NCBI GenBank assembly: GCA_016926835.1
Contig: JAFGNX010000038.1
Span: forward strand, 1 to 42,259
Origin: Candidatus Aminicenantes bacterium
Lineage (GTDB): Bacteria; Acidobacteriota; Aminicenantia; UBA2199
Direction: 5' to 3'
DNA: 42,259 nucleotides
Under the pieces are notes generated by a model, which searched no databases, was not told the DNA's origin, and was given only the letters and a program-made list of their open reading frames with translations. Positions 1 through 42,259 of the stretch are shown here, piece by piece. Made by a program: the position numbers and the translations under genes. Positions within the stretch are counted from its first letter, which is position 1. Each line of letters starts with the position of its first letter.

Positions 1-671
1 GCGCCGATGCCGAATATATCTACGATATTGATGATTCCCAACCCCCGGACTTCGATCCATTGCTTGATTTTTTCAATGGATCTGCCCACCGGCTGGTCAT
101 AGGGATCCAGGTAGAATTCAATCAGGTCGTCGGATACCAGTTGATGACCCTTGTTGACCAGCTCAAGCGCGGATTCACTCTTGCCGATACCGGAATCACC
201 GGTCAGCAGGGTTCCCACGCCTTTTACGTCGAGAAGAACTCCGTTAATGCGGATTTTCTGGGAAAAATGACGGTACAAAAACGAAGAAAGTCTCGAAACC
301 AGTACCGAGGTTTTCAGACCCGAAACCATTACCGGCGTGTGGTAGCGTTGGGCTGCGTCAACCAGTTCCCTGGAGCAGGTCTGCCCGTCAGAAATGATCA
401 GGCCGGGAATGCGGGCGGCAAAAAACTGTCGCAGGCGTTTTTCCTGTTCAGGCGGATCCAGCTGGTTGATGTAGCCGACTTCGGTTTTTCCGAATATCTG
501 AATGCGCAATTTGTTTAGGTAGCGGTGGTATCCGGCCAGGGCCAGGCTCGGCCGCTGGGGGCGGGGATGGCGGGTCAGGTTGTCGAGCCACCGGTCATTA
601 TGGATCTGACGAATATCCAGATCTTTGTGAATTCCGATTTCCCTTAACTCGATCCCGGTTTTTTTAATCAT
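1..671 (-). CDS. hprK: HPr kinase/phosphorylase, N-terminal ~223 codons (gene runs off the left window edge)
   Basis: Absent from the ORF track because it is open at the edge. My translation from ATG 671 reads MIKKTGIELREIG...GVLLDVKGVGTLLTGDSGIGKSESALELVNKGHQLVSDD...IEVRGLGIINI. This carries the HprK Walker A (GDSGIGKS) and the EVRGLGII signature. The start overlaps the ptsN stop (ATGATTAA). Confidence 0.85.
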   Translation of the reverse strand, partial: MIKKTGIELREIGIHKDLDIRQIHNDRWLDNLTRHPRPQRPSLALAGYHRYLNKLRIQIFGKTEVGYINQLDPPEQEKRLRQFFAARIPGLIISDGQTCSRELVDAAQRYHTPVMVSGLKTSVLVSRLSSFLYRHFSQKIRINGVLLDVKGVGTLLTGDSGIGKSESALELVNKGHQLVSDDLIEFYLDPYDQPVGRSIEKIKQWIEVRGLGIINIVDIFGIG

Positions 672-1131
672 TGTCACTTTCGTTGCGGCGGATAATCTCC
701 ATGACGCCTTCACGGGTATCCGCATTCAGGATGTCGCGGACCAGGTTCCTGGAATGTTTGATCAGCGATGCGGCTGCAGCCAGAATCTGTAGGTGAACAA
801 TTGGTGATTCAGTGGGTGAAAGAATAAGAATGGCCAGGTGGACCCGTTCTTTGTCTCCTTCACTGTACCGGATGCCTTTTCGGGATACGGCGATGAAAAC
901 TATGGGGGATTGCAAGCCGTGCACTTTTGTGTGTGGAACCGCAGCGTGATTGCCGATCGAGGTGGAACCCATGTTCTCACGTTCCAAAAGTTTCCGGATA
1001 ATGCGCTGATCGTCGACGACCAGGCCCATGCCAGCCAGTTCGGAAATCATCTCAGCCAGTAATGTTTCCCGGCTGTCGGCGCCGCAGTTGACCTTGATAA
1101 ATTCAGGTTTTAGAATGCTGGTAAGTTTCAC
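664..1131 (-). CDS. ptsN: PTS EIIA-Ntr type nitrogen regulatory protein
   Basis: 155-aa ORF with an EIIA(Fru/Ntr) fold pattern and the phospho-His context GNHAAVPHTK. It occupies the canonical position after rpoN-hpf. Confidence 0.85.
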   Translation of the reverse strand: MKLTSILKPEFIKVNCGADSRETLLAEMISELAGMGLVVDDQRIIRKLLERENMGSTSIGNHAAVPHTKVHGLQSPIVFIAVSRKGIRYSEGDKERVHLAILILSPTESPIVHLQILAAAASLIKHSRNLVRDILNADTREGVMEIIRRNESDND

Positions 1132-1136
1132 GTTTC

Positions 1137-1679
1137 CTACTGATTCGCTTCAATGATGGAAAGCTTGTTTTCCCGGTTGCGATAAAGGACGGCTACGTTG
1201 TTTGTGTCCGCGTTGATAAAGAGATAGGCGTTATCATTGCTTTCGCGCAGAAAGAACGCGGCCTCTTCCAGTGAAAGCGGTTTTGGCGAGAAATTACGTG
1301 AGACAGTGATGGCTTCGGGAAACGAATCGGTTTCCGGACCCGGGGAAGTGTTTCCCGGAGAAATGATGCTGTCTGCCCGTTTTGCCCGTTTCTTTTCTTC
1401 CTTGATTTTTTCCTTGTTTTTCTTGGCCTGGGCTTTAAAAGTATTGATGATATTGCGCAAAGCCTGTTTCAGGATGGGATCCTGGCCATCGATATGGTAT
1501 GAAAAGTTCCTGGTTTTTACACTTAACTCAGCCCGATAGCCGAGTTTTTCCCCATGAACAATGATATCGGCCTCCATGATATCGCCACTGATGCGTTCGA
1601 TGCGGGCAAGGCTTTTTTCGACGTATGCTTTCACGGGTCCGGGGATTTTGGTGCTCTTGGCCGTAAAAGTAATGCTCAT
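1137..1679 (-). CDS. hpf: Ribosome hibernation promoting factor, long form
   Basis: 180 aa. It has an N-terminal S30AE/YfiA-like domain and a C-terminal dimerisation domain (LSLEEAAFFLRESNDNAYLFINADTNNVAVLYRN). It lies immediately downstream of rpoN. Confidence 0.9.
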   Translation of the reverse strand: MSITFTAKSTKIPGPVKAYVEKSLARIERISGDIMEADIIVHGEKLGYRAELSVKTRNFSYHIDGQDPILKQALRNIINTFKAQAKKNKEKIKEEKKRAKRADSIISPGNTSPGPETDSFPEAITVSRNFSPKPLSLEEAAFFLRESNDNAYLFINADTNNVAVLYRNRENKLSIIEANQ

Positions 1680-1680
1680 G

Positions 1681-3084
1681 TTATTCTCCTTTTAGCTTGT
1701 ATTCTTCGCGCCGTTTTGAGGAATTCTGCAAATTCAATTCCTCACGGTAGTTGCGTATGGTTCTGCGTGAGATGCGGATGCCCAGACGGTTTAACTGCTC
1801 AGCGATCAGTTGGTCAGACAGTGGATGTTCATGGGGTTCGGCTTCGATAATGCGCTGAATTTTTTCCTTGACTGTTTCAACCGAGTGCTTGAAACCGAAT
1901 TCGCCTTTGATTCCATATGAAAAAAAGCTGCGCAGGGAAATCAGCCCGCGGTCTGAGGCCATGAACTTGTTTTTAACCGCCCGGGAGATGGTGGATTCAT
2001 TGTAATTCAGCGCCTGGGCCACTTCCTTCATGGTCAGGGGTTTTTTCCACTTGAGGCCGAAATCAAGAAAATCTTTCTGTTGAGACACCAGGAATTCCGC
2101 GATGCGCACGATCATTTTTTTGCGCAGTTCAAGCCCGTCGATAAACAGGGTGGCATTGCGTTGGCGGTCCTTTAAATAGGAGCGTGTTTTCCGGTCCAGC
2201 GGTTTCTCCAGCATTTCCTGGTAGTATGAAGAGATGAGCAGCCGGGGCATACCCTCTTCTATATACCGGACATGGTATCCCTGTTCGTCTTTGATCAACA
2301 GCAAGTCTACTTCAGCGTATTCAATATCACTATCTTCAAAGCGGGAAGCCGGCCGGGGATTCAGCCGGCGCAAGCGCTCAATCAAGCGGTTCAACTCATC
2401 CGGGTTTATCTCGAGCTGTTTCATGATCTCTTCGTATCTGGATCGTGCAAGGTCATCCAGATGCGAACGGATTAATTGACGCAGTTTGTCGTTCTCCGGG
2501 CTTTCCGGAACCTGGGCCAGCAGGCATTCGCTCAGTGACCGCGATGCTGATCCCTGGGGGTCAAAACCGGTAATGCGCCGGCGGATCTCTTCAATGGTTT
2601 CCGGTGTAGTCCCCAATGCACTGGCGGCGGATTCGATCAGCAAGTCCAGGTAGCCGTCATTGTTCAGGTTGAAAATGATGTGACGGGCGATACGCAAATC
2701 TTCCGGTGAAAATTCGGTTCTGGCCTGCTCCATGAGGTGATCCGCAAGGTCTTCTTTTTCCGTGCTGAACAACTCAATGGCACGGTTTTTGTCGATACGG
2801 TCCGGATCCGGTTTCAGGAATCCGTTTTCTTCGTAGTGAGAAACAAATGAATCATCGGCCTTTTTTAATTTCTGCTCAAGAAGGTTGGTTTCGTCTTCTT
2901 TGGAAGCGCCTTCAGCATCTCTGGAAATCGGATCATCCACTTCGAGCATGGGATTCGAATCCACTTCATTCTGGATGCGCTCCATAAATTCAAGTCGATT
3001 CAAGGGGAGGAGTTCCAGAAAGGTATGAACCACGGGATTGAGAACAAGGCTGGTGGTTTGCTTGAGATGGAGTCGTGTACCCAT
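1681..3084 (-). CDS. rpoN: RNA polymerase sigma-54 factor
   Basis: 467 aa. The N-terminus reads LKQTTSLVLNPVVHTFLELL. The C-terminal HTH and RpoN-box-like region reads ISRRTIRNYREEL. Confidence 0.95.
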   Translation of the reverse strand: MGTRLHLKQTTSLVLNPVVHTFLELLPLNRLEFMERIQNEVDSNPMLEVDDPISRDAEGASKEDETNLLEQKLKKADDSFVSHYEENGFLKPDPDRIDKNRAIELFSTEKEDLADHLMEQARTEFSPEDLRIARHIIFNLNNDGYLDLLIESAASALGTTPETIEEIRRRITGFDPQGSASRSLSECLLAQVPESPENDKLRQLIRSHLDDLARSRYEEIMKQLEINPDELNRLIERLRRLNPRPASRFEDSDIEYAEVDLLLIKDEQGYHVRYIEEGMPRLLISSYYQEMLEKPLDRKTRSYLKDRQRNATLFIDGLELRKKMIVRIAEFLVSQQKDFLDFGLKWKKPLTMKEVAQALNYNESTISRAVKNKFMASDRGLISLRSFFSYGIKGEFGFKHSVETVKEKIQRIIEAEPHEHPLSDQLIAEQLNRLGIRISRRTIRNYREELNLQNSSKRREEYKLKGE

Positions 3085-3085
3085 G

Positions 3086-3802
3086 TCAATTCCACCGGAA
3101 ATCCCGGCCCAGGTATTCGGATTTTACCCGCTCATCACGGATCAGGGCGGAAGAGTCACCGTGAAAAATCACATTGCCGCGGTTGATAATATACGAACGG
3201 TCCGTAATTTTCAGGATTTCGCGAACATTGTGGTCGGTAATGATGATTCCCATACCCCGTTCGCGCAACTCCAGGATCAGCCGTTGCAGTTCGGTGATCT
3301 GCAACGGGTCGATGCCGGCAAAGGGTTCGTCCAGTAAGAGAAAATCCGGTGTGAGGATCAGGGCGCGGGCAATCTCCAGCCGGCGGCGTTCTCCGCCGGA
3401 GAGCAAAGCGGCACGCCGATGCTCAAGCCGGGTCAGTTTCATTTCACTCAAGGCGTCATCGACTGAGGTTTTATTCAGGTGGCGGTGCATCTCCACTACG
3501 GCAGACAGGTTGTCCCGAACCGTCATGTTACGGAATATCGACGGTTCCTGCGGAAGGAAGGCGATCCCCAGGCGTGCGCGGGAATAGACGGGCTGACGCG
3601 TGATATCTTCGCCGTTCAAGTGGATGGAACCGGTCTCCGGGGATAACATCCCCAGCATGAGACGGAATGTGGTGGTTTTTCCGGCTCCGTTCGGCCCCAG
3701 GAGACCAATGACTTCTCTGGCACGGACCGATAAATCGATCTCTTTGACCACCTGTCTCCCCTTGAACGATTTACTTATTCGTATCCCTTCCAATATCTTC
3801 AT
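3086..3802 (-). CDS. lptB: LPS export ABC transporter ATP-binding protein
   Basis: 238 aa. Walker A GPNGAGKTT, ABC signature LSGGERRRLEIARAL and Walker B LLLDEP are present. It is the first gene of the rpoN operon, as in many diderms. Confidence 0.9.
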   Translation of the reverse strand: MKILEGIRISKSFKGRQVVKEIDLSVRAREVIGLLGPNGAGKTTTFRLMLGMLSPETGSIHLNGEDITRQPVYSRARLGIAFLPQEPSIFRNMTVRDNLSAVVEMHRHLNKTSVDDALSEMKLTRLEHRRAALLSGGERRRLEIARALILTPDFLLLDEPFAGIDPLQITELQRLILELRERGMGIIITDHNVREILKITDRSYIINRGNVIFHGDSSALIRDERVKSEYLGRDFRWN

Positions 3803-3836
3803 TGATCACAGTTGAAGTGGCGCGAAACAGATATAA

Positions 3837-3865
3837 ATTCTATCATCGGGTCCCATTCCTGTCAA
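3837..3865 (-). promoter_or_regulatory. Sigma-70-type promoter of the lptB-rpoN-hpf-ptsN-hprK operon
   Basis: The minus strand reads TTGACA (3865-3860), a 17-nt spacer ending in TGa, then TAGAAT (3842-3837). It lies about 35 nt upstream of the lptB ATG. Confidence 0.5.
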
Positions 3866-3874
3866 CAAACCGCC

Positions 3875-3897
3875 CCGGAGGCTTTTGACGGCTCCGG
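3875..3897 (-). terminator. Weak hairpin downstream of the hldA-like gene
   Basis: CCGGAG / CTCCGG 6-bp stem with an 11-nt loop, followed on the minus strand by GGCGGTTTGTT. The T tract is poor. Confidence 0.25.
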
Positions 3898-3974
3898 TTG
3901 GTTCAGGCAGTTCTGGAAATGGCCGCTGAACCGCGAGCACCATTTACTTATATAGCCTAATCCGATGGAAATAT

Positions 3975-4952
3975 CTACCTGATGGTGGATTGGGAGTGAT
4001 CCAGGATGCGTTGGCGCAGTTCCCCGGGAGAAACCGTGGCGGTACCGACCTTTTCCACAACCAGTGACGCGGCGGCATTGGCGAGGATAACCGCTTCACG
4101 CAGGGCGGCGCCGGATGACAAAGCCAGAACCAACACGGCCGTCACGGTATCTCCCGCGCCCGTGACGTCGTACACTTCATGCGCCCAGGCGGGTATGTGA
4201 AAACATTGTCGGCGATGTTCGGCGGCGGTGATGCCCTCTTCTCCGCGAGTAATCATTGCGAAACGGCATGAAAAGCGACGCTGAAGAAGACGGGCGGCTT
4301 TTTCGGGGTTGTGAATGGGTTCACCCAGTAATTTTTCGCTTTCTGTCAAATTGGGCGTAATCCCGGTTACACCGTTGTACAGATGAGCGTTGGCCGGTTT
4401 GGGGTCCACTACCAGAGGAATGCCGGAAATGGAGGCCAGTTTATGCAGGTTGCGCATGAGGCTGGAAGTCACGGTCCCCTTGGCGTAGTCCGAAACCAGG
4501 ACTGCATCAGTTGATACGGCTTTCAAACCGGCAGAAAGCTGCTTCATGGCCAGGGGAGAAATGCAAGCTGCCGGAAGCTCATGGTCAATCCGCACGATCT
4601 GTTGCCGGAAAGACAAAACACGTGTCTTGGTAATGGTGGAATAACCGGGATCCGAGATCACCAGATCCTGATCCGGCATGAGCGTGCGAAAAGCCCGGCC
4701 CGATTCATCATGGCCCAATACGCCCAAGAGCTGCACAGACGCTCCGAGTGCAATGATGTTGGCTGCCACATTGCCGGCTCCACCCGGGCGGATTTCTTCT
4801 CTCTGGACATGCAGAACGGGGACCGGGGCCTCCGGAGAAATGCGCTCTACACGGCCGAAAAGGTAACGATCCAGGATCAGGTCTCCCGCGACAAGTACGT
4901 GGCGGTCGGAAAAAGCGGTCAGCAGTTCATCCAGTCGTTTGCGTGGGATCAT
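3975..4952 (-). CDS. hldA: D-glycero-beta-D-manno-heptose-7-phosphate kinase (RfaE domain I / pfkB family)
   Basis: From MIPRKRLDELL the sequence reads VLVAGDLILDRYLFGRVERISPEAPVPVL...GGAGNVAANI...DVTGAGDT. The ATG overlaps the upstream gene's stop (TGATG). The ORF-track start at 5060 is probably too long. Confidence 0.75.
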   Translation of the reverse strand: MIPRKRLDELLTAFSDRHVLVAGDLILDRYLFGRVERISPEAPVPVLHVQREEIRPGGAGNVAANIIALGASVQLLGVLGHDESGRAFRTLMPDQDLVISDPGYSTITKTRVLSFRQQIVRIDHELPAACISPLAMKQLSAGLKAVSTDAVLVSDYAKGTVTSSLMRNLHKLASISGIPLVVDPKPANAHLYNGVTGITPNLTESEKLLGEPIHNPEKAARLLQRRFSCRFAMITRGEEGITAAEHRRQCFHIPAWAHEVYDVTGAGDTVTAVLVLALSSGAALREAVILANAAASLVVEKVGTATVSPGELRQRILDHSQSTIR

Positions 4953-6151
4953 CAGGCCTCCGTTCCGGTATGGCATTGAATGGCCTCGGGACTCAACGCG
5001 GACACAAAAGGCAGAGAGATTATGAACATGAACAGGAACTGGATTTCCGTATCCCCCCAATTGTATTCAAACAAACCCGATACCAGAAAAGCGACCCCAA
5101 CGAAAAGAGCGGCGGTTGCGGTGCGGCGCTGCAGAGCGCCGCCGTGTCGTCGTAACTGCAGCAGGGACAGCAAAAGGGAAACGAAAAACATGACCAGCAC
5201 AAGAGCGGCCGGCAGTCCACGCTCCGCCAGGATGTGCAGGAAGTTGTTGTGAAGGTGCGGGTTGTCCTGCTTCGCGTCCGGGTGGCGATAATCGGAATAT
5301 ATCAGTTTGATGGTGTCGGGGCCGGAACCCGTGAGCGGATGGTCCAGAAAGATCCGCCAACCCGTATACACCATATGGATGCGATCACGGTTTGTGGGGT
5401 CCGACGGGTCCGCCACGGACCGGATGCGGTCGGATACGGAATGGGGCAGCAGCATCCATATGACGACCATCAGCGGTGTCATCGCCAGTAAGATTCTGGG
5501 ACGCCGTGCCACAATATACAGAATCATGGCAACAGCTGTTCCCACCCACATTGAGCGGGTCAGGGACAACAGGATCGCCGTCAAAATCACAAGCAGTGCG
5601 GCCGCGATCAGGCCGCGGCGACGCAGTAACGTTTCTCCCGGTTGCATGATCCAGACTGAGAAAAACACGAAAACCATCATCAGCAGGCCGGACCAGGTCA
5701 TCCAGTGTGAGGTAAGGCCACGCAGGCGGTGATCAAGGCTGATTCCACTGCGTGCCGCCATTGCAATGCCCAGCAGAGCGGAAAATACAGCAGAAATGAG
5801 CACGATGGACAGGCAGATGCGCAAGCGCCGGGGAGAGCAAAGCATTTTTTGGAAAACAGGGATCAACAGGAAAACCAGGAGTTCACGGTTGTCCGCCAGG
5901 CTGGTAAGGGGACTTCGGGAACACATTGTGGAGATCAGGGTGATTGCGGCGAATGTCAACAGCCAGAACGCGTAGGGAGGAATGGGAAAGAGAGATTCTC
6001 CCCGCAGAAGTGAGACGATCCAAACGGCCAGCAGCAGGCTGAACAGCAGTGAGCAGGCGGCCATGGAAAAGGGGATCATGAACAAGGCCAGCAACAGGGT
6101 CCACCATGCGGGTTCAGCGGATATACTGAAATACGGCTTTAAGGACGTCAT
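4952..6151 (-). CDS. O-antigen ligase / Wzy_C family polytopic membrane protein
   Basis: About 10-12 predicted TM segments plus a loop with RSMWVG...HNNFLHILAERG, typical of the O-antigen ligase family. The start is uncertain (6187, 6151 or 6079). Confidence 0.65.
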   Translation of the reverse strand: MTSLKPYFSISAEPAWWTLLLALFMIPFSMAACSLLFSLLLAVWIVSLLRGESLFPIPPYAFWLLTFAAITLISTMCSRSPLTSLADNRELLVFLLIPVFQKMLCSPRRLRICLSIVLISAVFSALLGIAMAARSGISLDHRLRGLTSHWMTWSGLLMMVFVFFSVWIMQPGETLLRRRGLIAAALLVILTAILLSLTRSMWVGTAVAMILYIVARRPRILLAMTPLMVVIWMLLPHSVSDRIRSVADPSDPTNRDRIHMVYTGWRIFLDHPLTGSGPDTIKLIYSDYRHPDAKQDNPHLHNNFLHILAERGLPAALVLVMFFVSLLLSLLQLRRHGGALQRRTATAALFVGVAFLVSGLFEYNWGDTEIQFLFMFIISLPFVSALSPEAIQCHTGTEA

Positions 6152-7160
6152 CGGGCGAAATCTCCTGCATGCATCGGATTGTATCATAGCGGCAGCGGCG
6201 CTGCGAGCAGGGACGGCAGGGCAGGTCGGCCTGGAGAATGGTTACTTTCCGGCTGCGCCAGGGGCCGCTGACGGCGGGTAGATTCGGTCCGTACAAAGCC
6301 ACCAGCGGAGTCTTTGTCAGCGAAGCCAGGTGAAGGGGACCCGAATCCACTCCGACATAAGCGCCAGACAGGGAAACCAGGGAGAGAATGCCCGGCAGCG
6401 AAAGTTTTCCCGTCAAGTTGTCCAGGGGGTGGCACGCGGCCAACCGGGAGGCGGTGGCGCGCTCCTCGACGGAATGCCCGATCAGCGCTACATGCAGGCC
6501 CCTGTCAATTAATCCCCGGGTCAGGGCGTGAAAATGAGGAAAGCCCCAGTTGCGAAAGCGGTTTCCCGCGCCTACATGAATTACGACCCGGGTGGGATCA
6601 AAAGAAACGTGAGCAGGGCCAGCCGGGTTGTCAATGCGGATGGTCGGGTAAAAAGGTATCGGCCGGTGGGGAATACCGAAATGCTCCAGCAGGCGCACTT
6701 GGTTGGCCACGGAGTGCCGCGGCATCCGCCGAGGATGGCGTCGGGTCAATCGGTTATAAGCCCAGTTGCGGTTGCGAGTGAGATAGCCGATGCGGTGAGG
6801 AACTCCGCTGATTCGGCTAAGGAGCGCGCTATGAGGACCTGAGTGAAAATCGACCGTCACGTTGCATGCCAGGCGACGAATCTGGCGCCGGAATGACAGC
6901 AACGAGGCCGGCCCGGGATGACGATCCATAACCAAGACTTCATCAACATGGGGGAAGGCACGAACGATGTCGGCGTAGGCAGGTTCCGTGAGGTACGCCA
7001 CTTTTACCCGGGGAAATCTGCGCGCAAACAACTCCAATGCCGGCAGGGTAAAGATGATGTCTCCCAAAAGCCGGGGACGCAGAAATAAAACACAATCACC
7101 GATATCCTGCGCGGAAAGAGGGCTGGATACCAGTGCAAAAGCCGATGGCGTGGGGTTCAC
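6114..7160 (-). CDS. GT9 ADP-heptose:LPS heptosyltransferase
   Basis: 348 aa. Motifs seen are [29 protein letters not shown] and the C-terminal [10 protein letters not shown]. The GTG start overlaps the trm112-like stop (GTGA). Confidence 0.8.
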
Positions 7161-7342
7161 TCGCCTTCTATGCGGGCTTCTTCAGGCAGCATGACGGGGA
7201 TACCGTCCCGGACCGGATAGATCCGGCGGCATTCTTGGCAGCGCAATCCCGGTGACGGGTCCAGGATTTCGTCCAGCTCCTTGTGACATACCGGGCATAC
7301 CAGGATATCCAGCAACTTTTCTGCGATGATGTGGTCGTTCAT
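7157..7342 (-). CDS. Trm112/YcaR-family small zinc-ribbon protein
   Basis: 61 aa: [14 protein letters not shown]...[24 protein letters not shown]. Confidence 0.8.
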
Positions 7343-7371
7343 TGATGCGTTTCCTCGTGAAATCCCGATTT

Positions 7372-7401
7372 ATTTTCGCATGACCCGCTGCATGAAGTCA
7401 A
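7372..7401 (-). promoter_or_regulatory. Candidate promoter of the trm112-GT9-ligase-hldA operon
   Basis: Minus strand: TTGACT (7401-7396), an 18-nt spacer ending in TGc, then GAAAAT (7377-7372). GAGGAAA lies 7 nt before the ATG. Confidence 0.3.
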
Positions 7402-7428
7402 ATCCGCAGACAAAGCACCCGGGTTGAA

Positions 7429-8448
7429 TCAGAAACGGTAACGGGGGGTGACAATGCGGTTGAACAGGTTCCAGGCGTAATTGTCGGTCATGCCGGCGAT
7501 GAAATCGATCATACGGCGTTGCTCGGAATCAGTTTCCGGCCAGGGATGGATGTAGGGGCCAGGGTTATTGTTGAGGTGATGGTGGATGGTGGAGAGGATA
7601 TGCTGAATTTTGTCTATTTCGGTTTCCGCACCTTTTACCCAGTATACCCGCTCAAAGAGGAAGTCACGCAACTGTTCAAGCGCATTGAGGATTTCCGGGC
7701 TGACGGCGATGTGATCCAGATCCACATCCAGTGTGCGGTAGATTACATCTTTGACAATCGTGTCAATGCGCTTCGCAAACGTATTGCCAAGCAGGATCCG
7801 GATCTCTCCAGGGATCTCCTCACGGGTGATCATACCCGCTCTAAGCGAATCGTCCAAGTCATGGTTGACATAGGCGATGATGTCAGACACCCGGACCACC
7901 TGACCTTCCAGGGTGGCGGGCATATCGGGATGCCCGGGAGCCAGAATGGGACCCTTGCCCTTTGAATGGCGCAGGATGCCGTCGCGGACGGGATCGGTGA
8001 GATTCAAACCTTTTCCGTGGTATTCCAGGAGGTCCACAACCCGCAGGCTCTGTTGATAATGGCGGAAGCCGTCCGGGGAAAGTTCGTCCAACACGTGCTC
8101 TCCCGCATGACCAAACGGAGTGTGCCCCAGGTCATGGCCAAGGGCAATGGCTTCGGTCAGGTCTTCGTTGATATTCAGGGCGCGTGCGATGGTTCTGGAG
8201 ATCTGGCTGACTTCCAGAGTGTGTGTCAGTCGAGTGCGGTAGTGATCTCCCTCAGGGCTGATGAACACTTGAGTTTTGCGTTTCAGGCGGCGAAAGGCCT
8301 TGGAGTGAAGGATGCGATCCCGGTCTCGCTGAAATTCGGTGCGGACGGGAGATTTGCTTTCCTGCCGCTGCTTGGAAGCCTCGCAACTGCGTGCGGCCCT
8401 GCGGTGCAGGCTCAATTCCCGTTCTTCGAGGTGCTCACGGATAATCAT
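7429..8448 (-). CDS. dgt: dGTP triphosphohydrolase-like HD-domain protein
   Basis: 339 aa. Motifs seen are FQRDRDRILHSKAFRRLKRKTQV, RLTHTLEVSQI and GHDLGHTPFGH. Confidence 0.85.
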   Translation of the reverse strand: MIIREHLEERELSLHRRAARSCEASKQRQESKSPVRTEFQRDRDRILHSKAFRRLKRKTQVFISPEGDHYRTRLTHTLEVSQISRTIARALNINEDLTEAIALGHDLGHTPFGHAGEHVLDELSPDGFRHYQQSLRVVDLLEYHGKGLNLTDPVRDGILRHSKGKGPILAPGHPDMPATLEGQVVRVSDIIAYVNHDLDDSLRAGMITREEIPGEIRILLGNTFAKRIDTIVKDVIYRTLDVDLDHIAVSPEILNALEQLRDFLFERVYWVKGAETEIDKIQHILSTIHHHLNNNPGPYIHPWPETDSEQRRMIDFIAGMTDNYAWNLFNRIVTPRYRF

Positions 8449-8453
8449 ATTTC

Positions 8454-8482
8454 ATTGTAGCTCAATCCAGCGCACGGGTAAA
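8454..8482 (-). promoter_or_regulatory. dgt promoter, apparently leaderless
   Basis: Minus strand: TTTACC (8482-8477), a 17-nt spacer, TACAAT (8459-8454), then only 5 nt before ATG 8448. Confidence 0.4.
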
Positions 8483-8494
8483 GATCGAGGCGCT

Positions 8495-8523
8495 TTGAAA
8501 CCATCGGATGGATGCTCTATAAT
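8495..8523 (+). promoter_or_regulatory. coaX promoter, apparently leaderless
   Basis: TTGAAA (8495-8500), a 17-nt spacer, consensus TATAAT (8518-8523), then 7 nt before ATG 8531. There is no room for a Shine-Dalgarno sequence. Confidence 0.5.
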
Positions 8524-8530
8524 CGCTTGT

Positions 8531-9289
8531 ATGCTACTGACGATAGACATCGGAAATACAGCGGTCGGCGCGACGGTTTTTCGCAATAGAGTTCCCATTC
8601 ACAGGTTGCGGTTTCCCACGCCCGTTTCTCAAGCACCTCGTCCCTGGGATTTCCTGTCGCAAACGTGCCGGGAGTTCAAGATCAAGGACGTCATGATTTC
8701 ATCGGTGGTTCCATGTCTGGACCGGGGCCTGGAACTGTTTCTACGGGAAGAGGGATTGACGCCGCGATTCCTGGATCATCGTACTCCCCTGGAAATCACG
8801 CTGGCGGTTGATCACCCCCATGAAGTGGGGGCGGACCGCCTGGCCGACGTGGTCGGCGCCCTGGAGTTTGCGTCTCCGCCCTTCCTGGTTGTCGATTCCG
8901 GAACCGCCCTGACCGTGGATGTGGTGGATGCCAGACTCCGCTATCTGGGCGGGGTGATAGTTCCCGGAGTGGAGCTCTCCATCCGCTGCCTGGCCGCCAA
9001 TGCCGCGCGCCTGGAAAATGTCGACTTTACTGTTCCCGAAACGCCGTTGGCGCGCAATACCGCAGATTGCATTCGGGCAGGGGTATTTTACACCCACTTG
9101 GGAGGCCTTGAACTCATTTTGCGGGAATTTCGGCACATGGTGGGGGAGAGTGCGACCGTGATCGCGACCGGAGGCGCCGCCGAATTGTTTAAAGATCGTC
9201 TGGTTGCAATCGATCGCCTGGTACCGGACTTGATCCACCTTGGTTTGCTTCGGATTCACGAAGGCTTGCGGGTTGCGGAACACGATTAG
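8531..9289 (+). CDS. coaX: Type III pantothenate kinase
   Basis: MLLTIDIGNTAVGATVF, GADRLADVVGA and VVDSGTALTVDVV are present. The ORF-track start at 8339 overlaps dgt and the promoter, so ATG 8531 is preferred. Confidence 0.9.
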   Translation: MLLTIDIGNTAVGATVFRNRVPIHRLRFPTPVSQAPRPWDFLSQTCREFKIKDVMISSVVPCLDRGLELFLREEGLTPRFLDHRTPLEITLAVDHPHEVGADRLADVVGALEFASPPFLVVDSGTALTVDVVDARLRYLGGVIVPGVELSIRCLAANAARLENVDFTVPETPLARNTADCIRAGVFYTHLGGLELILREFRHMVGESATVIATGGAAELFKDRLVAIDRLVPDLIHLGLLRIHEGLRVAEHD

Positions 9290-9294
9290 AAGCC

Positions 9295-9888
9295 ATGGCC
9301 CGTGACAAAGATTACGATTATATTATCTCGGTTATTGAATACCTGTCTTCCCGGCACGGGATCCGTTTTTCAATCTCCAGCGGAGATTTTGACCTGTTGT
9401 ACAGATGGTGGGAAAAAGGCGTTTCCGCCCGGATCGTAAAATCGGCAATTGACCGGGTTGTTGAGCGGAGGCGGTTGCGACGCCTCGTGGTGACATCATT
9501 TTCACAATTCCGTTACGAGGTCATGAAACAGCACGCGGCCTGGCTGGAACGGGGAGTGGGCGGACCCGCGGTTGCCCGCCCAAATGTTGACCCGGTGCGG
9601 CATTTCATGGACAACTTCCCTGAAGAGCTGCAGACGCTGCGGTCGCGTTTTGAAGCCGCGGCGCAAAAGCGTGGACGTGGAGAAAGAATTGACGAGGAAG
9701 GGTTGCGAAGAGATGTGGTGGCGTTGTTTCGTAAAGACCGCGAACTGAATCTTCGTGTACAGGTGTTTATGGAGAACCTTTCACCGGAATTGCGGCTTGA
9801 ATCCGTTGCACGGGTTTATCGTGCCAATTATCTTTGGAATCGCTTTCATATTCCGGATTTCACACAAAGTGAGGAGAAAAAAGATTGA
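9295..9888 (+). CDS. Hypothetical protein, 197 aa
   Basis: Clean ORF starting 5 nt after coaX. The N-terminal LLYRWWEKGVSARIVKSAIDRVVER resembles the DnaD/DnaB_2-type helical motif, but I cannot confirm this. Confidence 0.5.
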   Translation: MARDKDYDYIISVIEYLSSRHGIRFSISSGDFDLLYRWWEKGVSARIVKSAIDRVVERRRLRRLVVTSFSQFRYEVMKQHAAWLERGVGGPAVARPNVDPVRHFMDNFPEELQTLRSRFEAAAQKRGRGERIDEEGLRRDVVALFRKDRELNLRVQVFMENLSPELRLESVARVYRANYLWNRFHIPDFTQSEEKKD

Positions 9889-10661
9889 ATCCTGGCAACA
9901 CGCGCCTGGATGTGGCCCTGGTCGAGAGGGGATTGGCTCCGTCGCGGGAGAAAGCGCAGGCCATCATCATGGCGGGAGAAGTGCTGCTCAACGGGCAACG
10001 ATGCGATAAGGCCCACCGCAAAGTAAGTGCGGATGATGCCATCGAGGTTCGTGAGAGGTATCCGTTCGTGTCCCGGGGGGCGTACAAACTTGAGCGCGCG
10101 CTGAAAGAATTCGATTTGGACCCAGTGGGAAAAGTCGTACTGGACATCGGGATTTCGAATGGCGGATTCGCTGATCTCATGCTGCAAAAAGGCGCGCGAC
10201 ACGTTGTGGGCGTGGACGTGAATGTGGACCAGGTGGATTGGAAACTGCAATGCGATTCTCGGGTCACCTTGTTGAAGCGCAACGCCCGGTACCTGAAAGA
10301 GAGTGATATCGGAATGTTTCCTGACATCATCACCATGGATCTATCCTTTATATCGGTCAGCAAAGTGGTCGCGCGGATGTCCGTGTGGCCCCAGGCGGTC
10401 ATCCTTTGCCTGATCAAGCCTCAGTTTGAAGCTGAACGACACCGGGTACACAAGGGAGGAGTGATCCGAAGTGAAAGCGAACGTTTCCAGATCCTCTCTC
10501 TTGTGCGTTCACGATTGGAAACCCTCAATTGGTGGGTCACCGGCGTTTGCCCGGCCGGAATCAAAGGCCGGCGCGGCAACCAGGAGTATTTTTTCCGGCT
10601 TGAATATGGAAAACCTCCGGGCGTAGATGCTACAATACTGGCACATGCCGTTTCCACCTGA
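9885..10661 (+). CDS. tlyA: TlyA-family 16S/23S rRNA 2'-O-methyltransferase
   Basis: S4 domain (RLDVALVERGLAPSREKAQAIIMAGEVLLNG) plus an FtsJ-like SAM fold (VLDIGISNGGFADLM). The TTG start overlaps the previous stop (TTGA). Confidence 0.85.
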   Translation: MNPGNTRLDVALVERGLAPSREKAQAIIMAGEVLLNGQRCDKAHRKVSADDAIEVRERYPFVSRGAYKLERALKEFDLDPVGKVVLDIGISNGGFADLMLQKGARHVVGVDVNVDQVDWKLQCDSRVTLLKRNARYLKESDIGMFPDIITMDLSFISVSKVVARMSVWPQAVILCLIKPQFEAERHRVHKGGVIRSESERFQILSLVRSRLETLNWWVTGVCPAGIKGRRGNQEYFFRLEYGKPPGVDATILAHAVST

Positions 10662-11502
10662 TCGAGTTGGCATTATCGCCAAGCCTCACGAAGCCGCGTT
10701 GCCCTACATCCATTCTGCAATCCGGGTTTGTGAAGCACGGGGTGTTTCCGTGAGATTGGGAATCGAGGCTGCCGGTATTCTGGGTTGGGGCGGCGGACTC
10801 GAGCGCAATGATTTGGTAGCTGAATGTGGTTTGATCGTCGTAATCGGCGGGGATGGCACCTTTCTGTCTGTTGCACCGGCGGCTGTAAAACATGGAGTGC
10901 CCATTGCCGGATTCAATCTGGGTACGCTTGGTTTTCTCACGGAACTGGGTACGGATTCGATACAAACCGCGCTGGAAAAACTGCTTTCCAGTGAAATGCG
11001 CGTTTCCGAACGCAAGGTGTTGCGGGTGGAAATAGGGGATAGCCGATATCTGGCGCTGAACGATGTGGTGACTTCAAAAGGGAATATCGCGCGTATTATT
11101 CAACTGGAATTGAAAGTGAATCACTCGCATATTGCCCATATCCGCGCAGACGGCTTGATTATTTCAACTCCCACGGGTTCTACCGCGTATTCCCTTTCAG
11201 CTGGAGGCCCCATTGTCAATCCTGAAGTCAACGCATTGGTAATCACTCCCATCTGCGCCCATTCACTCACCCTGCGTCCGCTGGTGGTTCCCGATGGATT
11301 GCGGTTGACCGTTACCCGGGATGAGAACGAAAGTGAGGTTTTTGTCACCATAGACGGTCAGAAAGTATTGCCCATGAAAGCGGGGCAAGCCATTCATGTG
11401 AGTGTGGATGAAAGACGTCTGAAGATGATTGAATCTCCTGAAATAAATTATTTCCGGCTGCTGTCGGAAAAACTCAACTGGGGGTATCACAAGTGCCATT
11501 GA
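10645..11502 (+). CDS. nadK: NAD kinase
   Basis: GGDGTFL, NLGTLGFL and DGLIISTPTGSTAYSLSAGGPIV are present. The start is ATG 10645 (MPFPPDRVGII) or ATG 10627. TGcTACAAT lies 8 nt upstream of 10645. Confidence 0.88.
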   Translation: MPFPPDRVGIIAKPHEAALPYIHSAIRVCEARGVSVRLGIEAAGILGWGGGLERNDLVAECGLIVVIGGDGTFLSVAPAAVKHGVPIAGFNLGTLGFLTELGTDSIQTALEKLLSSEMRVSERKVLRVEIGDSRYLALNDVVTSKGNIARIIQLELKVNHSHIAHIRADGLIISTPTGSTAYSLSAGGPIVNPEVNALVITPICAHSLTLRPLVVPDGLRLTVTRDENESEVFVTIDGQKVLPMKAGQAIHVSVDERRLKMIESPEINYFRLLSEKLNWGYHKCH

Positions 11503-11584
11503 TGGCGGTTTGTGATCCGTTTTCCGATTGCCCGCAGGAAATCTGGTTTTACCGGGTTGAGCCGCAGCAGGCTTTTCCCTGATT

Positions 11585-11593
11585 TGATATACT
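11585..11593 (+). promoter_or_regulatory. Extended -10 element upstream of the TPR protein gene
   Basis: TGaTATACT at 11585-11593. GGAGAGGAGAAAG acts as a Shine-Dalgarno sequence before ATG 11628. There is no good -35. Confidence 0.35.
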
Positions 11594-11627
11594 GCTGGCA
11601 GACGGCCCGGAGAGGAGAAAGACAGCC

Positions 11628-13907
11628 ATGAAGGGATGGTTTATTTTTGTGTTGTTGCTTTGCTGGATTCCCGCCCAGGTGCAGGCGGCCGAAGAAGACG
11701 ATCTGTTACGGGGGATGGTCTATTTTCTGGCTGACGATCACTCCATGGCACGCCTGTTCGTGGAGAGGCATTTCCGCAATCATCCCAATCCCCAGGTCAG
11801 ACAGGGGTACATGCTGCTGCTGGATGGCAAATCCTGGGACGCTACCCGGCGTTTCAGTTCCTATCTGGAAATCAATCACCGTTCCGCAAAGGCGTTGGTG
11901 GGGATCGGACTGGCGACCCGGAACACAAAAAACAGCAATTCTCAGGAAAATTTTGAGCGGGCTGTCCGGCTTCATCCAAGATTTTTCACGGGTTACATCT
12001 GCCTGGGGAAGCATTATCAAAAAGACCGGAATCATGAACGGGCCCTGGCCAATTACCGCGCCGCGTTAACCGGGTCCAAGGTGGCGGAAGTAAAGATCCT
12101 GCTGGCGGGATTGCACGTGCAGATGGGACGTCCTGACTTGGCGGAAGCGCTGGTTCGTGAAGAAGCCGACGCGCATCCCGATAATTTTCATTTCAATTAC
12201 ATGACCGCACTGGCATTGGTGAATTCAGGCCGAATCGACCCGGCCGGCCGGTACATTCAAACGGCCATCGAGATTCAGCCGGATCACCGGGAACTGGTTA
12301 TCCTGAAGGCCAGGTACCTGTACAGGAAAGAAAAGTTAGCTGAGGCCCGTTCGTTGCTGTCCGGCCTGGATGTGCCCGATTTTCACAAGCAGTATCTCAA
12401 GATCTACTCACGAGTTCTGATCGCTTTGAAGGAAGATCGCCGGGCCCGGCCCATGCTGTACCGGTTGTTCCGTGAATTACCCTGGGACGTGGATGTCAAT
12501 CTCCTGATGGGACAATTCGTGCATGCGTTTGATTCCGGAAATTCGGAACTGCGCACACATTGGATGCGACGCGCCATGCTCGCCGGAGCGAGCCGGGAAG
12601 ATGTTCTAAGCCTGCTTCCCGGCAATCCAGTCAATGATCCGCCTTCCGCCATTCCTTTTTTCAGCGTCCGCGCGATGACATGGCCGACTGCGGATTACCT
12701 GGTTCTGGTTGGAAAGCGGTCAAGCGGGGCATCCGAGCAGCTGTTCGTGGTGGATGCGAAAAAAACACGCGTGGCCGCGACGTTCGGTTATAACGGACAT
12801 TTCCATGGTTTCCACCGATTCATAAAAGGCGGAGGCGTCTTTTTCAGCACCACTCAGATCGGTGGTGACCGCACCTTTCTCTATCAACTGGATCTGGATC
12901 AACGCGGAATCCGTTCCCGCCTGTTGACCCCCGAACCCTTGCCTTTGCCCGCCATTATCCTGGAATCCAACGCGGAGGGAAGCCTGATCTTCGTCACGGA
13001 TTCGCGCCTGGAACAACTTGCATTTTCGTCTCCATTCTCCGTTACCTCACAACTGGGGCATAAAACGCCGCTTTATCCGGAATGTCCATTTCCGGTTTTA
13101 ATGCTTAACCGGCGCCTTGGGCGCTGGACGCAATTGAAATCAGAACAGATGCTGGATGCCGTGCCGATTCCAAGCTGGACCCGCTATCGTCTCGTGCGAC
13201 GTGCCGCCAGGCAAAGCCCGGCGGTGGAAAAGTTGATTCAGCGCGGGATGGAGTTTGATATCTCTTCTCCCGAAATCGTGCGGATCGTGATTTCGCCGGA
13301 TAAACAGACCTTGCTGCTATACCTGGCTGACTTGGAGAACGCTTTCCAGGCTGTGATTTACAACGCATCCACGGGTGATACCGTGCATTGCGATCAGAGT
13401 ATGTTTCTGAGTGGAAAATCTTTTGCCGATGTGGATGTGGCAGGCATTGATCCATACCGCCACCGTATCCTGCTGGTGACGCGGGACAAGGATCGTGAAG
13501 CCATTCTTTTTCAATACCATTCACGGTTATATGTCAGCCTGGGCAAAGGCGTTCTGGACACCCGGATTGTTCCCGGATGGCGCCGTCTTTATCTCTTGAG
13601 GGAAATGGGCAACCGCATGCATGCCGTTGAAACCCGCCTGGATAGCGTCAATATCCGGCCTTTCTTGGTCAGAAACCTGACGCCGCGCGGCAACCTGACC
13701 CGACTGGTCGGCGCAAACGCGCAGGGAGAGGTTGAAGCCTGCACATATGACGGAGAGCGTGTGCGTATTTGCGCACAAGATAACGCTCAGGTGGAGTATC
13801 TGGGCGTCAGCTTGGAGGGAGCCTTGCATCTATTTTCTCCGGACCGCAGGTTCCGGGCCGCGTTTATCAACGGCCGCCTGATTCTGCTTCCATTCACGGG
13901 CGGTTAG
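11628..13907 (+). CDS. Secreted TPR-repeat protein with a large uncharacterised C-terminal domain (759 aa)
   Basis: Signal peptide MKGWFIFVLLLCWIPAQVQAAEE. TPR-like helical repeats span about aa 30-330. The C-terminal ~430 aa look beta-rich and have no motif I recognise. Confidence 0.6.
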   Translation: MKGWFIFVLLLCWIPAQVQAAEEDDLLRGMVYFLADDHSMARLFVERHFRNHPNPQVRQGYMLLLDGKSWDATRRFSSYLEINHRSAKALVGIGLATRNTKNSNSQENFERAVRLHPRFFTGYICLGKHYQKDRNHERALANYRAALTGSKVAEVKILLAGLHVQMGRPDLAEALVREEADAHPDNFHFNYMTALALVNSGRIDPAGRYIQTAIEIQPDHRELVILKARYLYRKEKLAEARSLLSGLDVPDFHKQYLKIYSRVLIALKEDRRARPMLYRLFRELPWDVDVNLLMGQFVHAFDSGNSELRTHWMRRAMLAGASREDVLSLLPGNPVNDPPSAIPFFSVRAMTWPTADYLVLVGKRSSGASEQLFVVDAKKTRVAATFGYNGHFHGFHRFIKGGGVFFSTTQIGGDRTFLYQLDLDQRGIRSRLLTPEPLPLPAIILESNAEGSLIFVTDSRLEQLAFSSPFSVTSQLGHKTPLYPECPFPVLMLNRRLGRWTQLKSEQMLDAVPIPSWTRYRLVRRAARQSPAVEKLIQRGMEFDISSPEIVRIVISPDKQTLLLYLADLENAFQAVIYNASTGDTVHCDQSMFLSGKSFADVDVAGIDPYRHRILLVTRDKDREAILFQYHSRLYVSLGKGVLDTRIVPGWRRLYLLREMGNRMHAVETRLDSVNIRPFLVRNLTPRGNLTRLVGANAQGEVEACTYDGERVRICAQDNAQVEYLGVSLEGALHLFSPDRRFRAAFINGRLILLPFTGG

Positions 13908-13911
13908 CGGT

Positions 13912-14454
13912 ATGTCGATTCCCCAACCGTTTCCATTGGTGAAACCTTTCTGCGGAATGATATTTTCGCAGAGTTTTTACCGGGACCAGGCCCTGAAACG
14001 CATGGAAGCGGAATTGTCACCCTCAGATCACGAATCCGAAAGCGTACCTTTTCACTACACCGACTACTACGCAGCCGAAATGGGATCATCGCTTTTCCGT
14101 TGTTTTGTGGCGTTTACCGATCTCATGGATCCGCAATTTCTGCCGCGGTTCAAACATATCACCCTTGAACTGGAACAGCAGTTCTCTGAAAAGGGAAAAC
14201 GGAAAATCAACCTGGACCCGGGTTATCTTTCCCTTTCATCAATGGTGATCGCTACAGCGAAAAACCACTGCCATCGCATTCCCTTGAGCGCCGGTGTGTA
14301 TGCTCACCTGGAATACGTGGTTCGAAACGGTCGTCTGCAACCGCTGGAATGGACCTACCCGGATTTTCGGTCTCCGGAATACATGGCGTTTTTCAATACC
14401 TTGCGCATGGATCTGAAAAAGCAATTGCGGCGGCACGCGGCTGATGGCGGCTGA
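13912..14454 (+). CDS. DUF4416-family protein
   Basis: 180 aa. FHYTDYYAAEMG...RKINLDPGYLS matches my recollection of the DUF4416 signature. It starts 4 nt after the TPR gene stop. Confidence 0.55.
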   Translation: MSIPQPFPLVKPFCGMIFSQSFYRDQALKRMEAELSPSDHESESVPFHYTDYYAAEMGSSLFRCFVAFTDLMDPQFLPRFKHITLELEQQFSEKGKRKINLDPGYLSLSSMVIATAKNHCHRIPLSAGVYAHLEYVVRNGRLQPLEWTYPDFRSPEYMAFFNTLRMDLKKQLRRHAADGG

Positions 14455-14463
14455 TGGGGCGGA

Positions 14464-14493
14464 TTGACACCCGGTAATTCCCCATGGTAATGT
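14464..14493 (+). promoter_or_regulatory. pyrR-pyrB-pyrC promoter
   Basis: TTGACA (14464-14469), an 18-nt spacer ending in TGg, then TAATGT (14488-14493). GAAAGGAG Shine-Dalgarno lies 5 nt before ATG 14528. Confidence 0.45.
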
Positions 14494-14527
14494 TGAGCTG
14501 ATTGTGCAGCGAGTGAAAGGAGTCTAA

Positions 14528-15079
14528 ATGGAGGAAAAAACCAAGGCAAAAATCATGGATTCCAGGAAGATGGAACGCGCCTTTGCGCGCATGTCCATGG
14601 AAATCCTGGAACGCAACCGGGATGCCGGCAGTCTGGCACTGATCGGAATTCAGACCAAGGGGGTCTTTGTGGCCCGGAGAATTCGTGCACAGATACAGGC
14701 CCTTGAAAAAGTCGAGTTGCCGTTGGGCATTCTGGACATCACGCTTTTCCGTGATGACCTGCATCTGCAGGAGCATCATCCAAAGGTTGAAAAAACCGAA
14801 ATCGATTTTTCAGTGGAAAACCGTCATATCGTGTTGATCGATGATGTGGTCTTTACCGGCCGCACCATTCGCGCGGCCATGGATTCCATATTTGAATTGG
14901 GGCGCCCCGCCAGTATTCAATTGGCGGTTTTTATCGACCGCGGACACCGGGAACTGCCGATTTGTCCGGATTTCAAAGGCAAATACCTGCCAACGGCTCG
15001 AAGAGAGCGCGTCAACGTCATGCTGAAAGAAGTAGACGGCTCGGACCAGGTGCTGATCATGGAACCCACGAGGTTTTAA
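14528..15079 (+). CDS. pyrR: Bifunctional pyrimidine operon regulator / uracil phosphoribosyltransferase
   Basis: 183 aa with the PRPP-binding motif VLIDDVVFTGRTIRAAMD. The stop overlaps the pyrB ATG (TAATG). Confidence 0.9.
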   Translation: MEEKTKAKIMDSRKMERAFARMSMEILERNRDAGSLALIGIQTKGVFVARRIRAQIQALEKVELPLGILDITLFRDDLHLQEHHPKVEKTEIDFSVENRHIVLIDDVVFTGRTIRAAMDSIFELGRPASIQLAVFIDRGHRELPICPDFKGKYLPTARRERVNVMLKEVDGSDQVLIMEPTRF

Positions 15080-16023
15080 TGGAAACCAGCGGATTCAACC
15101 AACGCCATCTGCTTGGCATCGATCATTTGAGCGCTTCCGAAATCGATCTCATTCTGGATACGGCTGATTCTTTTGTAGAGGTGTCTACGCGCAATATCAA
15201 GAAAGTGCCGGCCCTGAAAGGCCGAACCGTGGTCAATCTCTTTTTTGAGAACTCAACGCGTACGCGCAGTTCCTTTGAAATCGCGGCCAAACGCCTCAGC
15301 GCGGACCTGATCAACTTCAACTCGTCTGTTTCCAGTTTAAAGAAAGGAGAATCGCTTAAGGACACGGTGCTTACTCTGGAAGCAATGAACCCCCATATTA
15401 TCGTGATCCGTCACAGCGCCGCGGGCGCACCCAGATATTTAACCACATTCGCCCGTTCCTGCATTGTAAATGCCGGCGACGGTTTTCACGAACATCCTAC
15501 TCAGGCCTTACTGGACGCCTTGACCATCCGTCAACGCTTCGGGAAGCTGCGGGGACTCAAGATCGCTGTCGTGGGCGATATTCTTCACTCCCGCGTAGCC
15601 CGTTCCAACCTGATCCTGCATCAGAAAATGGGCAACCCGGTCAATTTGGTGGGCCCTCCCAGCCTGGTTCCTCTCGAGTTTGAGCGCATGGGGGCCAGGG
15701 TATTTTACGATCTGAAAGCCGGCGTAAAAGACGTAGACATCGTTATGATGTTGCGGGTCCAGGAAGAACGCGGAGCCGGAAACTACTTTCCCTCAATCCG
15801 TGAATACCGGCGCTTGTTTGAAATAAATGCCGAAGTGTTCGCCACGGCGGCTCCCGATGCCATTATCATGCATCCGGGACCTTTGAACCGTGACGTGGAA
15901 ATCGAAACGTCTCTGGCCGACTCGGATCGTTCCGTTATCCTACAGCAGGTAAACAACGGCATTGCCGTACGTATGGCCGTATTGTATCTGCTCAAGGGAG
16001 AATCCAATGAAGCTGCTCATTAA
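15079..16023 (+). CDS. pyrB: Aspartate carbamoyltransferase catalytic subunit
   Basis: FFENSTRTRSSFE, HEHPTQALLD and MHPGPLNRDVEI are present. The start is at METSGFNQRHLL. Confidence 0.92.
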   Translation: METSGFNQRHLLGIDHLSASEIDLILDTADSFVEVSTRNIKKVPALKGRTVVNLFFENSTRTRSSFEIAAKRLSADLINFNSSVSSLKKGESLKDTVLTLEAMNPHIIVIRHSAAGAPRYLTTFARSCIVNAGDGFHEHPTQALLDALTIRQRFGKLRGLKIAVVGDILHSRVARSNLILHQKMGNPVNLVGPPSLVPLEFERMGARVFYDLKAGVKDVDIVMMLRVQEERGAGNYFPSIREYRRLFEINAEVFATAAPDAIIMHPGPLNRDVEIETSLADSDRSVILQQVNNGIAVRMAVLYLLKGESNEAAH

Positions 16024-17293
16024 GAACGGGAGACTGGTCGATCCCCATAGCCGCGTGGATGACACAGTGGATATCCAAATCGATGGTTCAGTAATCCAGA
16101 ACATCCAGCCGCGGCTTGAACCCGAAAAGGGTTGTCGTGTGATCGATGCCGCCGGACTGGTTGTCTGTCCGGGATTCGTCGACATGCATGTGCATCTGCG
16201 GGAACCGGGAAACGAAAACAAGGAAACCATTCAATCCGGAGTGGAAGCCGCTGTTCACGGCGGGTTTACCTCTGTGGCCTGTATGCCCAATACGAAACCG
16301 GTGAATGACAACCGGTCCGTGACCGAGTACATCATTGCCCGGGCTCGAAAGTGCGGTTTGGCCAACGTTTTTCCCGTGGCCGCCATTTCTATGGGATTGG
16401 AAGGAAAAAACATCACGGAGATGGCGGACCTGGCCGCCGGGGGGGCAGTAGGCTTTTCCGATGACGGTCGCTGTGTCATGAGTGCCGACCTGATCCGCAA
16501 GGCATTGGAATACTGTCGCATGCTGGATCTTCCCATAATCGAGCATCCGGAAGATCACTCCATTTCCGGTGAAGGTCTGGTTAACGAAGGCTTGATTTCC
16601 TACAAGTACGGCATGAGAGGAATTCTCAATGCCGCGGAAGAGGTGATCGTAGCCCGGGACATCATCCTTCAGGATCGCATCCGCTCACGCCTGCACCTCA
16701 CCCATATTTCAACGTCTCGAGCCGTGGAGCTGATTCGCGATGCCAAAAGCAACGGAATTCCGGTTACGGCGGATGCCACTCCGCACCACCTGTTGCTCAA
16801 CGAAGAAAAAATTACCACTTATGACACGGTTTACAAGGTGAAGCCGCCGCTGCGCACGGAAGCGGATCGACTGGGACTGGTGGAAGGGGTGCGGGACGGT
16901 ACCATCGATTGCATTGCCTCGGATCATGCTCCCCATACGCGGGACGAAAAAGACAAAGAGTTTGAATATGCTCCATTCGGCGCAATCGGACTTGAATCAA
17001 CGGTTTCCGTGATCTATGACCGCCTGGTGCGTACCCGGATTATCTCGTTGAACCGCATGGTAGAGTTGATGAGTACCAACCCGGCCCGGATTCTGAACCT
17101 GAAGGACCGGGGGCAAGTGACCCGTGGAAAACCGGCGGACCTGACGGTGCTGGATCTGAATCGTCGTTTTTCCATCCATGAGGCGGCCTTCCGTTCCAAG
17201 GCCAATAACTGTCCTTTTCTCAAATGGGAGGGTATGGGTAAAGTAGCCTTTACCATTGTGGGCGGAAAAGTGGTTTACGCATCCGGGGATTGA
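16007..17293 (+). CDS. pyrC: Dihydroorotase
   Basis: MKLLIKNGRLVDP, PGFVDMHVHLREPG and the C-terminal ASDHAPH are present. It overlaps the pyrB end by 17 nt. Confidence 0.9.
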   Translation: MKLLIKNGRLVDPHSRVDDTVDIQIDGSVIQNIQPRLEPEKGCRVIDAAGLVVCPGFVDMHVHLREPGNENKETIQSGVEAAVHGGFTSVACMPNTKPVNDNRSVTEYIIARARKCGLANVFPVAAISMGLEGKNITEMADLAAGGAVGFSDDGRCVMSADLIRKALEYCRMLDLPIIEHPEDHSISGEGLVNEGLISYKYGMRGILNAAEEVIVARDIILQDRIRSRLHLTHISTSRAVELIRDAKSNGIPVTADATPHHLLLNEEKITTYDTVYKVKPPLRTEADRLGLVEGVRDGTIDCIASDHAPHTRDEKDKEFEYAPFGAIGLESTVSVIYDRLVRTRIISLNRMVELMSTNPARILNLKDRGQVTRGKPADLTVLDLNRRFSIHEAAFRSKANNCPFLKWEGMGKVAFTIVGGKVVYASGD

Positions 17294-18675
17294 AACGAAG
17301 CCAGGGGCCAGATCCCTTCCACGTGAATTTTCAACAGCCGGGTATGCGAACGAGGTGCAGCGTGAACGGCCGGGGCGTTGCCTGGCAGCCAGAACGGGAT
17401 GTCCGACGCATCACACAATAGCGGACGTAGCGGGCGCAATGCCGCGGGGAGGCCGGCGGCCCTGAGCATTTCGAACACCTGCTGGGAAAATTCGCTTCCC
17501 TGTTTGCGATAGCGGTCCGTACTGCGTGCCGGGCGTACCCGCAGGGGGAAACGCAGTTTTTCGGGATTGATCGTTACCCGGAAATATGGCGAAATATCGG
17601 CGTTCCCGTCATCGGCTGTTTCCGTCCGGCAGGTAGAAACGTGTACCCGCGCTGAAATCTCCGGGATCAGGCAGACACCATCGGTGGAAAGCACGTGACT
17701 GTAAGCAGGGACTGAAAAGTTTCTTGGAAACAGGAATTGTTTTTGCCGGGTCAGTGTGATTCCGGGAAGGCTCAAATGACGCCTGGACGGGTTTGACGGC
17801 ATGAGCGCCTCGATGTGTGACAAAGAGATCTCGAGTAAATCACCGCGCAATCGCCGCAGGTATTCCCGCAACACATGGCGCTGCACCGCCGGGTGAAGTG
17901 AATCCAGGGCGCCTGGAGGCAGGATTTTTCCCAAAAGTGAAATGCGGTTGAGGATTCGCTGCGCGTGTGCAACAAACCAGTCGGCTTCATCTCTGAAAAT
18001 GCGGGTGGTGTCAAGGATGCGTTGATCCATATGCGGAAACTGATTCCTCAGCATGGGCAGAATTTGGTGACGAAGACGGTTGCGAAGCAGGGCGAGATCC
18101 CGATTGGAGGGATCCTCGTAGTGAGGAAGGCGCCGGCGTTTGAGAAAAGCGAGAATGTCCGCTTCAGAAAAAATGGCCAGGGGGCGTAGAATGCGTTTTT
18201 CCCGTACCGGAAGAATGCCTGCCAGCCCCGCCCCGCCACTTCCCCGCATCAGGCGCATAAAGAATGTTTCTACTTGGTCGGAAAGGGTGTGGCCGGTGGC
18301 CAGCCAGTTTGTGGGTGAGAGATTGATCAGGCGGGAAAAAAAGGCATAACGCATATGGGAGGCGGCTGCCTCCAGATTGATTCCCTTACGGCCGCTCAGT
18401 TCACCCGTGCCGGCTGAATCCGAAGTCAGGGGAATGGACCGCTCCAGACAAAAGTCAGAAACCCAACGGGCTTCACTGGAGGCATCTTCGCGGATACCGT
18501 GGTTCAGGTAGGCCGCTTTCAGCCTGAAATTCAGTTCATTCTCCAGGGCTGACAAAAGAATCAGCAATGTCACCGAATCCTTTCCTCCGGAGAATGCGGA
18601 GAATATCGTGGTTCCCTGGATATCGGGAATGAGTTGAAGCAACCGGTCCCGAAAGGGCGGAAGGAGAATGTCCAT
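17275..18675 (-). CDS. tilS: tRNA(Ile)-lysidine synthetase
   Basis: PP-loop SGGKDS sits about 30 aa from MDILLPPF. The ORF-track start at 18720 lies inside the tRNA gene, so ATG 18675 is preferred. The 3' end overlaps pyrC convergently by 19 nt. Confidence 0.85.
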   Translation of the reverse strand: MDILLPPFRDRLLQLIPDIQGTTIFSAFSGGKDSVTLLILLSALENELNFRLKAAYLNHGIREDASSEARWVSDFCLERSIPLTSDSAGTGELSGRKGINLEAAASHMRYAFFSRLINLSPTNWLATGHTLSDQVETFFMRLMRGSGGAGLAGILPVREKRILRPLAIFSEADILAFLKRRRLPHYEDPSNRDLALLRNRLRHQILPMLRNQFPHMDQRILDTTRIFRDEADWFVAHAQRILNRISLLGKILPPGALDSLHPAVQRHVLREYLRRLRGDLLEISLSHIEALMPSNPSRRHLSLPGITLTRQKQFLFPRNFSVPAYSHVLSTDGVCLIPEISARVHVSTCRTETADDGNADISPYFRVTINPEKLRFPLRVRPARSTDRYRKQGSEFSQQVFEMLRAAGLPAALRPLRPLLCDASDIPFWLPGNAPAVHAAPRSHTRLLKIHVEGIWPLASFQSPDA

Positions 18676-18690
18676 GTTAAGCGGTCGGAA

Positions 18691-18763
18691 TAGCGGTGGA
18701 GGGACTTGAACCCCCGACATATCGGATATGAGCCGACTGCTCTACCGGCTGAGCTACACCGCC
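18691..18763 (-). tRNA. tRNA with anticodon CAT (elongator Met or lysidine-dependent Ile2); no encoded CCA
   Basis: The reverse complement folds as a 73-nt cloverleaf. Order: GGCGGTG / TA / GCTC-AGCCGGTA-GAGC / A / GTCGG-CTCATAT-CCGAT / ATGTC / GGGGG-TTCAAGT-CCCTC / CACCGCT / A. Confidence 0.85.
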
Positions 18764-18773
18764 ATTCAACCGC

Positions 18774-18802
18774 ATTGTACCCCAAAACCGCCGATGAATC
18801 AA
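18774..18802 (-). promoter_or_regulatory. Promoter of the tRNA(CAT)-tilS unit
   Basis: Minus strand: TTGATT (18802-18797), a 17-nt spacer, TACAAT (18779-18774), then 10 nt to the mature tRNA 5' end. Confidence 0.45.
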
Positions 18803-18813
18803 TAGGACGGCGG
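18784..18813 (-). terminator. Possible terminator after the ferritin gene
   Basis: CCGCCG / CGGCGG 6-bp stem followed by TTTT on the minus strand. The 14-nt loop is large, so the hairpin is weak. Confidence 0.3.
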
Positions 18814-18832
18814 AGTCAGGTGATGACCGGAA

Positions 18833-19321
18833 TCAGTCTCTTGCCCCCAATTCACGATCAAGCATGAACAGGCCCTGGCCTCTTTCTCCAATGAGTTTGA
18901 GTTTCTCAACGATTTCAGTCACGCCGGCTTCTTCTTCGACCTGTTCGTTGACAAACCATTGCAACATGTTCATGGTGGCATAATCCTTTTCACGAGTGGC
19001 CAGTTCCACCAGATTGTGTATGCATTCAGTGATGTGTTCCTCGTGGGCCAGAGATTCAGTCATCATTCTGGAGGCGGAGTCCCACTCTTTCTGGGGGCCC
19101 TTAATGGCCTGGAGTTCCACTCGACCACCCCGCTCGTTAATGAAGTGGTAAAACTTCATGGCATGTTCCAATTCCTCCTGGGCCTGTTTTTCCATCCAAT
19201 GAGAGAATCCACCGAGATTCATCTCACTAAATTGTGCCGCCATGGCAAGATACAGGTATGCTGAAAAGAGCTCTTCGTTGATTTGCTGGTTCAAAGCGTC
19301 TTGAATGGTTTTTTTGATCAT
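18833..19321 (-). CDS. ftn: Non-heme ferritin
   Basis: LNQQINEELFSAYLYLAMAAQF...QAQEELEHAMKFYHFINERGG supplies the ferroxidase-centre E/H ligands. AGGAGG lies 5 nt upstream of ATG 19321. The ORF-track TTG at 19339 is probably too long. Confidence 0.9.
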   Translation of the reverse strand: MIKKTIQDALNQQINEELFSAYLYLAMAAQFSEMNLGGFSHWMEKQAQEELEHAMKFYHFINERGGRVELQAIKGPQKEWDSASRMMTESLAHEEHITECIHNLVELATREKDYATMNMLQWFVNEQVEEEAGVTEIVEKLKLIGERGQGLFMLDRELGARD

Positions 19322-19363
19322 CGTAACCTCCTGGTTCAATGGGTCTTTTCGGATAGAATCGGA

Positions 19364-19528
19364 TCAGTCTTCCATGGGTTCAAAATCTTCTTTGCCGACA
19401 CCGCAAAGCGGACATTCCCAATCGTCCGGGATGTCTTTAAACGCGGTTCCGGGAGCAATGCCGGAATCCGGATCACCTTCAGCCGGATCATACACATAAC
19501 CGCAAACCGTGCAAACGTACTTTTTCAT
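19364..19528 (-). CDS. rub: Rubredoxin (54 aa; below the ORF-track length cut-off)
   Basis: My translation is [54 protein letters not shown]. It has both CxxCG knuckles. A GAGGAG Shine-Dalgarno sequence lies upstream. Confidence 0.9.
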
Positions 19529-19558
19529 CGCTTATTCTCCTCTAAAATCTGTTTTGAC

Positions 19559-19587
19559 ATTATAGAAACCACGATCGGCAAAATCAA
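19559..19587 (-). promoter_or_regulatory. Rubredoxin-ferritin promoter
   Basis: Minus strand: TTGATT (19587-19582), a 17-nt spacer, then consensus TATAAT (19564-19559). Confidence 0.5.
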
Positions 19588-19599
19588 GCTGGGCGGATG

Positions 19600-20238
19600 T
19601 TAAAGGCTCGAGCGGATCTTCTCAACCAGCATCGATTCCGGCGCCGCGCCTTCCAGGAAAACGGATTCATTGATCACGGTACGGGGAACCCCCATGACAT
19701 TGTATTTCTGGGCCAGGTGGGGGAATTCCGTGGCTTCAAGCATGTCCGCTTTTACCCGCGGGCTGTAATGCGCCATGCGGTGGGCAAGAGTGACCGCACC
19801 AGGGCAATAGGGACAGGTGGGAGTGACAAACACCTGGAGATGGATATCGGTTTGAAGATTGTCCAGAAAAGTCCGGGTCTCCTGGCTTAGTTCGGTTTCC
19901 TGTAACGATACCATATGGATTGCATCCAGAAGGGAAGCGAATTCGTACCCGCTGGGAATACCGAAAAAGCGAATTCCCCGGTTTTCATCGGCCATCACAA
20001 CGGTTGCGGGGATCTTATCTATTCCCAGTTCTTTTGCCCGCATCCGGTCGGCTTGGAAGTCAAGGACTTCCAGGTTGATCATGGGAGACAAACCGCTTAG
20101 TTCCGTAAGCAATTCACGAGTTTCCGAGCAAAAACGACATTCTGTTTTCTGAGTGAAATAGACCAGTTTTACGTTTTTGCTTAACTTGGCCAGTATGGGA
20201 TCGATCTCTTTCTTCAGGCTGTCGTTTATGAAAGTCAT
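19600..20238 (-). CDS. Two-thioredoxin-fold protein disulfide oxidoreductase (PDO / glutaredoxin-like, GlrX_arch type)
   Basis: 212 aa from MTFINDSLKK with two CxxC sites (CRFC and CPYC) in tandem thioredoxin folds. AGGAGG lies upstream of ATG 20238. The ORF-track start at 20361 runs into the promoter region. Confidence 0.75.
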   Translation of the reverse strand: MTFINDSLKKEIDPILAKLSKNVKLVYFTQKTECRFCSETRELLTELSGLSPMINLEVLDFQADRMRAKELGIDKIPATVVMADENRGIRFFGIPSGYEFASLLDAIHMVSLQETELSQETRTFLDNLQTDIHLQVFVTPTCPYCPGAVTLAHRMAHYSPRVKADMLEATEFPHLAQKYNVMGVPRTVINESVFLEGAAPESMLVEKIRSSL

Positions 20239-20262
20239 GAACACCTCCTGGGAAGTAAAATA

Positions 20263-20291
20263 ACTATAACATACATATAATGTAATTTCAA
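20263..20291 (-). promoter_or_regulatory. PDO gene promoter with an embedded palindrome
   Basis: Minus strand: TTGAAA (20291-20286), a 17-nt spacer ending in TGt, then TATAGT (20268-20263). The spacer contains the palindrome TACATtatATGTA (20272-20284). Confidence 0.5.
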
Positions 20292-20325
20292 CAAAATTGT
20301 ATTTATTACAGAAAAGAGCCTTGGC

Positions 20326-20354
20326 TTGAACCCGCTCTGCCGCCGTGTTACAAT
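20326..20354 (+). promoter_or_regulatory. Promoter of the GT4-GT4 pair
   Basis: TTGAAC (20326-20331), a 17-nt spacer ending in TGt, then TACAAT (20349-20354). ATG is at 20393. Confidence 0.45.
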
Positions 20355-20392
20355 CCATCATCCTGTTTCCAAGGGACTGAATCGGAATCGCA

Positions 20393-21454
20393 ATGATTGT
20401 TGAGCAATTTCTTCCGGCTTTTCACTGGGGTGATGCCATCGGCAATTCAACCCTGTATTTGCACCGTTTTCTGGAATCACAGGGAATTGATTCCCGCATC
20501 GTGGCGTTATCCCGGGATGAAGGCCTGGAAACCATGGTTACGGATTTTCAAGATTATCGAGAGTCCCCGGATTCCATCAAGATACTTCACTTTGCCGTAC
20601 CTTCGCTGCTTACCGATTTCTTTATTCGCGCCAAAGGGCGCAAAGTCATGATTTATCATAACGTCACGCCGCCCGGATTTTTTGTTTACTTTTCTCCTGA
20701 TTTGACGCGTTTTACCCATGCTGGCAGGGAACATCTGGCCCGGTTGAATCACGTTTTTGATCTGTGTGTGGCGGATTCGAGTTATAACGCACGGGAATTA
20801 ATCCAACTGGGTTACAATTGCGATGTGCGTGTTTTTCCCATCATGATCGACACCGCAGAGTACGATCGGCCCCATTGTCATGCGTACGGGAAACTGCTTG
20901 ACGATGATCGGCGCACCATTATCTTTGTGGGACGCATATCTCCAAACAAGAAAATAGAAGATTTAATCAAGGTATTATTCTTTTACAAGAAATATATTTC
21001 CCCCTCCATTCGCCTGGTGATTGCCGGAAAAACCGGCCTGCTCCCAAACTATTTTTACGCGCTGAGGGATCTGGCCGGGCGGTTTTACCTTGATTCCGAA
21101 GATATCCTGTTTACTGGACATATCCCCTTTGGTGAACTGCTGGCGGTCTATCGAACCGGAGACGTATTTCTGTCCATGAGCGAGCATGAGGGTTTCTGTC
21201 TGCCCCTGATTGAGAGTTTATATCTCAATGTGCCGGTACTGGCCTACAATGCCGGCGCTGTGGCGGAAACGCTTGATGGGGCGGGTATGCTGTTTCAGCA
21301 CAAGTCTGTTGAGATGATTGCGGGAATGGCGGAACGCATGATAACGGATCAGCTCCTGCGTGACCGGCTTTCCCATGCCGCCCGGGAGCGAATGCGTGCC
21401 TATCGCGATCAAGCGGATCCCGGTCGTCTGCTGGAATGGTTGGGCGAAATATGA
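20393..21454 (+). CDS. GT4-family (GT-B) glycosyltransferase
   Basis: 353 aa. The C-terminal half has FVGRISPNKK...SEHEGFCLPLIESL, the EX7E-type motif. Confidence 0.8.
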   Translation: MIVEQFLPAFHWGDAIGNSTLYLHRFLESQGIDSRIVALSRDEGLETMVTDFQDYRESPDSIKILHFAVPSLLTDFFIRAKGRKVMIYHNVTPPGFFVYFSPDLTRFTHAGREHLARLNHVFDLCVADSSYNARELIQLGYNCDVRVFPIMIDTAEYDRPHCHAYGKLLDDDRRTIIFVGRISPNKKIEDLIKVLFFYKKYISPSIRLVIAGKTGLLPNYFYALRDLAGRFYLDSEDILFTGHIPFGELLAVYRTGDVFLSMSEHEGFCLPLIESLYLNVPVLAYNAGAVAETLDGAGMLFQHKSVEMIAGMAERMITDQLLRDRLSHAARERMRAYRDQADPGRLLEWLGEI

Positions 21455-22620
21455 TCCGTGTCGGCGCGGTTGTGCAGCGCTATGGTGACGGGGTTGTGGG
21501 TGGAGCCGAAACCCTGGCCCGGGACGTGTGCGAACGTCTTAATGCCTCCGGCTTCGATGTTACCGTTTTTACCACAACCGCACGGGACTACATTACCTGG
21601 GAGAATGAATTCGCTGCCGGCGAATCCATTTTGCGGGGAGTCCGAATCCTGCGTTTCCCGGTGGCAGAACAGCGTAATATCAGTTCATTCAACCGGTTTT
21701 CCGAGGCTTTTTTCAACGCGCCTCCCCATGACCGGGATGAGCGGCGGTGGATCCTGGAACAGGGGCCCCGGAGCCCGGATCTGCTTCGGGCCTTGGAAAC
21801 CGATTACCAGGATTACGAGGTTTTTCTGTTTTTTACTTACCTGTATTTTCCGACTGTTCTGGGTATGGATAAAGTGGATCGTCCCATCGCCCTCTTTCCC
21901 ACGGCTCACGATGAACCGCCGCTTTACTTGAAAATCATGCAGCGTGTATTTGAGCGGCCTGAACGCCTGTTTTTTCTGACCGGCGCTGAACAGAAACTGG
22001 TTCAACGCGTGTTTGGCCGCAGCCAAGGTATGGATCTGGTGCGGACCGGAATCACCTTTCCTGCTGAGGTCGACTCAGAGTTGTTTCGCAGGAAACAATT
22101 GATTTTCGGATCCTATATGTTGTATGCCGGGCGAATCGAGCGTGGCAAGGGGTTGGAGGCAGTTTTTGATGCATATTCATCACTGCGCCGCCATCACCTG
22201 GTGGACCTGGTTCTGCTGGGACGCCGACTCATGGAGATACCGGAAGCCGAAGGCATCCGCTATGCCGGATACGTTTCTGAGCTGGAAAAATTCTCGGCTT
22301 TCCGGGGCGCGGCGTTTTCGCTGCAGCCTTCTTCGCTGGAGAGCCTGTCGATTACTACTCTGGAGTCATTTGCACAGGGAACCCCGGTATTGGCCAATCG
22401 CCGTAGCCCGGCCTTATCTGAACATGTCGATCTTTCTGGGGGCGGGCTGCTGTATGCAGACCCTGCCGAGCTGGTAGGCGGTGCTGAGCGCTTATTATCC
22501 AGCCGCAGGTTGCGTCTGCGTATGGGTGAAAAGGGGCGTGCTTATGTGTGTCGCTACTTTGACTGGGAAAAGGTGACGCAGTCGATTCGTGCCGCAATCC
22601 TTCAATTGGCCGGAAACTGA
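21451..22620 (+). CDS. GT4-family (GT-B) glycosyltransferase
   Basis: MIRVGAVVQRYGDGVVGGAE, YAGRIERGKG and ESLSITTLESFAQGTPVL are present. The ATG overlaps the preceding stop (ATGA). Confidence 0.8.
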   Translation: MIRVGAVVQRYGDGVVGGAETLARDVCERLNASGFDVTVFTTTARDYITWENEFAAGESILRGVRILRFPVAEQRNISSFNRFSEAFFNAPPHDRDERRWILEQGPRSPDLLRALETDYQDYEVFLFFTYLYFPTVLGMDKVDRPIALFPTAHDEPPLYLKIMQRVFERPERLFFLTGAEQKLVQRVFGRSQGMDLVRTGITFPAEVDSELFRRKQLIFGSYMLYAGRIERGKGLEAVFDAYSSLRRHHLVDLVLLGRRLMEIPEAEGIRYAGYVSELEKFSAFRGAAFSLQPSSLESLSITTLESFAQGTPVLANRRSPALSEHVDLSGGGLLYADPAELVGGAERLLSSRRLRLRMGEKGRAYVCRYFDWEKVTQSIRAAILQLAGN

Positions 22621-22661
22621 CGGTCGTTCCGGCGACATCGATCGCAAAGTGATTGAAAATG

Positions 22662-22670
22662 TGATATACT
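22662..22670 (+). promoter_or_regulatory. Extended -10 element upstream of typA
   Basis: TGaTATACT at 22662-22670, about 58 nt before ATG 22729. The -35 is poor. Confidence 0.35.
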
Positions 22671-22728
22671 TGAATTTCAATCTGATTACCCGCTAAAGCG
22701 GATCCTCCGGGAGCCAGGAACCCCAAAA

Positions 22729-24543
22729 ATGCATCCAATCAGGAATATAGCCATTATTGCACATGTCGATCACGGCAAGACCACGCTGATTGACGCCATC
22801 CTCCGCCAAACCGGAGTGTTCCGCAGGAACCAGCGAGTGGTTTCCCGCGTCATGGACAATACAGACCTGGAAAGGGAAAAGGGGATTACCATCTTTTCCA
22901 AAAACGCCGCCTTTATTTACCACGATTGCAAGGTGAATGTGGTCGATACGCCGGGTCATGCTGATTTCGGCGGAGAAGTGCAACGCATCCTGCGCATGGT
23001 GGATTCGGTATTGCTCCTGGTGGACGCGTTTGAAGGGCCCATGCCTCAGACAAAGTACGTCTTGAAAAAATCGCTGCAACTCGGACTGGCACCGATCGTG
23101 GTGATCAACAAGATCGACAGACCCAATGCCCGTCCAGCCGCAGTGCTGGACGCTGTTTTTGACTTGTTCGTGGAATTGGAAGCGGATGAGAAACAACTGG
23201 ATTTTCCGGTTGTGTACGCGTCCGCGCGAGATGGCTATGCCAGATATGAACCGGACAGCGATAACGACGACCTGACCCCTTTGCTGGATACAATCATTCG
23301 TCACGTGGCTGAGCCTGGGGGCGATGCCGACGCTTCCTTGCAAATACTGGTTTCGGCCATTGATTATGATCCTTTCCTGGGCAGGATCGGCACCGGCCGC
23401 ATTCACAATGGCACAATCCGCCGCAATCAGGATGTCGCCCGGATTCGGGGGGCCGGTGAATGCGCCTCCTTCCGTGTTTCCCGATTGTTTACTTACCAGG
23501 GTCTCGAGCGGAAAGAAGTGGAATCTGCTGTGGCGGGTGATATCGTGTCTGTGGCAGGAATCAGCGATATTGACGTGGGGGAGACGATCTGCCAGCGGGA
23601 ATCCCTTGTACAGATCCCGCTGATCCACATTGATCCTCCGACCATGGCCATGACATTCATGGTCAACGATTCCCCGTTTGCGGGAAATGAGGGACGATTT
23701 GTCACATCACGGCATCTATTGGCCCGGTTGCGGCGGGAGCAGCGCGACAATGTAAACCTGCGCGTAGAAGAAACCGATACCCAGAATGCGTTCCAGTTAA
23801 AGGGGCGGGGGGCGTTGCAGTTTGCCGTACTGATGGAGAAAATGCGGCGGGAAGGCTATGAATTCCAGGCCTCACGCCCGGCCGTCATTTACCGGGAGTC
23901 TTCCCTGGGGTTGTTGGAGCCGCTGGAAACAGCCACCGTGGACGTAGCGGACGAGTTTACGGGAGTGGTAATCGAGATGTTCGGCCTACGCCGGGGAGAA
24001 CTCATCCATATGAGCAACGGCAGCGGCGGTTACACCCGCCTGGAGTTCCGGGTACCGGCCCGGGGCTTGATCGGTATAAACGGAGAATTTCTTACCGCCA
24101 CCCGGGGAACGGGGATATTGAACCATGTGTTTCATGCCTATGAGGCGCACAAAGGAGAAATCAGGCGGATTGTCAAGGGAGTGTTGATCGCATTGGAAGC
24201 GGGTGTTTCCGTAGCCTTTGCGTTGCACAATCTCCAGGACCGCGGAGTGATATTCATTGATCCGGGCACGCCGGTTTATCCGGGTATGATCGTCGGTGAA
24301 CACAGTCGGGAAAACGACCTCGTGGTCAATGTCTGCAAGACCAAGAAGTTGACCAACATGCGAGCTGCGGGTTCTGATGAGGCCATTCGGCTGGTGCCGC
24401 CGCGGCGGTTTACCCTGGAACAGGCCATTGAGTACATCAACGACGATGAATTGCTTGAAATTACGCCTGCCAGTATCCGCATGCGCAAGCGCCTGCTGGA
24501 TATCCATGCGCGCAAGCGCGAAAACAAGGCCCGTTCCGCCTGA
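22729..24543 (+). CDS. typA: Translational GTPase TypA/BipA
   Basis: 604 aa. Motifs seen are IRNIAIIAHVDHGKTTL, DTPGHADFGGEV and NKIDR. Confidence 0.95.
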   Translation: MHPIRNIAIIAHVDHGKTTLIDAILRQTGVFRRNQRVVSRVMDNTDLEREKGITIFSKNAAFIYHDCKVNVVDTPGHADFGGEVQRILRMVDSVLLLVDAFEGPMPQTKYVLKKSLQLGLAPIVVINKIDRPNARPAAVLDAVFDLFVELEADEKQLDFPVVYASARDGYARYEPDSDNDDLTPLLDTIIRHVAEPGGDADASLQILVSAIDYDPFLGRIGTGRIHNGTIRRNQDVARIRGAGECASFRVSRLFTYQGLERKEVESAVAGDIVSVAGISDIDVGETICQRESLVQIPLIHIDPPTMAMTFMVNDSPFAGNEGRFVTSRHLLARLRREQRDNVNLRVEETDTQNAFQLKGRGALQFAVLMEKMRREGYEFQASRPAVIYRESSLGLLEPLETATVDVADEFTGVVIEMFGLRRGELIHMSNGSGGYTRLEFRVPARGLIGINGEFLTATRGTGILNHVFHAYEAHKGEIRRIVKGVLIALEAGVSVAFALHNLQDRGVIFIDPGTPVYPGMIVGEHSRENDLVVNVCKTKKLTNMRAAGSDEAIRLVPPRRFTLEQAIEYINDDELLEITPASIRMRKRLLDIHARKRENKARSA

Positions 24544-24604
24544 TAGTTTCAGGCTTGGCCTGATTCCGGATTCATGCTAATCTTGGTTAGTCAAAGGAAA
24601 CCCG

Positions 24605-25291
24605 GTGAAACCTGAAAGAAAGGCCAGAAATGGCATCGTCACTGCAGTCGTCGTTTGCAACGGCGAGTTATCTGATGCGGATTGTGCCGCCTTGCAGAGA
24701 CTGCGGGAAAAGATCGTGATTGCCGCGGACGGCGGAGCCCGCCACCTGGCCGCCCTGGATTTGACTCCGGATGTCATTGTCGGCGACATGGATTCCCTCA
24801 ACCCAAAGATATGGAAACGCTTTGCTGATGTCCAGGTAATCAGATATCCTTGCCGCAAAGACAAAACCGATACTGAACTGGCGGTGGAAATCGCGCGGGA
24901 GCGCGGTGCCGGCCGCGTTTTACTGTTCGGGGCTTTCGGTGGTCGGCCGGATCACGTGCTCGGTCATATCTCTCTGCTGTCGAGATTCAGCCGGGTTCTG
25001 GAGATCCGGGAATCCGGCATGCGTATCCGTGCCGTGATGGGGGATACGCTGGCAAATATCGATTTGCCGCCGGGGGGGCTGGTATCCCTTGTACCGTTCC
25101 CGGAGGCCAGGGGGGTAACTTCGGGGGGATTGGAGTTTTGCCTGAAACATGAAGTCTTGTCGCCGGGAACCCGGGGAATCAGCAACCGTGTATCCGGTTC
25201 GGATGCGTGGGTACGCGTGGAAGAGGGCGGCCTGCTCTTGTGCAGTCGTGAAAATGGTCCCACTGATGATAGAGCAGAAGACGCGGTTTGA
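24605..25291 (+). CDS. thiN: Thiamine pyrophosphokinase
   Basis: VVCNGE, IAADGGARHL, VGDMDS, KDKTDTELAV and a C-terminal thiamine-binding beta domain are present. The start codon is GTG. Confidence 0.8.
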   Translation: MKPERKARNGIVTAVVVCNGELSDADCAALQRLREKIVIAADGGARHLAALDLTPDVIVGDMDSLNPKIWKRFADVQVIRYPCRKDKTDTELAVEIARERGAGRVLLFGAFGGRPDHVLGHISLLSRFSRVLEIRESGMRIRAVMGDTLANIDLPPGGLVSLVPFPEARGVTSGGLEFCLKHEVLSPGTRGISNRVSGSDAWVRVEEGGLLLCSRENGPTDDRAEDAV

Positions 25292-25967
25292 TTTTGGCCC
25301 TGCTGCCGACCGATACGATGAATGGTACGAAAGCCGTGAAGGCGAACGCTTCGATATGCTGGAGAAAGCGGCAGTCTCGCGCTTGTTGAACCACAAGCCC
25401 CAGGCGGGGAAGTTACTGGAAGTCGGGTCCGGTACCGGCTGGTGGAGTGATTTTTTCGCCCGGATGGGATTTCACGTGACCGGAGTGGACATCTCTCCGG
25501 ACATGGTGGGTGTTGCCCAGAAAAAGGCCATTGCGGGGGCAACTTTTCTTCGGGCGGATGCCCATGATCTGCCCTTTGTCAATGGTTGTTTCGACGTTTC
25601 CGCCGCCATAACCTCTCTGGAATTTGCGGCTGAACCGGAATTTGTAGTTGGCGAGATGATCCGGTGTACCCGACGCGACGGCAAATTGATTCTGGGAGTA
25701 TTGAATGCGCAGTCAGCGTATAACCGCTTACGCGGGAATCAATACGGATCGCCTTTTGCGGTGGCGCGTTTATTCTCTTTAAGAGAGTTGAATCCGCTCT
25801 TGGCACCCCTGGGCCGGGTACGGGTGATTCCCTGCGCGTTTCCTTTTTCGTTGGGATGGCCGCTGGCAGTCGGAAAAAGGCTGGATGTGATCCAGCAACG
25901 GCTCGGGTGCGTCAATGGCGCTTTTTTAGCCGTGGAGGTGAACTTGTGCGGATCCAGGCTGAATTGA
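25254..25967 (+). CDS. Class I SAM-dependent methyltransferase
   Basis: SAM motif I is LLEVGSGTGWWSDFF, followed by VTGVDISPDMV. The start is ATG 25254 or 25266. It overlaps the TPK end. Confidence 0.8.
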   Translation: MVPLMIEQKTRFDFGPAADRYDEWYESREGERFDMLEKAAVSRLLNHKPQAGKLLEVGSGTGWWSDFFARMGFHVTGVDISPDMVGVAQKKAIAGATFLRADAHDLPFVNGCFDVSAAITSLEFAAEPEFVVGEMIRCTRRDGKLILGVLNAQSAYNRLRGNQYGSPFAVARLFSLRELNPLLAPLGRVRVIPCAFPFSLGWPLAVGKRLDVIQQRLGCVNGAFLAVEVNLCGSRLN

Positions 25968-26197
25968 ATTTTTATCCACTGGGAACGGATGCGGTTGGTG
26001 AGCGCGTCCAAACGTTTGTGGATGGGTTGTCGCTGCCGGGGATTTCCGTATACCCGGGTGCCATGAGTACCGTGATTGCCGGAGAAGAGGCCAAGGTTTT
26101 CCAGGCGCTGCAACACTGTTTCTCGCAATCCGCACAAGCCGGATCCGTGGTGTTGTGCGCCCGTTTCTCCAATGCCTGTCCCCTGCCCGGTAAGTAG
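25946..26197 (+). CDS. MTH1187/YkoF-like (DUF77, thiamine-binding protein family) small protein
   Basis: GTG 25946 is preceded by GGAGGTG. VRIQAELNFYPLGT...PGAMSTVIAGEEAKVFQALQHCFSQSAQAGS follows the MTH1187 pattern (ITAELTVIPLGT...GMGTLLEAE...) as I recall it. Confidence 0.65.
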   Translation: MRIQAELNFYPLGTDAVGERVQTFVDGLSLPGISVYPGAMSTVIAGEEAKVFQALQHCFSQSAQAGSVVLCARFSNACPLPGK

Positions 26198-26532
26198 CGG
26201 ATATGAATGGATATTCATCCATCAGAACCACAAACAGAAAAGCAGGTCATTCCCTGTCTTGCACGAAATGGTATTGCGAATCAGGAGGGCATGTTTCCGT
26301 TGCGCGTCATCTTGCTCAATTCAGCCAACGGGAGAGCAAAGTCGATAACTGAGGTGAAGACAAGGCGCCGCTGTGACAACGGTCGCCGAAAATTACCCTT
26401 TCGCCGCATCCACCCGGGCGGAAATCGGACCAGGTTTTCGGGTCTGCGGGATCAATGAAAGGCGGTATCTGGACCTCCTTCTGCCTCTTTGGAATCAATG
26501 ATATCAGATACGTGAGCTGGGGAAAATCGCTT

Positions 26533-26561
26533 TTGCCGTCTTCACTGATCGGTGATATAAT
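26533..26561 (+). promoter_or_regulatory. Promoter of the acyltransferase gene
   Basis: TTGCCG (26533-26538), a 17-nt spacer ending in TGa, then TATAAT (26556-26561), 20 nt before ATG 26582. It overlaps an 8-bp hairpin GGTGATAT/ATATCGCC. Confidence 0.45.
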
Positions 26562-26581
26562 TAAAGATATCGCCGGAATCC

Positions 26582-27640
26582 ATGCAGATACGACGCAAAA
26601 CCCATATTCCGCCACGCAATCGTCTGGTCTTCGGCCTGGCGCGACGTTTCGGGATCTGGGGCTTTCGCTTGTGGTGCCGTCCCCATCTGGAATTGAATCC
26701 GGACTTGAGAAAAATCGCGGACAACGGGGCGGTTTTCCTTTATGCAGCCTTGCACAAGAGCCTTTGGGAAACAACAGGCATCCAGGTGGCTTTGACCGAA
26801 TCCGGCATGGAAGTTCCCTGGGTCGGCATGGGGGACAACCTGGTTCGTGGGCGGTTTTTTCAGGGTATTGTGGAGCGTGCCGGCGGCTTTCTGATCCGCC
26901 GTCCACGCAATCGACGGGACCTGATCCTGTCCGCCAGACAATTGCGGGATTCCGTATTGTCTCTGCTGGAGACCCGCAGATCGGTTCTGGTGTTTCCCGA
27001 AGGCACGCGCAGAAGTATTCCCGATCATCACCGCCATGGACCTTTCTTCCCTGCCGTTTTCGAGGCCGTGCTTGAATATGCCCGGGAGCAGGAAAGCCGG
27101 GACGGCGAGAAGATGCCCCCGGTTTTTATTGTGCCTGTAAACGTCGATTATGCCAAAGTCCGGGAAGACCGGGAAATGCTGGGGCGCCGGAGTGGTCCGC
27201 TGACTCTGCATGTTCGAGATTCCGTGAAGATGATCCGTCATATTGGTGATGTGTATGTGTCTTTCGGCGCGCCTTTCGACGTGTCGACTCTGACTCATAT
27301 GGACCGGCGATCGCTGGCTGAAGAAACCCGCAATGCATGTCTGGACCTGGTGAAAGTGTTGCCGGTCAACATCGTGGCCCACGGCATGCTGCGGGCCTTT
27401 CGAAATGGGCATGTCGATTCCGGACACATTCATGACGGTATCGCCGCCGTGATGGACGAGTTGAATCCTTATGCCCATCGCCTGCGGGGAATGTCGTTTC
27501 GGGATGACCCGCCGGAACTGATCCGGCGGGTAGCCCGGTTCAACCCGCTTTTTCGCGATTTTTCCCTGCGGACTCTGCCGGTTGTACGGCTCTATGCCGA
27601 CTACATCGCCCATCTTGTGCCGTCTCCGATTACGGCTTGA
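26582..27640 (+). CDS. PlsB/GPAT-like glycerolipid acyltransferase (352 aa)
   Basis: Four acyltransferase blocks are present: LHKSLWE (H-x4-E variant), AGGFLIRRPR, VFPEGTRRS and VFIVPVNVDYA. Confidence 0.72.
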   Translation: MQIRRKTHIPPRNRLVFGLARRFGIWGFRLWCRPHLELNPDLRKIADNGAVFLYAALHKSLWETTGIQVALTESGMEVPWVGMGDNLVRGRFFQGIVERAGGFLIRRPRNRRDLILSARQLRDSVLSLLETRRSVLVFPEGTRRSIPDHHRHGPFFPAVFEAVLEYAREQESRDGEKMPPVFIVPVNVDYAKVREDREMLGRRSGPLTLHVRDSVKMIRHIGDVYVSFGAPFDVSTLTHMDRRSLAEETRNACLDLVKVLPVNIVAHGMLRAFRNGHVDSGHIHDGIAAVMDELNPYAHRLRGMSFRDDPPELIRRVARFNPLFRDFSLRTLPVVRLYADYIAHLVPSPITA

Positions 27641-27735
27641 TTCCTGAGAAAATGACGCTTCCAGAAGTGGTCGCCGTAACCGGTAGCCGAGGAATGAGCC
27701 GCGGGCTTGATTTCGTGTGAAAACGTCGTTGCCTG

Positions 27736-27744
27736 TGGTATACT
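27736..27744 (+). promoter_or_regulatory. Extended -10 element directly upstream of the murG-murJ fusion
   Basis: TGgTATACT at 27736-27744, 10 nt before ATG 27755. Confidence 0.4.
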
Positions 27745-27754
27745 GGCAGCCAAT

Positions 27755-30700
27755 ATGACAGCCATGAAAATCGTGTTTACCGGTGGCGGTACCGGTGGGC
27801 ATGTATACCCCAACATCGCCATCTACGAGACTGTCAAATCAGCAATACCACAGGCATCTTTTCTATACATCGGCACACGCGGGGGGGCGGAGGCGCGCAT
27901 TGTTCCCAAAATGCCCCAACCGATGGGATTTGTGACCGTACCGTCCATGGGTTTGCCCCAGAGAGTCCGCAGCCTGAAAACCGTTTGGGCGTTGGCGGTC
28001 ATGTTGGCGGGAACGGTAAAGAGTTATTTTGTTCTAAAACGTTTCCGCCCGGATGTTGTAGTGGGGAGTGGCGGCTATGTGGCGGCCCCGGTGATGCTGG
28101 CGGCATCAATATTGAAACTCAAAGTGTTTGTTCATGAACAGAACGCGGTGCCGGGACGCTTGAATCGCCTGATTTCGAGATACGCCAATCGAATCGGGGT
28201 TTCATTTGCTTCTTCAGCAAGGTTCTTCCCCAGTGAAAAAGTGACGGTTACCGGATATCCCCTGCGTCGTGCCATAACGGAATCAACTGCCGGCGACGTC
28301 CGGCGCAAGCTCGGAATTCCGATTTCCAACCGGGTGGTGTTTGTATTCGGCGGCAGCGGAGGAGCCCGTTCCATTAACCGGGCCATGATCGAATTGATCC
28401 CCATGCTGATTGCCCGCGATGGTTTGACCGTGATTCTTTCCACCGGCAGGGGGTATTCACGGGAATACAAGGCCTATGACGACACCATTCGCGGACTGGA
28501 ACGCATCGGTTGCCCAGTGGAAATCCCCGGGCGCCTGATCATTCGTGAGTACTTTGATAATATCGATGAAATTTACGCCGTAGCCGACCTGGTAGTATGC
28601 AGAGCCGGAGCGGGAACCATAAAAGAGATCACCACTGTGGGATTGCCGTCGATTGTGATTCCCAAGAGCGATCTTCCGGGTGACCACCAGATCCTGAACG
28701 CCATCGAAGTCGAGAAATCCGGCGGCTGCCGTGTCGTATATGAAGTGGTCAACCCAGTAACGGGACGCAGGGAATTGGATGTACCTGAAGTCACGCTGTT
28801 TCAGTCGATTATTGAATTGACCGGTGACGATGATGCCTTGCAATCGATGCGCGATGCACTGAAAGTCGCCGACCCGAGGGAAAGCAATGAAAAAATTCTC
28901 GCGGAGATAAAAGGCCTGGCCGTGGGCCGCCCCCAAGATGAAGAGCGGGAAGTTCGCGTGTTCTACCTCCAGGAACCCGAGAGTGAACTCACCCATGAAC
29001 TGGTGTTCGAAGCCACCACTGTGGGCAATACACTGTGGAGTGATATCAGCCTGGATACAGGTGGAGGCGAAGTCATGGCTGAAATCCGCCAACTTGGCGG
29101 TGGTGAGCGACTGATCATTAAGCCCAGAAGAGGCCCGGTCCTGGTGAATCATGAGCCGGTCGTGCAATGGGCGGAGTTGGCAACCGGGGATATGGTCGAG
29201 ATCGGATCATGTTCTCTGCAGTTGAAAAGCTATCAAGAGAAGATCAACAGCGTCCGCGATTTGAAATCCACCACCTCAATGATGATGGGTTCATCTCTGG
29301 GAATCGTTTTTTCGCGGCTCAGTGGTTTTATCCGGGAGATGGTTTCCGCGGCTGTTTTCGGAGCCGGTCGCGCGATGGATGTGTTTGCCGTGGGGCTGAC
29401 GGTCTCAAATTTTATGCGGCGGGTCGTGGCGGAGAACGCCCTGGACAATGCTTTCCTGCCGATTTTTCTACGTCTTTTTCACCGCAGCTCCCGCAAAAAG
29501 ACCTGGGAGGCCTCATCTTCTCTCATCAACTTTACACTGCTGATTTCCCTGATGTTGACCATTACCGGCATCCTGATTACACCCCTTTTGATTCGATGGC
29601 TGTATCCGGGTTTCGGGATCAAGGGCATCACGGGACTTGCCGTGAATATGACGCGTTTCATGTTTCCATACCTGTTTCTGGTGACGGTGGCCGCCATACT
29701 CGCGGTGTGGTTGAAAGCGTTCAACCGCTTCGGACTGGCGGAATCATCAGCGGCGCTTTTTTCAATCGGCACCATTGCCGGAATTCTCATGGGACACGCC
29801 TGGCTGGGTGTTTATTCACTGGCATTCGGCGTATTGTTGGGAGGGTTGTTGCAGATCGTTTTCCTTATTCCATTCACTTTGCGTATCCTGAGACAACCGT
29901 CCCTGGGGTTTTTCCATCGCCCCCATATCCATTTTTCCAGCACGGTCAACAAGAAGTATTATCGGCAACTTGGGCCCATCTCGCTGGATGTGTTTCTGTC
30001 CAACACATCTGAAATCGTGAATCAATCGCTGGCTTCGCTTCTGCCAAGCGGTTCCATCTCGTTTCTCTATTTTTCACGCCGCATATTCAGCTTGCCTTTC
30101 GCCGTGATCTCTCAAGCCATAAACAGTGTCATCCTGAGGCAATTTTCCGCAAAAATCGCCCTGTTCGACCGTGACAGAGCCAAACGACTTTTTGTTGACG
30201 GGATCCGTATCAATCTCTTTCTCCTGGTTCCGGTATCCATCCTCATGATTTACCTTGCCAATCCGCTGGTTTCATTGCTGCTTCAACGCCATAGTTTCGA
30301 TGCGATCGCAGTCAGTCGCACGGCATATGCTTTGCAGTTTTACGCCATCGGCCTGGTGGGGTGGGGGATTCATTCTTTAACGGTCCGCATATTTTCAGCG
30401 CGACTGGATATTCAGACCTCGATGAAGCTGAATTTTTTTATGCTGGCAGGCAACATCGTTCTGGCTGTGTTGCTGGTGAGAACATCGCTGGGTTATGCCG
30501 GATTGGCACTGGCCGCTTCCATTTCGTACATGGTGTTTGCGGTGATCCGCATCGTGGTATTGCGGCAACGTCTGTTGCGTGAAGAGATTCAGGTGGAAGC
30601 GGGACAATTGCTCGTCAGTCTGGCCAAAACCGCAGGGGCGGCTGTGATGATGGTCATTGTACTGGCGGAGTCCCGCCAGTTGTTCGCGCGTATTGTTTTT

Positions 30701-31525
30701 GAATCCCGGATCCTGGAACATACGGTCACCCTGCTTTCCCTTTCTTTTGTTGGTATGGCGGTCTATCTCCTCACCTCTTTGCTGTTGAAAAACACCGAGA
30801 TTCTTTTCTTCCGCAGCCGCTGGTTGCGGCCGTCCGTGCAACCGCCGATTTCAATGCTATCGCCTTTTCGTTTTCTGGAGCGGGTTTCCGGTGATCCCAA
30901 TAAATATCGCCGTGACTTCCATTACAAGATCAATCTGTACTGTTCCAGCCCGGAGTGGGAAATCCGCAATGTGGGTGTCAAGTTGATCGGTCTGTTTCAC
31001 GACACATCAAAAGTTTCCCTGCTCATCAATCTGCTTCGCGATGCCGGGGAAAAAGGATTTATCCGGCGCAACGCCCTGACTGCATTGTCACAGATGAAGA
31101 GCTGGGATCCCGAATGGCCGCCACTGTTTCGCCGCCTGCTGCAGGATACTTATTATGAAGTGAGGGTGGCCGCGCTCAAACACCTGACGCTGACATTGTC
31201 GGATGACGACTATGCGGATTTCAGCGACCTGGTGAGGAAACGCTTGCGTCGCGGCGGTGTAGAAGAATGCCTGGCTGCCATGGAGCTGGTGGCCAATCAC
31301 GGCGAAAAAGAAGACCTGGATTTCATGGAGCCGTTTTTCCTGCATTCCAATTCACGGATTCGCGAGGGTTTGCTGGAATTATTCCGCGCTTTTCATCGTC
31401 GTGGCCGGTTAACCGGGGAAGAGGTCAAGAATTTGATCGCGCGTGTATTGATCACGTCCAACAACCTGCAACCCGAGTTCCGGCTCAAGGCCTTGATTCG
31501 GCGGATTTACGAGGAGATCGGTTAA
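27755..31525 (+). CDS. murG/murJ: Fusion protein: MurG glycosyltransferase + FHA-like domain + MurJ/MviN lipid II flippase + C-terminal HEAT-like repeats (1256 aa)
   Basis: Single uninterrupted frame with four modules. MurG (nt ~27764-28921): GGGTGGHVYP, HEQN, GGSGGA, CRAGAGT, DHQILNA. FHA-like (28949-29230). MurJ (29267-30820): SRLSGFIREMVSAAVFGAGRAMDVF...AENALDNAFLPIF plus multiple TM segments. HEAT-like (30821-31522): EWEIRNVGVKLIG, YYEVRVAALKHL, NSRIREGLLELF. Confidence 0.85.
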   Translation: MTAMKIVFTGGGTGGHVYPNIAIYETVKSAIPQASFLYIGTRGGAEARIVPKMPQPMGFVTVPSMGLPQRVRSLKTVWALAVMLAGTVKSYFVLKRFRPDVVVGSGGYVAAPVMLAASILKLKVFVHEQNAVPGRLNRLISRYANRIGVSFASSARFFPSEKVTVTGYPLRRAITESTAGDVRRKLGIPISNRVVFVFGGSGGARSINRAMIELIPMLIARDGLTVILSTGRGYSREYKAYDDTIRGLERIGCPVEIPGRLIIREYFDNIDEIYAVADLVVCRAGAGTIKEITTVGLPSIVIPKSDLPGDHQILNAIEVEKSGGCRVVYEVVNPVTGRRELDVPEVTLFQSIIELTGDDDALQSMRDALKVADPRESNEKILAEIKGLAVGRPQDEEREVRVFYLQEPESELTHELVFEATTVGNTLWSDISLDTGGGEVMAEIRQLGGGERLIIKPRRGPVLVNHEPVVQWAELATGDMVEIGSCSLQLKSYQEKINSVRDLKSTTSMMMGSSLGIVFSRLSGFIREMVSAAVFGAGRAMDVFAVGLTVSNFMRRVVAENALDNAFLPIFLRLFHRSSRKKTWEASSSLINFTLLISLMLTITGILITPLLIRWLYPGFGIKGITGLAVNMTRFMFPYLFLVTVAAILAVWLKAFNRFGLAESSAALFSIGTIAGILMGHAWLGVYSLAFGVLLGGLLQIVFLIPFTLRILRQPSLGFFHRPHIHFSSTVNKKYYRQLGPISLDVFLSNTSEIVNQSLASLLPSGSISFLYFSRRIFSLPFAVISQAINSVILRQFSAKIALFDRDRAKRLFVDGIRINLFLLVPVSILMIYLANPLVSLLLQRHSFDAIAVSRTAYALQFYAIGLVGWGIHSLTVRIFSARLDIQTSMKLNFFMLAGNIVLAVLLVRTSLGYAGLALAASISYMVFAVIRIVVLRQRLLREEIQVEAGQLLVSLAKTAGAAVMMVIVLAESRQLFARIVFESRILEHTVTLLSLSFVGMAVYLLTSLLLKNTEILFFRSRWLRPSVQPPISMLSPFRFLERVSGDPNKYRRDFHYKINLYCSSPEWEIRNVGVKLIGLFHDTSKVSLLINLLRDAGEKGFIRRNALTALSQMKSWDPEWPPLFRRLLQDTYYEVRVAALKHLTLTLSDDDYADFSDLVRKRLRRGGVEECLAAMELVANHGEKEDLDFMEPFFLHSNSRIREGLLELFRAFHRRGRLTGEEVKNLIARVLITSNNLQPEFRLKALIRRIYEEIG

Positions 31526-31527
31526 AC

Positions 31528-32625
31528 ATGGTTCATTGGATCATTGAATGGATGGGATCGATTCCCGGGCAACGACTGTTCGGCTATATTAGTTTCCGCG
31601 CCCTTCTGGCCATGCTGACGGCTTTTATCATGGGGGTGGTTCTGGGCCGTCACTTGATCAATATCATTTTTCAACTGCGTTTTCGAGATCGTATTCGGGA
31701 TTACGGAGATATATCCAGTCGTGATAAAGAAGGCACTCCCACCATGGGGGGACTGATCATATTCCTGGCGTTTCTGGTGGCGGTGTTGTTGTGGTGCCGC
31801 TTGGACAACATGTTCGTGGGGATAGTCGTGTTCGCGTCTTTCTGGTTTGTTTCCCTCGGTTTTTTTGACGACTATCTGAAGCATTTGCGCGGCCACAGTG
31901 ACGCCGGGCTGAGCCGTACCGCCAAATTGTTTTTTCAGGCCGTTTTCGGATTGATCCTGGCATTGCTGGTTCTGTCTCCGGAAAGCACACCTTTCCCCGC
32001 CGAAATCGCCAAGAGCCTGTTTGTTCCTTTTTTTAAGAACCCTGTCGTGGATTTGGGATTTTTTTATTATCCCTTTGTGATTCTTACCGTGATCGCCATA
32101 TCCAATTCAATTAACTTTGCGGACGGATTGGACGGCTTGGCAACCGTTCCCGTGGCATTGCTGGCGGCGGTTTACGCAATTTTTGCGTACATTATCGGTA
32201 ATGCCGTCATTGCTGAGTATCTGCTGTACCCGTTCGTATCCGGATCCGGGGAACTGGTTGTGGCCATGGCGGCGCTGGTTGGCGGGTTGGCTGCTTTCCT
32301 GTGGTTCAACACGTATCCGGCTCAGATTTTCATGGGAGATACGGGCGCCATGTTTCTCGGCGGAGTCATCGGCACCACAGCCGTATTGCTGAAAAAGGAA
32401 TTGCTGTTTGTGATCGCCGGAGGGATTTTCGTACTGGAGTTTCTTTCCGTGTTTATCCAGGACTACGTCGGGATCAAGTGGTTGAAACGCCGCATCTTCT
32501 ATCGCGCTCCCATTCATCACACGTTTCAATTCCTGGGTATTGCCGAACCCAAGATCGTGATCCGGTTCTGGATTGTTTCTGTGTTATTTGCCTTGATCAG
32601 CCTCATCAGTATCAAATTGCGATAA
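31528..32625 (+). CDS. mraY: Phospho-N-acetylmuramoyl-pentapeptide transferase
   Basis: KEGTPTMGG, NFADGLDGLA, FMGDTGAMFLGG and APIHHTFQ are present. GAGGAG Shine-Dalgarno lies upstream. The ATG is 3 nt after the fusion gene's stop. Confidence 0.92.
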   Translation: MVHWIIEWMGSIPGQRLFGYISFRALLAMLTAFIMGVVLGRHLINIIFQLRFRDRIRDYGDISSRDKEGTPTMGGLIIFLAFLVAVLLWCRLDNMFVGIVVFASFWFVSLGFFDDYLKHLRGHSDAGLSRTAKLFFQAVFGLILALLVLSPESTPFPAEIAKSLFVPFFKNPVVDLGFFYYPFVILTVIAISNSINFADGLDGLATVPVALLAAVYAIFAYIIGNAVIAEYLLYPFVSGSGELVVAMAALVGGLAAFLWFNTYPAQIFMGDTGAMFLGGVIGTTAVLLKKELLFVIAGGIFVLEFLSVFIQDYVGIKWLKRRIFYRAPIHHTFQFLGIAEPKIVIRFWIVSVLFALISLISIKLR

Positions 32626-32631
32626 CGGAAA

Positions 32632-33252
32632 GTGAACATGACACGGAGCGACTCAACCCTTCAGTTTGTACTGCAATTTCTCAGCCGTCATGTCGGTGAA
32701 TGGATGGCATACCTCGGTGTCCGGGCCGCTGTGATGCTGGCAGCCGTGCTAGTGCTCTCATTGATGCTTGTGCTGGGAAGAACGGTATTCCCGGTGTGGT
32801 TTATCTTCATGTTTCCGCTTCCTCCGCTCTTGTTCATTTGTGCGAGACCTGTATTGCGTCGCAAAGAGTGGCGCTTGATGTCTCTTTTTCTCCATGATAC
32901 AACCCGTGCACCCATACCGCGGCGGGGGGTGTTCCAGTTGTGGTTGCCCGCCGCACTGGACGCTCTTGCCAGGGATTCGGGAGCAACCTTTTCCAGTACA
33001 GATCGGTCACGAATGATGAGACGTTGGCGATTGGAACGAATGGCCCTTGAATTGCTCGCGCTGCTGCCATTTCTGGGTGTCGGCGTCGCCCTGGCGTGGC
33101 ATGCGCCCTGGCCGCTGCTGGTCTACGTGATCGTGAGCGCGATGGTTGTGGGATGGGGGTTCGCCGCCGGGAGTCTGGCGCCGGTGTTCATCCTGGTGCT
33201 GACGGCACGGGCCTTTCCCGAAGCATGCGGCGAAAATTCAATCATTGAATAA
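32632..33252 (+). CDS. Hypothetical integral membrane protein (about 4 TM)
   Basis: 206-aa ORF starting 7 nt after mraY (GTG 32632 or ATG 32638). It has hydrophobic segments and no motif I recognise. Confidence 0.5.
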   Translation: MNMTRSDSTLQFVLQFLSRHVGEWMAYLGVRAAVMLAAVLVLSLMLVLGRTVFPVWFIFMFPLPPLLFICARPVLRRKEWRLMSLFLHDTTRAPIPRRGVFQLWLPAALDALARDSGATFSSTDRSRMMRRWRLERMALELLALLPFLGVGVALAWHAPWPLLVYVIVSAMVVGWGFAAGSLAPVFILVLTARAFPEACGENSIIE

Positions 33253-34764
33253 GCGCTGCGAGCGGTATTGCAGGGCCTCTTGAATATGGCGGGTGATGAT
33301 TCGGGTTGAATTCTCAAGGTCCGCGATTGTGCGGCCGGTTTTCAGGATGCGGAAATAGGCCCTGGCACTCAAGCGGAAGCGTTCCACCGCGGTTTGCAGA
33401 AACCGTTCAGCCTCTTCAGACAGCTTGCAATGACGCCGGATCTGCGGGTTGTCCATCTGGCCGTTGGCAAAGATGTGGGTATCAGAATCCTTCTGGAATC
33501 GTTTCAACTGGATGTTCCGTGCCTGGTCAACTCGTTGACGAATCAAGTCGGATGCTTCCGCCGGTTGGCCGGCGGCGATATGTTGCACGGGGACCCTGGG
33601 CACTTCGATCTGCAAATCGATCCGGTCCAGTAACGGGCGGCTGATGCGGTTACAATTGTGGTAGCGGTTCCCGCCTGAACCCGGTTGGCCCAAATCCGGG
33701 TTGCTTTCGGACCAGGGATTCATGGCCGCCACCAGCATGAAGCGGGCGGGGAATGTGGCTGAAGTCAGGGCGCGGGAGATCGTGATGCATCCATCTTCCA
33801 TGGGTTGACGCAAGACTTCGAGGGCCGAGCGGCGGAAAAGCGGCAATTCATCCAGAAAAAGAACACCATTGTGAGCCAGAGAGATTTCTCCAGGCGCAGG
33901 CATTTTCCCGCCGCCACTGATTCCCACTGCGGAAATGGTATGGTGAGGTGAACGAAACGGGCGATCACTTTTCAGACCGGTGCCGCGGTTGAGGAGGCCG
34001 GCAACACTGTAGATCAGAGATGTTTCCAGAATTTCTTCCCGGGTCATTTGCGGCAGAATGGATGGCAAGGCTTTGGCCAGCATGGATTTCCCTGATCCCG
34101 GAGGGCCGACCATCATGACATTATGAAATCCGGCGGCGGCGATCTCCAGTACCCGTTTGGCGGTATATTGCCCGTGAATGTATTTGAAGTCCGCTGCTGC
34201 GTAGTGATGGGCAACCAAAACCTGCGCGGATTCCGGGCGGAAGTGATTCTGATTCAGGAGAAAGGCCATAACGGATCTCAAATCATCGAAGCCGTATACT
34301 TCAATACCATTCACGTGCGCGGCTTCAGGGGCATTGGCTTTGGGCAGCACTACACCACGCAGATTATTTTTTCGCGCAAATACGGCCAGATTCAGTGCGC
34401 CGCGCACCGGTTTCAAACAGCCGTCCAGGTCGAGTTCTCCGGCGTATAAAAAGTCGGTCAGACGCACGCTTTCATGGACATGAAATTGATGGGAAAGCAC
34501 TGCGGCGGCCATGGGGAGATCGAAAGAAGAACCCTCTTTTCGCAAGTCGGCGGGGCTGAGATTGATTACGATCTTAGTGCCCGCCGGAAACTCGTAACCG
34601 GCGTGACGCACCGCGAAACGAATCCGCTCACGGCTCTCCCGCACTGCACTGTCCGGCAAACCAACAATGGTTATTCCGGGAATTCCCCGGGAGAAACCGG
34701 CCTCAACGTCTACGGCAACAACCTCGAGGCCGCAGATAGAAGCACTGCGGATGCGGCTGATCAT
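33238..34764 (-). CDS. comM: YifB/ComM-family Mg-chelatase-like AAA+ ATPase
   Basis: 508 aa with a Lon-protease-like N-domain, Walker A GPPGSGKSMLA, and FLDELPLF...LRQPMEDG. Confidence 0.9.
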   Translation of the reverse strand: MISRIRSASICGLEVVAVDVEAGFSRGIPGITIVGLPDSAVRESRERIRFAVRHAGYEFPAGTKIVINLSPADLRKEGSSFDLPMAAAVLSHQFHVHESVRLTDFLYAGELDLDGCLKPVRGALNLAVFARKNNLRGVVLPKANAPEAAHVNGIEVYGFDDLRSVMAFLLNQNHFRPESAQVLVAHHYAAADFKYIHGQYTAKRVLEIAAAGFHNVMMVGPPGSGKSMLAKALPSILPQMTREEILETSLIYSVAGLLNRGTGLKSDRPFRSPHHTISAVGISGGGKMPAPGEISLAHNGVLFLDELPLFRRSALEVLRQPMEDGCITISRALTSATFPARFMLVAAMNPWSESNPDLGQPGSGGNRYHNCNRISRPLLDRIDLQIEVPRVPVQHIAAGQPAEASDLIRQRVDQARNIQLKRFQKDSDTHIFANGQMDNPQIRRHCKLSEEAERFLQTAVERFRLSARAYFRILKTGRTIADLENSTRIITRHIQEALQYRSQRLFND

Positions 34765-34802
34765 TTGTCCTCCCCCCGGTCAGCCGCCGTGCGTCTTGAT
34801 CA

Positions 34803-34831
34803 ATTGTAGGAGAAGCGATCATGGTTGTCAA
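34803..34831 (-). promoter_or_regulatory. comM promoter
   Basis: Minus strand: TTGACA (34831-34826), a 17-nt spacer, TACAAT (34808-34803). GGGGGGAGG Shine-Dalgarno precedes ATG 34764. Confidence 0.5.
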
Positions 34832-34900
34832 CCGGAGAAGCGGGGGTTCACCGGAGTTAAGATCAGAGTTATTGATGGAACGATGTTGTATAGCGGAATA

Positions 34901-35917
34901 TCAGCGTTTGAGGTCGAAAACCAGAGTGACTTTACGGGTTTCCGGATCCAGGTTCAAATCGATGCTTTGAATGACACTTTTCTGAGAGTTGCGGATGTCC
35001 ACGGTTAAATGTGAATCATTAACGGGAAGTTTCTGGATCAGGGTCAGACGTGATTTGTCTTGATCCTCACTCAGGAACTGGGCTGCCAGTTCCCGGATGG
35101 AATGCATGACCGAATCGTCTCCTTTCCCGTTTGATGGTTCTTTTGCGGTTTCCGCCGGGACGTCGGCAGGGGATTGAGAAGCGACTTGGGAAAGCGGCCG
35201 GCTTTTCAGATCATCCAGGCGATCCACGGAAAACTTGCGCATCGGCAGGGCGTTTTTCTCAATGATCTCCTGACGGATATTGGTGTCGAACTGGACCGGC
35301 ATGCTGACAGTGGCGGAAAGACCTTGCTGGGCGTGGATAGAGGCCTTGATCAGAGCCAGTGTTTTACTGGAAATTTCCCGCAGGGTTTCAATGACACCGT
35401 TTCCCGTTGTGGCTACCGCCTCAAAATAGGGTGCATTGAACTCATTCAGGGTCTGGTTCAGTACAACCGTTGGAATGATGTTGCCCAGGTCACGTTTGTT
35501 GTATTGGAAAACCAGCGGGATCTTTGCGATGCTTTTTCCGCAGGCCGCGAGATTCACCTTCAGATTCTCCAGGCTCTGGGTATTTGCCTGCCCCATGAGT
35601 TCCTGTGAGTCCGCCACGAAAACCACGCCATCGGCTCCCTTGAGCACGAGTTTGCGCGTGGCGTCGTAAAAAATCTGCCCCGGAACGGTGTACAACTGGA
35701 ATTTTGCCTGGTATCCCTTAATCAGGCCCACGTTCATGGGCAATAGGTCAAAAAACAAGGTGCGTTCAATATCGGTTTCAATGCTGACCAATTCTCCCCG
35801 GCTTTTGGGATTGGTGACGGAAAATATGTACTGCAGATTGGTGGTTTTACCGGACAGACCGGGGCCGTAATACACAATCTTGGCGGTCACCTGTTTTGCG
35901 GCATGGTTGATGAACAT
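34901..35917 (-). CDS. MglA-like Ras-superfamily GTPase with a ~140-aa C-terminal extension
   Basis: MFINHAAKQVTAKIVYYGPGLSGKTTNLQYIF...RTLFFDLLP...LYTVPGQIFYDATRKLVLKGADGVVFVADSQ...QYNKRDL is nearly colinear with Myxococcus MglA as I recall it. A further ~140 aa follow. Confidence 0.8.
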   Translation of the reverse strand: MFINHAAKQVTAKIVYYGPGLSGKTTNLQYIFSVTNPKSRGELVSIETDIERTLFFDLLPMNVGLIKGYQAKFQLYTVPGQIFYDATRKLVLKGADGVVFVADSQELMGQANTQSLENLKVNLAACGKSIAKIPLVFQYNKRDLGNIIPTVVLNQTLNEFNAPYFEAVATTGNGVIETLREISSKTLALIKASIHAQQGLSATVSMPVQFDTNIRQEIIEKNALPMRKFSVDRLDDLKSRPLSQVASQSPADVPAETAKEPSNGKGDDSVMHSIRELAAQFLSEDQDKSRLTLIQKLPVNDSHLTVDIRNSQKSVIQSIDLNLDPETRKVTLVFDLKR

Positions 35918-35957
35918 GAACGGCTCGTCTCGATTCTGCCACGATCGTGCGGTTGTG

Positions 35958-37187
35958 TCAAGGCCGCTTCTCCGGTCTGTCCGGCATGAACTGTTCATAT
36001 ATATCCGGATAATATTGTCGCAACCAGGTCAGGTAGCGGCGGGCGTCCCTTTCACCGCATTTCCACTGGCCGGTAATCAAACCGTCCCGTTCCATCCGCA
36101 GCAAATTCTGTTTGCCTCTGATTCCCGGAAATGAGGGGAAAGAGTGTTGGAGGAGGGTTCCGGGCAATGGCACAAAATGGTGAACCTGAGCGTGGATCCG
36201 GTGATTGCGGTGCATGCGGCGAACGAAATTCAGGGTGGTTTCCAACTCATCCGGCGTTTCATCGGGGAAGCCCACCATCACATCAAGGTTGACCCCGAAT
36301 CCAGCCTCATTCGCCACAATTATCGATGCCTCTACATCATCGGGCGTGTGTCCGCGTCGCAGGCGGCGCAAACGCTCCGGACAGCCGCTCTGAGCTCCCA
36401 GGGTCAGGCGGCGGTGTGATACGTGTTTACGCAGAAGTTGTGACCACTCGCGATTCAGGGACCCGGGACGGATCTCGCTGGGGAAGATGCCGTATTCGAT
36501 ATATTCAAAACAGAAGCTGCGGGCGGATGCCAGTAATTCCGCCACTGACTCCCGCGGATCTGTTCCCACCCGGGGGTCAATGTATTCCAGCGCCGAGGGT
36601 GAGATGAAATTCGCACGCCTGGCGCCGCGGTCATGAAGTTGATCCAAATAACATCGCACCGACTCCAGAGATCGAAAGCGGGGGGGGCCTGACAGAGGAA
36701 CAGCGCAATAGGTGCAATTGTGAACACATCCCCGCATCAGTTCCAGGGGCGGTAATGTGCGGATTGAACGGGAAATGGGGAGCCAGTTGGAGATGTCGTT
36801 TCCCCGGCCGCCGTTGTATTCCGTTTGCAGCTCCAGGCCGTTTGCCAAATCCCGGGCGAGTGGCGGAAGCGCCGCCTCGCCGTCACCGGTGATGATGGAA
36901 TGAAACCCGATGCGGCGGGTAAACCCGGGCGCTGCAGAGGCATGGGGTCCGCCGGCCACCAGAATCACGCCTTTTTCGCGCAGGGAAAGAATCTCCCGGT
37001 GAAGATCCGGTAACTGGGTTGACAGGAAAGAAAAGAGCACGACATCTTTGGGCCGTGCTTCTGCGGGGGGGGTGTTCACCACTTGAATGGCGGGGGCGCC
37101 GGGGATGGCCTCCCAGGCATTGAGCAGCAGGGGAGCGCTCAGGCGGGTCAGCGGCGTCAGCCGGAAAAAAACACGCGCATTCGGCAT
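35958..37187 (-). CDS. B12-binding-domain-type radical SAM protein
   Basis: CVHNCTYC (CX3CX2C) is preceded by a Rossmann-like N-domain (VILVAGGPHASAAP). The preferred start is ATG 37187 (MPNARVFF) because of the promoter geometry. Confidence 0.78.
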   Translation of the reverse strand: MPNARVFFRLTPLTRLSAPLLLNAWEAIPGAPAIQVVNTPPAEARPKDVVLFSFLSTQLPDLHREILSLREKGVILVAGGPHASAAPGFTRRIGFHSIITGDGEAALPPLARDLANGLELQTEYNGGRGNDISNWLPISRSIRTLPPLELMRGCVHNCTYCAVPLSGPPRFRSLESVRCYLDQLHDRGARRANFISPSALEYIDPRVGTDPRESVAELLASARSFCFEYIEYGIFPSEIRPGSLNREWSQLLRKHVSHRRLTLGAQSGCPERLRRLRRGHTPDDVEASIIVANEAGFGVNLDVMVGFPDETPDELETTLNFVRRMHRNHRIHAQVHHFVPLPGTLLQHSFPSFPGIRGKQNLLRMERDGLITGQWKCGERDARRYLTWLRQYYPDIYEQFMPDRPEKRP

Positions 37188-37194
37188 GAACCCC

Positions 37195-37203
37195 ATTCTA
37201 GCA
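37195..37203 (-). promoter_or_regulatory. Extended -10 of the radical SAM / mglA-like unit, apparently leaderless
   Basis: The minus strand reads TGcTAGAAT, followed by 7 nt and then ATG 37187. Confidence 0.4.
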
Positions 37204-37264
37204 CATGCCGGGTCCCGCACGGTCTGGACATGGCCTCGGCAATATCCCGGGAAGCGATGCCGCA

Positions 37265-37294
37265 TTGACAGGCGGCTGCAGGGTGGAGTAGGAT
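37265..37294 (+). promoter_or_regulatory. Candidate promoter of GT2 / yciB-nudix
   Basis: TTGACA (37265-37270), an 18-nt spacer, TAGGAT (37289-37294). GAGGAAA Shine-Dalgarno precedes ATG 37351. Confidence 0.35.
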
Positions 37295-37350
37295 TAGACA
37301 CCGGAAGATTTGTGTTCCCGGTATTCCATTACCGATTTGAGGAAACGCCA

Positions 37351-38253
37351 ATGGATGTATCCATCGTGATTCCTGTTCGCAACGAGGCTGAGTTTATTGA
37401 GTCTTGCCTGCAGGGCGTTCGTTCGCAGCATACATCCATGAACATGGAAATCATTGTGATTGACTCCGGGTCTACGGATGGGACCCGGGAACTGGTCTCG
37501 CGATTCCCGGGGGTACGCCTGATCCGTCAAACCGAAGCGGATTTCGGTCATGGCCGTACCCGTAACCTGGGAGCCCGATTGGCCCGGGGAAAATGGGTGA
37601 CGTTTCTAAATGGAGATGCCGAACCGGACGGCCCATACTGGCTGGAAACCCTGGTACGTCCATTGAGGCGAGATCACGGTCTGGCCGGAGTGTTCAGTCG
37701 CCACCTGCCGCGGCCGGATTGTCCCATCTACATGCAGCGGGACCTGCTGCGCGCGTTGCCCCCGGGCAATGGAATTGTGTTGAGGCAGTGGGATGACCGG
37801 CTGCCAATCCATTTTTCAACGGTGAGTGCGGCCATTCCGCGCTCTTTGTGGAAAGAACTGCCTTTCAGCGAAGCCGTTGATATCGCCGAAGATCAGGAAT
37901 GGGCGCGCCGGGTGCTGCAGGCGGGCTACCGGATACTGTACGAACCCCGCTCAAGGGTATTCCATTCGCACGATTATTCACCAATGGAGATGTTCCGGAT
38001 AAAACGGGCCATATCACACGCGACTCCCCGGTTCCCGAATCGGACATCGGCCTGGATATTCGGTTTGCCGCTTTGTTTGGGCGGGGCGCTGGTGCGGATC
38101 TTTGGAGATATGCGTTTTGTCATGAAGCGCCGCCCGGGGTTTCCTCTATTTTTGCATGAGATCGGCCGCGCTGTCTCAGCGCGGATATACGGTTTTTCGG
38201 GCCGGTTCACGGGCTGGTTGAAGGCTGCCGCCCGGAGCGGGGATAGAAGTTGA
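37351..38253 (+). CDS. GT2-family glycosyltransferase
   Basis: MDVSIVIPVRNEAEFIESCLQGVRSQ...EIIVIDSGSTDGT is the GT-A N-terminal signature, and a DAE motif is present. The ORF-track start at 37087 overlaps the divergent gene. Confidence 0.8.
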   Translation: MDVSIVIPVRNEAEFIESCLQGVRSQHTSMNMEIIVIDSGSTDGTRELVSRFPGVRLIRQTEADFGHGRTRNLGARLARGKWVTFLNGDAEPDGPYWLETLVRPLRRDHGLAGVFSRHLPRPDCPIYMQRDLLRALPPGNGIVLRQWDDRLPIHFSTVSAAIPRSLWKELPFSEAVDIAEDQEWARRVLQAGYRILYEPRSRVFHSHDYSPMEMFRIKRAISHATPRFPNRTSAWIFGLPLCLGGALVRIFGDMRFVMKRRPGFPLFLHEIGRAVSARIYGFSGRFTGWLKAAARSGDRS

Positions 38254-39338
38254 ACCGGGCCCAATTGCTGCGCAGCCTGGCCCCCGGTTTTCTGCCCCTT
38301 ATCGTGTTTATTCTGGCCGATTCCATATGGGGAACCCGGGTCGGACTCCTGGTGGCGGTGGTTTTCGGCATTTTTGAACTGGGTGTTTCGTGGATAAGGG
38401 AGCGTGTCCTCGATCGGTTCCTGCTGTTGGACATGGGGCTGATTGTATTGTTGGGATTGATCTCCCTGTGGCAAAGCAACGACCTTTTCTTTAAATTGAA
38501 GCCGGCCGTGATCGAAGTGTTTTTTGCTTTTCTGTTGGGAATATCCGCGTGGTCTTCGCGCAACATCGTGTGGATGATGTCGCGACGCTATTTGAAAAAC
38601 CTAAGCGTGGATGCAACAGCCATGCAAAGCATGCAACTGGCCATGCGGCCTTTGTTCTGGATTTTTCTGGTCCACGCGGGGCTAACGGTGTATGCGGCAC
38701 TGGCAATGAGCCGGCAGGCATGGGCCTTTATCAGCGGCGGGCTTTTTTACCTTGTGTTTGTTGGCTTTGCTCTGACGCGGATCCTGAAACAGAAATGGAA
38801 TAAATTGCGTTGGAAAAGAGATTACAAAGATGATGAGTGGTTTGACCTGGTGGATGAATCCGGGCGCGTGACCGGCCGGGCGCCTCGCACGGTTTGTCAC
38901 TCATCTCAGGGCTTGTTGCACCCTGTTGTACATCTGCATGTACTGGATGACCGGGACCGGATTTTTTTGCAGAAAAGGCCTGAATGCAAACAGATCCAAC
39001 CGGGGAAATGGGACACCGCGGTTGGCGGGCATATCCATTCCGGAGAAAAGGTTGAAGACGCATTGAAGCGGGAAGCTTTTGAAGAAATCGGCCTGAAAGA
39101 CTTCCGGGCAGTGTTACTGGGAGTGTACCGCTGGGACTCCGCCGTGGAATCGGAACTGGTCTATCTTTTTATTACCCGCCATTCCGGCCCTTTACGCTTA
39201 AACCCGCAGGAAGTGACTGAAGGCAGATTCTGGCGTATCCGCCAGATCCGGGATCAACTGGAGAGCGGTGTTTTTACGCCCAATTTTGAAAGCGAATTTC
39301 CCCTGGTGGTGGAAAACCACCAGAAACTTCTGGCATGA
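38250..39338 (+). CDS. Fusion of a YciB-like (intracellular septation protein A family) membrane domain and an IDI-like Nudix hydrolase domain
   Basis: The N-terminal ~190 aa have 5 TM segments and FFKLKPAVIEVFFAFLLG, resembling E. coli YciB FIKWKVTVIY. The C-terminal part has the Nudix box GGHIHSGEKVEDALKREAFEEIGL. The TTG start overlaps the GT2 stop. Confidence 0.65.
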   Translation: MNRAQLLRSLAPGFLPLIVFILADSIWGTRVGLLVAVVFGIFELGVSWIRERVLDRFLLLDMGLIVLLGLISLWQSNDLFFKLKPAVIEVFFAFLLGISAWSSRNIVWMMSRRYLKNLSVDATAMQSMQLAMRPLFWIFLVHAGLTVYAALAMSRQAWAFISGGLFYLVFVGFALTRILKQKWNKLRWKRDYKDDEWFDLVDESGRVTGRAPRTVCHSSQGLLHPVVHLHVLDDRDRIFLQKRPECKQIQPGKWDTAVGGHIHSGEKVEDALKREAFEEIGLKDFRAVLLGVYRWDSAVESELVYLFITRHSGPLRLNPQEVTEGRFWRIRQIRDQLESGVFTPNFESEFPLVVENHQKLLA

Positions 39339-39382
39339 ATCAGACAGCCTTGTCAGAGGCGGGAAAAATGTATCGGCGTTAT

Positions 39383-39904
39383 CTATTCCACGTCAATAAT
39401 GCATTCGTTGATAAATTCTTCGGATAGGTTGAGATTCAGGGCGGTGGCCACAATGCGGTTGACGTGCTTCTCTACATTGTCATCCTGAAGAATCACACTG
39501 AACAGCGCTCCCAGCAGGGTGTCCTTGCCACGATTGCTCACGACCGGGATATTGGATGAAGTCAACTTGTCAATGATGAATTTTACGTCTTTGGGTGTGA
39601 GGATAGATTCGTCCGTCATGACTACTGCCACGACATTTTTCATGCGACGGATGTTGAAAACCGCGTCAGAGATCTCACTCATGCGGTTGACGCCGTATAT
39701 GGTGACGTTTTTGCGTGTAACCAGTTGGGCGGTTCTGGCTTCGGAGATGAATTTGGATTTCATGTGATTGGGATAAAGCACTGCGATATTCTCTACGTCG
39801 GGAATGGCTTTTTTGATGATGAACCCGATCTGGGTAATGGTCTGGGGTTGGAGAACGCTTCCCAATAGTAACAACGCCATCAAGATGAATGTGGTTTTCT
39901 TCAT
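39383..39904 (-). CDS. Hypothetical secreted protein or lipoprotein (173 aa)
   Basis: Signal peptide MKKTTFILMALLLLGSVLQ. The alternating alpha/beta pattern resembles a periplasmic-binding-protein half domain. The gene is visibly more AT-rich than its neighbours. Confidence 0.5.
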   Translation of the reverse strand: MKKTTFILMALLLLGSVLQPQTITQIGFIIKKAIPDVENIAVLYPNHMKSKFISEARTAQLVTRKNVTIYGVNRMSEISDAVFNIRRMKNVVAVVMTDESILTPKDVKFIIDKLTSSNIPVVSNRGKDTLLGALFSVILQDDNVEKHVNRIVATALNLNLSEEFINECIIDVE

Positions 39905-39919
39905 TTTTCCCTCATATCC

Positions 39920-39964
39920 TCTGCATTCTATGCAGAATGTATAGTACTCCTGAAAAAAAGTCAA
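39920..39964 (-). promoter_or_regulatory. Promoter plus perfect palindrome upstream of the secreted-protein gene
   Basis: Minus strand: TTGACT (39964-39959), a 17-nt spacer, TACATT (39941-39936). The 7-3-7 palindrome TCTGCATtctATGCAGA (39920-39936) sits at the predicted transcription start. Confidence 0.4.
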
Positions 39965-40003
39965 CAATCACGGAAAATGATAATTTCATTTTTTGGGAAG
40001 GGT

Positions 40004-41071
40004 TTACTTGTTAAAACGAAAATGAACAATTTCACCATCTTTTACACGGTAGTCTTTGCCTTCCAGGCGAAGTATCCCCAGTTCTTTGGCCTGAGAAAAT
40101 CCCCCAGTGGAAAGAAAATCACTCCAGGAAATCACTTCGGCACGGATGAAACCCTGTTGAATGTCACTGTGAATCTTTCCGGCCGCGATCCAGGCGGAGT
40201 CACCGCGAGCGATCGTCCAGGCACGGGTTTCGTCAGGGCCTACCGTGAAAAAAGAGGCCAGGTTCATGAGCTCGTAACTGTTCTGGATAAATGAGTCGCG
40301 GATGTATTGATAAGCGTCAAGACCGTATTCAGCCTGAAAAACGGTGCGCTCGCTGGCATCCAATTCCAGCAGTTCGGTTTCCAGGCGGCCGCAGAAGACC
40401 TGGACTGCACATTGGTTCTGCGGGGGACGAATCAGATCAATGTATTGGTGATACGTGTTTTCGTCCGCATTGATCAGGTGAATCAAGGGCTTCTGGGAGA
40501 GAAAAGAAAAACCCTTTATCCGGGATGCCTCGATTTCGGTGAAAGGGTATTCACGCAGAGGGCGGTTGGCTTCAAGGTGCTCCTGGAGGCGGAGCATTAA
40601 TTCATGCTCTTCTTTTAAGTCACGTGACCCGCTGCGGCGTATATCCGTTTCCAGTTTTTCCCTGCGCTTGTCCATGGAGATGAAATCAACAGCGATGATT
40701 TCCGACTCCATATGATTGATGTCTCTTCGGGGGTTAACGGAACCAGCGGGGTGAGGGATTTCAGGGTCGGTGAATCCGCGCACAATGTGGACCAGCCCGT
40801 CTCCACGACGCAACAGGTCGACGAAAGTGCTGTTCTCGATTTCACCGTAGCCCATGGAGCCGGTGTCCAGGTATTCGATTTTGGCAAATACCGGAGGCGT
40901 ATCAAAATGGGCGGCCAGACGTGCAAGGCGCGAATCCGGGACTTCTACGACCGCCTGGTGCAATTCGTTGTGGGAAGAAGAAAATTTGGATACGGTTTCA
41001 CGTTGCCTGGTCAACAGATTGAACAACAGCGTTTTGCCGGTTTTTGGGTAACCGAAAATCGTCAGTATCAT
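40004..41071 (-). CDS. ychF: YchF-like ribosome-binding ATPase
   Basis: The P-loop is GYPKTGKT. The C-terminal TGS-like end GKDYRVKDGEIVHFRFNK is typical of YchF. Confidence 0.8.
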   Translation of the reverse strand: MILTIFGYPKTGKTLLFNLLTRQRETVSKFSSSHNELHQAVVEVPDSRLARLAAHFDTPPVFAKIEYLDTGSMGYGEIENSTFVDLLRRGDGLVHIVRGFTDPEIPHPAGSVNPRRDINHMESEIIAVDFISMDKRREKLETDIRRSGSRDLKEEHELMLRLQEHLEANRPLREYPFTEIEASRIKGFSFLSQKPLIHLINADENTYHQYIDLIRPPQNQCAVQVFCGRLETELLELDASERTVFQAEYGLDAYQYIRDSFIQNSYELMNLASFFTVGPDETRAWTIARGDSAWIAAGKIHSDIQQGFIRAEVISWSDFLSTGGFSQAKELGILRLEGKDYRVKDGEIVHFRFNK

Positions 41072-41076
41072 GATTC

Positions 41077-41105
41077 AGTATACCTGAAAGCCTGGAATAC
41101 CGCAA
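41077..41105 (-). promoter_or_regulatory. ychF promoter, apparently leaderless
   Basis: Minus strand: TTGCGG (41105-41100), a 17-nt spacer, TATACT (41082-41077), then 5 nt before ATG 41071. Confidence 0.4.
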
Positions 41106-41118
41106 GAGATGGGGATTA

Positions 41119-41802
41119 TTAAACCAGGGAGCTGAGCTGGAAACTGGTGCCGTTGAAAAAGAACAGTTCAATGGCATGATAGAAAAAGTAAAGGGAAAAC
41201 GCCAGCAGCAGAAAGCCCAGAAAACGGATGATTTTCCTGGTTCGGGTGGGAGAGAAAAGCGCTTTCATGCGACTGGCGATAAAGACAATCAAAGAGAAAT
41301 AGGTCATGGCACCGGCGGTGACGACCACAAAGAACAACACTTCATAGCGCAATTCCATGGGAATAAAGACTTTGACCCGGCGCAGAAATGAAAGGCTGAT
41401 CATCCAGGAAACAATTCCCAGTGGATTTACCAGGACCATTGTCAGGCCCTTGAGCACCGCCCAGCGTTTGCGGCGGATCTTGGTCATGAGCTCCTCTTCC
41501 TTTTTTTCGACGAAACGTGCGTCTTTGAGAGCGATCAGGCCCAGTACCGCGGTGATGATGGTGGTGAACAGGAAAAAGGATGCTTCCATGTAGCGGGAAG
41601 ACATGAAGGGAGAGATTCCGAAGAAGGCGCAAGTGGCCCATACTGCATCTCCGACGGCCGCGCCGGCAGAAATGCTCAGTGCCTGGATGTAGTGCTTTTT
41701 CAATGCCGTGTGCAGGATCTCCAGATTGACCGGACCGATGGGGATACATAGAAGGAAAGAGATAAAGAAACTGGCCACATAGAAAAGGAGGATGGAAATC
41801 AT
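41119..41802 (-). CDS. LysE/RhtB-family amino-acid exporter
   Basis: MISILLFYVASFFISFLLCIPIGPVNLEIL, with about 6 TM segments. The ORF-track start at 41916 lies inside tRNA-Leu, so ATG 41802 is preferred. Confidence 0.78.
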   Translation of the reverse strand: MISILLFYVASFFISFLLCIPIGPVNLEILHTALKKHYIQALSISAGAAVGDAVWATCAFFGISPFMSSRYMEASFFLFTTIITAVLGLIALKDARFVEKKEEELMTKIRRKRWAVLKGLTMVLVNPLGIVSWMISLSFLRRVKVFIPMELRYEVLFFVVVTAGAMTYFSLIVFIASRMKALFSPTRTRKIIRFLGFLLLAFSLYFFYHAIELFFFNGTSFQLSSLV

Positions 41803-41810
41803 GAAAGCTG

Positions 41811-41838
41811 ATTTTAGCAAAAGAAAACAAAAAGTCAA
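41811..41838 (-). promoter_or_regulatory. lysE-family gene promoter, apparently leaderless
   Basis: Minus strand: TTGACT (41838-41833), a 16-nt spacer ending in TGc, TAAAAT (41816-41811), then 8 nt before ATG 41802. Confidence 0.4.
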
Positions 41839-41889
41839 CTTGGCGCCAGTTGCCGGCCGCAAAAAGAGAAATCCGGAAACAGACGGGAT

Positions 41890-41975
41890 TGCCGGGAGCG
41901 GGAATCGAACCCGCACAGGGATTGCGCCCCGAGGGATTTTAAGTCCCTTGCGTCTGCCAGTTCCGCCATCCCGGC
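41890..41975 (-). tRNA. tRNA-Leu (anticodon TAA), class II with long variable arm
   Basis: The reverse complement is an 86-nt tRNA. It has acceptor GCCGGGA/TCCCGGC plus discriminator A, anticodon arm AGGGA-CTTAAAA-TCCCT, a long variable arm, and T arm GCGGG-TTCGATT-CCCGC. Confidence 0.92.
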
Positions 41976-41983
41976 ACAGAGGA

Positions 41984-42012
41984 AATCTAGCATATTAACG
42001 GCTGGGATTCAA
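41984..42012 (-). promoter_or_regulatory. tRNA-Leu promoter
   Basis: Minus strand: TTGAAT (42012-42007), a 17-nt spacer ending in TGc, TAGATT (41989-41984), then 8 nt to the tRNA 5' end. Confidence 0.45.
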
Positions 42013-42081
42013 GTATGGCGGGAGCCCGCAGCTGGTCTCGAAGGGCAATGGTACCGGGAATCCCACCGTTTCTAGATGCTC

Positions 42082-42110
42082 TTGATTTGCCTGCGTGAAT
42101 AGGCTACACT
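42082..42110 (+). promoter_or_regulatory. thiC promoter
   Basis: TTGATT (42082-42087), a 17-nt spacer, TACACT (42105-42110). AGGAAAGG Shine-Dalgarno lies upstream and the ATG is at 42128. Confidence 0.4.
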
Positions 42111-42127
42111 GCCAGGAAAGGATGATC

Positions 42128-42259
42128 ATGACGCAATTGGCAATGGCTCGGCAGCAAAAAATATCCACTCAAATGATACGCGTCGCAGAACGGGAAGGCA
42201 TGGAAGTTGAGACCATCCGGCGTGAAGTGGCGGCTGGACGAATCGTGATTCCTGCAAAC
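42128..42259 (+). CDS. thiC: Phosphomethylpyrimidine synthase, first 44 codons (runs off the right window edge)
   Basis: My translation is MTQLAMARQQKISTQMIRVAEREGMEVETIRREVAAGRIVIPAN, the typical short-form ThiC N-terminus. An alternative ATG lies at 42122. Confidence 0.8.
   Translation, partial: MTQLAMARQQKISTQMIRVAEREGMEVETIRREVAAGRIVIPAN

What the first reader, a model, noticed from the sequence alone, without database searches (positions are those of the whole stretch)
27755..32625. MurG, an FHA-like domain, MurJ and a HEAT tail encoded as one 1256-aa polypeptide, with mraY 3 nt downstream
A single stop-free 3771-nt frame joins four modules:
- a complete MurG-type glycosyltransferase (G-loop GGGTGGH, HEQN, GGSGGA, DHQxxNA);
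- a ~95-aa FHA-like module;
- a complete MurJ/MviN flippase;
- a ~230-aa HEAT-like tail.

mraY follows with its own Shine-Dalgarno sequence. Lipid I synthesis, lipid II synthesis and lipid II flipping are therefore encoded by two adjacent genes. None of the usual dcw neighbours (murD, ftsW, murC) is present.

The fusion is topologically coherent. MurJ has cytoplasmic N and C termini in the solved structures, so MurG, the FHA-like module and the HEAT tail would all face the cytoplasm. A covalent synthase-flippase link would imply substrate channelling.

I am not aware of a described MurG-MurJ fusion, but that needs a database check.
Basis: partly seen in the sequence, partly recalled or inferred. 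Interest (0 to 1): 0.85.

Follow-up and report, generated by a model that had tools for sequence, protein, structure and literature searches.

The report
Fused lipid II synthase-flippase gene
This uncultured Aminicenantes bacterium makes MurG (which completes the cell-wall building block lipid II) and MurJ (which flips it across the membrane) as one protein, encoded next to the preceding enzyme MraY; the fusion is conserved in hundreds of relatives, carries only automatic names, and I found no paper describing it.

Summary
Window 27755-31525 (+) is one 1256-codon gene encoding MurG, an FHA-fold module, a full MurJ and a HEAT-repeat tail. mraY starts 2 nt after its stop codon.

It is not an assembly artefact. 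More than 120 full-length homologues (48-89% identity) exist, almost all from Aminicenantes/Acidobacteriota MAGs. The nearest aligns without gaps, with dN/dS about 0.07-0.12 in every module.

The interpretation needs three corrections:
- The FHA module has the fold but lacks the canonical phosphothreonine-binding residues.
- The HEAT tail is not an appendage of MurJ. It belongs to an older, widespread family. That family occurs as MurG-HEAT (about 700 aa) or as a stand-alone protein in at least eight phylum-level lineages, and its gene always lies immediately upstream of mraY. FHA+MurJ therefore looks like an insertion into a MurG-HEAT protein.
- MurJ has fused to MurG-HEAT a second time, in the opposite order (MurJ-MurG-HEAT), in Syntrophobacteria.

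Best reading: a MraY / MurG / MurJ precursor assembly line, with the HEAT module as the MraY-side adaptor.

Databases name these proteins automatically, and I found no publication on them. I could not test whether the same genomes also carry a canonical second set of these genes.

The parts
27755..31525 (+). Fusion gene, 1256 aa plus TAA: MurG - FHA-fold module - MurJ - HEAT tail
   Evidence: ORF. Pfam and NCBIfam hits. More than 120 full-length homologues. Gapless codon alignment to L001 with dN/dS 0.075.
27755..28930 (+).
   Evidence: PF03033 and PF04101. TIGR01133 231.8 bits. E. coli MurG 1f0k 124 bits. Most residues of the catalytic motifs are invariant in 29 homologues, including T9-H16 and HEQN. 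The aa 336-395 profile also matches MurG-HEAT proteins of other phyla.
28940..29254 (+). FHA-fold module, aa 396-500, lacking the canonical phosphothreonine-binding residues
   Evidence: AF2 pLDDT 88.3, all-beta. The Foldseek top 50 are all FHA domains; best is M. tuberculosis FhaA 3poa, E 3.6e-5, TM 0.78. The profile's six best PDB matches are all FHA domains, at E 0.05-0.9. Pfam FHA or YscD hits in only 3 of 29 members. dN/dS 0.09.
29291..30802 (+). MurJ (MOP-family lipid II flippase), aa 513-1016, all 14 helices covered by homology
   Evidence: PF03023 262 bits. TIGR01695 287 bits, above cut-off. Solved MurJ structures match at E 1e-46 to 1e-48. Equivalents of E. coli R18, R24, D39, R52 and R270 are R521, R527, D542, R555 and R776.
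30803..31522 (+). Cytoplasmic linker (aa 1017-1035) and HEAT-repeat tail (aa 1036-1256) of a distinct MraY-associated family
   Evidence: HEAT_2 above cut-off. AF2 pLDDT 91.8, 14 helices. Foldseek finds generic ARM/HEAT solenoids. Sixteen residues are conserved across four architectures. mraY lies immediately downstream in every locus that extends that far.
31512..31517 (+). Shine-Dalgarno-like GAGGAG for mraY, inside the last codons of the fusion gene
   Evidence: Sequence.
31528..32625 (+). mraY (lipid I synthase), 365 aa; start 2 nt after the fusion's stop codon
   Evidence: TIGR00445 297.8 bits, cut-off 192. PF00953 and MraY_sig1. End-to-end alignment to E. coli MraY 8g01, 265 bits.
27717..27744 (+). 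Promoter-like site (GTGAAA-16-TATACT with TG) 10 nt upstream of the ATG; weak evidence only
   Evidence: Consensus scan. The number of sites in the region is not above the shuffled expectation.
32632..33252 (+). 206-aa hydrophobic ORF 7 nt after mraY; membership of the unit is uncertain
   Evidence: No Pfam hit. Detectable similarity only in the closest relative L001. A 225-aa gene without Pfam hits occupies the same position in L081.

Best explanation
The gene encodes a single-chain lipid II synthase-flippase of an Aminicenantes (Acidobacteriota) bacterium. Its expression is translationally coupled to the lipid I synthase MraY.

Shown:
- The gene is intact and conserved, and every module is under purifying selection.
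- MurG, MurJ and MraY keep their family-defining motifs.
- The middle module has an FHA fold without the phosphothreonine-binding residues.
- The tail belongs to a specific HEAT family whose gene is always followed by mraY.

Inferred history. An older two-gene unit, murG-HEAT then mraY, is widespread in Gemmatimonadota, Latescibacterota, KSB1, Syntrophobacteria and other Acidobacteriota. In the Aminicenantes lineage it acquired an FHA+MurJ cassette between MurG and the HEAT domain. This is topologically allowed because both ends of MurJ are cytoplasmic.

Inferred mechanism:
1. MraY makes lipid I.
2. The HEAT domain holds the fusion protein at MraY.
3. MurG, tethered through the rigid FHA module about 12 residues before MurJ helix 1, converts lipid I to lipid II at the cytoplasmic face, next to the flippase entrance.
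4. MurJ flips lipid II.

The fusion fixes a 1:1 ratio and close proximity of synthase and flippase. The overlapping or abutting stop and start codons couple MraY synthesis to it.
For: Reality and constraint:
- More than 120 full-length clusters at 48-89% identity.
- 50 species-representative genomes carry the fusion or contig-truncated or frameshift-split copies of it.
- Gapless alignment of 1255 codons to L001, with dN/dS of 0.07-0.12 per module.

Enzymes look functional:
- Most residues of the MurG motifs are invariant, including T9-H16 and HEQN.
- MurJ scores above the equivalog cut-off and keeps all four essential arginines and D39.
- MraY aligns end to end with E. coli MraY (265 bits), so it looks like an ordinary orthologue rather than a diverged paralogue.

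HEAT-MraY link:
- Every locus whose contig extends past the HEAT-bearing gene (77 of 80) has an MraY ORF directly after it, whatever the architecture.
- The mraY start overlaps that gene's stop codon by 4 nt in 42 of the 76 loci where a start could be placed.
- Stand-alone HEAT proteins without MurG also sit directly upstream of mraY (L068, L070, L076).
- Sixteen residues (W1068, R1071, N1072, G1074, K1076, L1077, G1079, G1101, R1105, N1106, D1131, Y1133, E1135, V1136, R1137, R1203) are shared by all four architectures.

MurG-MurJ link:
- A second fusion in the opposite order, MurJ-MurG-HEAT, forms more than 40 clusters in Syntrophobacteria. It sits at the same purD-purE-sua5 locus where Desulfacinum infernum has unfused MurG-HEAT.
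- In KSB1, murJ is a separate gene directly upstream of murG-HEAT.

Only the two-gene unit is conserved. Flanking genes differ between loci.
Against: - No direct evidence of a HEAT-MraY contact or of channelling; both rest on gene adjacency and fusion logic.
- I could not scan any whole genome, so a second canonical mraY, murG or murJ in a dcw cluster is not excluded.
- The MurG part falls just below the NCBIfam equivalog cut-off in all three lineages tested: 226-232 bits against 250.
- The equivalent of E. coli R270 is not fixed in the family. It is R776 in the window's clade, R at +3 in most others, and absent in a few. A subclade also lacks the R18 equivalent.
- In E. coli the three enzymes work as separate proteins, and passage of the lipid is explained by affinity gradients (PMC9046198). 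Fusions of non-consecutive Mur enzymes such as MurG-MurC and MurD-FtsW also exist (PMC10214165). A fusion therefore does not by itself prove substrate hand-off.
Confidence: 0.6

Rival explanations
1. A specialised second pathway. The murG-(murJ)-HEAT / mraY unit is a paralogous lipid II module, for example for recycling-fed, stress or non-division wall synthesis, that coexists with canonical dcw-cluster copies.
For: - The unit lies outside any dcw cluster in the window and in nearly all loci.
- The MurG part scores just under the equivalog cut-off.
- RefSeq names the MurG-HEAT of cultured Desulfacinum and Desulfosoma only 'glycosyltransferase'.
- In KSB1 the unit is followed by murF and the recycling ligase mpl.
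- In two lineages L,D-transpeptidase genes lie upstream.
- A substitute MurG is known in Streptomyces relatives (PMC8092295).
Against: - MraY and MurJ pass their equivalog cut-offs by wide margins.
- The window MraY is about as similar to E. coli's dcw MraY (265 bits) as to HEAT-linked MraYs of other phyla (283-406 bits). These MraYs therefore do not form a diverged paralogue group.
- Selection on all modules is strong.
- Duplicate mraY genes are uncommon (general knowledge).
Confidence: 0.2
2. Co-expression only. The fusion exists to fix stoichiometry, stability or membrane targeting of MurG, with no direct lipid hand-off. The HEAT and FHA modules recruit other partners, such as Mur ligases, cytoskeletal or divisome proteins.
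For: - Natural chimeras of non-consecutive Mur enzymes are explained this way (PMC10214165).
- HEAT/ARM solenoids are generic protein-binding scaffolds, and Foldseek finds only such generic matches.
- MurG is known to scaffold other wall enzymes (titles and abstracts of PMC6420597 and PMC2170320).
Against: - It does not explain why the HEAT family is tied to mraY even where MurG is absent.
- It does not explain why MurJ in particular was captured twice, in different orders.
Confidence: 0.15
3. The MurJ part is mainly a membrane anchor, or a transporter of a different substrate, rather than the lipid II flippase.
For: In one subclade (P0070, P0079, P0097, P0113, P0116, P0120) the equivalents of E. 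coli R18 and/or R52 are replaced. The R270 equivalent is variable across the family.
Against: - The window protein and its clade keep R18, R24, D39, R52 and R270 equivalents.
- It scores 287 bits on the MurJ equivalog model.
- The MurJ part shows the strongest purifying selection of all modules, dN/dS 0.068.
Confidence: 0.04
4. Assembly or frameshift artefact joining separate murG and murJ genes.
For: A few MAG copies are split into two or three ORFs (L026, L050, L053).
Against: Hundreds of independent assemblies from NCBI, JGI, ENA and Logan carry the same uninterrupted frame. The junction regions are conserved at the protein level and under purifying selection.
Confidence: 0.01

Closest known systems
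Natural Mur chimeras (MurE-MurF, MurC-Ddl, MurC-MurB, MurG-MurC, MurD-FtsW, MraY-MurG), surveyed in PMC10214165
   Same: Two peptidoglycan-precursor enzymes encoded as one polypeptide. The arrangement is lineage-specific and taken as evidence for a multi-enzyme complex.
   Different: - That survey excluded unidentified species and does not list MurG-MurJ.
- Here a peripheral glycosyltransferase is joined to a 14-helix transporter, so synthesis and export are coupled.
- Two non-enzymatic modules (FHA fold, HEAT) are part of the design.
- MurJ sits inside an older MurG-HEAT protein rather than end to end.
Mycobacterium tuberculosis MviN (MurJ)-pseudokinase regulated by the FHA protein FhaA (PDB 3oun, 3poa, 2lc1)
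   Same: A MurJ homologue carries extra cytoplasmic domains, and an FHA domain acts at the flippase. FhaA's FHA domain is the best structural match of the window's middle module.
   Different: - In mycobacteria the FHA is a separate protein that reads a phosphothreonine on a C-terminal pseudokinase domain.
- Here the FHA fold is covalently N-terminal to MurJ, lacks the phosphothreonine-binding residues, and there is no kinase-like domain.
- The structural resemblance may simply reflect the common bacterial FHA fold.
E. coli MraY, MurG and MurJ as separate proteins (affinity-gradient model, PMC9046198)
   Same: The same three reactions and the same catalytic families. MraY aligns end to end and MurJ over nearly its full length with the E. 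coli enzymes; MurG aligns over E. coli residues 8-307 of 364.
   Different: - In E. coli there is no covalent link.
- mraY and murG lie in the dcw cluster.
- murJ is not adjacent to them (general knowledge).
- There is no HEAT or FHA module.
MurG-HEAT proteins (about 700 aa) of Syntrophobacteria, Gemmatimonadota, Latescibacterota, KSB1 and others (e.g. Desulfacinum hydrothermale WP_170920467.1)
   Same: The same HEAT family, with 16 shared residues. The same MurG C-terminal helices. The same immediate downstream mraY.
   Different: No FHA module and no MurJ inside the protein. Annotated only as MurG or 'glycosyltransferase'. I found no publication on this architecture either.
Degenerate FHA domains such as the cytoplasmic domain of type III secretion YscD (Pfam Yop-YscD_cpl)
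   Same: FHA fold used next to a membrane machine. Two of 29 family members hit this Pfam model weakly.
   Different: There is no significant sequence relationship for the window protein itself.

Membership tests
MurG (GT28 lipid II synthase) | Both GT28 domains (PF03033 and PF04101) present above the gathering score | tested here: met
   111.1 and 91.8 bits against cut-offs of 26.2 and 22.
MurG (GT28 lipid II synthase) | Conserved G-loops, HEQN and the UDP-GlcNAc-binding motifs | tested here: met
   GGGTGGH 10-16, HEQN 127-130, GGSGGA 199-204, DHQILNA 310-316. Most of these residues are invariant in 29 homologues, and the motifs align with E. coli MurG 1f0k.
MurG (GT28 lipid II synthase) | Score above the NCBIfam equivalog cut-off (TIGR01133, 250.25 bits) | tested here: not met
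   231.8 bits. The unfused MurG-HEAT proteins of KSB1 and Desulfacinum score much the same, 225.8 and 229.6 bits.
MurG (GT28 lipid II synthase) | Transfers GlcNAc to lipid I | not testable with these tools
   Needs an enzyme assay or complementation.
MurJ (MOP-superfamily lipid II flippase) | Score above the equivalog cut-off (TIGR01695, 235.55 bits) and full-length coverage | tested here: met
   287.2 bits covering model positions 10-501 of 506. Aligns to residues 13-490 of the 511-residue solved MurJ 7waw.
MurJ (MOP-superfamily lipid II flippase) | Cavity residues essential in E. coli (R18, R24, R52, R270; the list of essential residues is from my own knowledge of the literature) | tested here: met
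   R521, R527, R555 and R776 in the window protein, plus D542 = D39. Across the family the R270 equivalent moves to +3, and some members lack the R18 or R52 equivalent.
MurJ (MOP-superfamily lipid II flippase) | Flips lipid II | not testable with these tools
   Needs complementation of MurJ depletion or a flipping assay.
FHA domain | Eleven-strand beta-sandwich FHA fold | tested here: met
   AF2 pLDDT 88.3. All of the Foldseek top 50 are FHA domains, probability 1.00, TM up to 0.78.
FHA domain | Sequence match to Pfam FHA (PF00498) at the gathering score | tested here: not met
   No hit for the window protein. One of 29 members hits at E 0.12, and two hit Yop-YscD_cpl at E >= 0.0013. The profile matches PDB FHA domains at E 0.05-0.9.
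FHA domain | Phosphothreonine-binding Arg (GR), Ser/His (SxxH) and Asn (NG) | tested here: not met
   The alignment to EmbR (R312, S326, N348; residue roles from my own knowledge) puts N425 opposite the Arg, variable residues opposite Ser and His, and places the Asn in an EmbR loop absent from the profile, where the family has K-G.
HEAT repeat proteins | Pfam HEAT_2 above the gathering score and an alpha-solenoid fold | tested here: met
   30.3 bits against 27.7. AF2 pLDDT 91.8 with 14 helices. Foldseek matches importin-alpha, CpcE/F, alphaRep and the PP2A A subunit.
MraY (lipid I synthase), the downstream gene | Equivalog score, MraY signature and full-length alignment to solved MraY | tested here: met
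   297.8 bits against 192.05, and MraY_sig1. Residues 3-365 align to residues 3-360 of E. coli MraY.
dcw (division and cell wall) gene cluster | mraY and murG embedded among murE, murF, murD, ftsW, murC and ftsQAZ | tested here: not met
   No such gene in the 42-kb window. No Mur ligase within 7 kb in 79 of 80 related loci. The exception is KSB1 L060, with murF and mpl downstream.

The most novel reading that the evidence does not exclude
The HEAT module is a dedicated MraY-docking adaptor that assembles MraY, MurG and, where fused, MurJ into one physical lipid II 'synthasome'. In it the lipid carrier passes from enzyme to enzyme and into the flippase entrance without diffusing away. The Aminicenantes protein would be its most integrated form, made by inserting a whole 14-helix transporter into a soluble two-domain protein. 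The independent reverse-order fusion in Syntrophobacteria would show that MurG-to-MurJ hand-off is a general feature of peptidoglycan synthesis, hidden in model organisms.
Probability: 0.35. Interest if true: 0.8.

Novelty: new variant of a known kind. Interest (0 to 1): 0.62.

Why it matters
How lipid II passes from its synthase to its flippase is still argued from indirect data in a few model species, as is whether MraY, MurG and MurJ form a complex.

Two independent natural fusions of MurG with MurJ, plus a conserved HEAT module tied to mraY across many phyla, are comparative-genomic evidence for physical coupling of these steps. They also support MurJ as the partner of the lipid II synthase.

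They offer practical tools:
- a single-chain synthase-flippase for cryo-EM and for coupled in vitro assays;
- a defined candidate interface (16 conserved HEAT residues) to mutate;
- cultured carriers of the simpler MurG-HEAT form (Desulfacinum, Desulfosoma) for genetics.

There is also an annotation problem. NCBI calls the fusion only 'MurJ', and calls MurG-HEAT only 'glycosyltransferase'. Pathway reconstructions for these lineages may therefore wrongly report murG as missing.

Tried and rejected
- **Pfam scan of the middle module.** I scanned it alone and across 29 homologues. There were no usable hits, so FHA could not be assigned by sequence. Structure prediction was needed.
- **Function of the tail from structure.** Foldseek returned only generic ARM/HEAT solenoids at E about 1e-3, with no specific functional relative.
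- **Conserved neighbours beyond mraY.** The acyltransferase upstream, the 206-aa ORF downstream, comM and the radical SAM gene recur only in the closest relatives (L001, partly L014, L017, L019, L048). I rejected them as parts of the unit.
- **Other dcw genes near the unit.** Searching 80 related loci with KSB1 MurF and Mpl as probes found them only in KSB1 itself.
- **Extending the window's contig.** I looked up its edge genes. One is not on record and the other lies on a 5-kb contig.
- **Second gene copies in carrier genomes.** This was not possible.
- **'MurJ-HEAT' proteins.** Those in the representative search (P0121, P0126, P0170 and others) start inside the MurJ model, so they are contig-truncated fragments and not a separate architecture.
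- **Promoter and terminator scan.** The number of sites was no higher than in shuffled sequence.
- **Literature.** Five searches found no description of MurG-MurJ or MurG-HEAT proteins. Aminicenantes genome papers in the library do not discuss peptidoglycan genes.

Full report
**1. The observation**

Window 27707..31525 (+) is a single ORF. From the ATG at 27755 it encodes 1256 aa and ends in TAA at 31523-31525. At the window's 53.7% GC, a stop-free run of this length has a chance probability of about 6e-24.

Pfam places these domains:

| Domain | Residues | Score |
|---|---|---|
| Glyco_transf_28 | 6-148 | 111.1 bits |
| Glyco_tran_28_C | 194-329 | 91.8 bits |
| MurJ | 532-978 | 262 bits |
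| HEAT_2 | 1064-1142 | 30.3 bits (cut-off 27.7) |

NCBIfam gives murJ_mviN 287 bits (cut-off 235.6) and murG 231.8 bits, just under its 250.25 cut-off.

Most of their residues, including the whole G-loop T9-H16 and HEQN, are invariant in 29 homologues, and the motifs align with E. coli MurG 1f0k.

mraY starts at 31528, 2 nt after the stop, behind GAGGAG at 31512-31517. Its 365-aa product aligns end to end with E. coli MraY (265 bits) and passes the mraY equivalog cut-off by more than 100 bits.

None of the 32 other large ORFs of the window that I scanned against Pfam is a dcw gene.

**2. Not an artefact**

- A search of 5.8 billion proteins returned 337 relatives. The best 120 are nearly all full-length (1240-1277 aa, 100% coverage, 48-89% identity).
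- They come from NCBI, JGI, ENA and Logan assemblies and are mostly labelled Candidatus Aminicenantes or Acidobacteriota.
- The closest genome locus, L001 (Aminicenantes UBA876), aligns over 1255 codons without a gap. Its dN/dS is 0.073 (MurG), 0.090 (FHA), 0.068 (MurJ), 0.124 (linker) and 0.076 (HEAT). dS is saturated, so these ratios are approximate.
- A few MAG copies are split (L026, L050, L053). These are probably sequencing errors.

**3. Anatomy of the four modules**

Its profile also matches MurG-HEAT proteins of other phyla. In Desulfacinum the MurG model aligns through to position 352 of 353. MurG therefore spans aa 1-392.

*FHA-fold module.*
- A 29-sequence alignment of aa 390-505 gave a confident all-beta model (pLDDT 88.3).
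- All 50 best PDB matches of that model are FHA domains. The best is M. tuberculosis FhaA (3poa, E 3.6e-5, TM 0.78). The FhaA-MviN complex 3oun ranks 27th.
- The sequence profile's six best PDB matches are also all FHA domains, but at E 0.05-0.9.
- Pfam FHA or YscD models hit only 3 of 29 members.
- In the alignment to EmbR, the phosphothreonine-binding Arg is replaced by the nearly invariant N425. The Ser and His positions are variable. The Asn lies in an EmbR loop that the family lacks, where the family has K-G.
- The module is thus FHA by fold but not a canonical phosphopeptide reader.

*MurJ.*
- It aligns to residues 13-490 of a solved 511-residue MurJ (7waw) and to E. coli MurJ 6cc4/7wag.
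- The equivalents of E. coli R18, R24, D39, R52 and R270 are R521, R527, D542, R555 and R776.
- Across the family the R270 equivalent usually sits three residues later (IFRLPF). One subclade lacks the R18 or R52 equivalent.

*Tail.* It models as a 14-helix solenoid (pLDDT 91.8). It resembles importin-alpha, CpcE/F, alphaRep and the PP2A A subunit only generically.

*Topology.* Lys/Arg-rich segments flank MurJ on both sides. This step is an inference.

**4. The tail is the key to the history**

I scanned one genome per GTDB species with the tail profile. It found 111 loci, of which 80 were kept. I classified them with profiles of the five segments.

- L001-L050 and L053 carry the MurG-FHA-MurJ-HEAT fusion, complete or as contig-truncated or split copies.
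- L069, labelled Planctomycetota, carries a divergent 1344-aa version.
- Most of L051-L080 carry a protein of about 680-720 aa made of MurG, its C-terminal helices and the same HEAT domain, with no MurJ. Their labels include Gemmatimonadota, Latescibacterota, KSB1, Glassbacteria, Thermoanaerobaculaceae, other Acidobacteriota and Deltaproteobacteria, among them cultured Desulfacinum infernum DSM 9756.
- In L061 and L063, MurG and the HEAT protein are adjacent separate ORFs.
- In L068, L070 and L076, a stand-alone HEAT protein has no MurG nearby. In L068 and L076, L,D-transpeptidase genes lie upstream.

*Link to mraY.*
- Every locus whose contig extends past the HEAT-bearing gene (77 of 80) has an MraY ORF directly after it.
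- The two genes overlap by 4 nt (ATGA) in 42 of the 76 loci where a start could be placed, and are 0-4 nt apart in about 18 more.
- Flanking genes otherwise differ between loci.

*Breadth of the family.*
- An exhaustive profile search of 1.84 billion cluster representatives found 1473 proteins at E<=1e-3 and 294 at E<=1e-10.
- Among the best 150 there are 47 MurG-HEAT, 9 MurG-(FHA)-MurJ-HEAT and 5 MurJ-MurG-HEAT proteins, plus fragments and generic multi-HEAT proteins.
- Sixteen residues are conserved in all four architectures: W1068, R1071, N1072, G1074, K1076, L1077, G1079, G1101, R1105, N1106, D1131, Y1133, E1135, V1136, R1137 and R1203. This marks a specific family with a conserved surface (the printed numbers there are 5 too low).

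**5. A second, independent MurJ fusion**

The reverse-order MurJ-MurG-HEAT protein (about 1200 aa) forms more than 40 clusters, named Syntrophobacteria or Deltaproteobacteria.

In the complete 4.7-Mb genome CP070692.1 it lies in the order purD, purE, sua5, fusion, mraY. That is the same neighbourhood in which D. infernum has purD, purE, sua5, MurG-HEAT, mraY. In that lineage, therefore, MurJ was added to the N-terminus of MurG-HEAT in place.

In a KSB1 genome the order is murJ, murG-HEAT, mraY, murF, mpl, as separate genes.

MurJ has thus been brought next to, in front of, or inside MurG-HEAT on separate occasions.

**6. Mechanism**

Shown:
- a conserved unit of HEAT-bearing gene plus mraY, with coupled stop and start codons;
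- MurG, MurJ and MraY sequences that look catalytically intact;
- repeated MurG-MurJ fusion.

Inferred:
- The HEAT domain docks on MraY, or on something made at MraY.
- MurG converts lipid I to lipid II beside MurJ.
- The FHA-fold module, only about 12 residues before MurJ helix 1, acts as a rigid connector or interaction pad rather than a phospho-sensor.
- From published MurJ structures (my own knowledge, not tested here), helices 1 and 8 frame the lateral entrance, and helices 13-14 form the groove for the lipid tail beside it. The N- and C-terminal attachment points of the inserted MurJ would then lie on the entrance side. This fits both the insertion and a short path for lipid II.

Caveats:
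- E. coli manages with separate enzymes and affinity gradients (PMC9046198).
- Fusions of non-consecutive Mur enzymes exist (PMC10214165).
- Channelling therefore remains a hypothesis.

**7. The main open point**

I could not determine whether carriers also have canonical mraY, murG and murJ elsewhere.

For a housekeeping role:
- MraY and MurJ clear their equivalog cut-offs.
- The window MraY is nearly as close to E. coli MraY (265 bits) as to HEAT-linked MraYs of other phyla (283-406 bits).
- All modules are strongly constrained.

For a specialised paralogue:
- The unit is isolated from the dcw cluster.
- MurG scores are slightly sub-threshold.
- mpl and L,D-transpeptidase genes are neighbours in some lineages.
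- RefSeq gives cultured carriers only the generic name 'glycosyltransferase'.

I put the housekeeping reading at roughly three to one over the paralogue reading.

**8. What is known**

- The 2023 survey of natural Mur chimeras lists MurE-MurF, MurC-Ddl, MurC-MurB, MurG-MurC, MurD-FtsW and MraY-MurG. It excluded unidentified species and does not mention MurG-MurJ (PMC10214165).
- Full-text searches for MurG-MurJ fusions, MurG with HEAT repeats, and dcw arrangements in these phyla found nothing.
- Databases name the fusion automatically: 'MurJ' at NCBI and 'MurJ/MurG' at JGI.
- The closest described system with an FHA domain at a MurJ homologue is the mycobacterial FhaA-MviN complex (PDB 3oun). 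It works through a separate FHA protein and a phosphorylated pseudokinase domain, neither of which is present here.

**9. Verdict**

- The fusion is real, conserved and, as far as the searchable literature goes, undescribed.
- It is best classed as a new variant among natural peptidoglycan-enzyme fusions.
- It is less exotic than 'four modules newly joined', and it is common in metagenome databases.
- Interest is 0.62. It would be higher if a HEAT-MraY interface and sole-copy status are shown.

Noticed in passing
L084 10001-13615 (CP070692.1) and L085 10001-13660; proteins P0200, P0270-P0310: A reverse-order fusion, MurJ-MurG-HEAT (about 1200 aa), is conserved in more than 40 clusters from Syntrophobacteria/Deltaproteobacteria MAGs, with mraY as the next gene. 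It lies in the same purD-purE-sua5 neighbourhood as the unfused MurG-HEAT of Desulfacinum infernum (L065).
   Followed up: partly
L068 6497-7780, L070 6749-7660, L076 6812-7744: Stand-alone HEAT proteins of the same family sit directly upstream of mraY with no MurG within the locus. In L068 and L076, YkuD L,D-transpeptidase genes lie just upstream.
   Followed up: partly
L060 4028-11633 (KSB1 single-cell genome): Five adjacent genes: murJ, murG-HEAT, mraY, murF and mpl (the recycling ligase, 413.9 bits against a 388.7 cut-off). This is a compact route from recycled tripeptide to flipped lipid II, and the only locus of 80 with Mur ligases nearby.
   Followed up: partly
Alignment A1, window protein aa 521, 555, 776-779: The arginine equivalent to E. 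coli MurJ R270 is at position 776 only in the window's clade and three residues later (IFRLPF) in most of the family; a few members have neither. A subclade (P0070, P0079, P0097, P0113, P0116, P0120) lacks the R18 and/or R52 equivalents.
   Followed up: partly
Proteins P0315, P0316, P0320 and P0317: Other MurJ fusions turned up: MurJ plus a Wzy_C O-antigen-ligase-like domain (about 1000 aa, one on a 1.6-Mb contig), and VanZ plus MurJ (838 aa).
   Followed up: no
window 38250-39338 (+); also L086 2617-3705: One 362-aa ORF combines an IspA (intracellular septation protein A) membrane domain (aa 14-176) with a NUDIX hydrolase domain (aa 224-335).
   Followed up: no
window 32632-33252 (+); L081 14876-15553: A 206-aa hydrophobic ORF with no Pfam hit starts 7 nt after mraY and overlaps the end of the convergent comM-like gene. 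Another Aminicenantes genome has a 225-aa gene without Pfam hits in the same position. Sequence similarity is detectable only to the closest relative, L001.
   Followed up: partly
L026, L050, L053: In three MAGs the fusion is broken into two to four overlapping ORFs (frameshifts). These are probably assembly or sequencing errors rather than real gene splits.
   Followed up: no
window 34901-37301 (-): A 365-aa ORF with only a weak Ras-family hit lies next to a B12-binding radical SAM gene and the comM-like gene. All three recur together in L001; the Ras-like ORF recurs beside comM in L017 as well.
   Followed up: no
Proteins P0321 (WP_170920467.1, Desulfacinum hydrothermale) and P0441 (WP_123290598.1, Desulfosoma caldarium); P0001 (HDP95745.1): RefSeq names the MurG-HEAT proteins of cultured species only 'glycosyltransferase', and NCBI names the four-module fusion only 'MurJ'. 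Automated pathway reconstructions may therefore score murG as absent in these lineages.
   Followed up: no
window 1681-7160 (-): The left part of the window carries outer-membrane and LPS-type genes: sigma-54, an LptB-like ABC ATPase, a PfkB-family sugar kinase, a Wzy_C O-antigen ligase-like gene and a GT9 heptosyltransferase. This is consistent with a diderm envelope.
   Followed up: no
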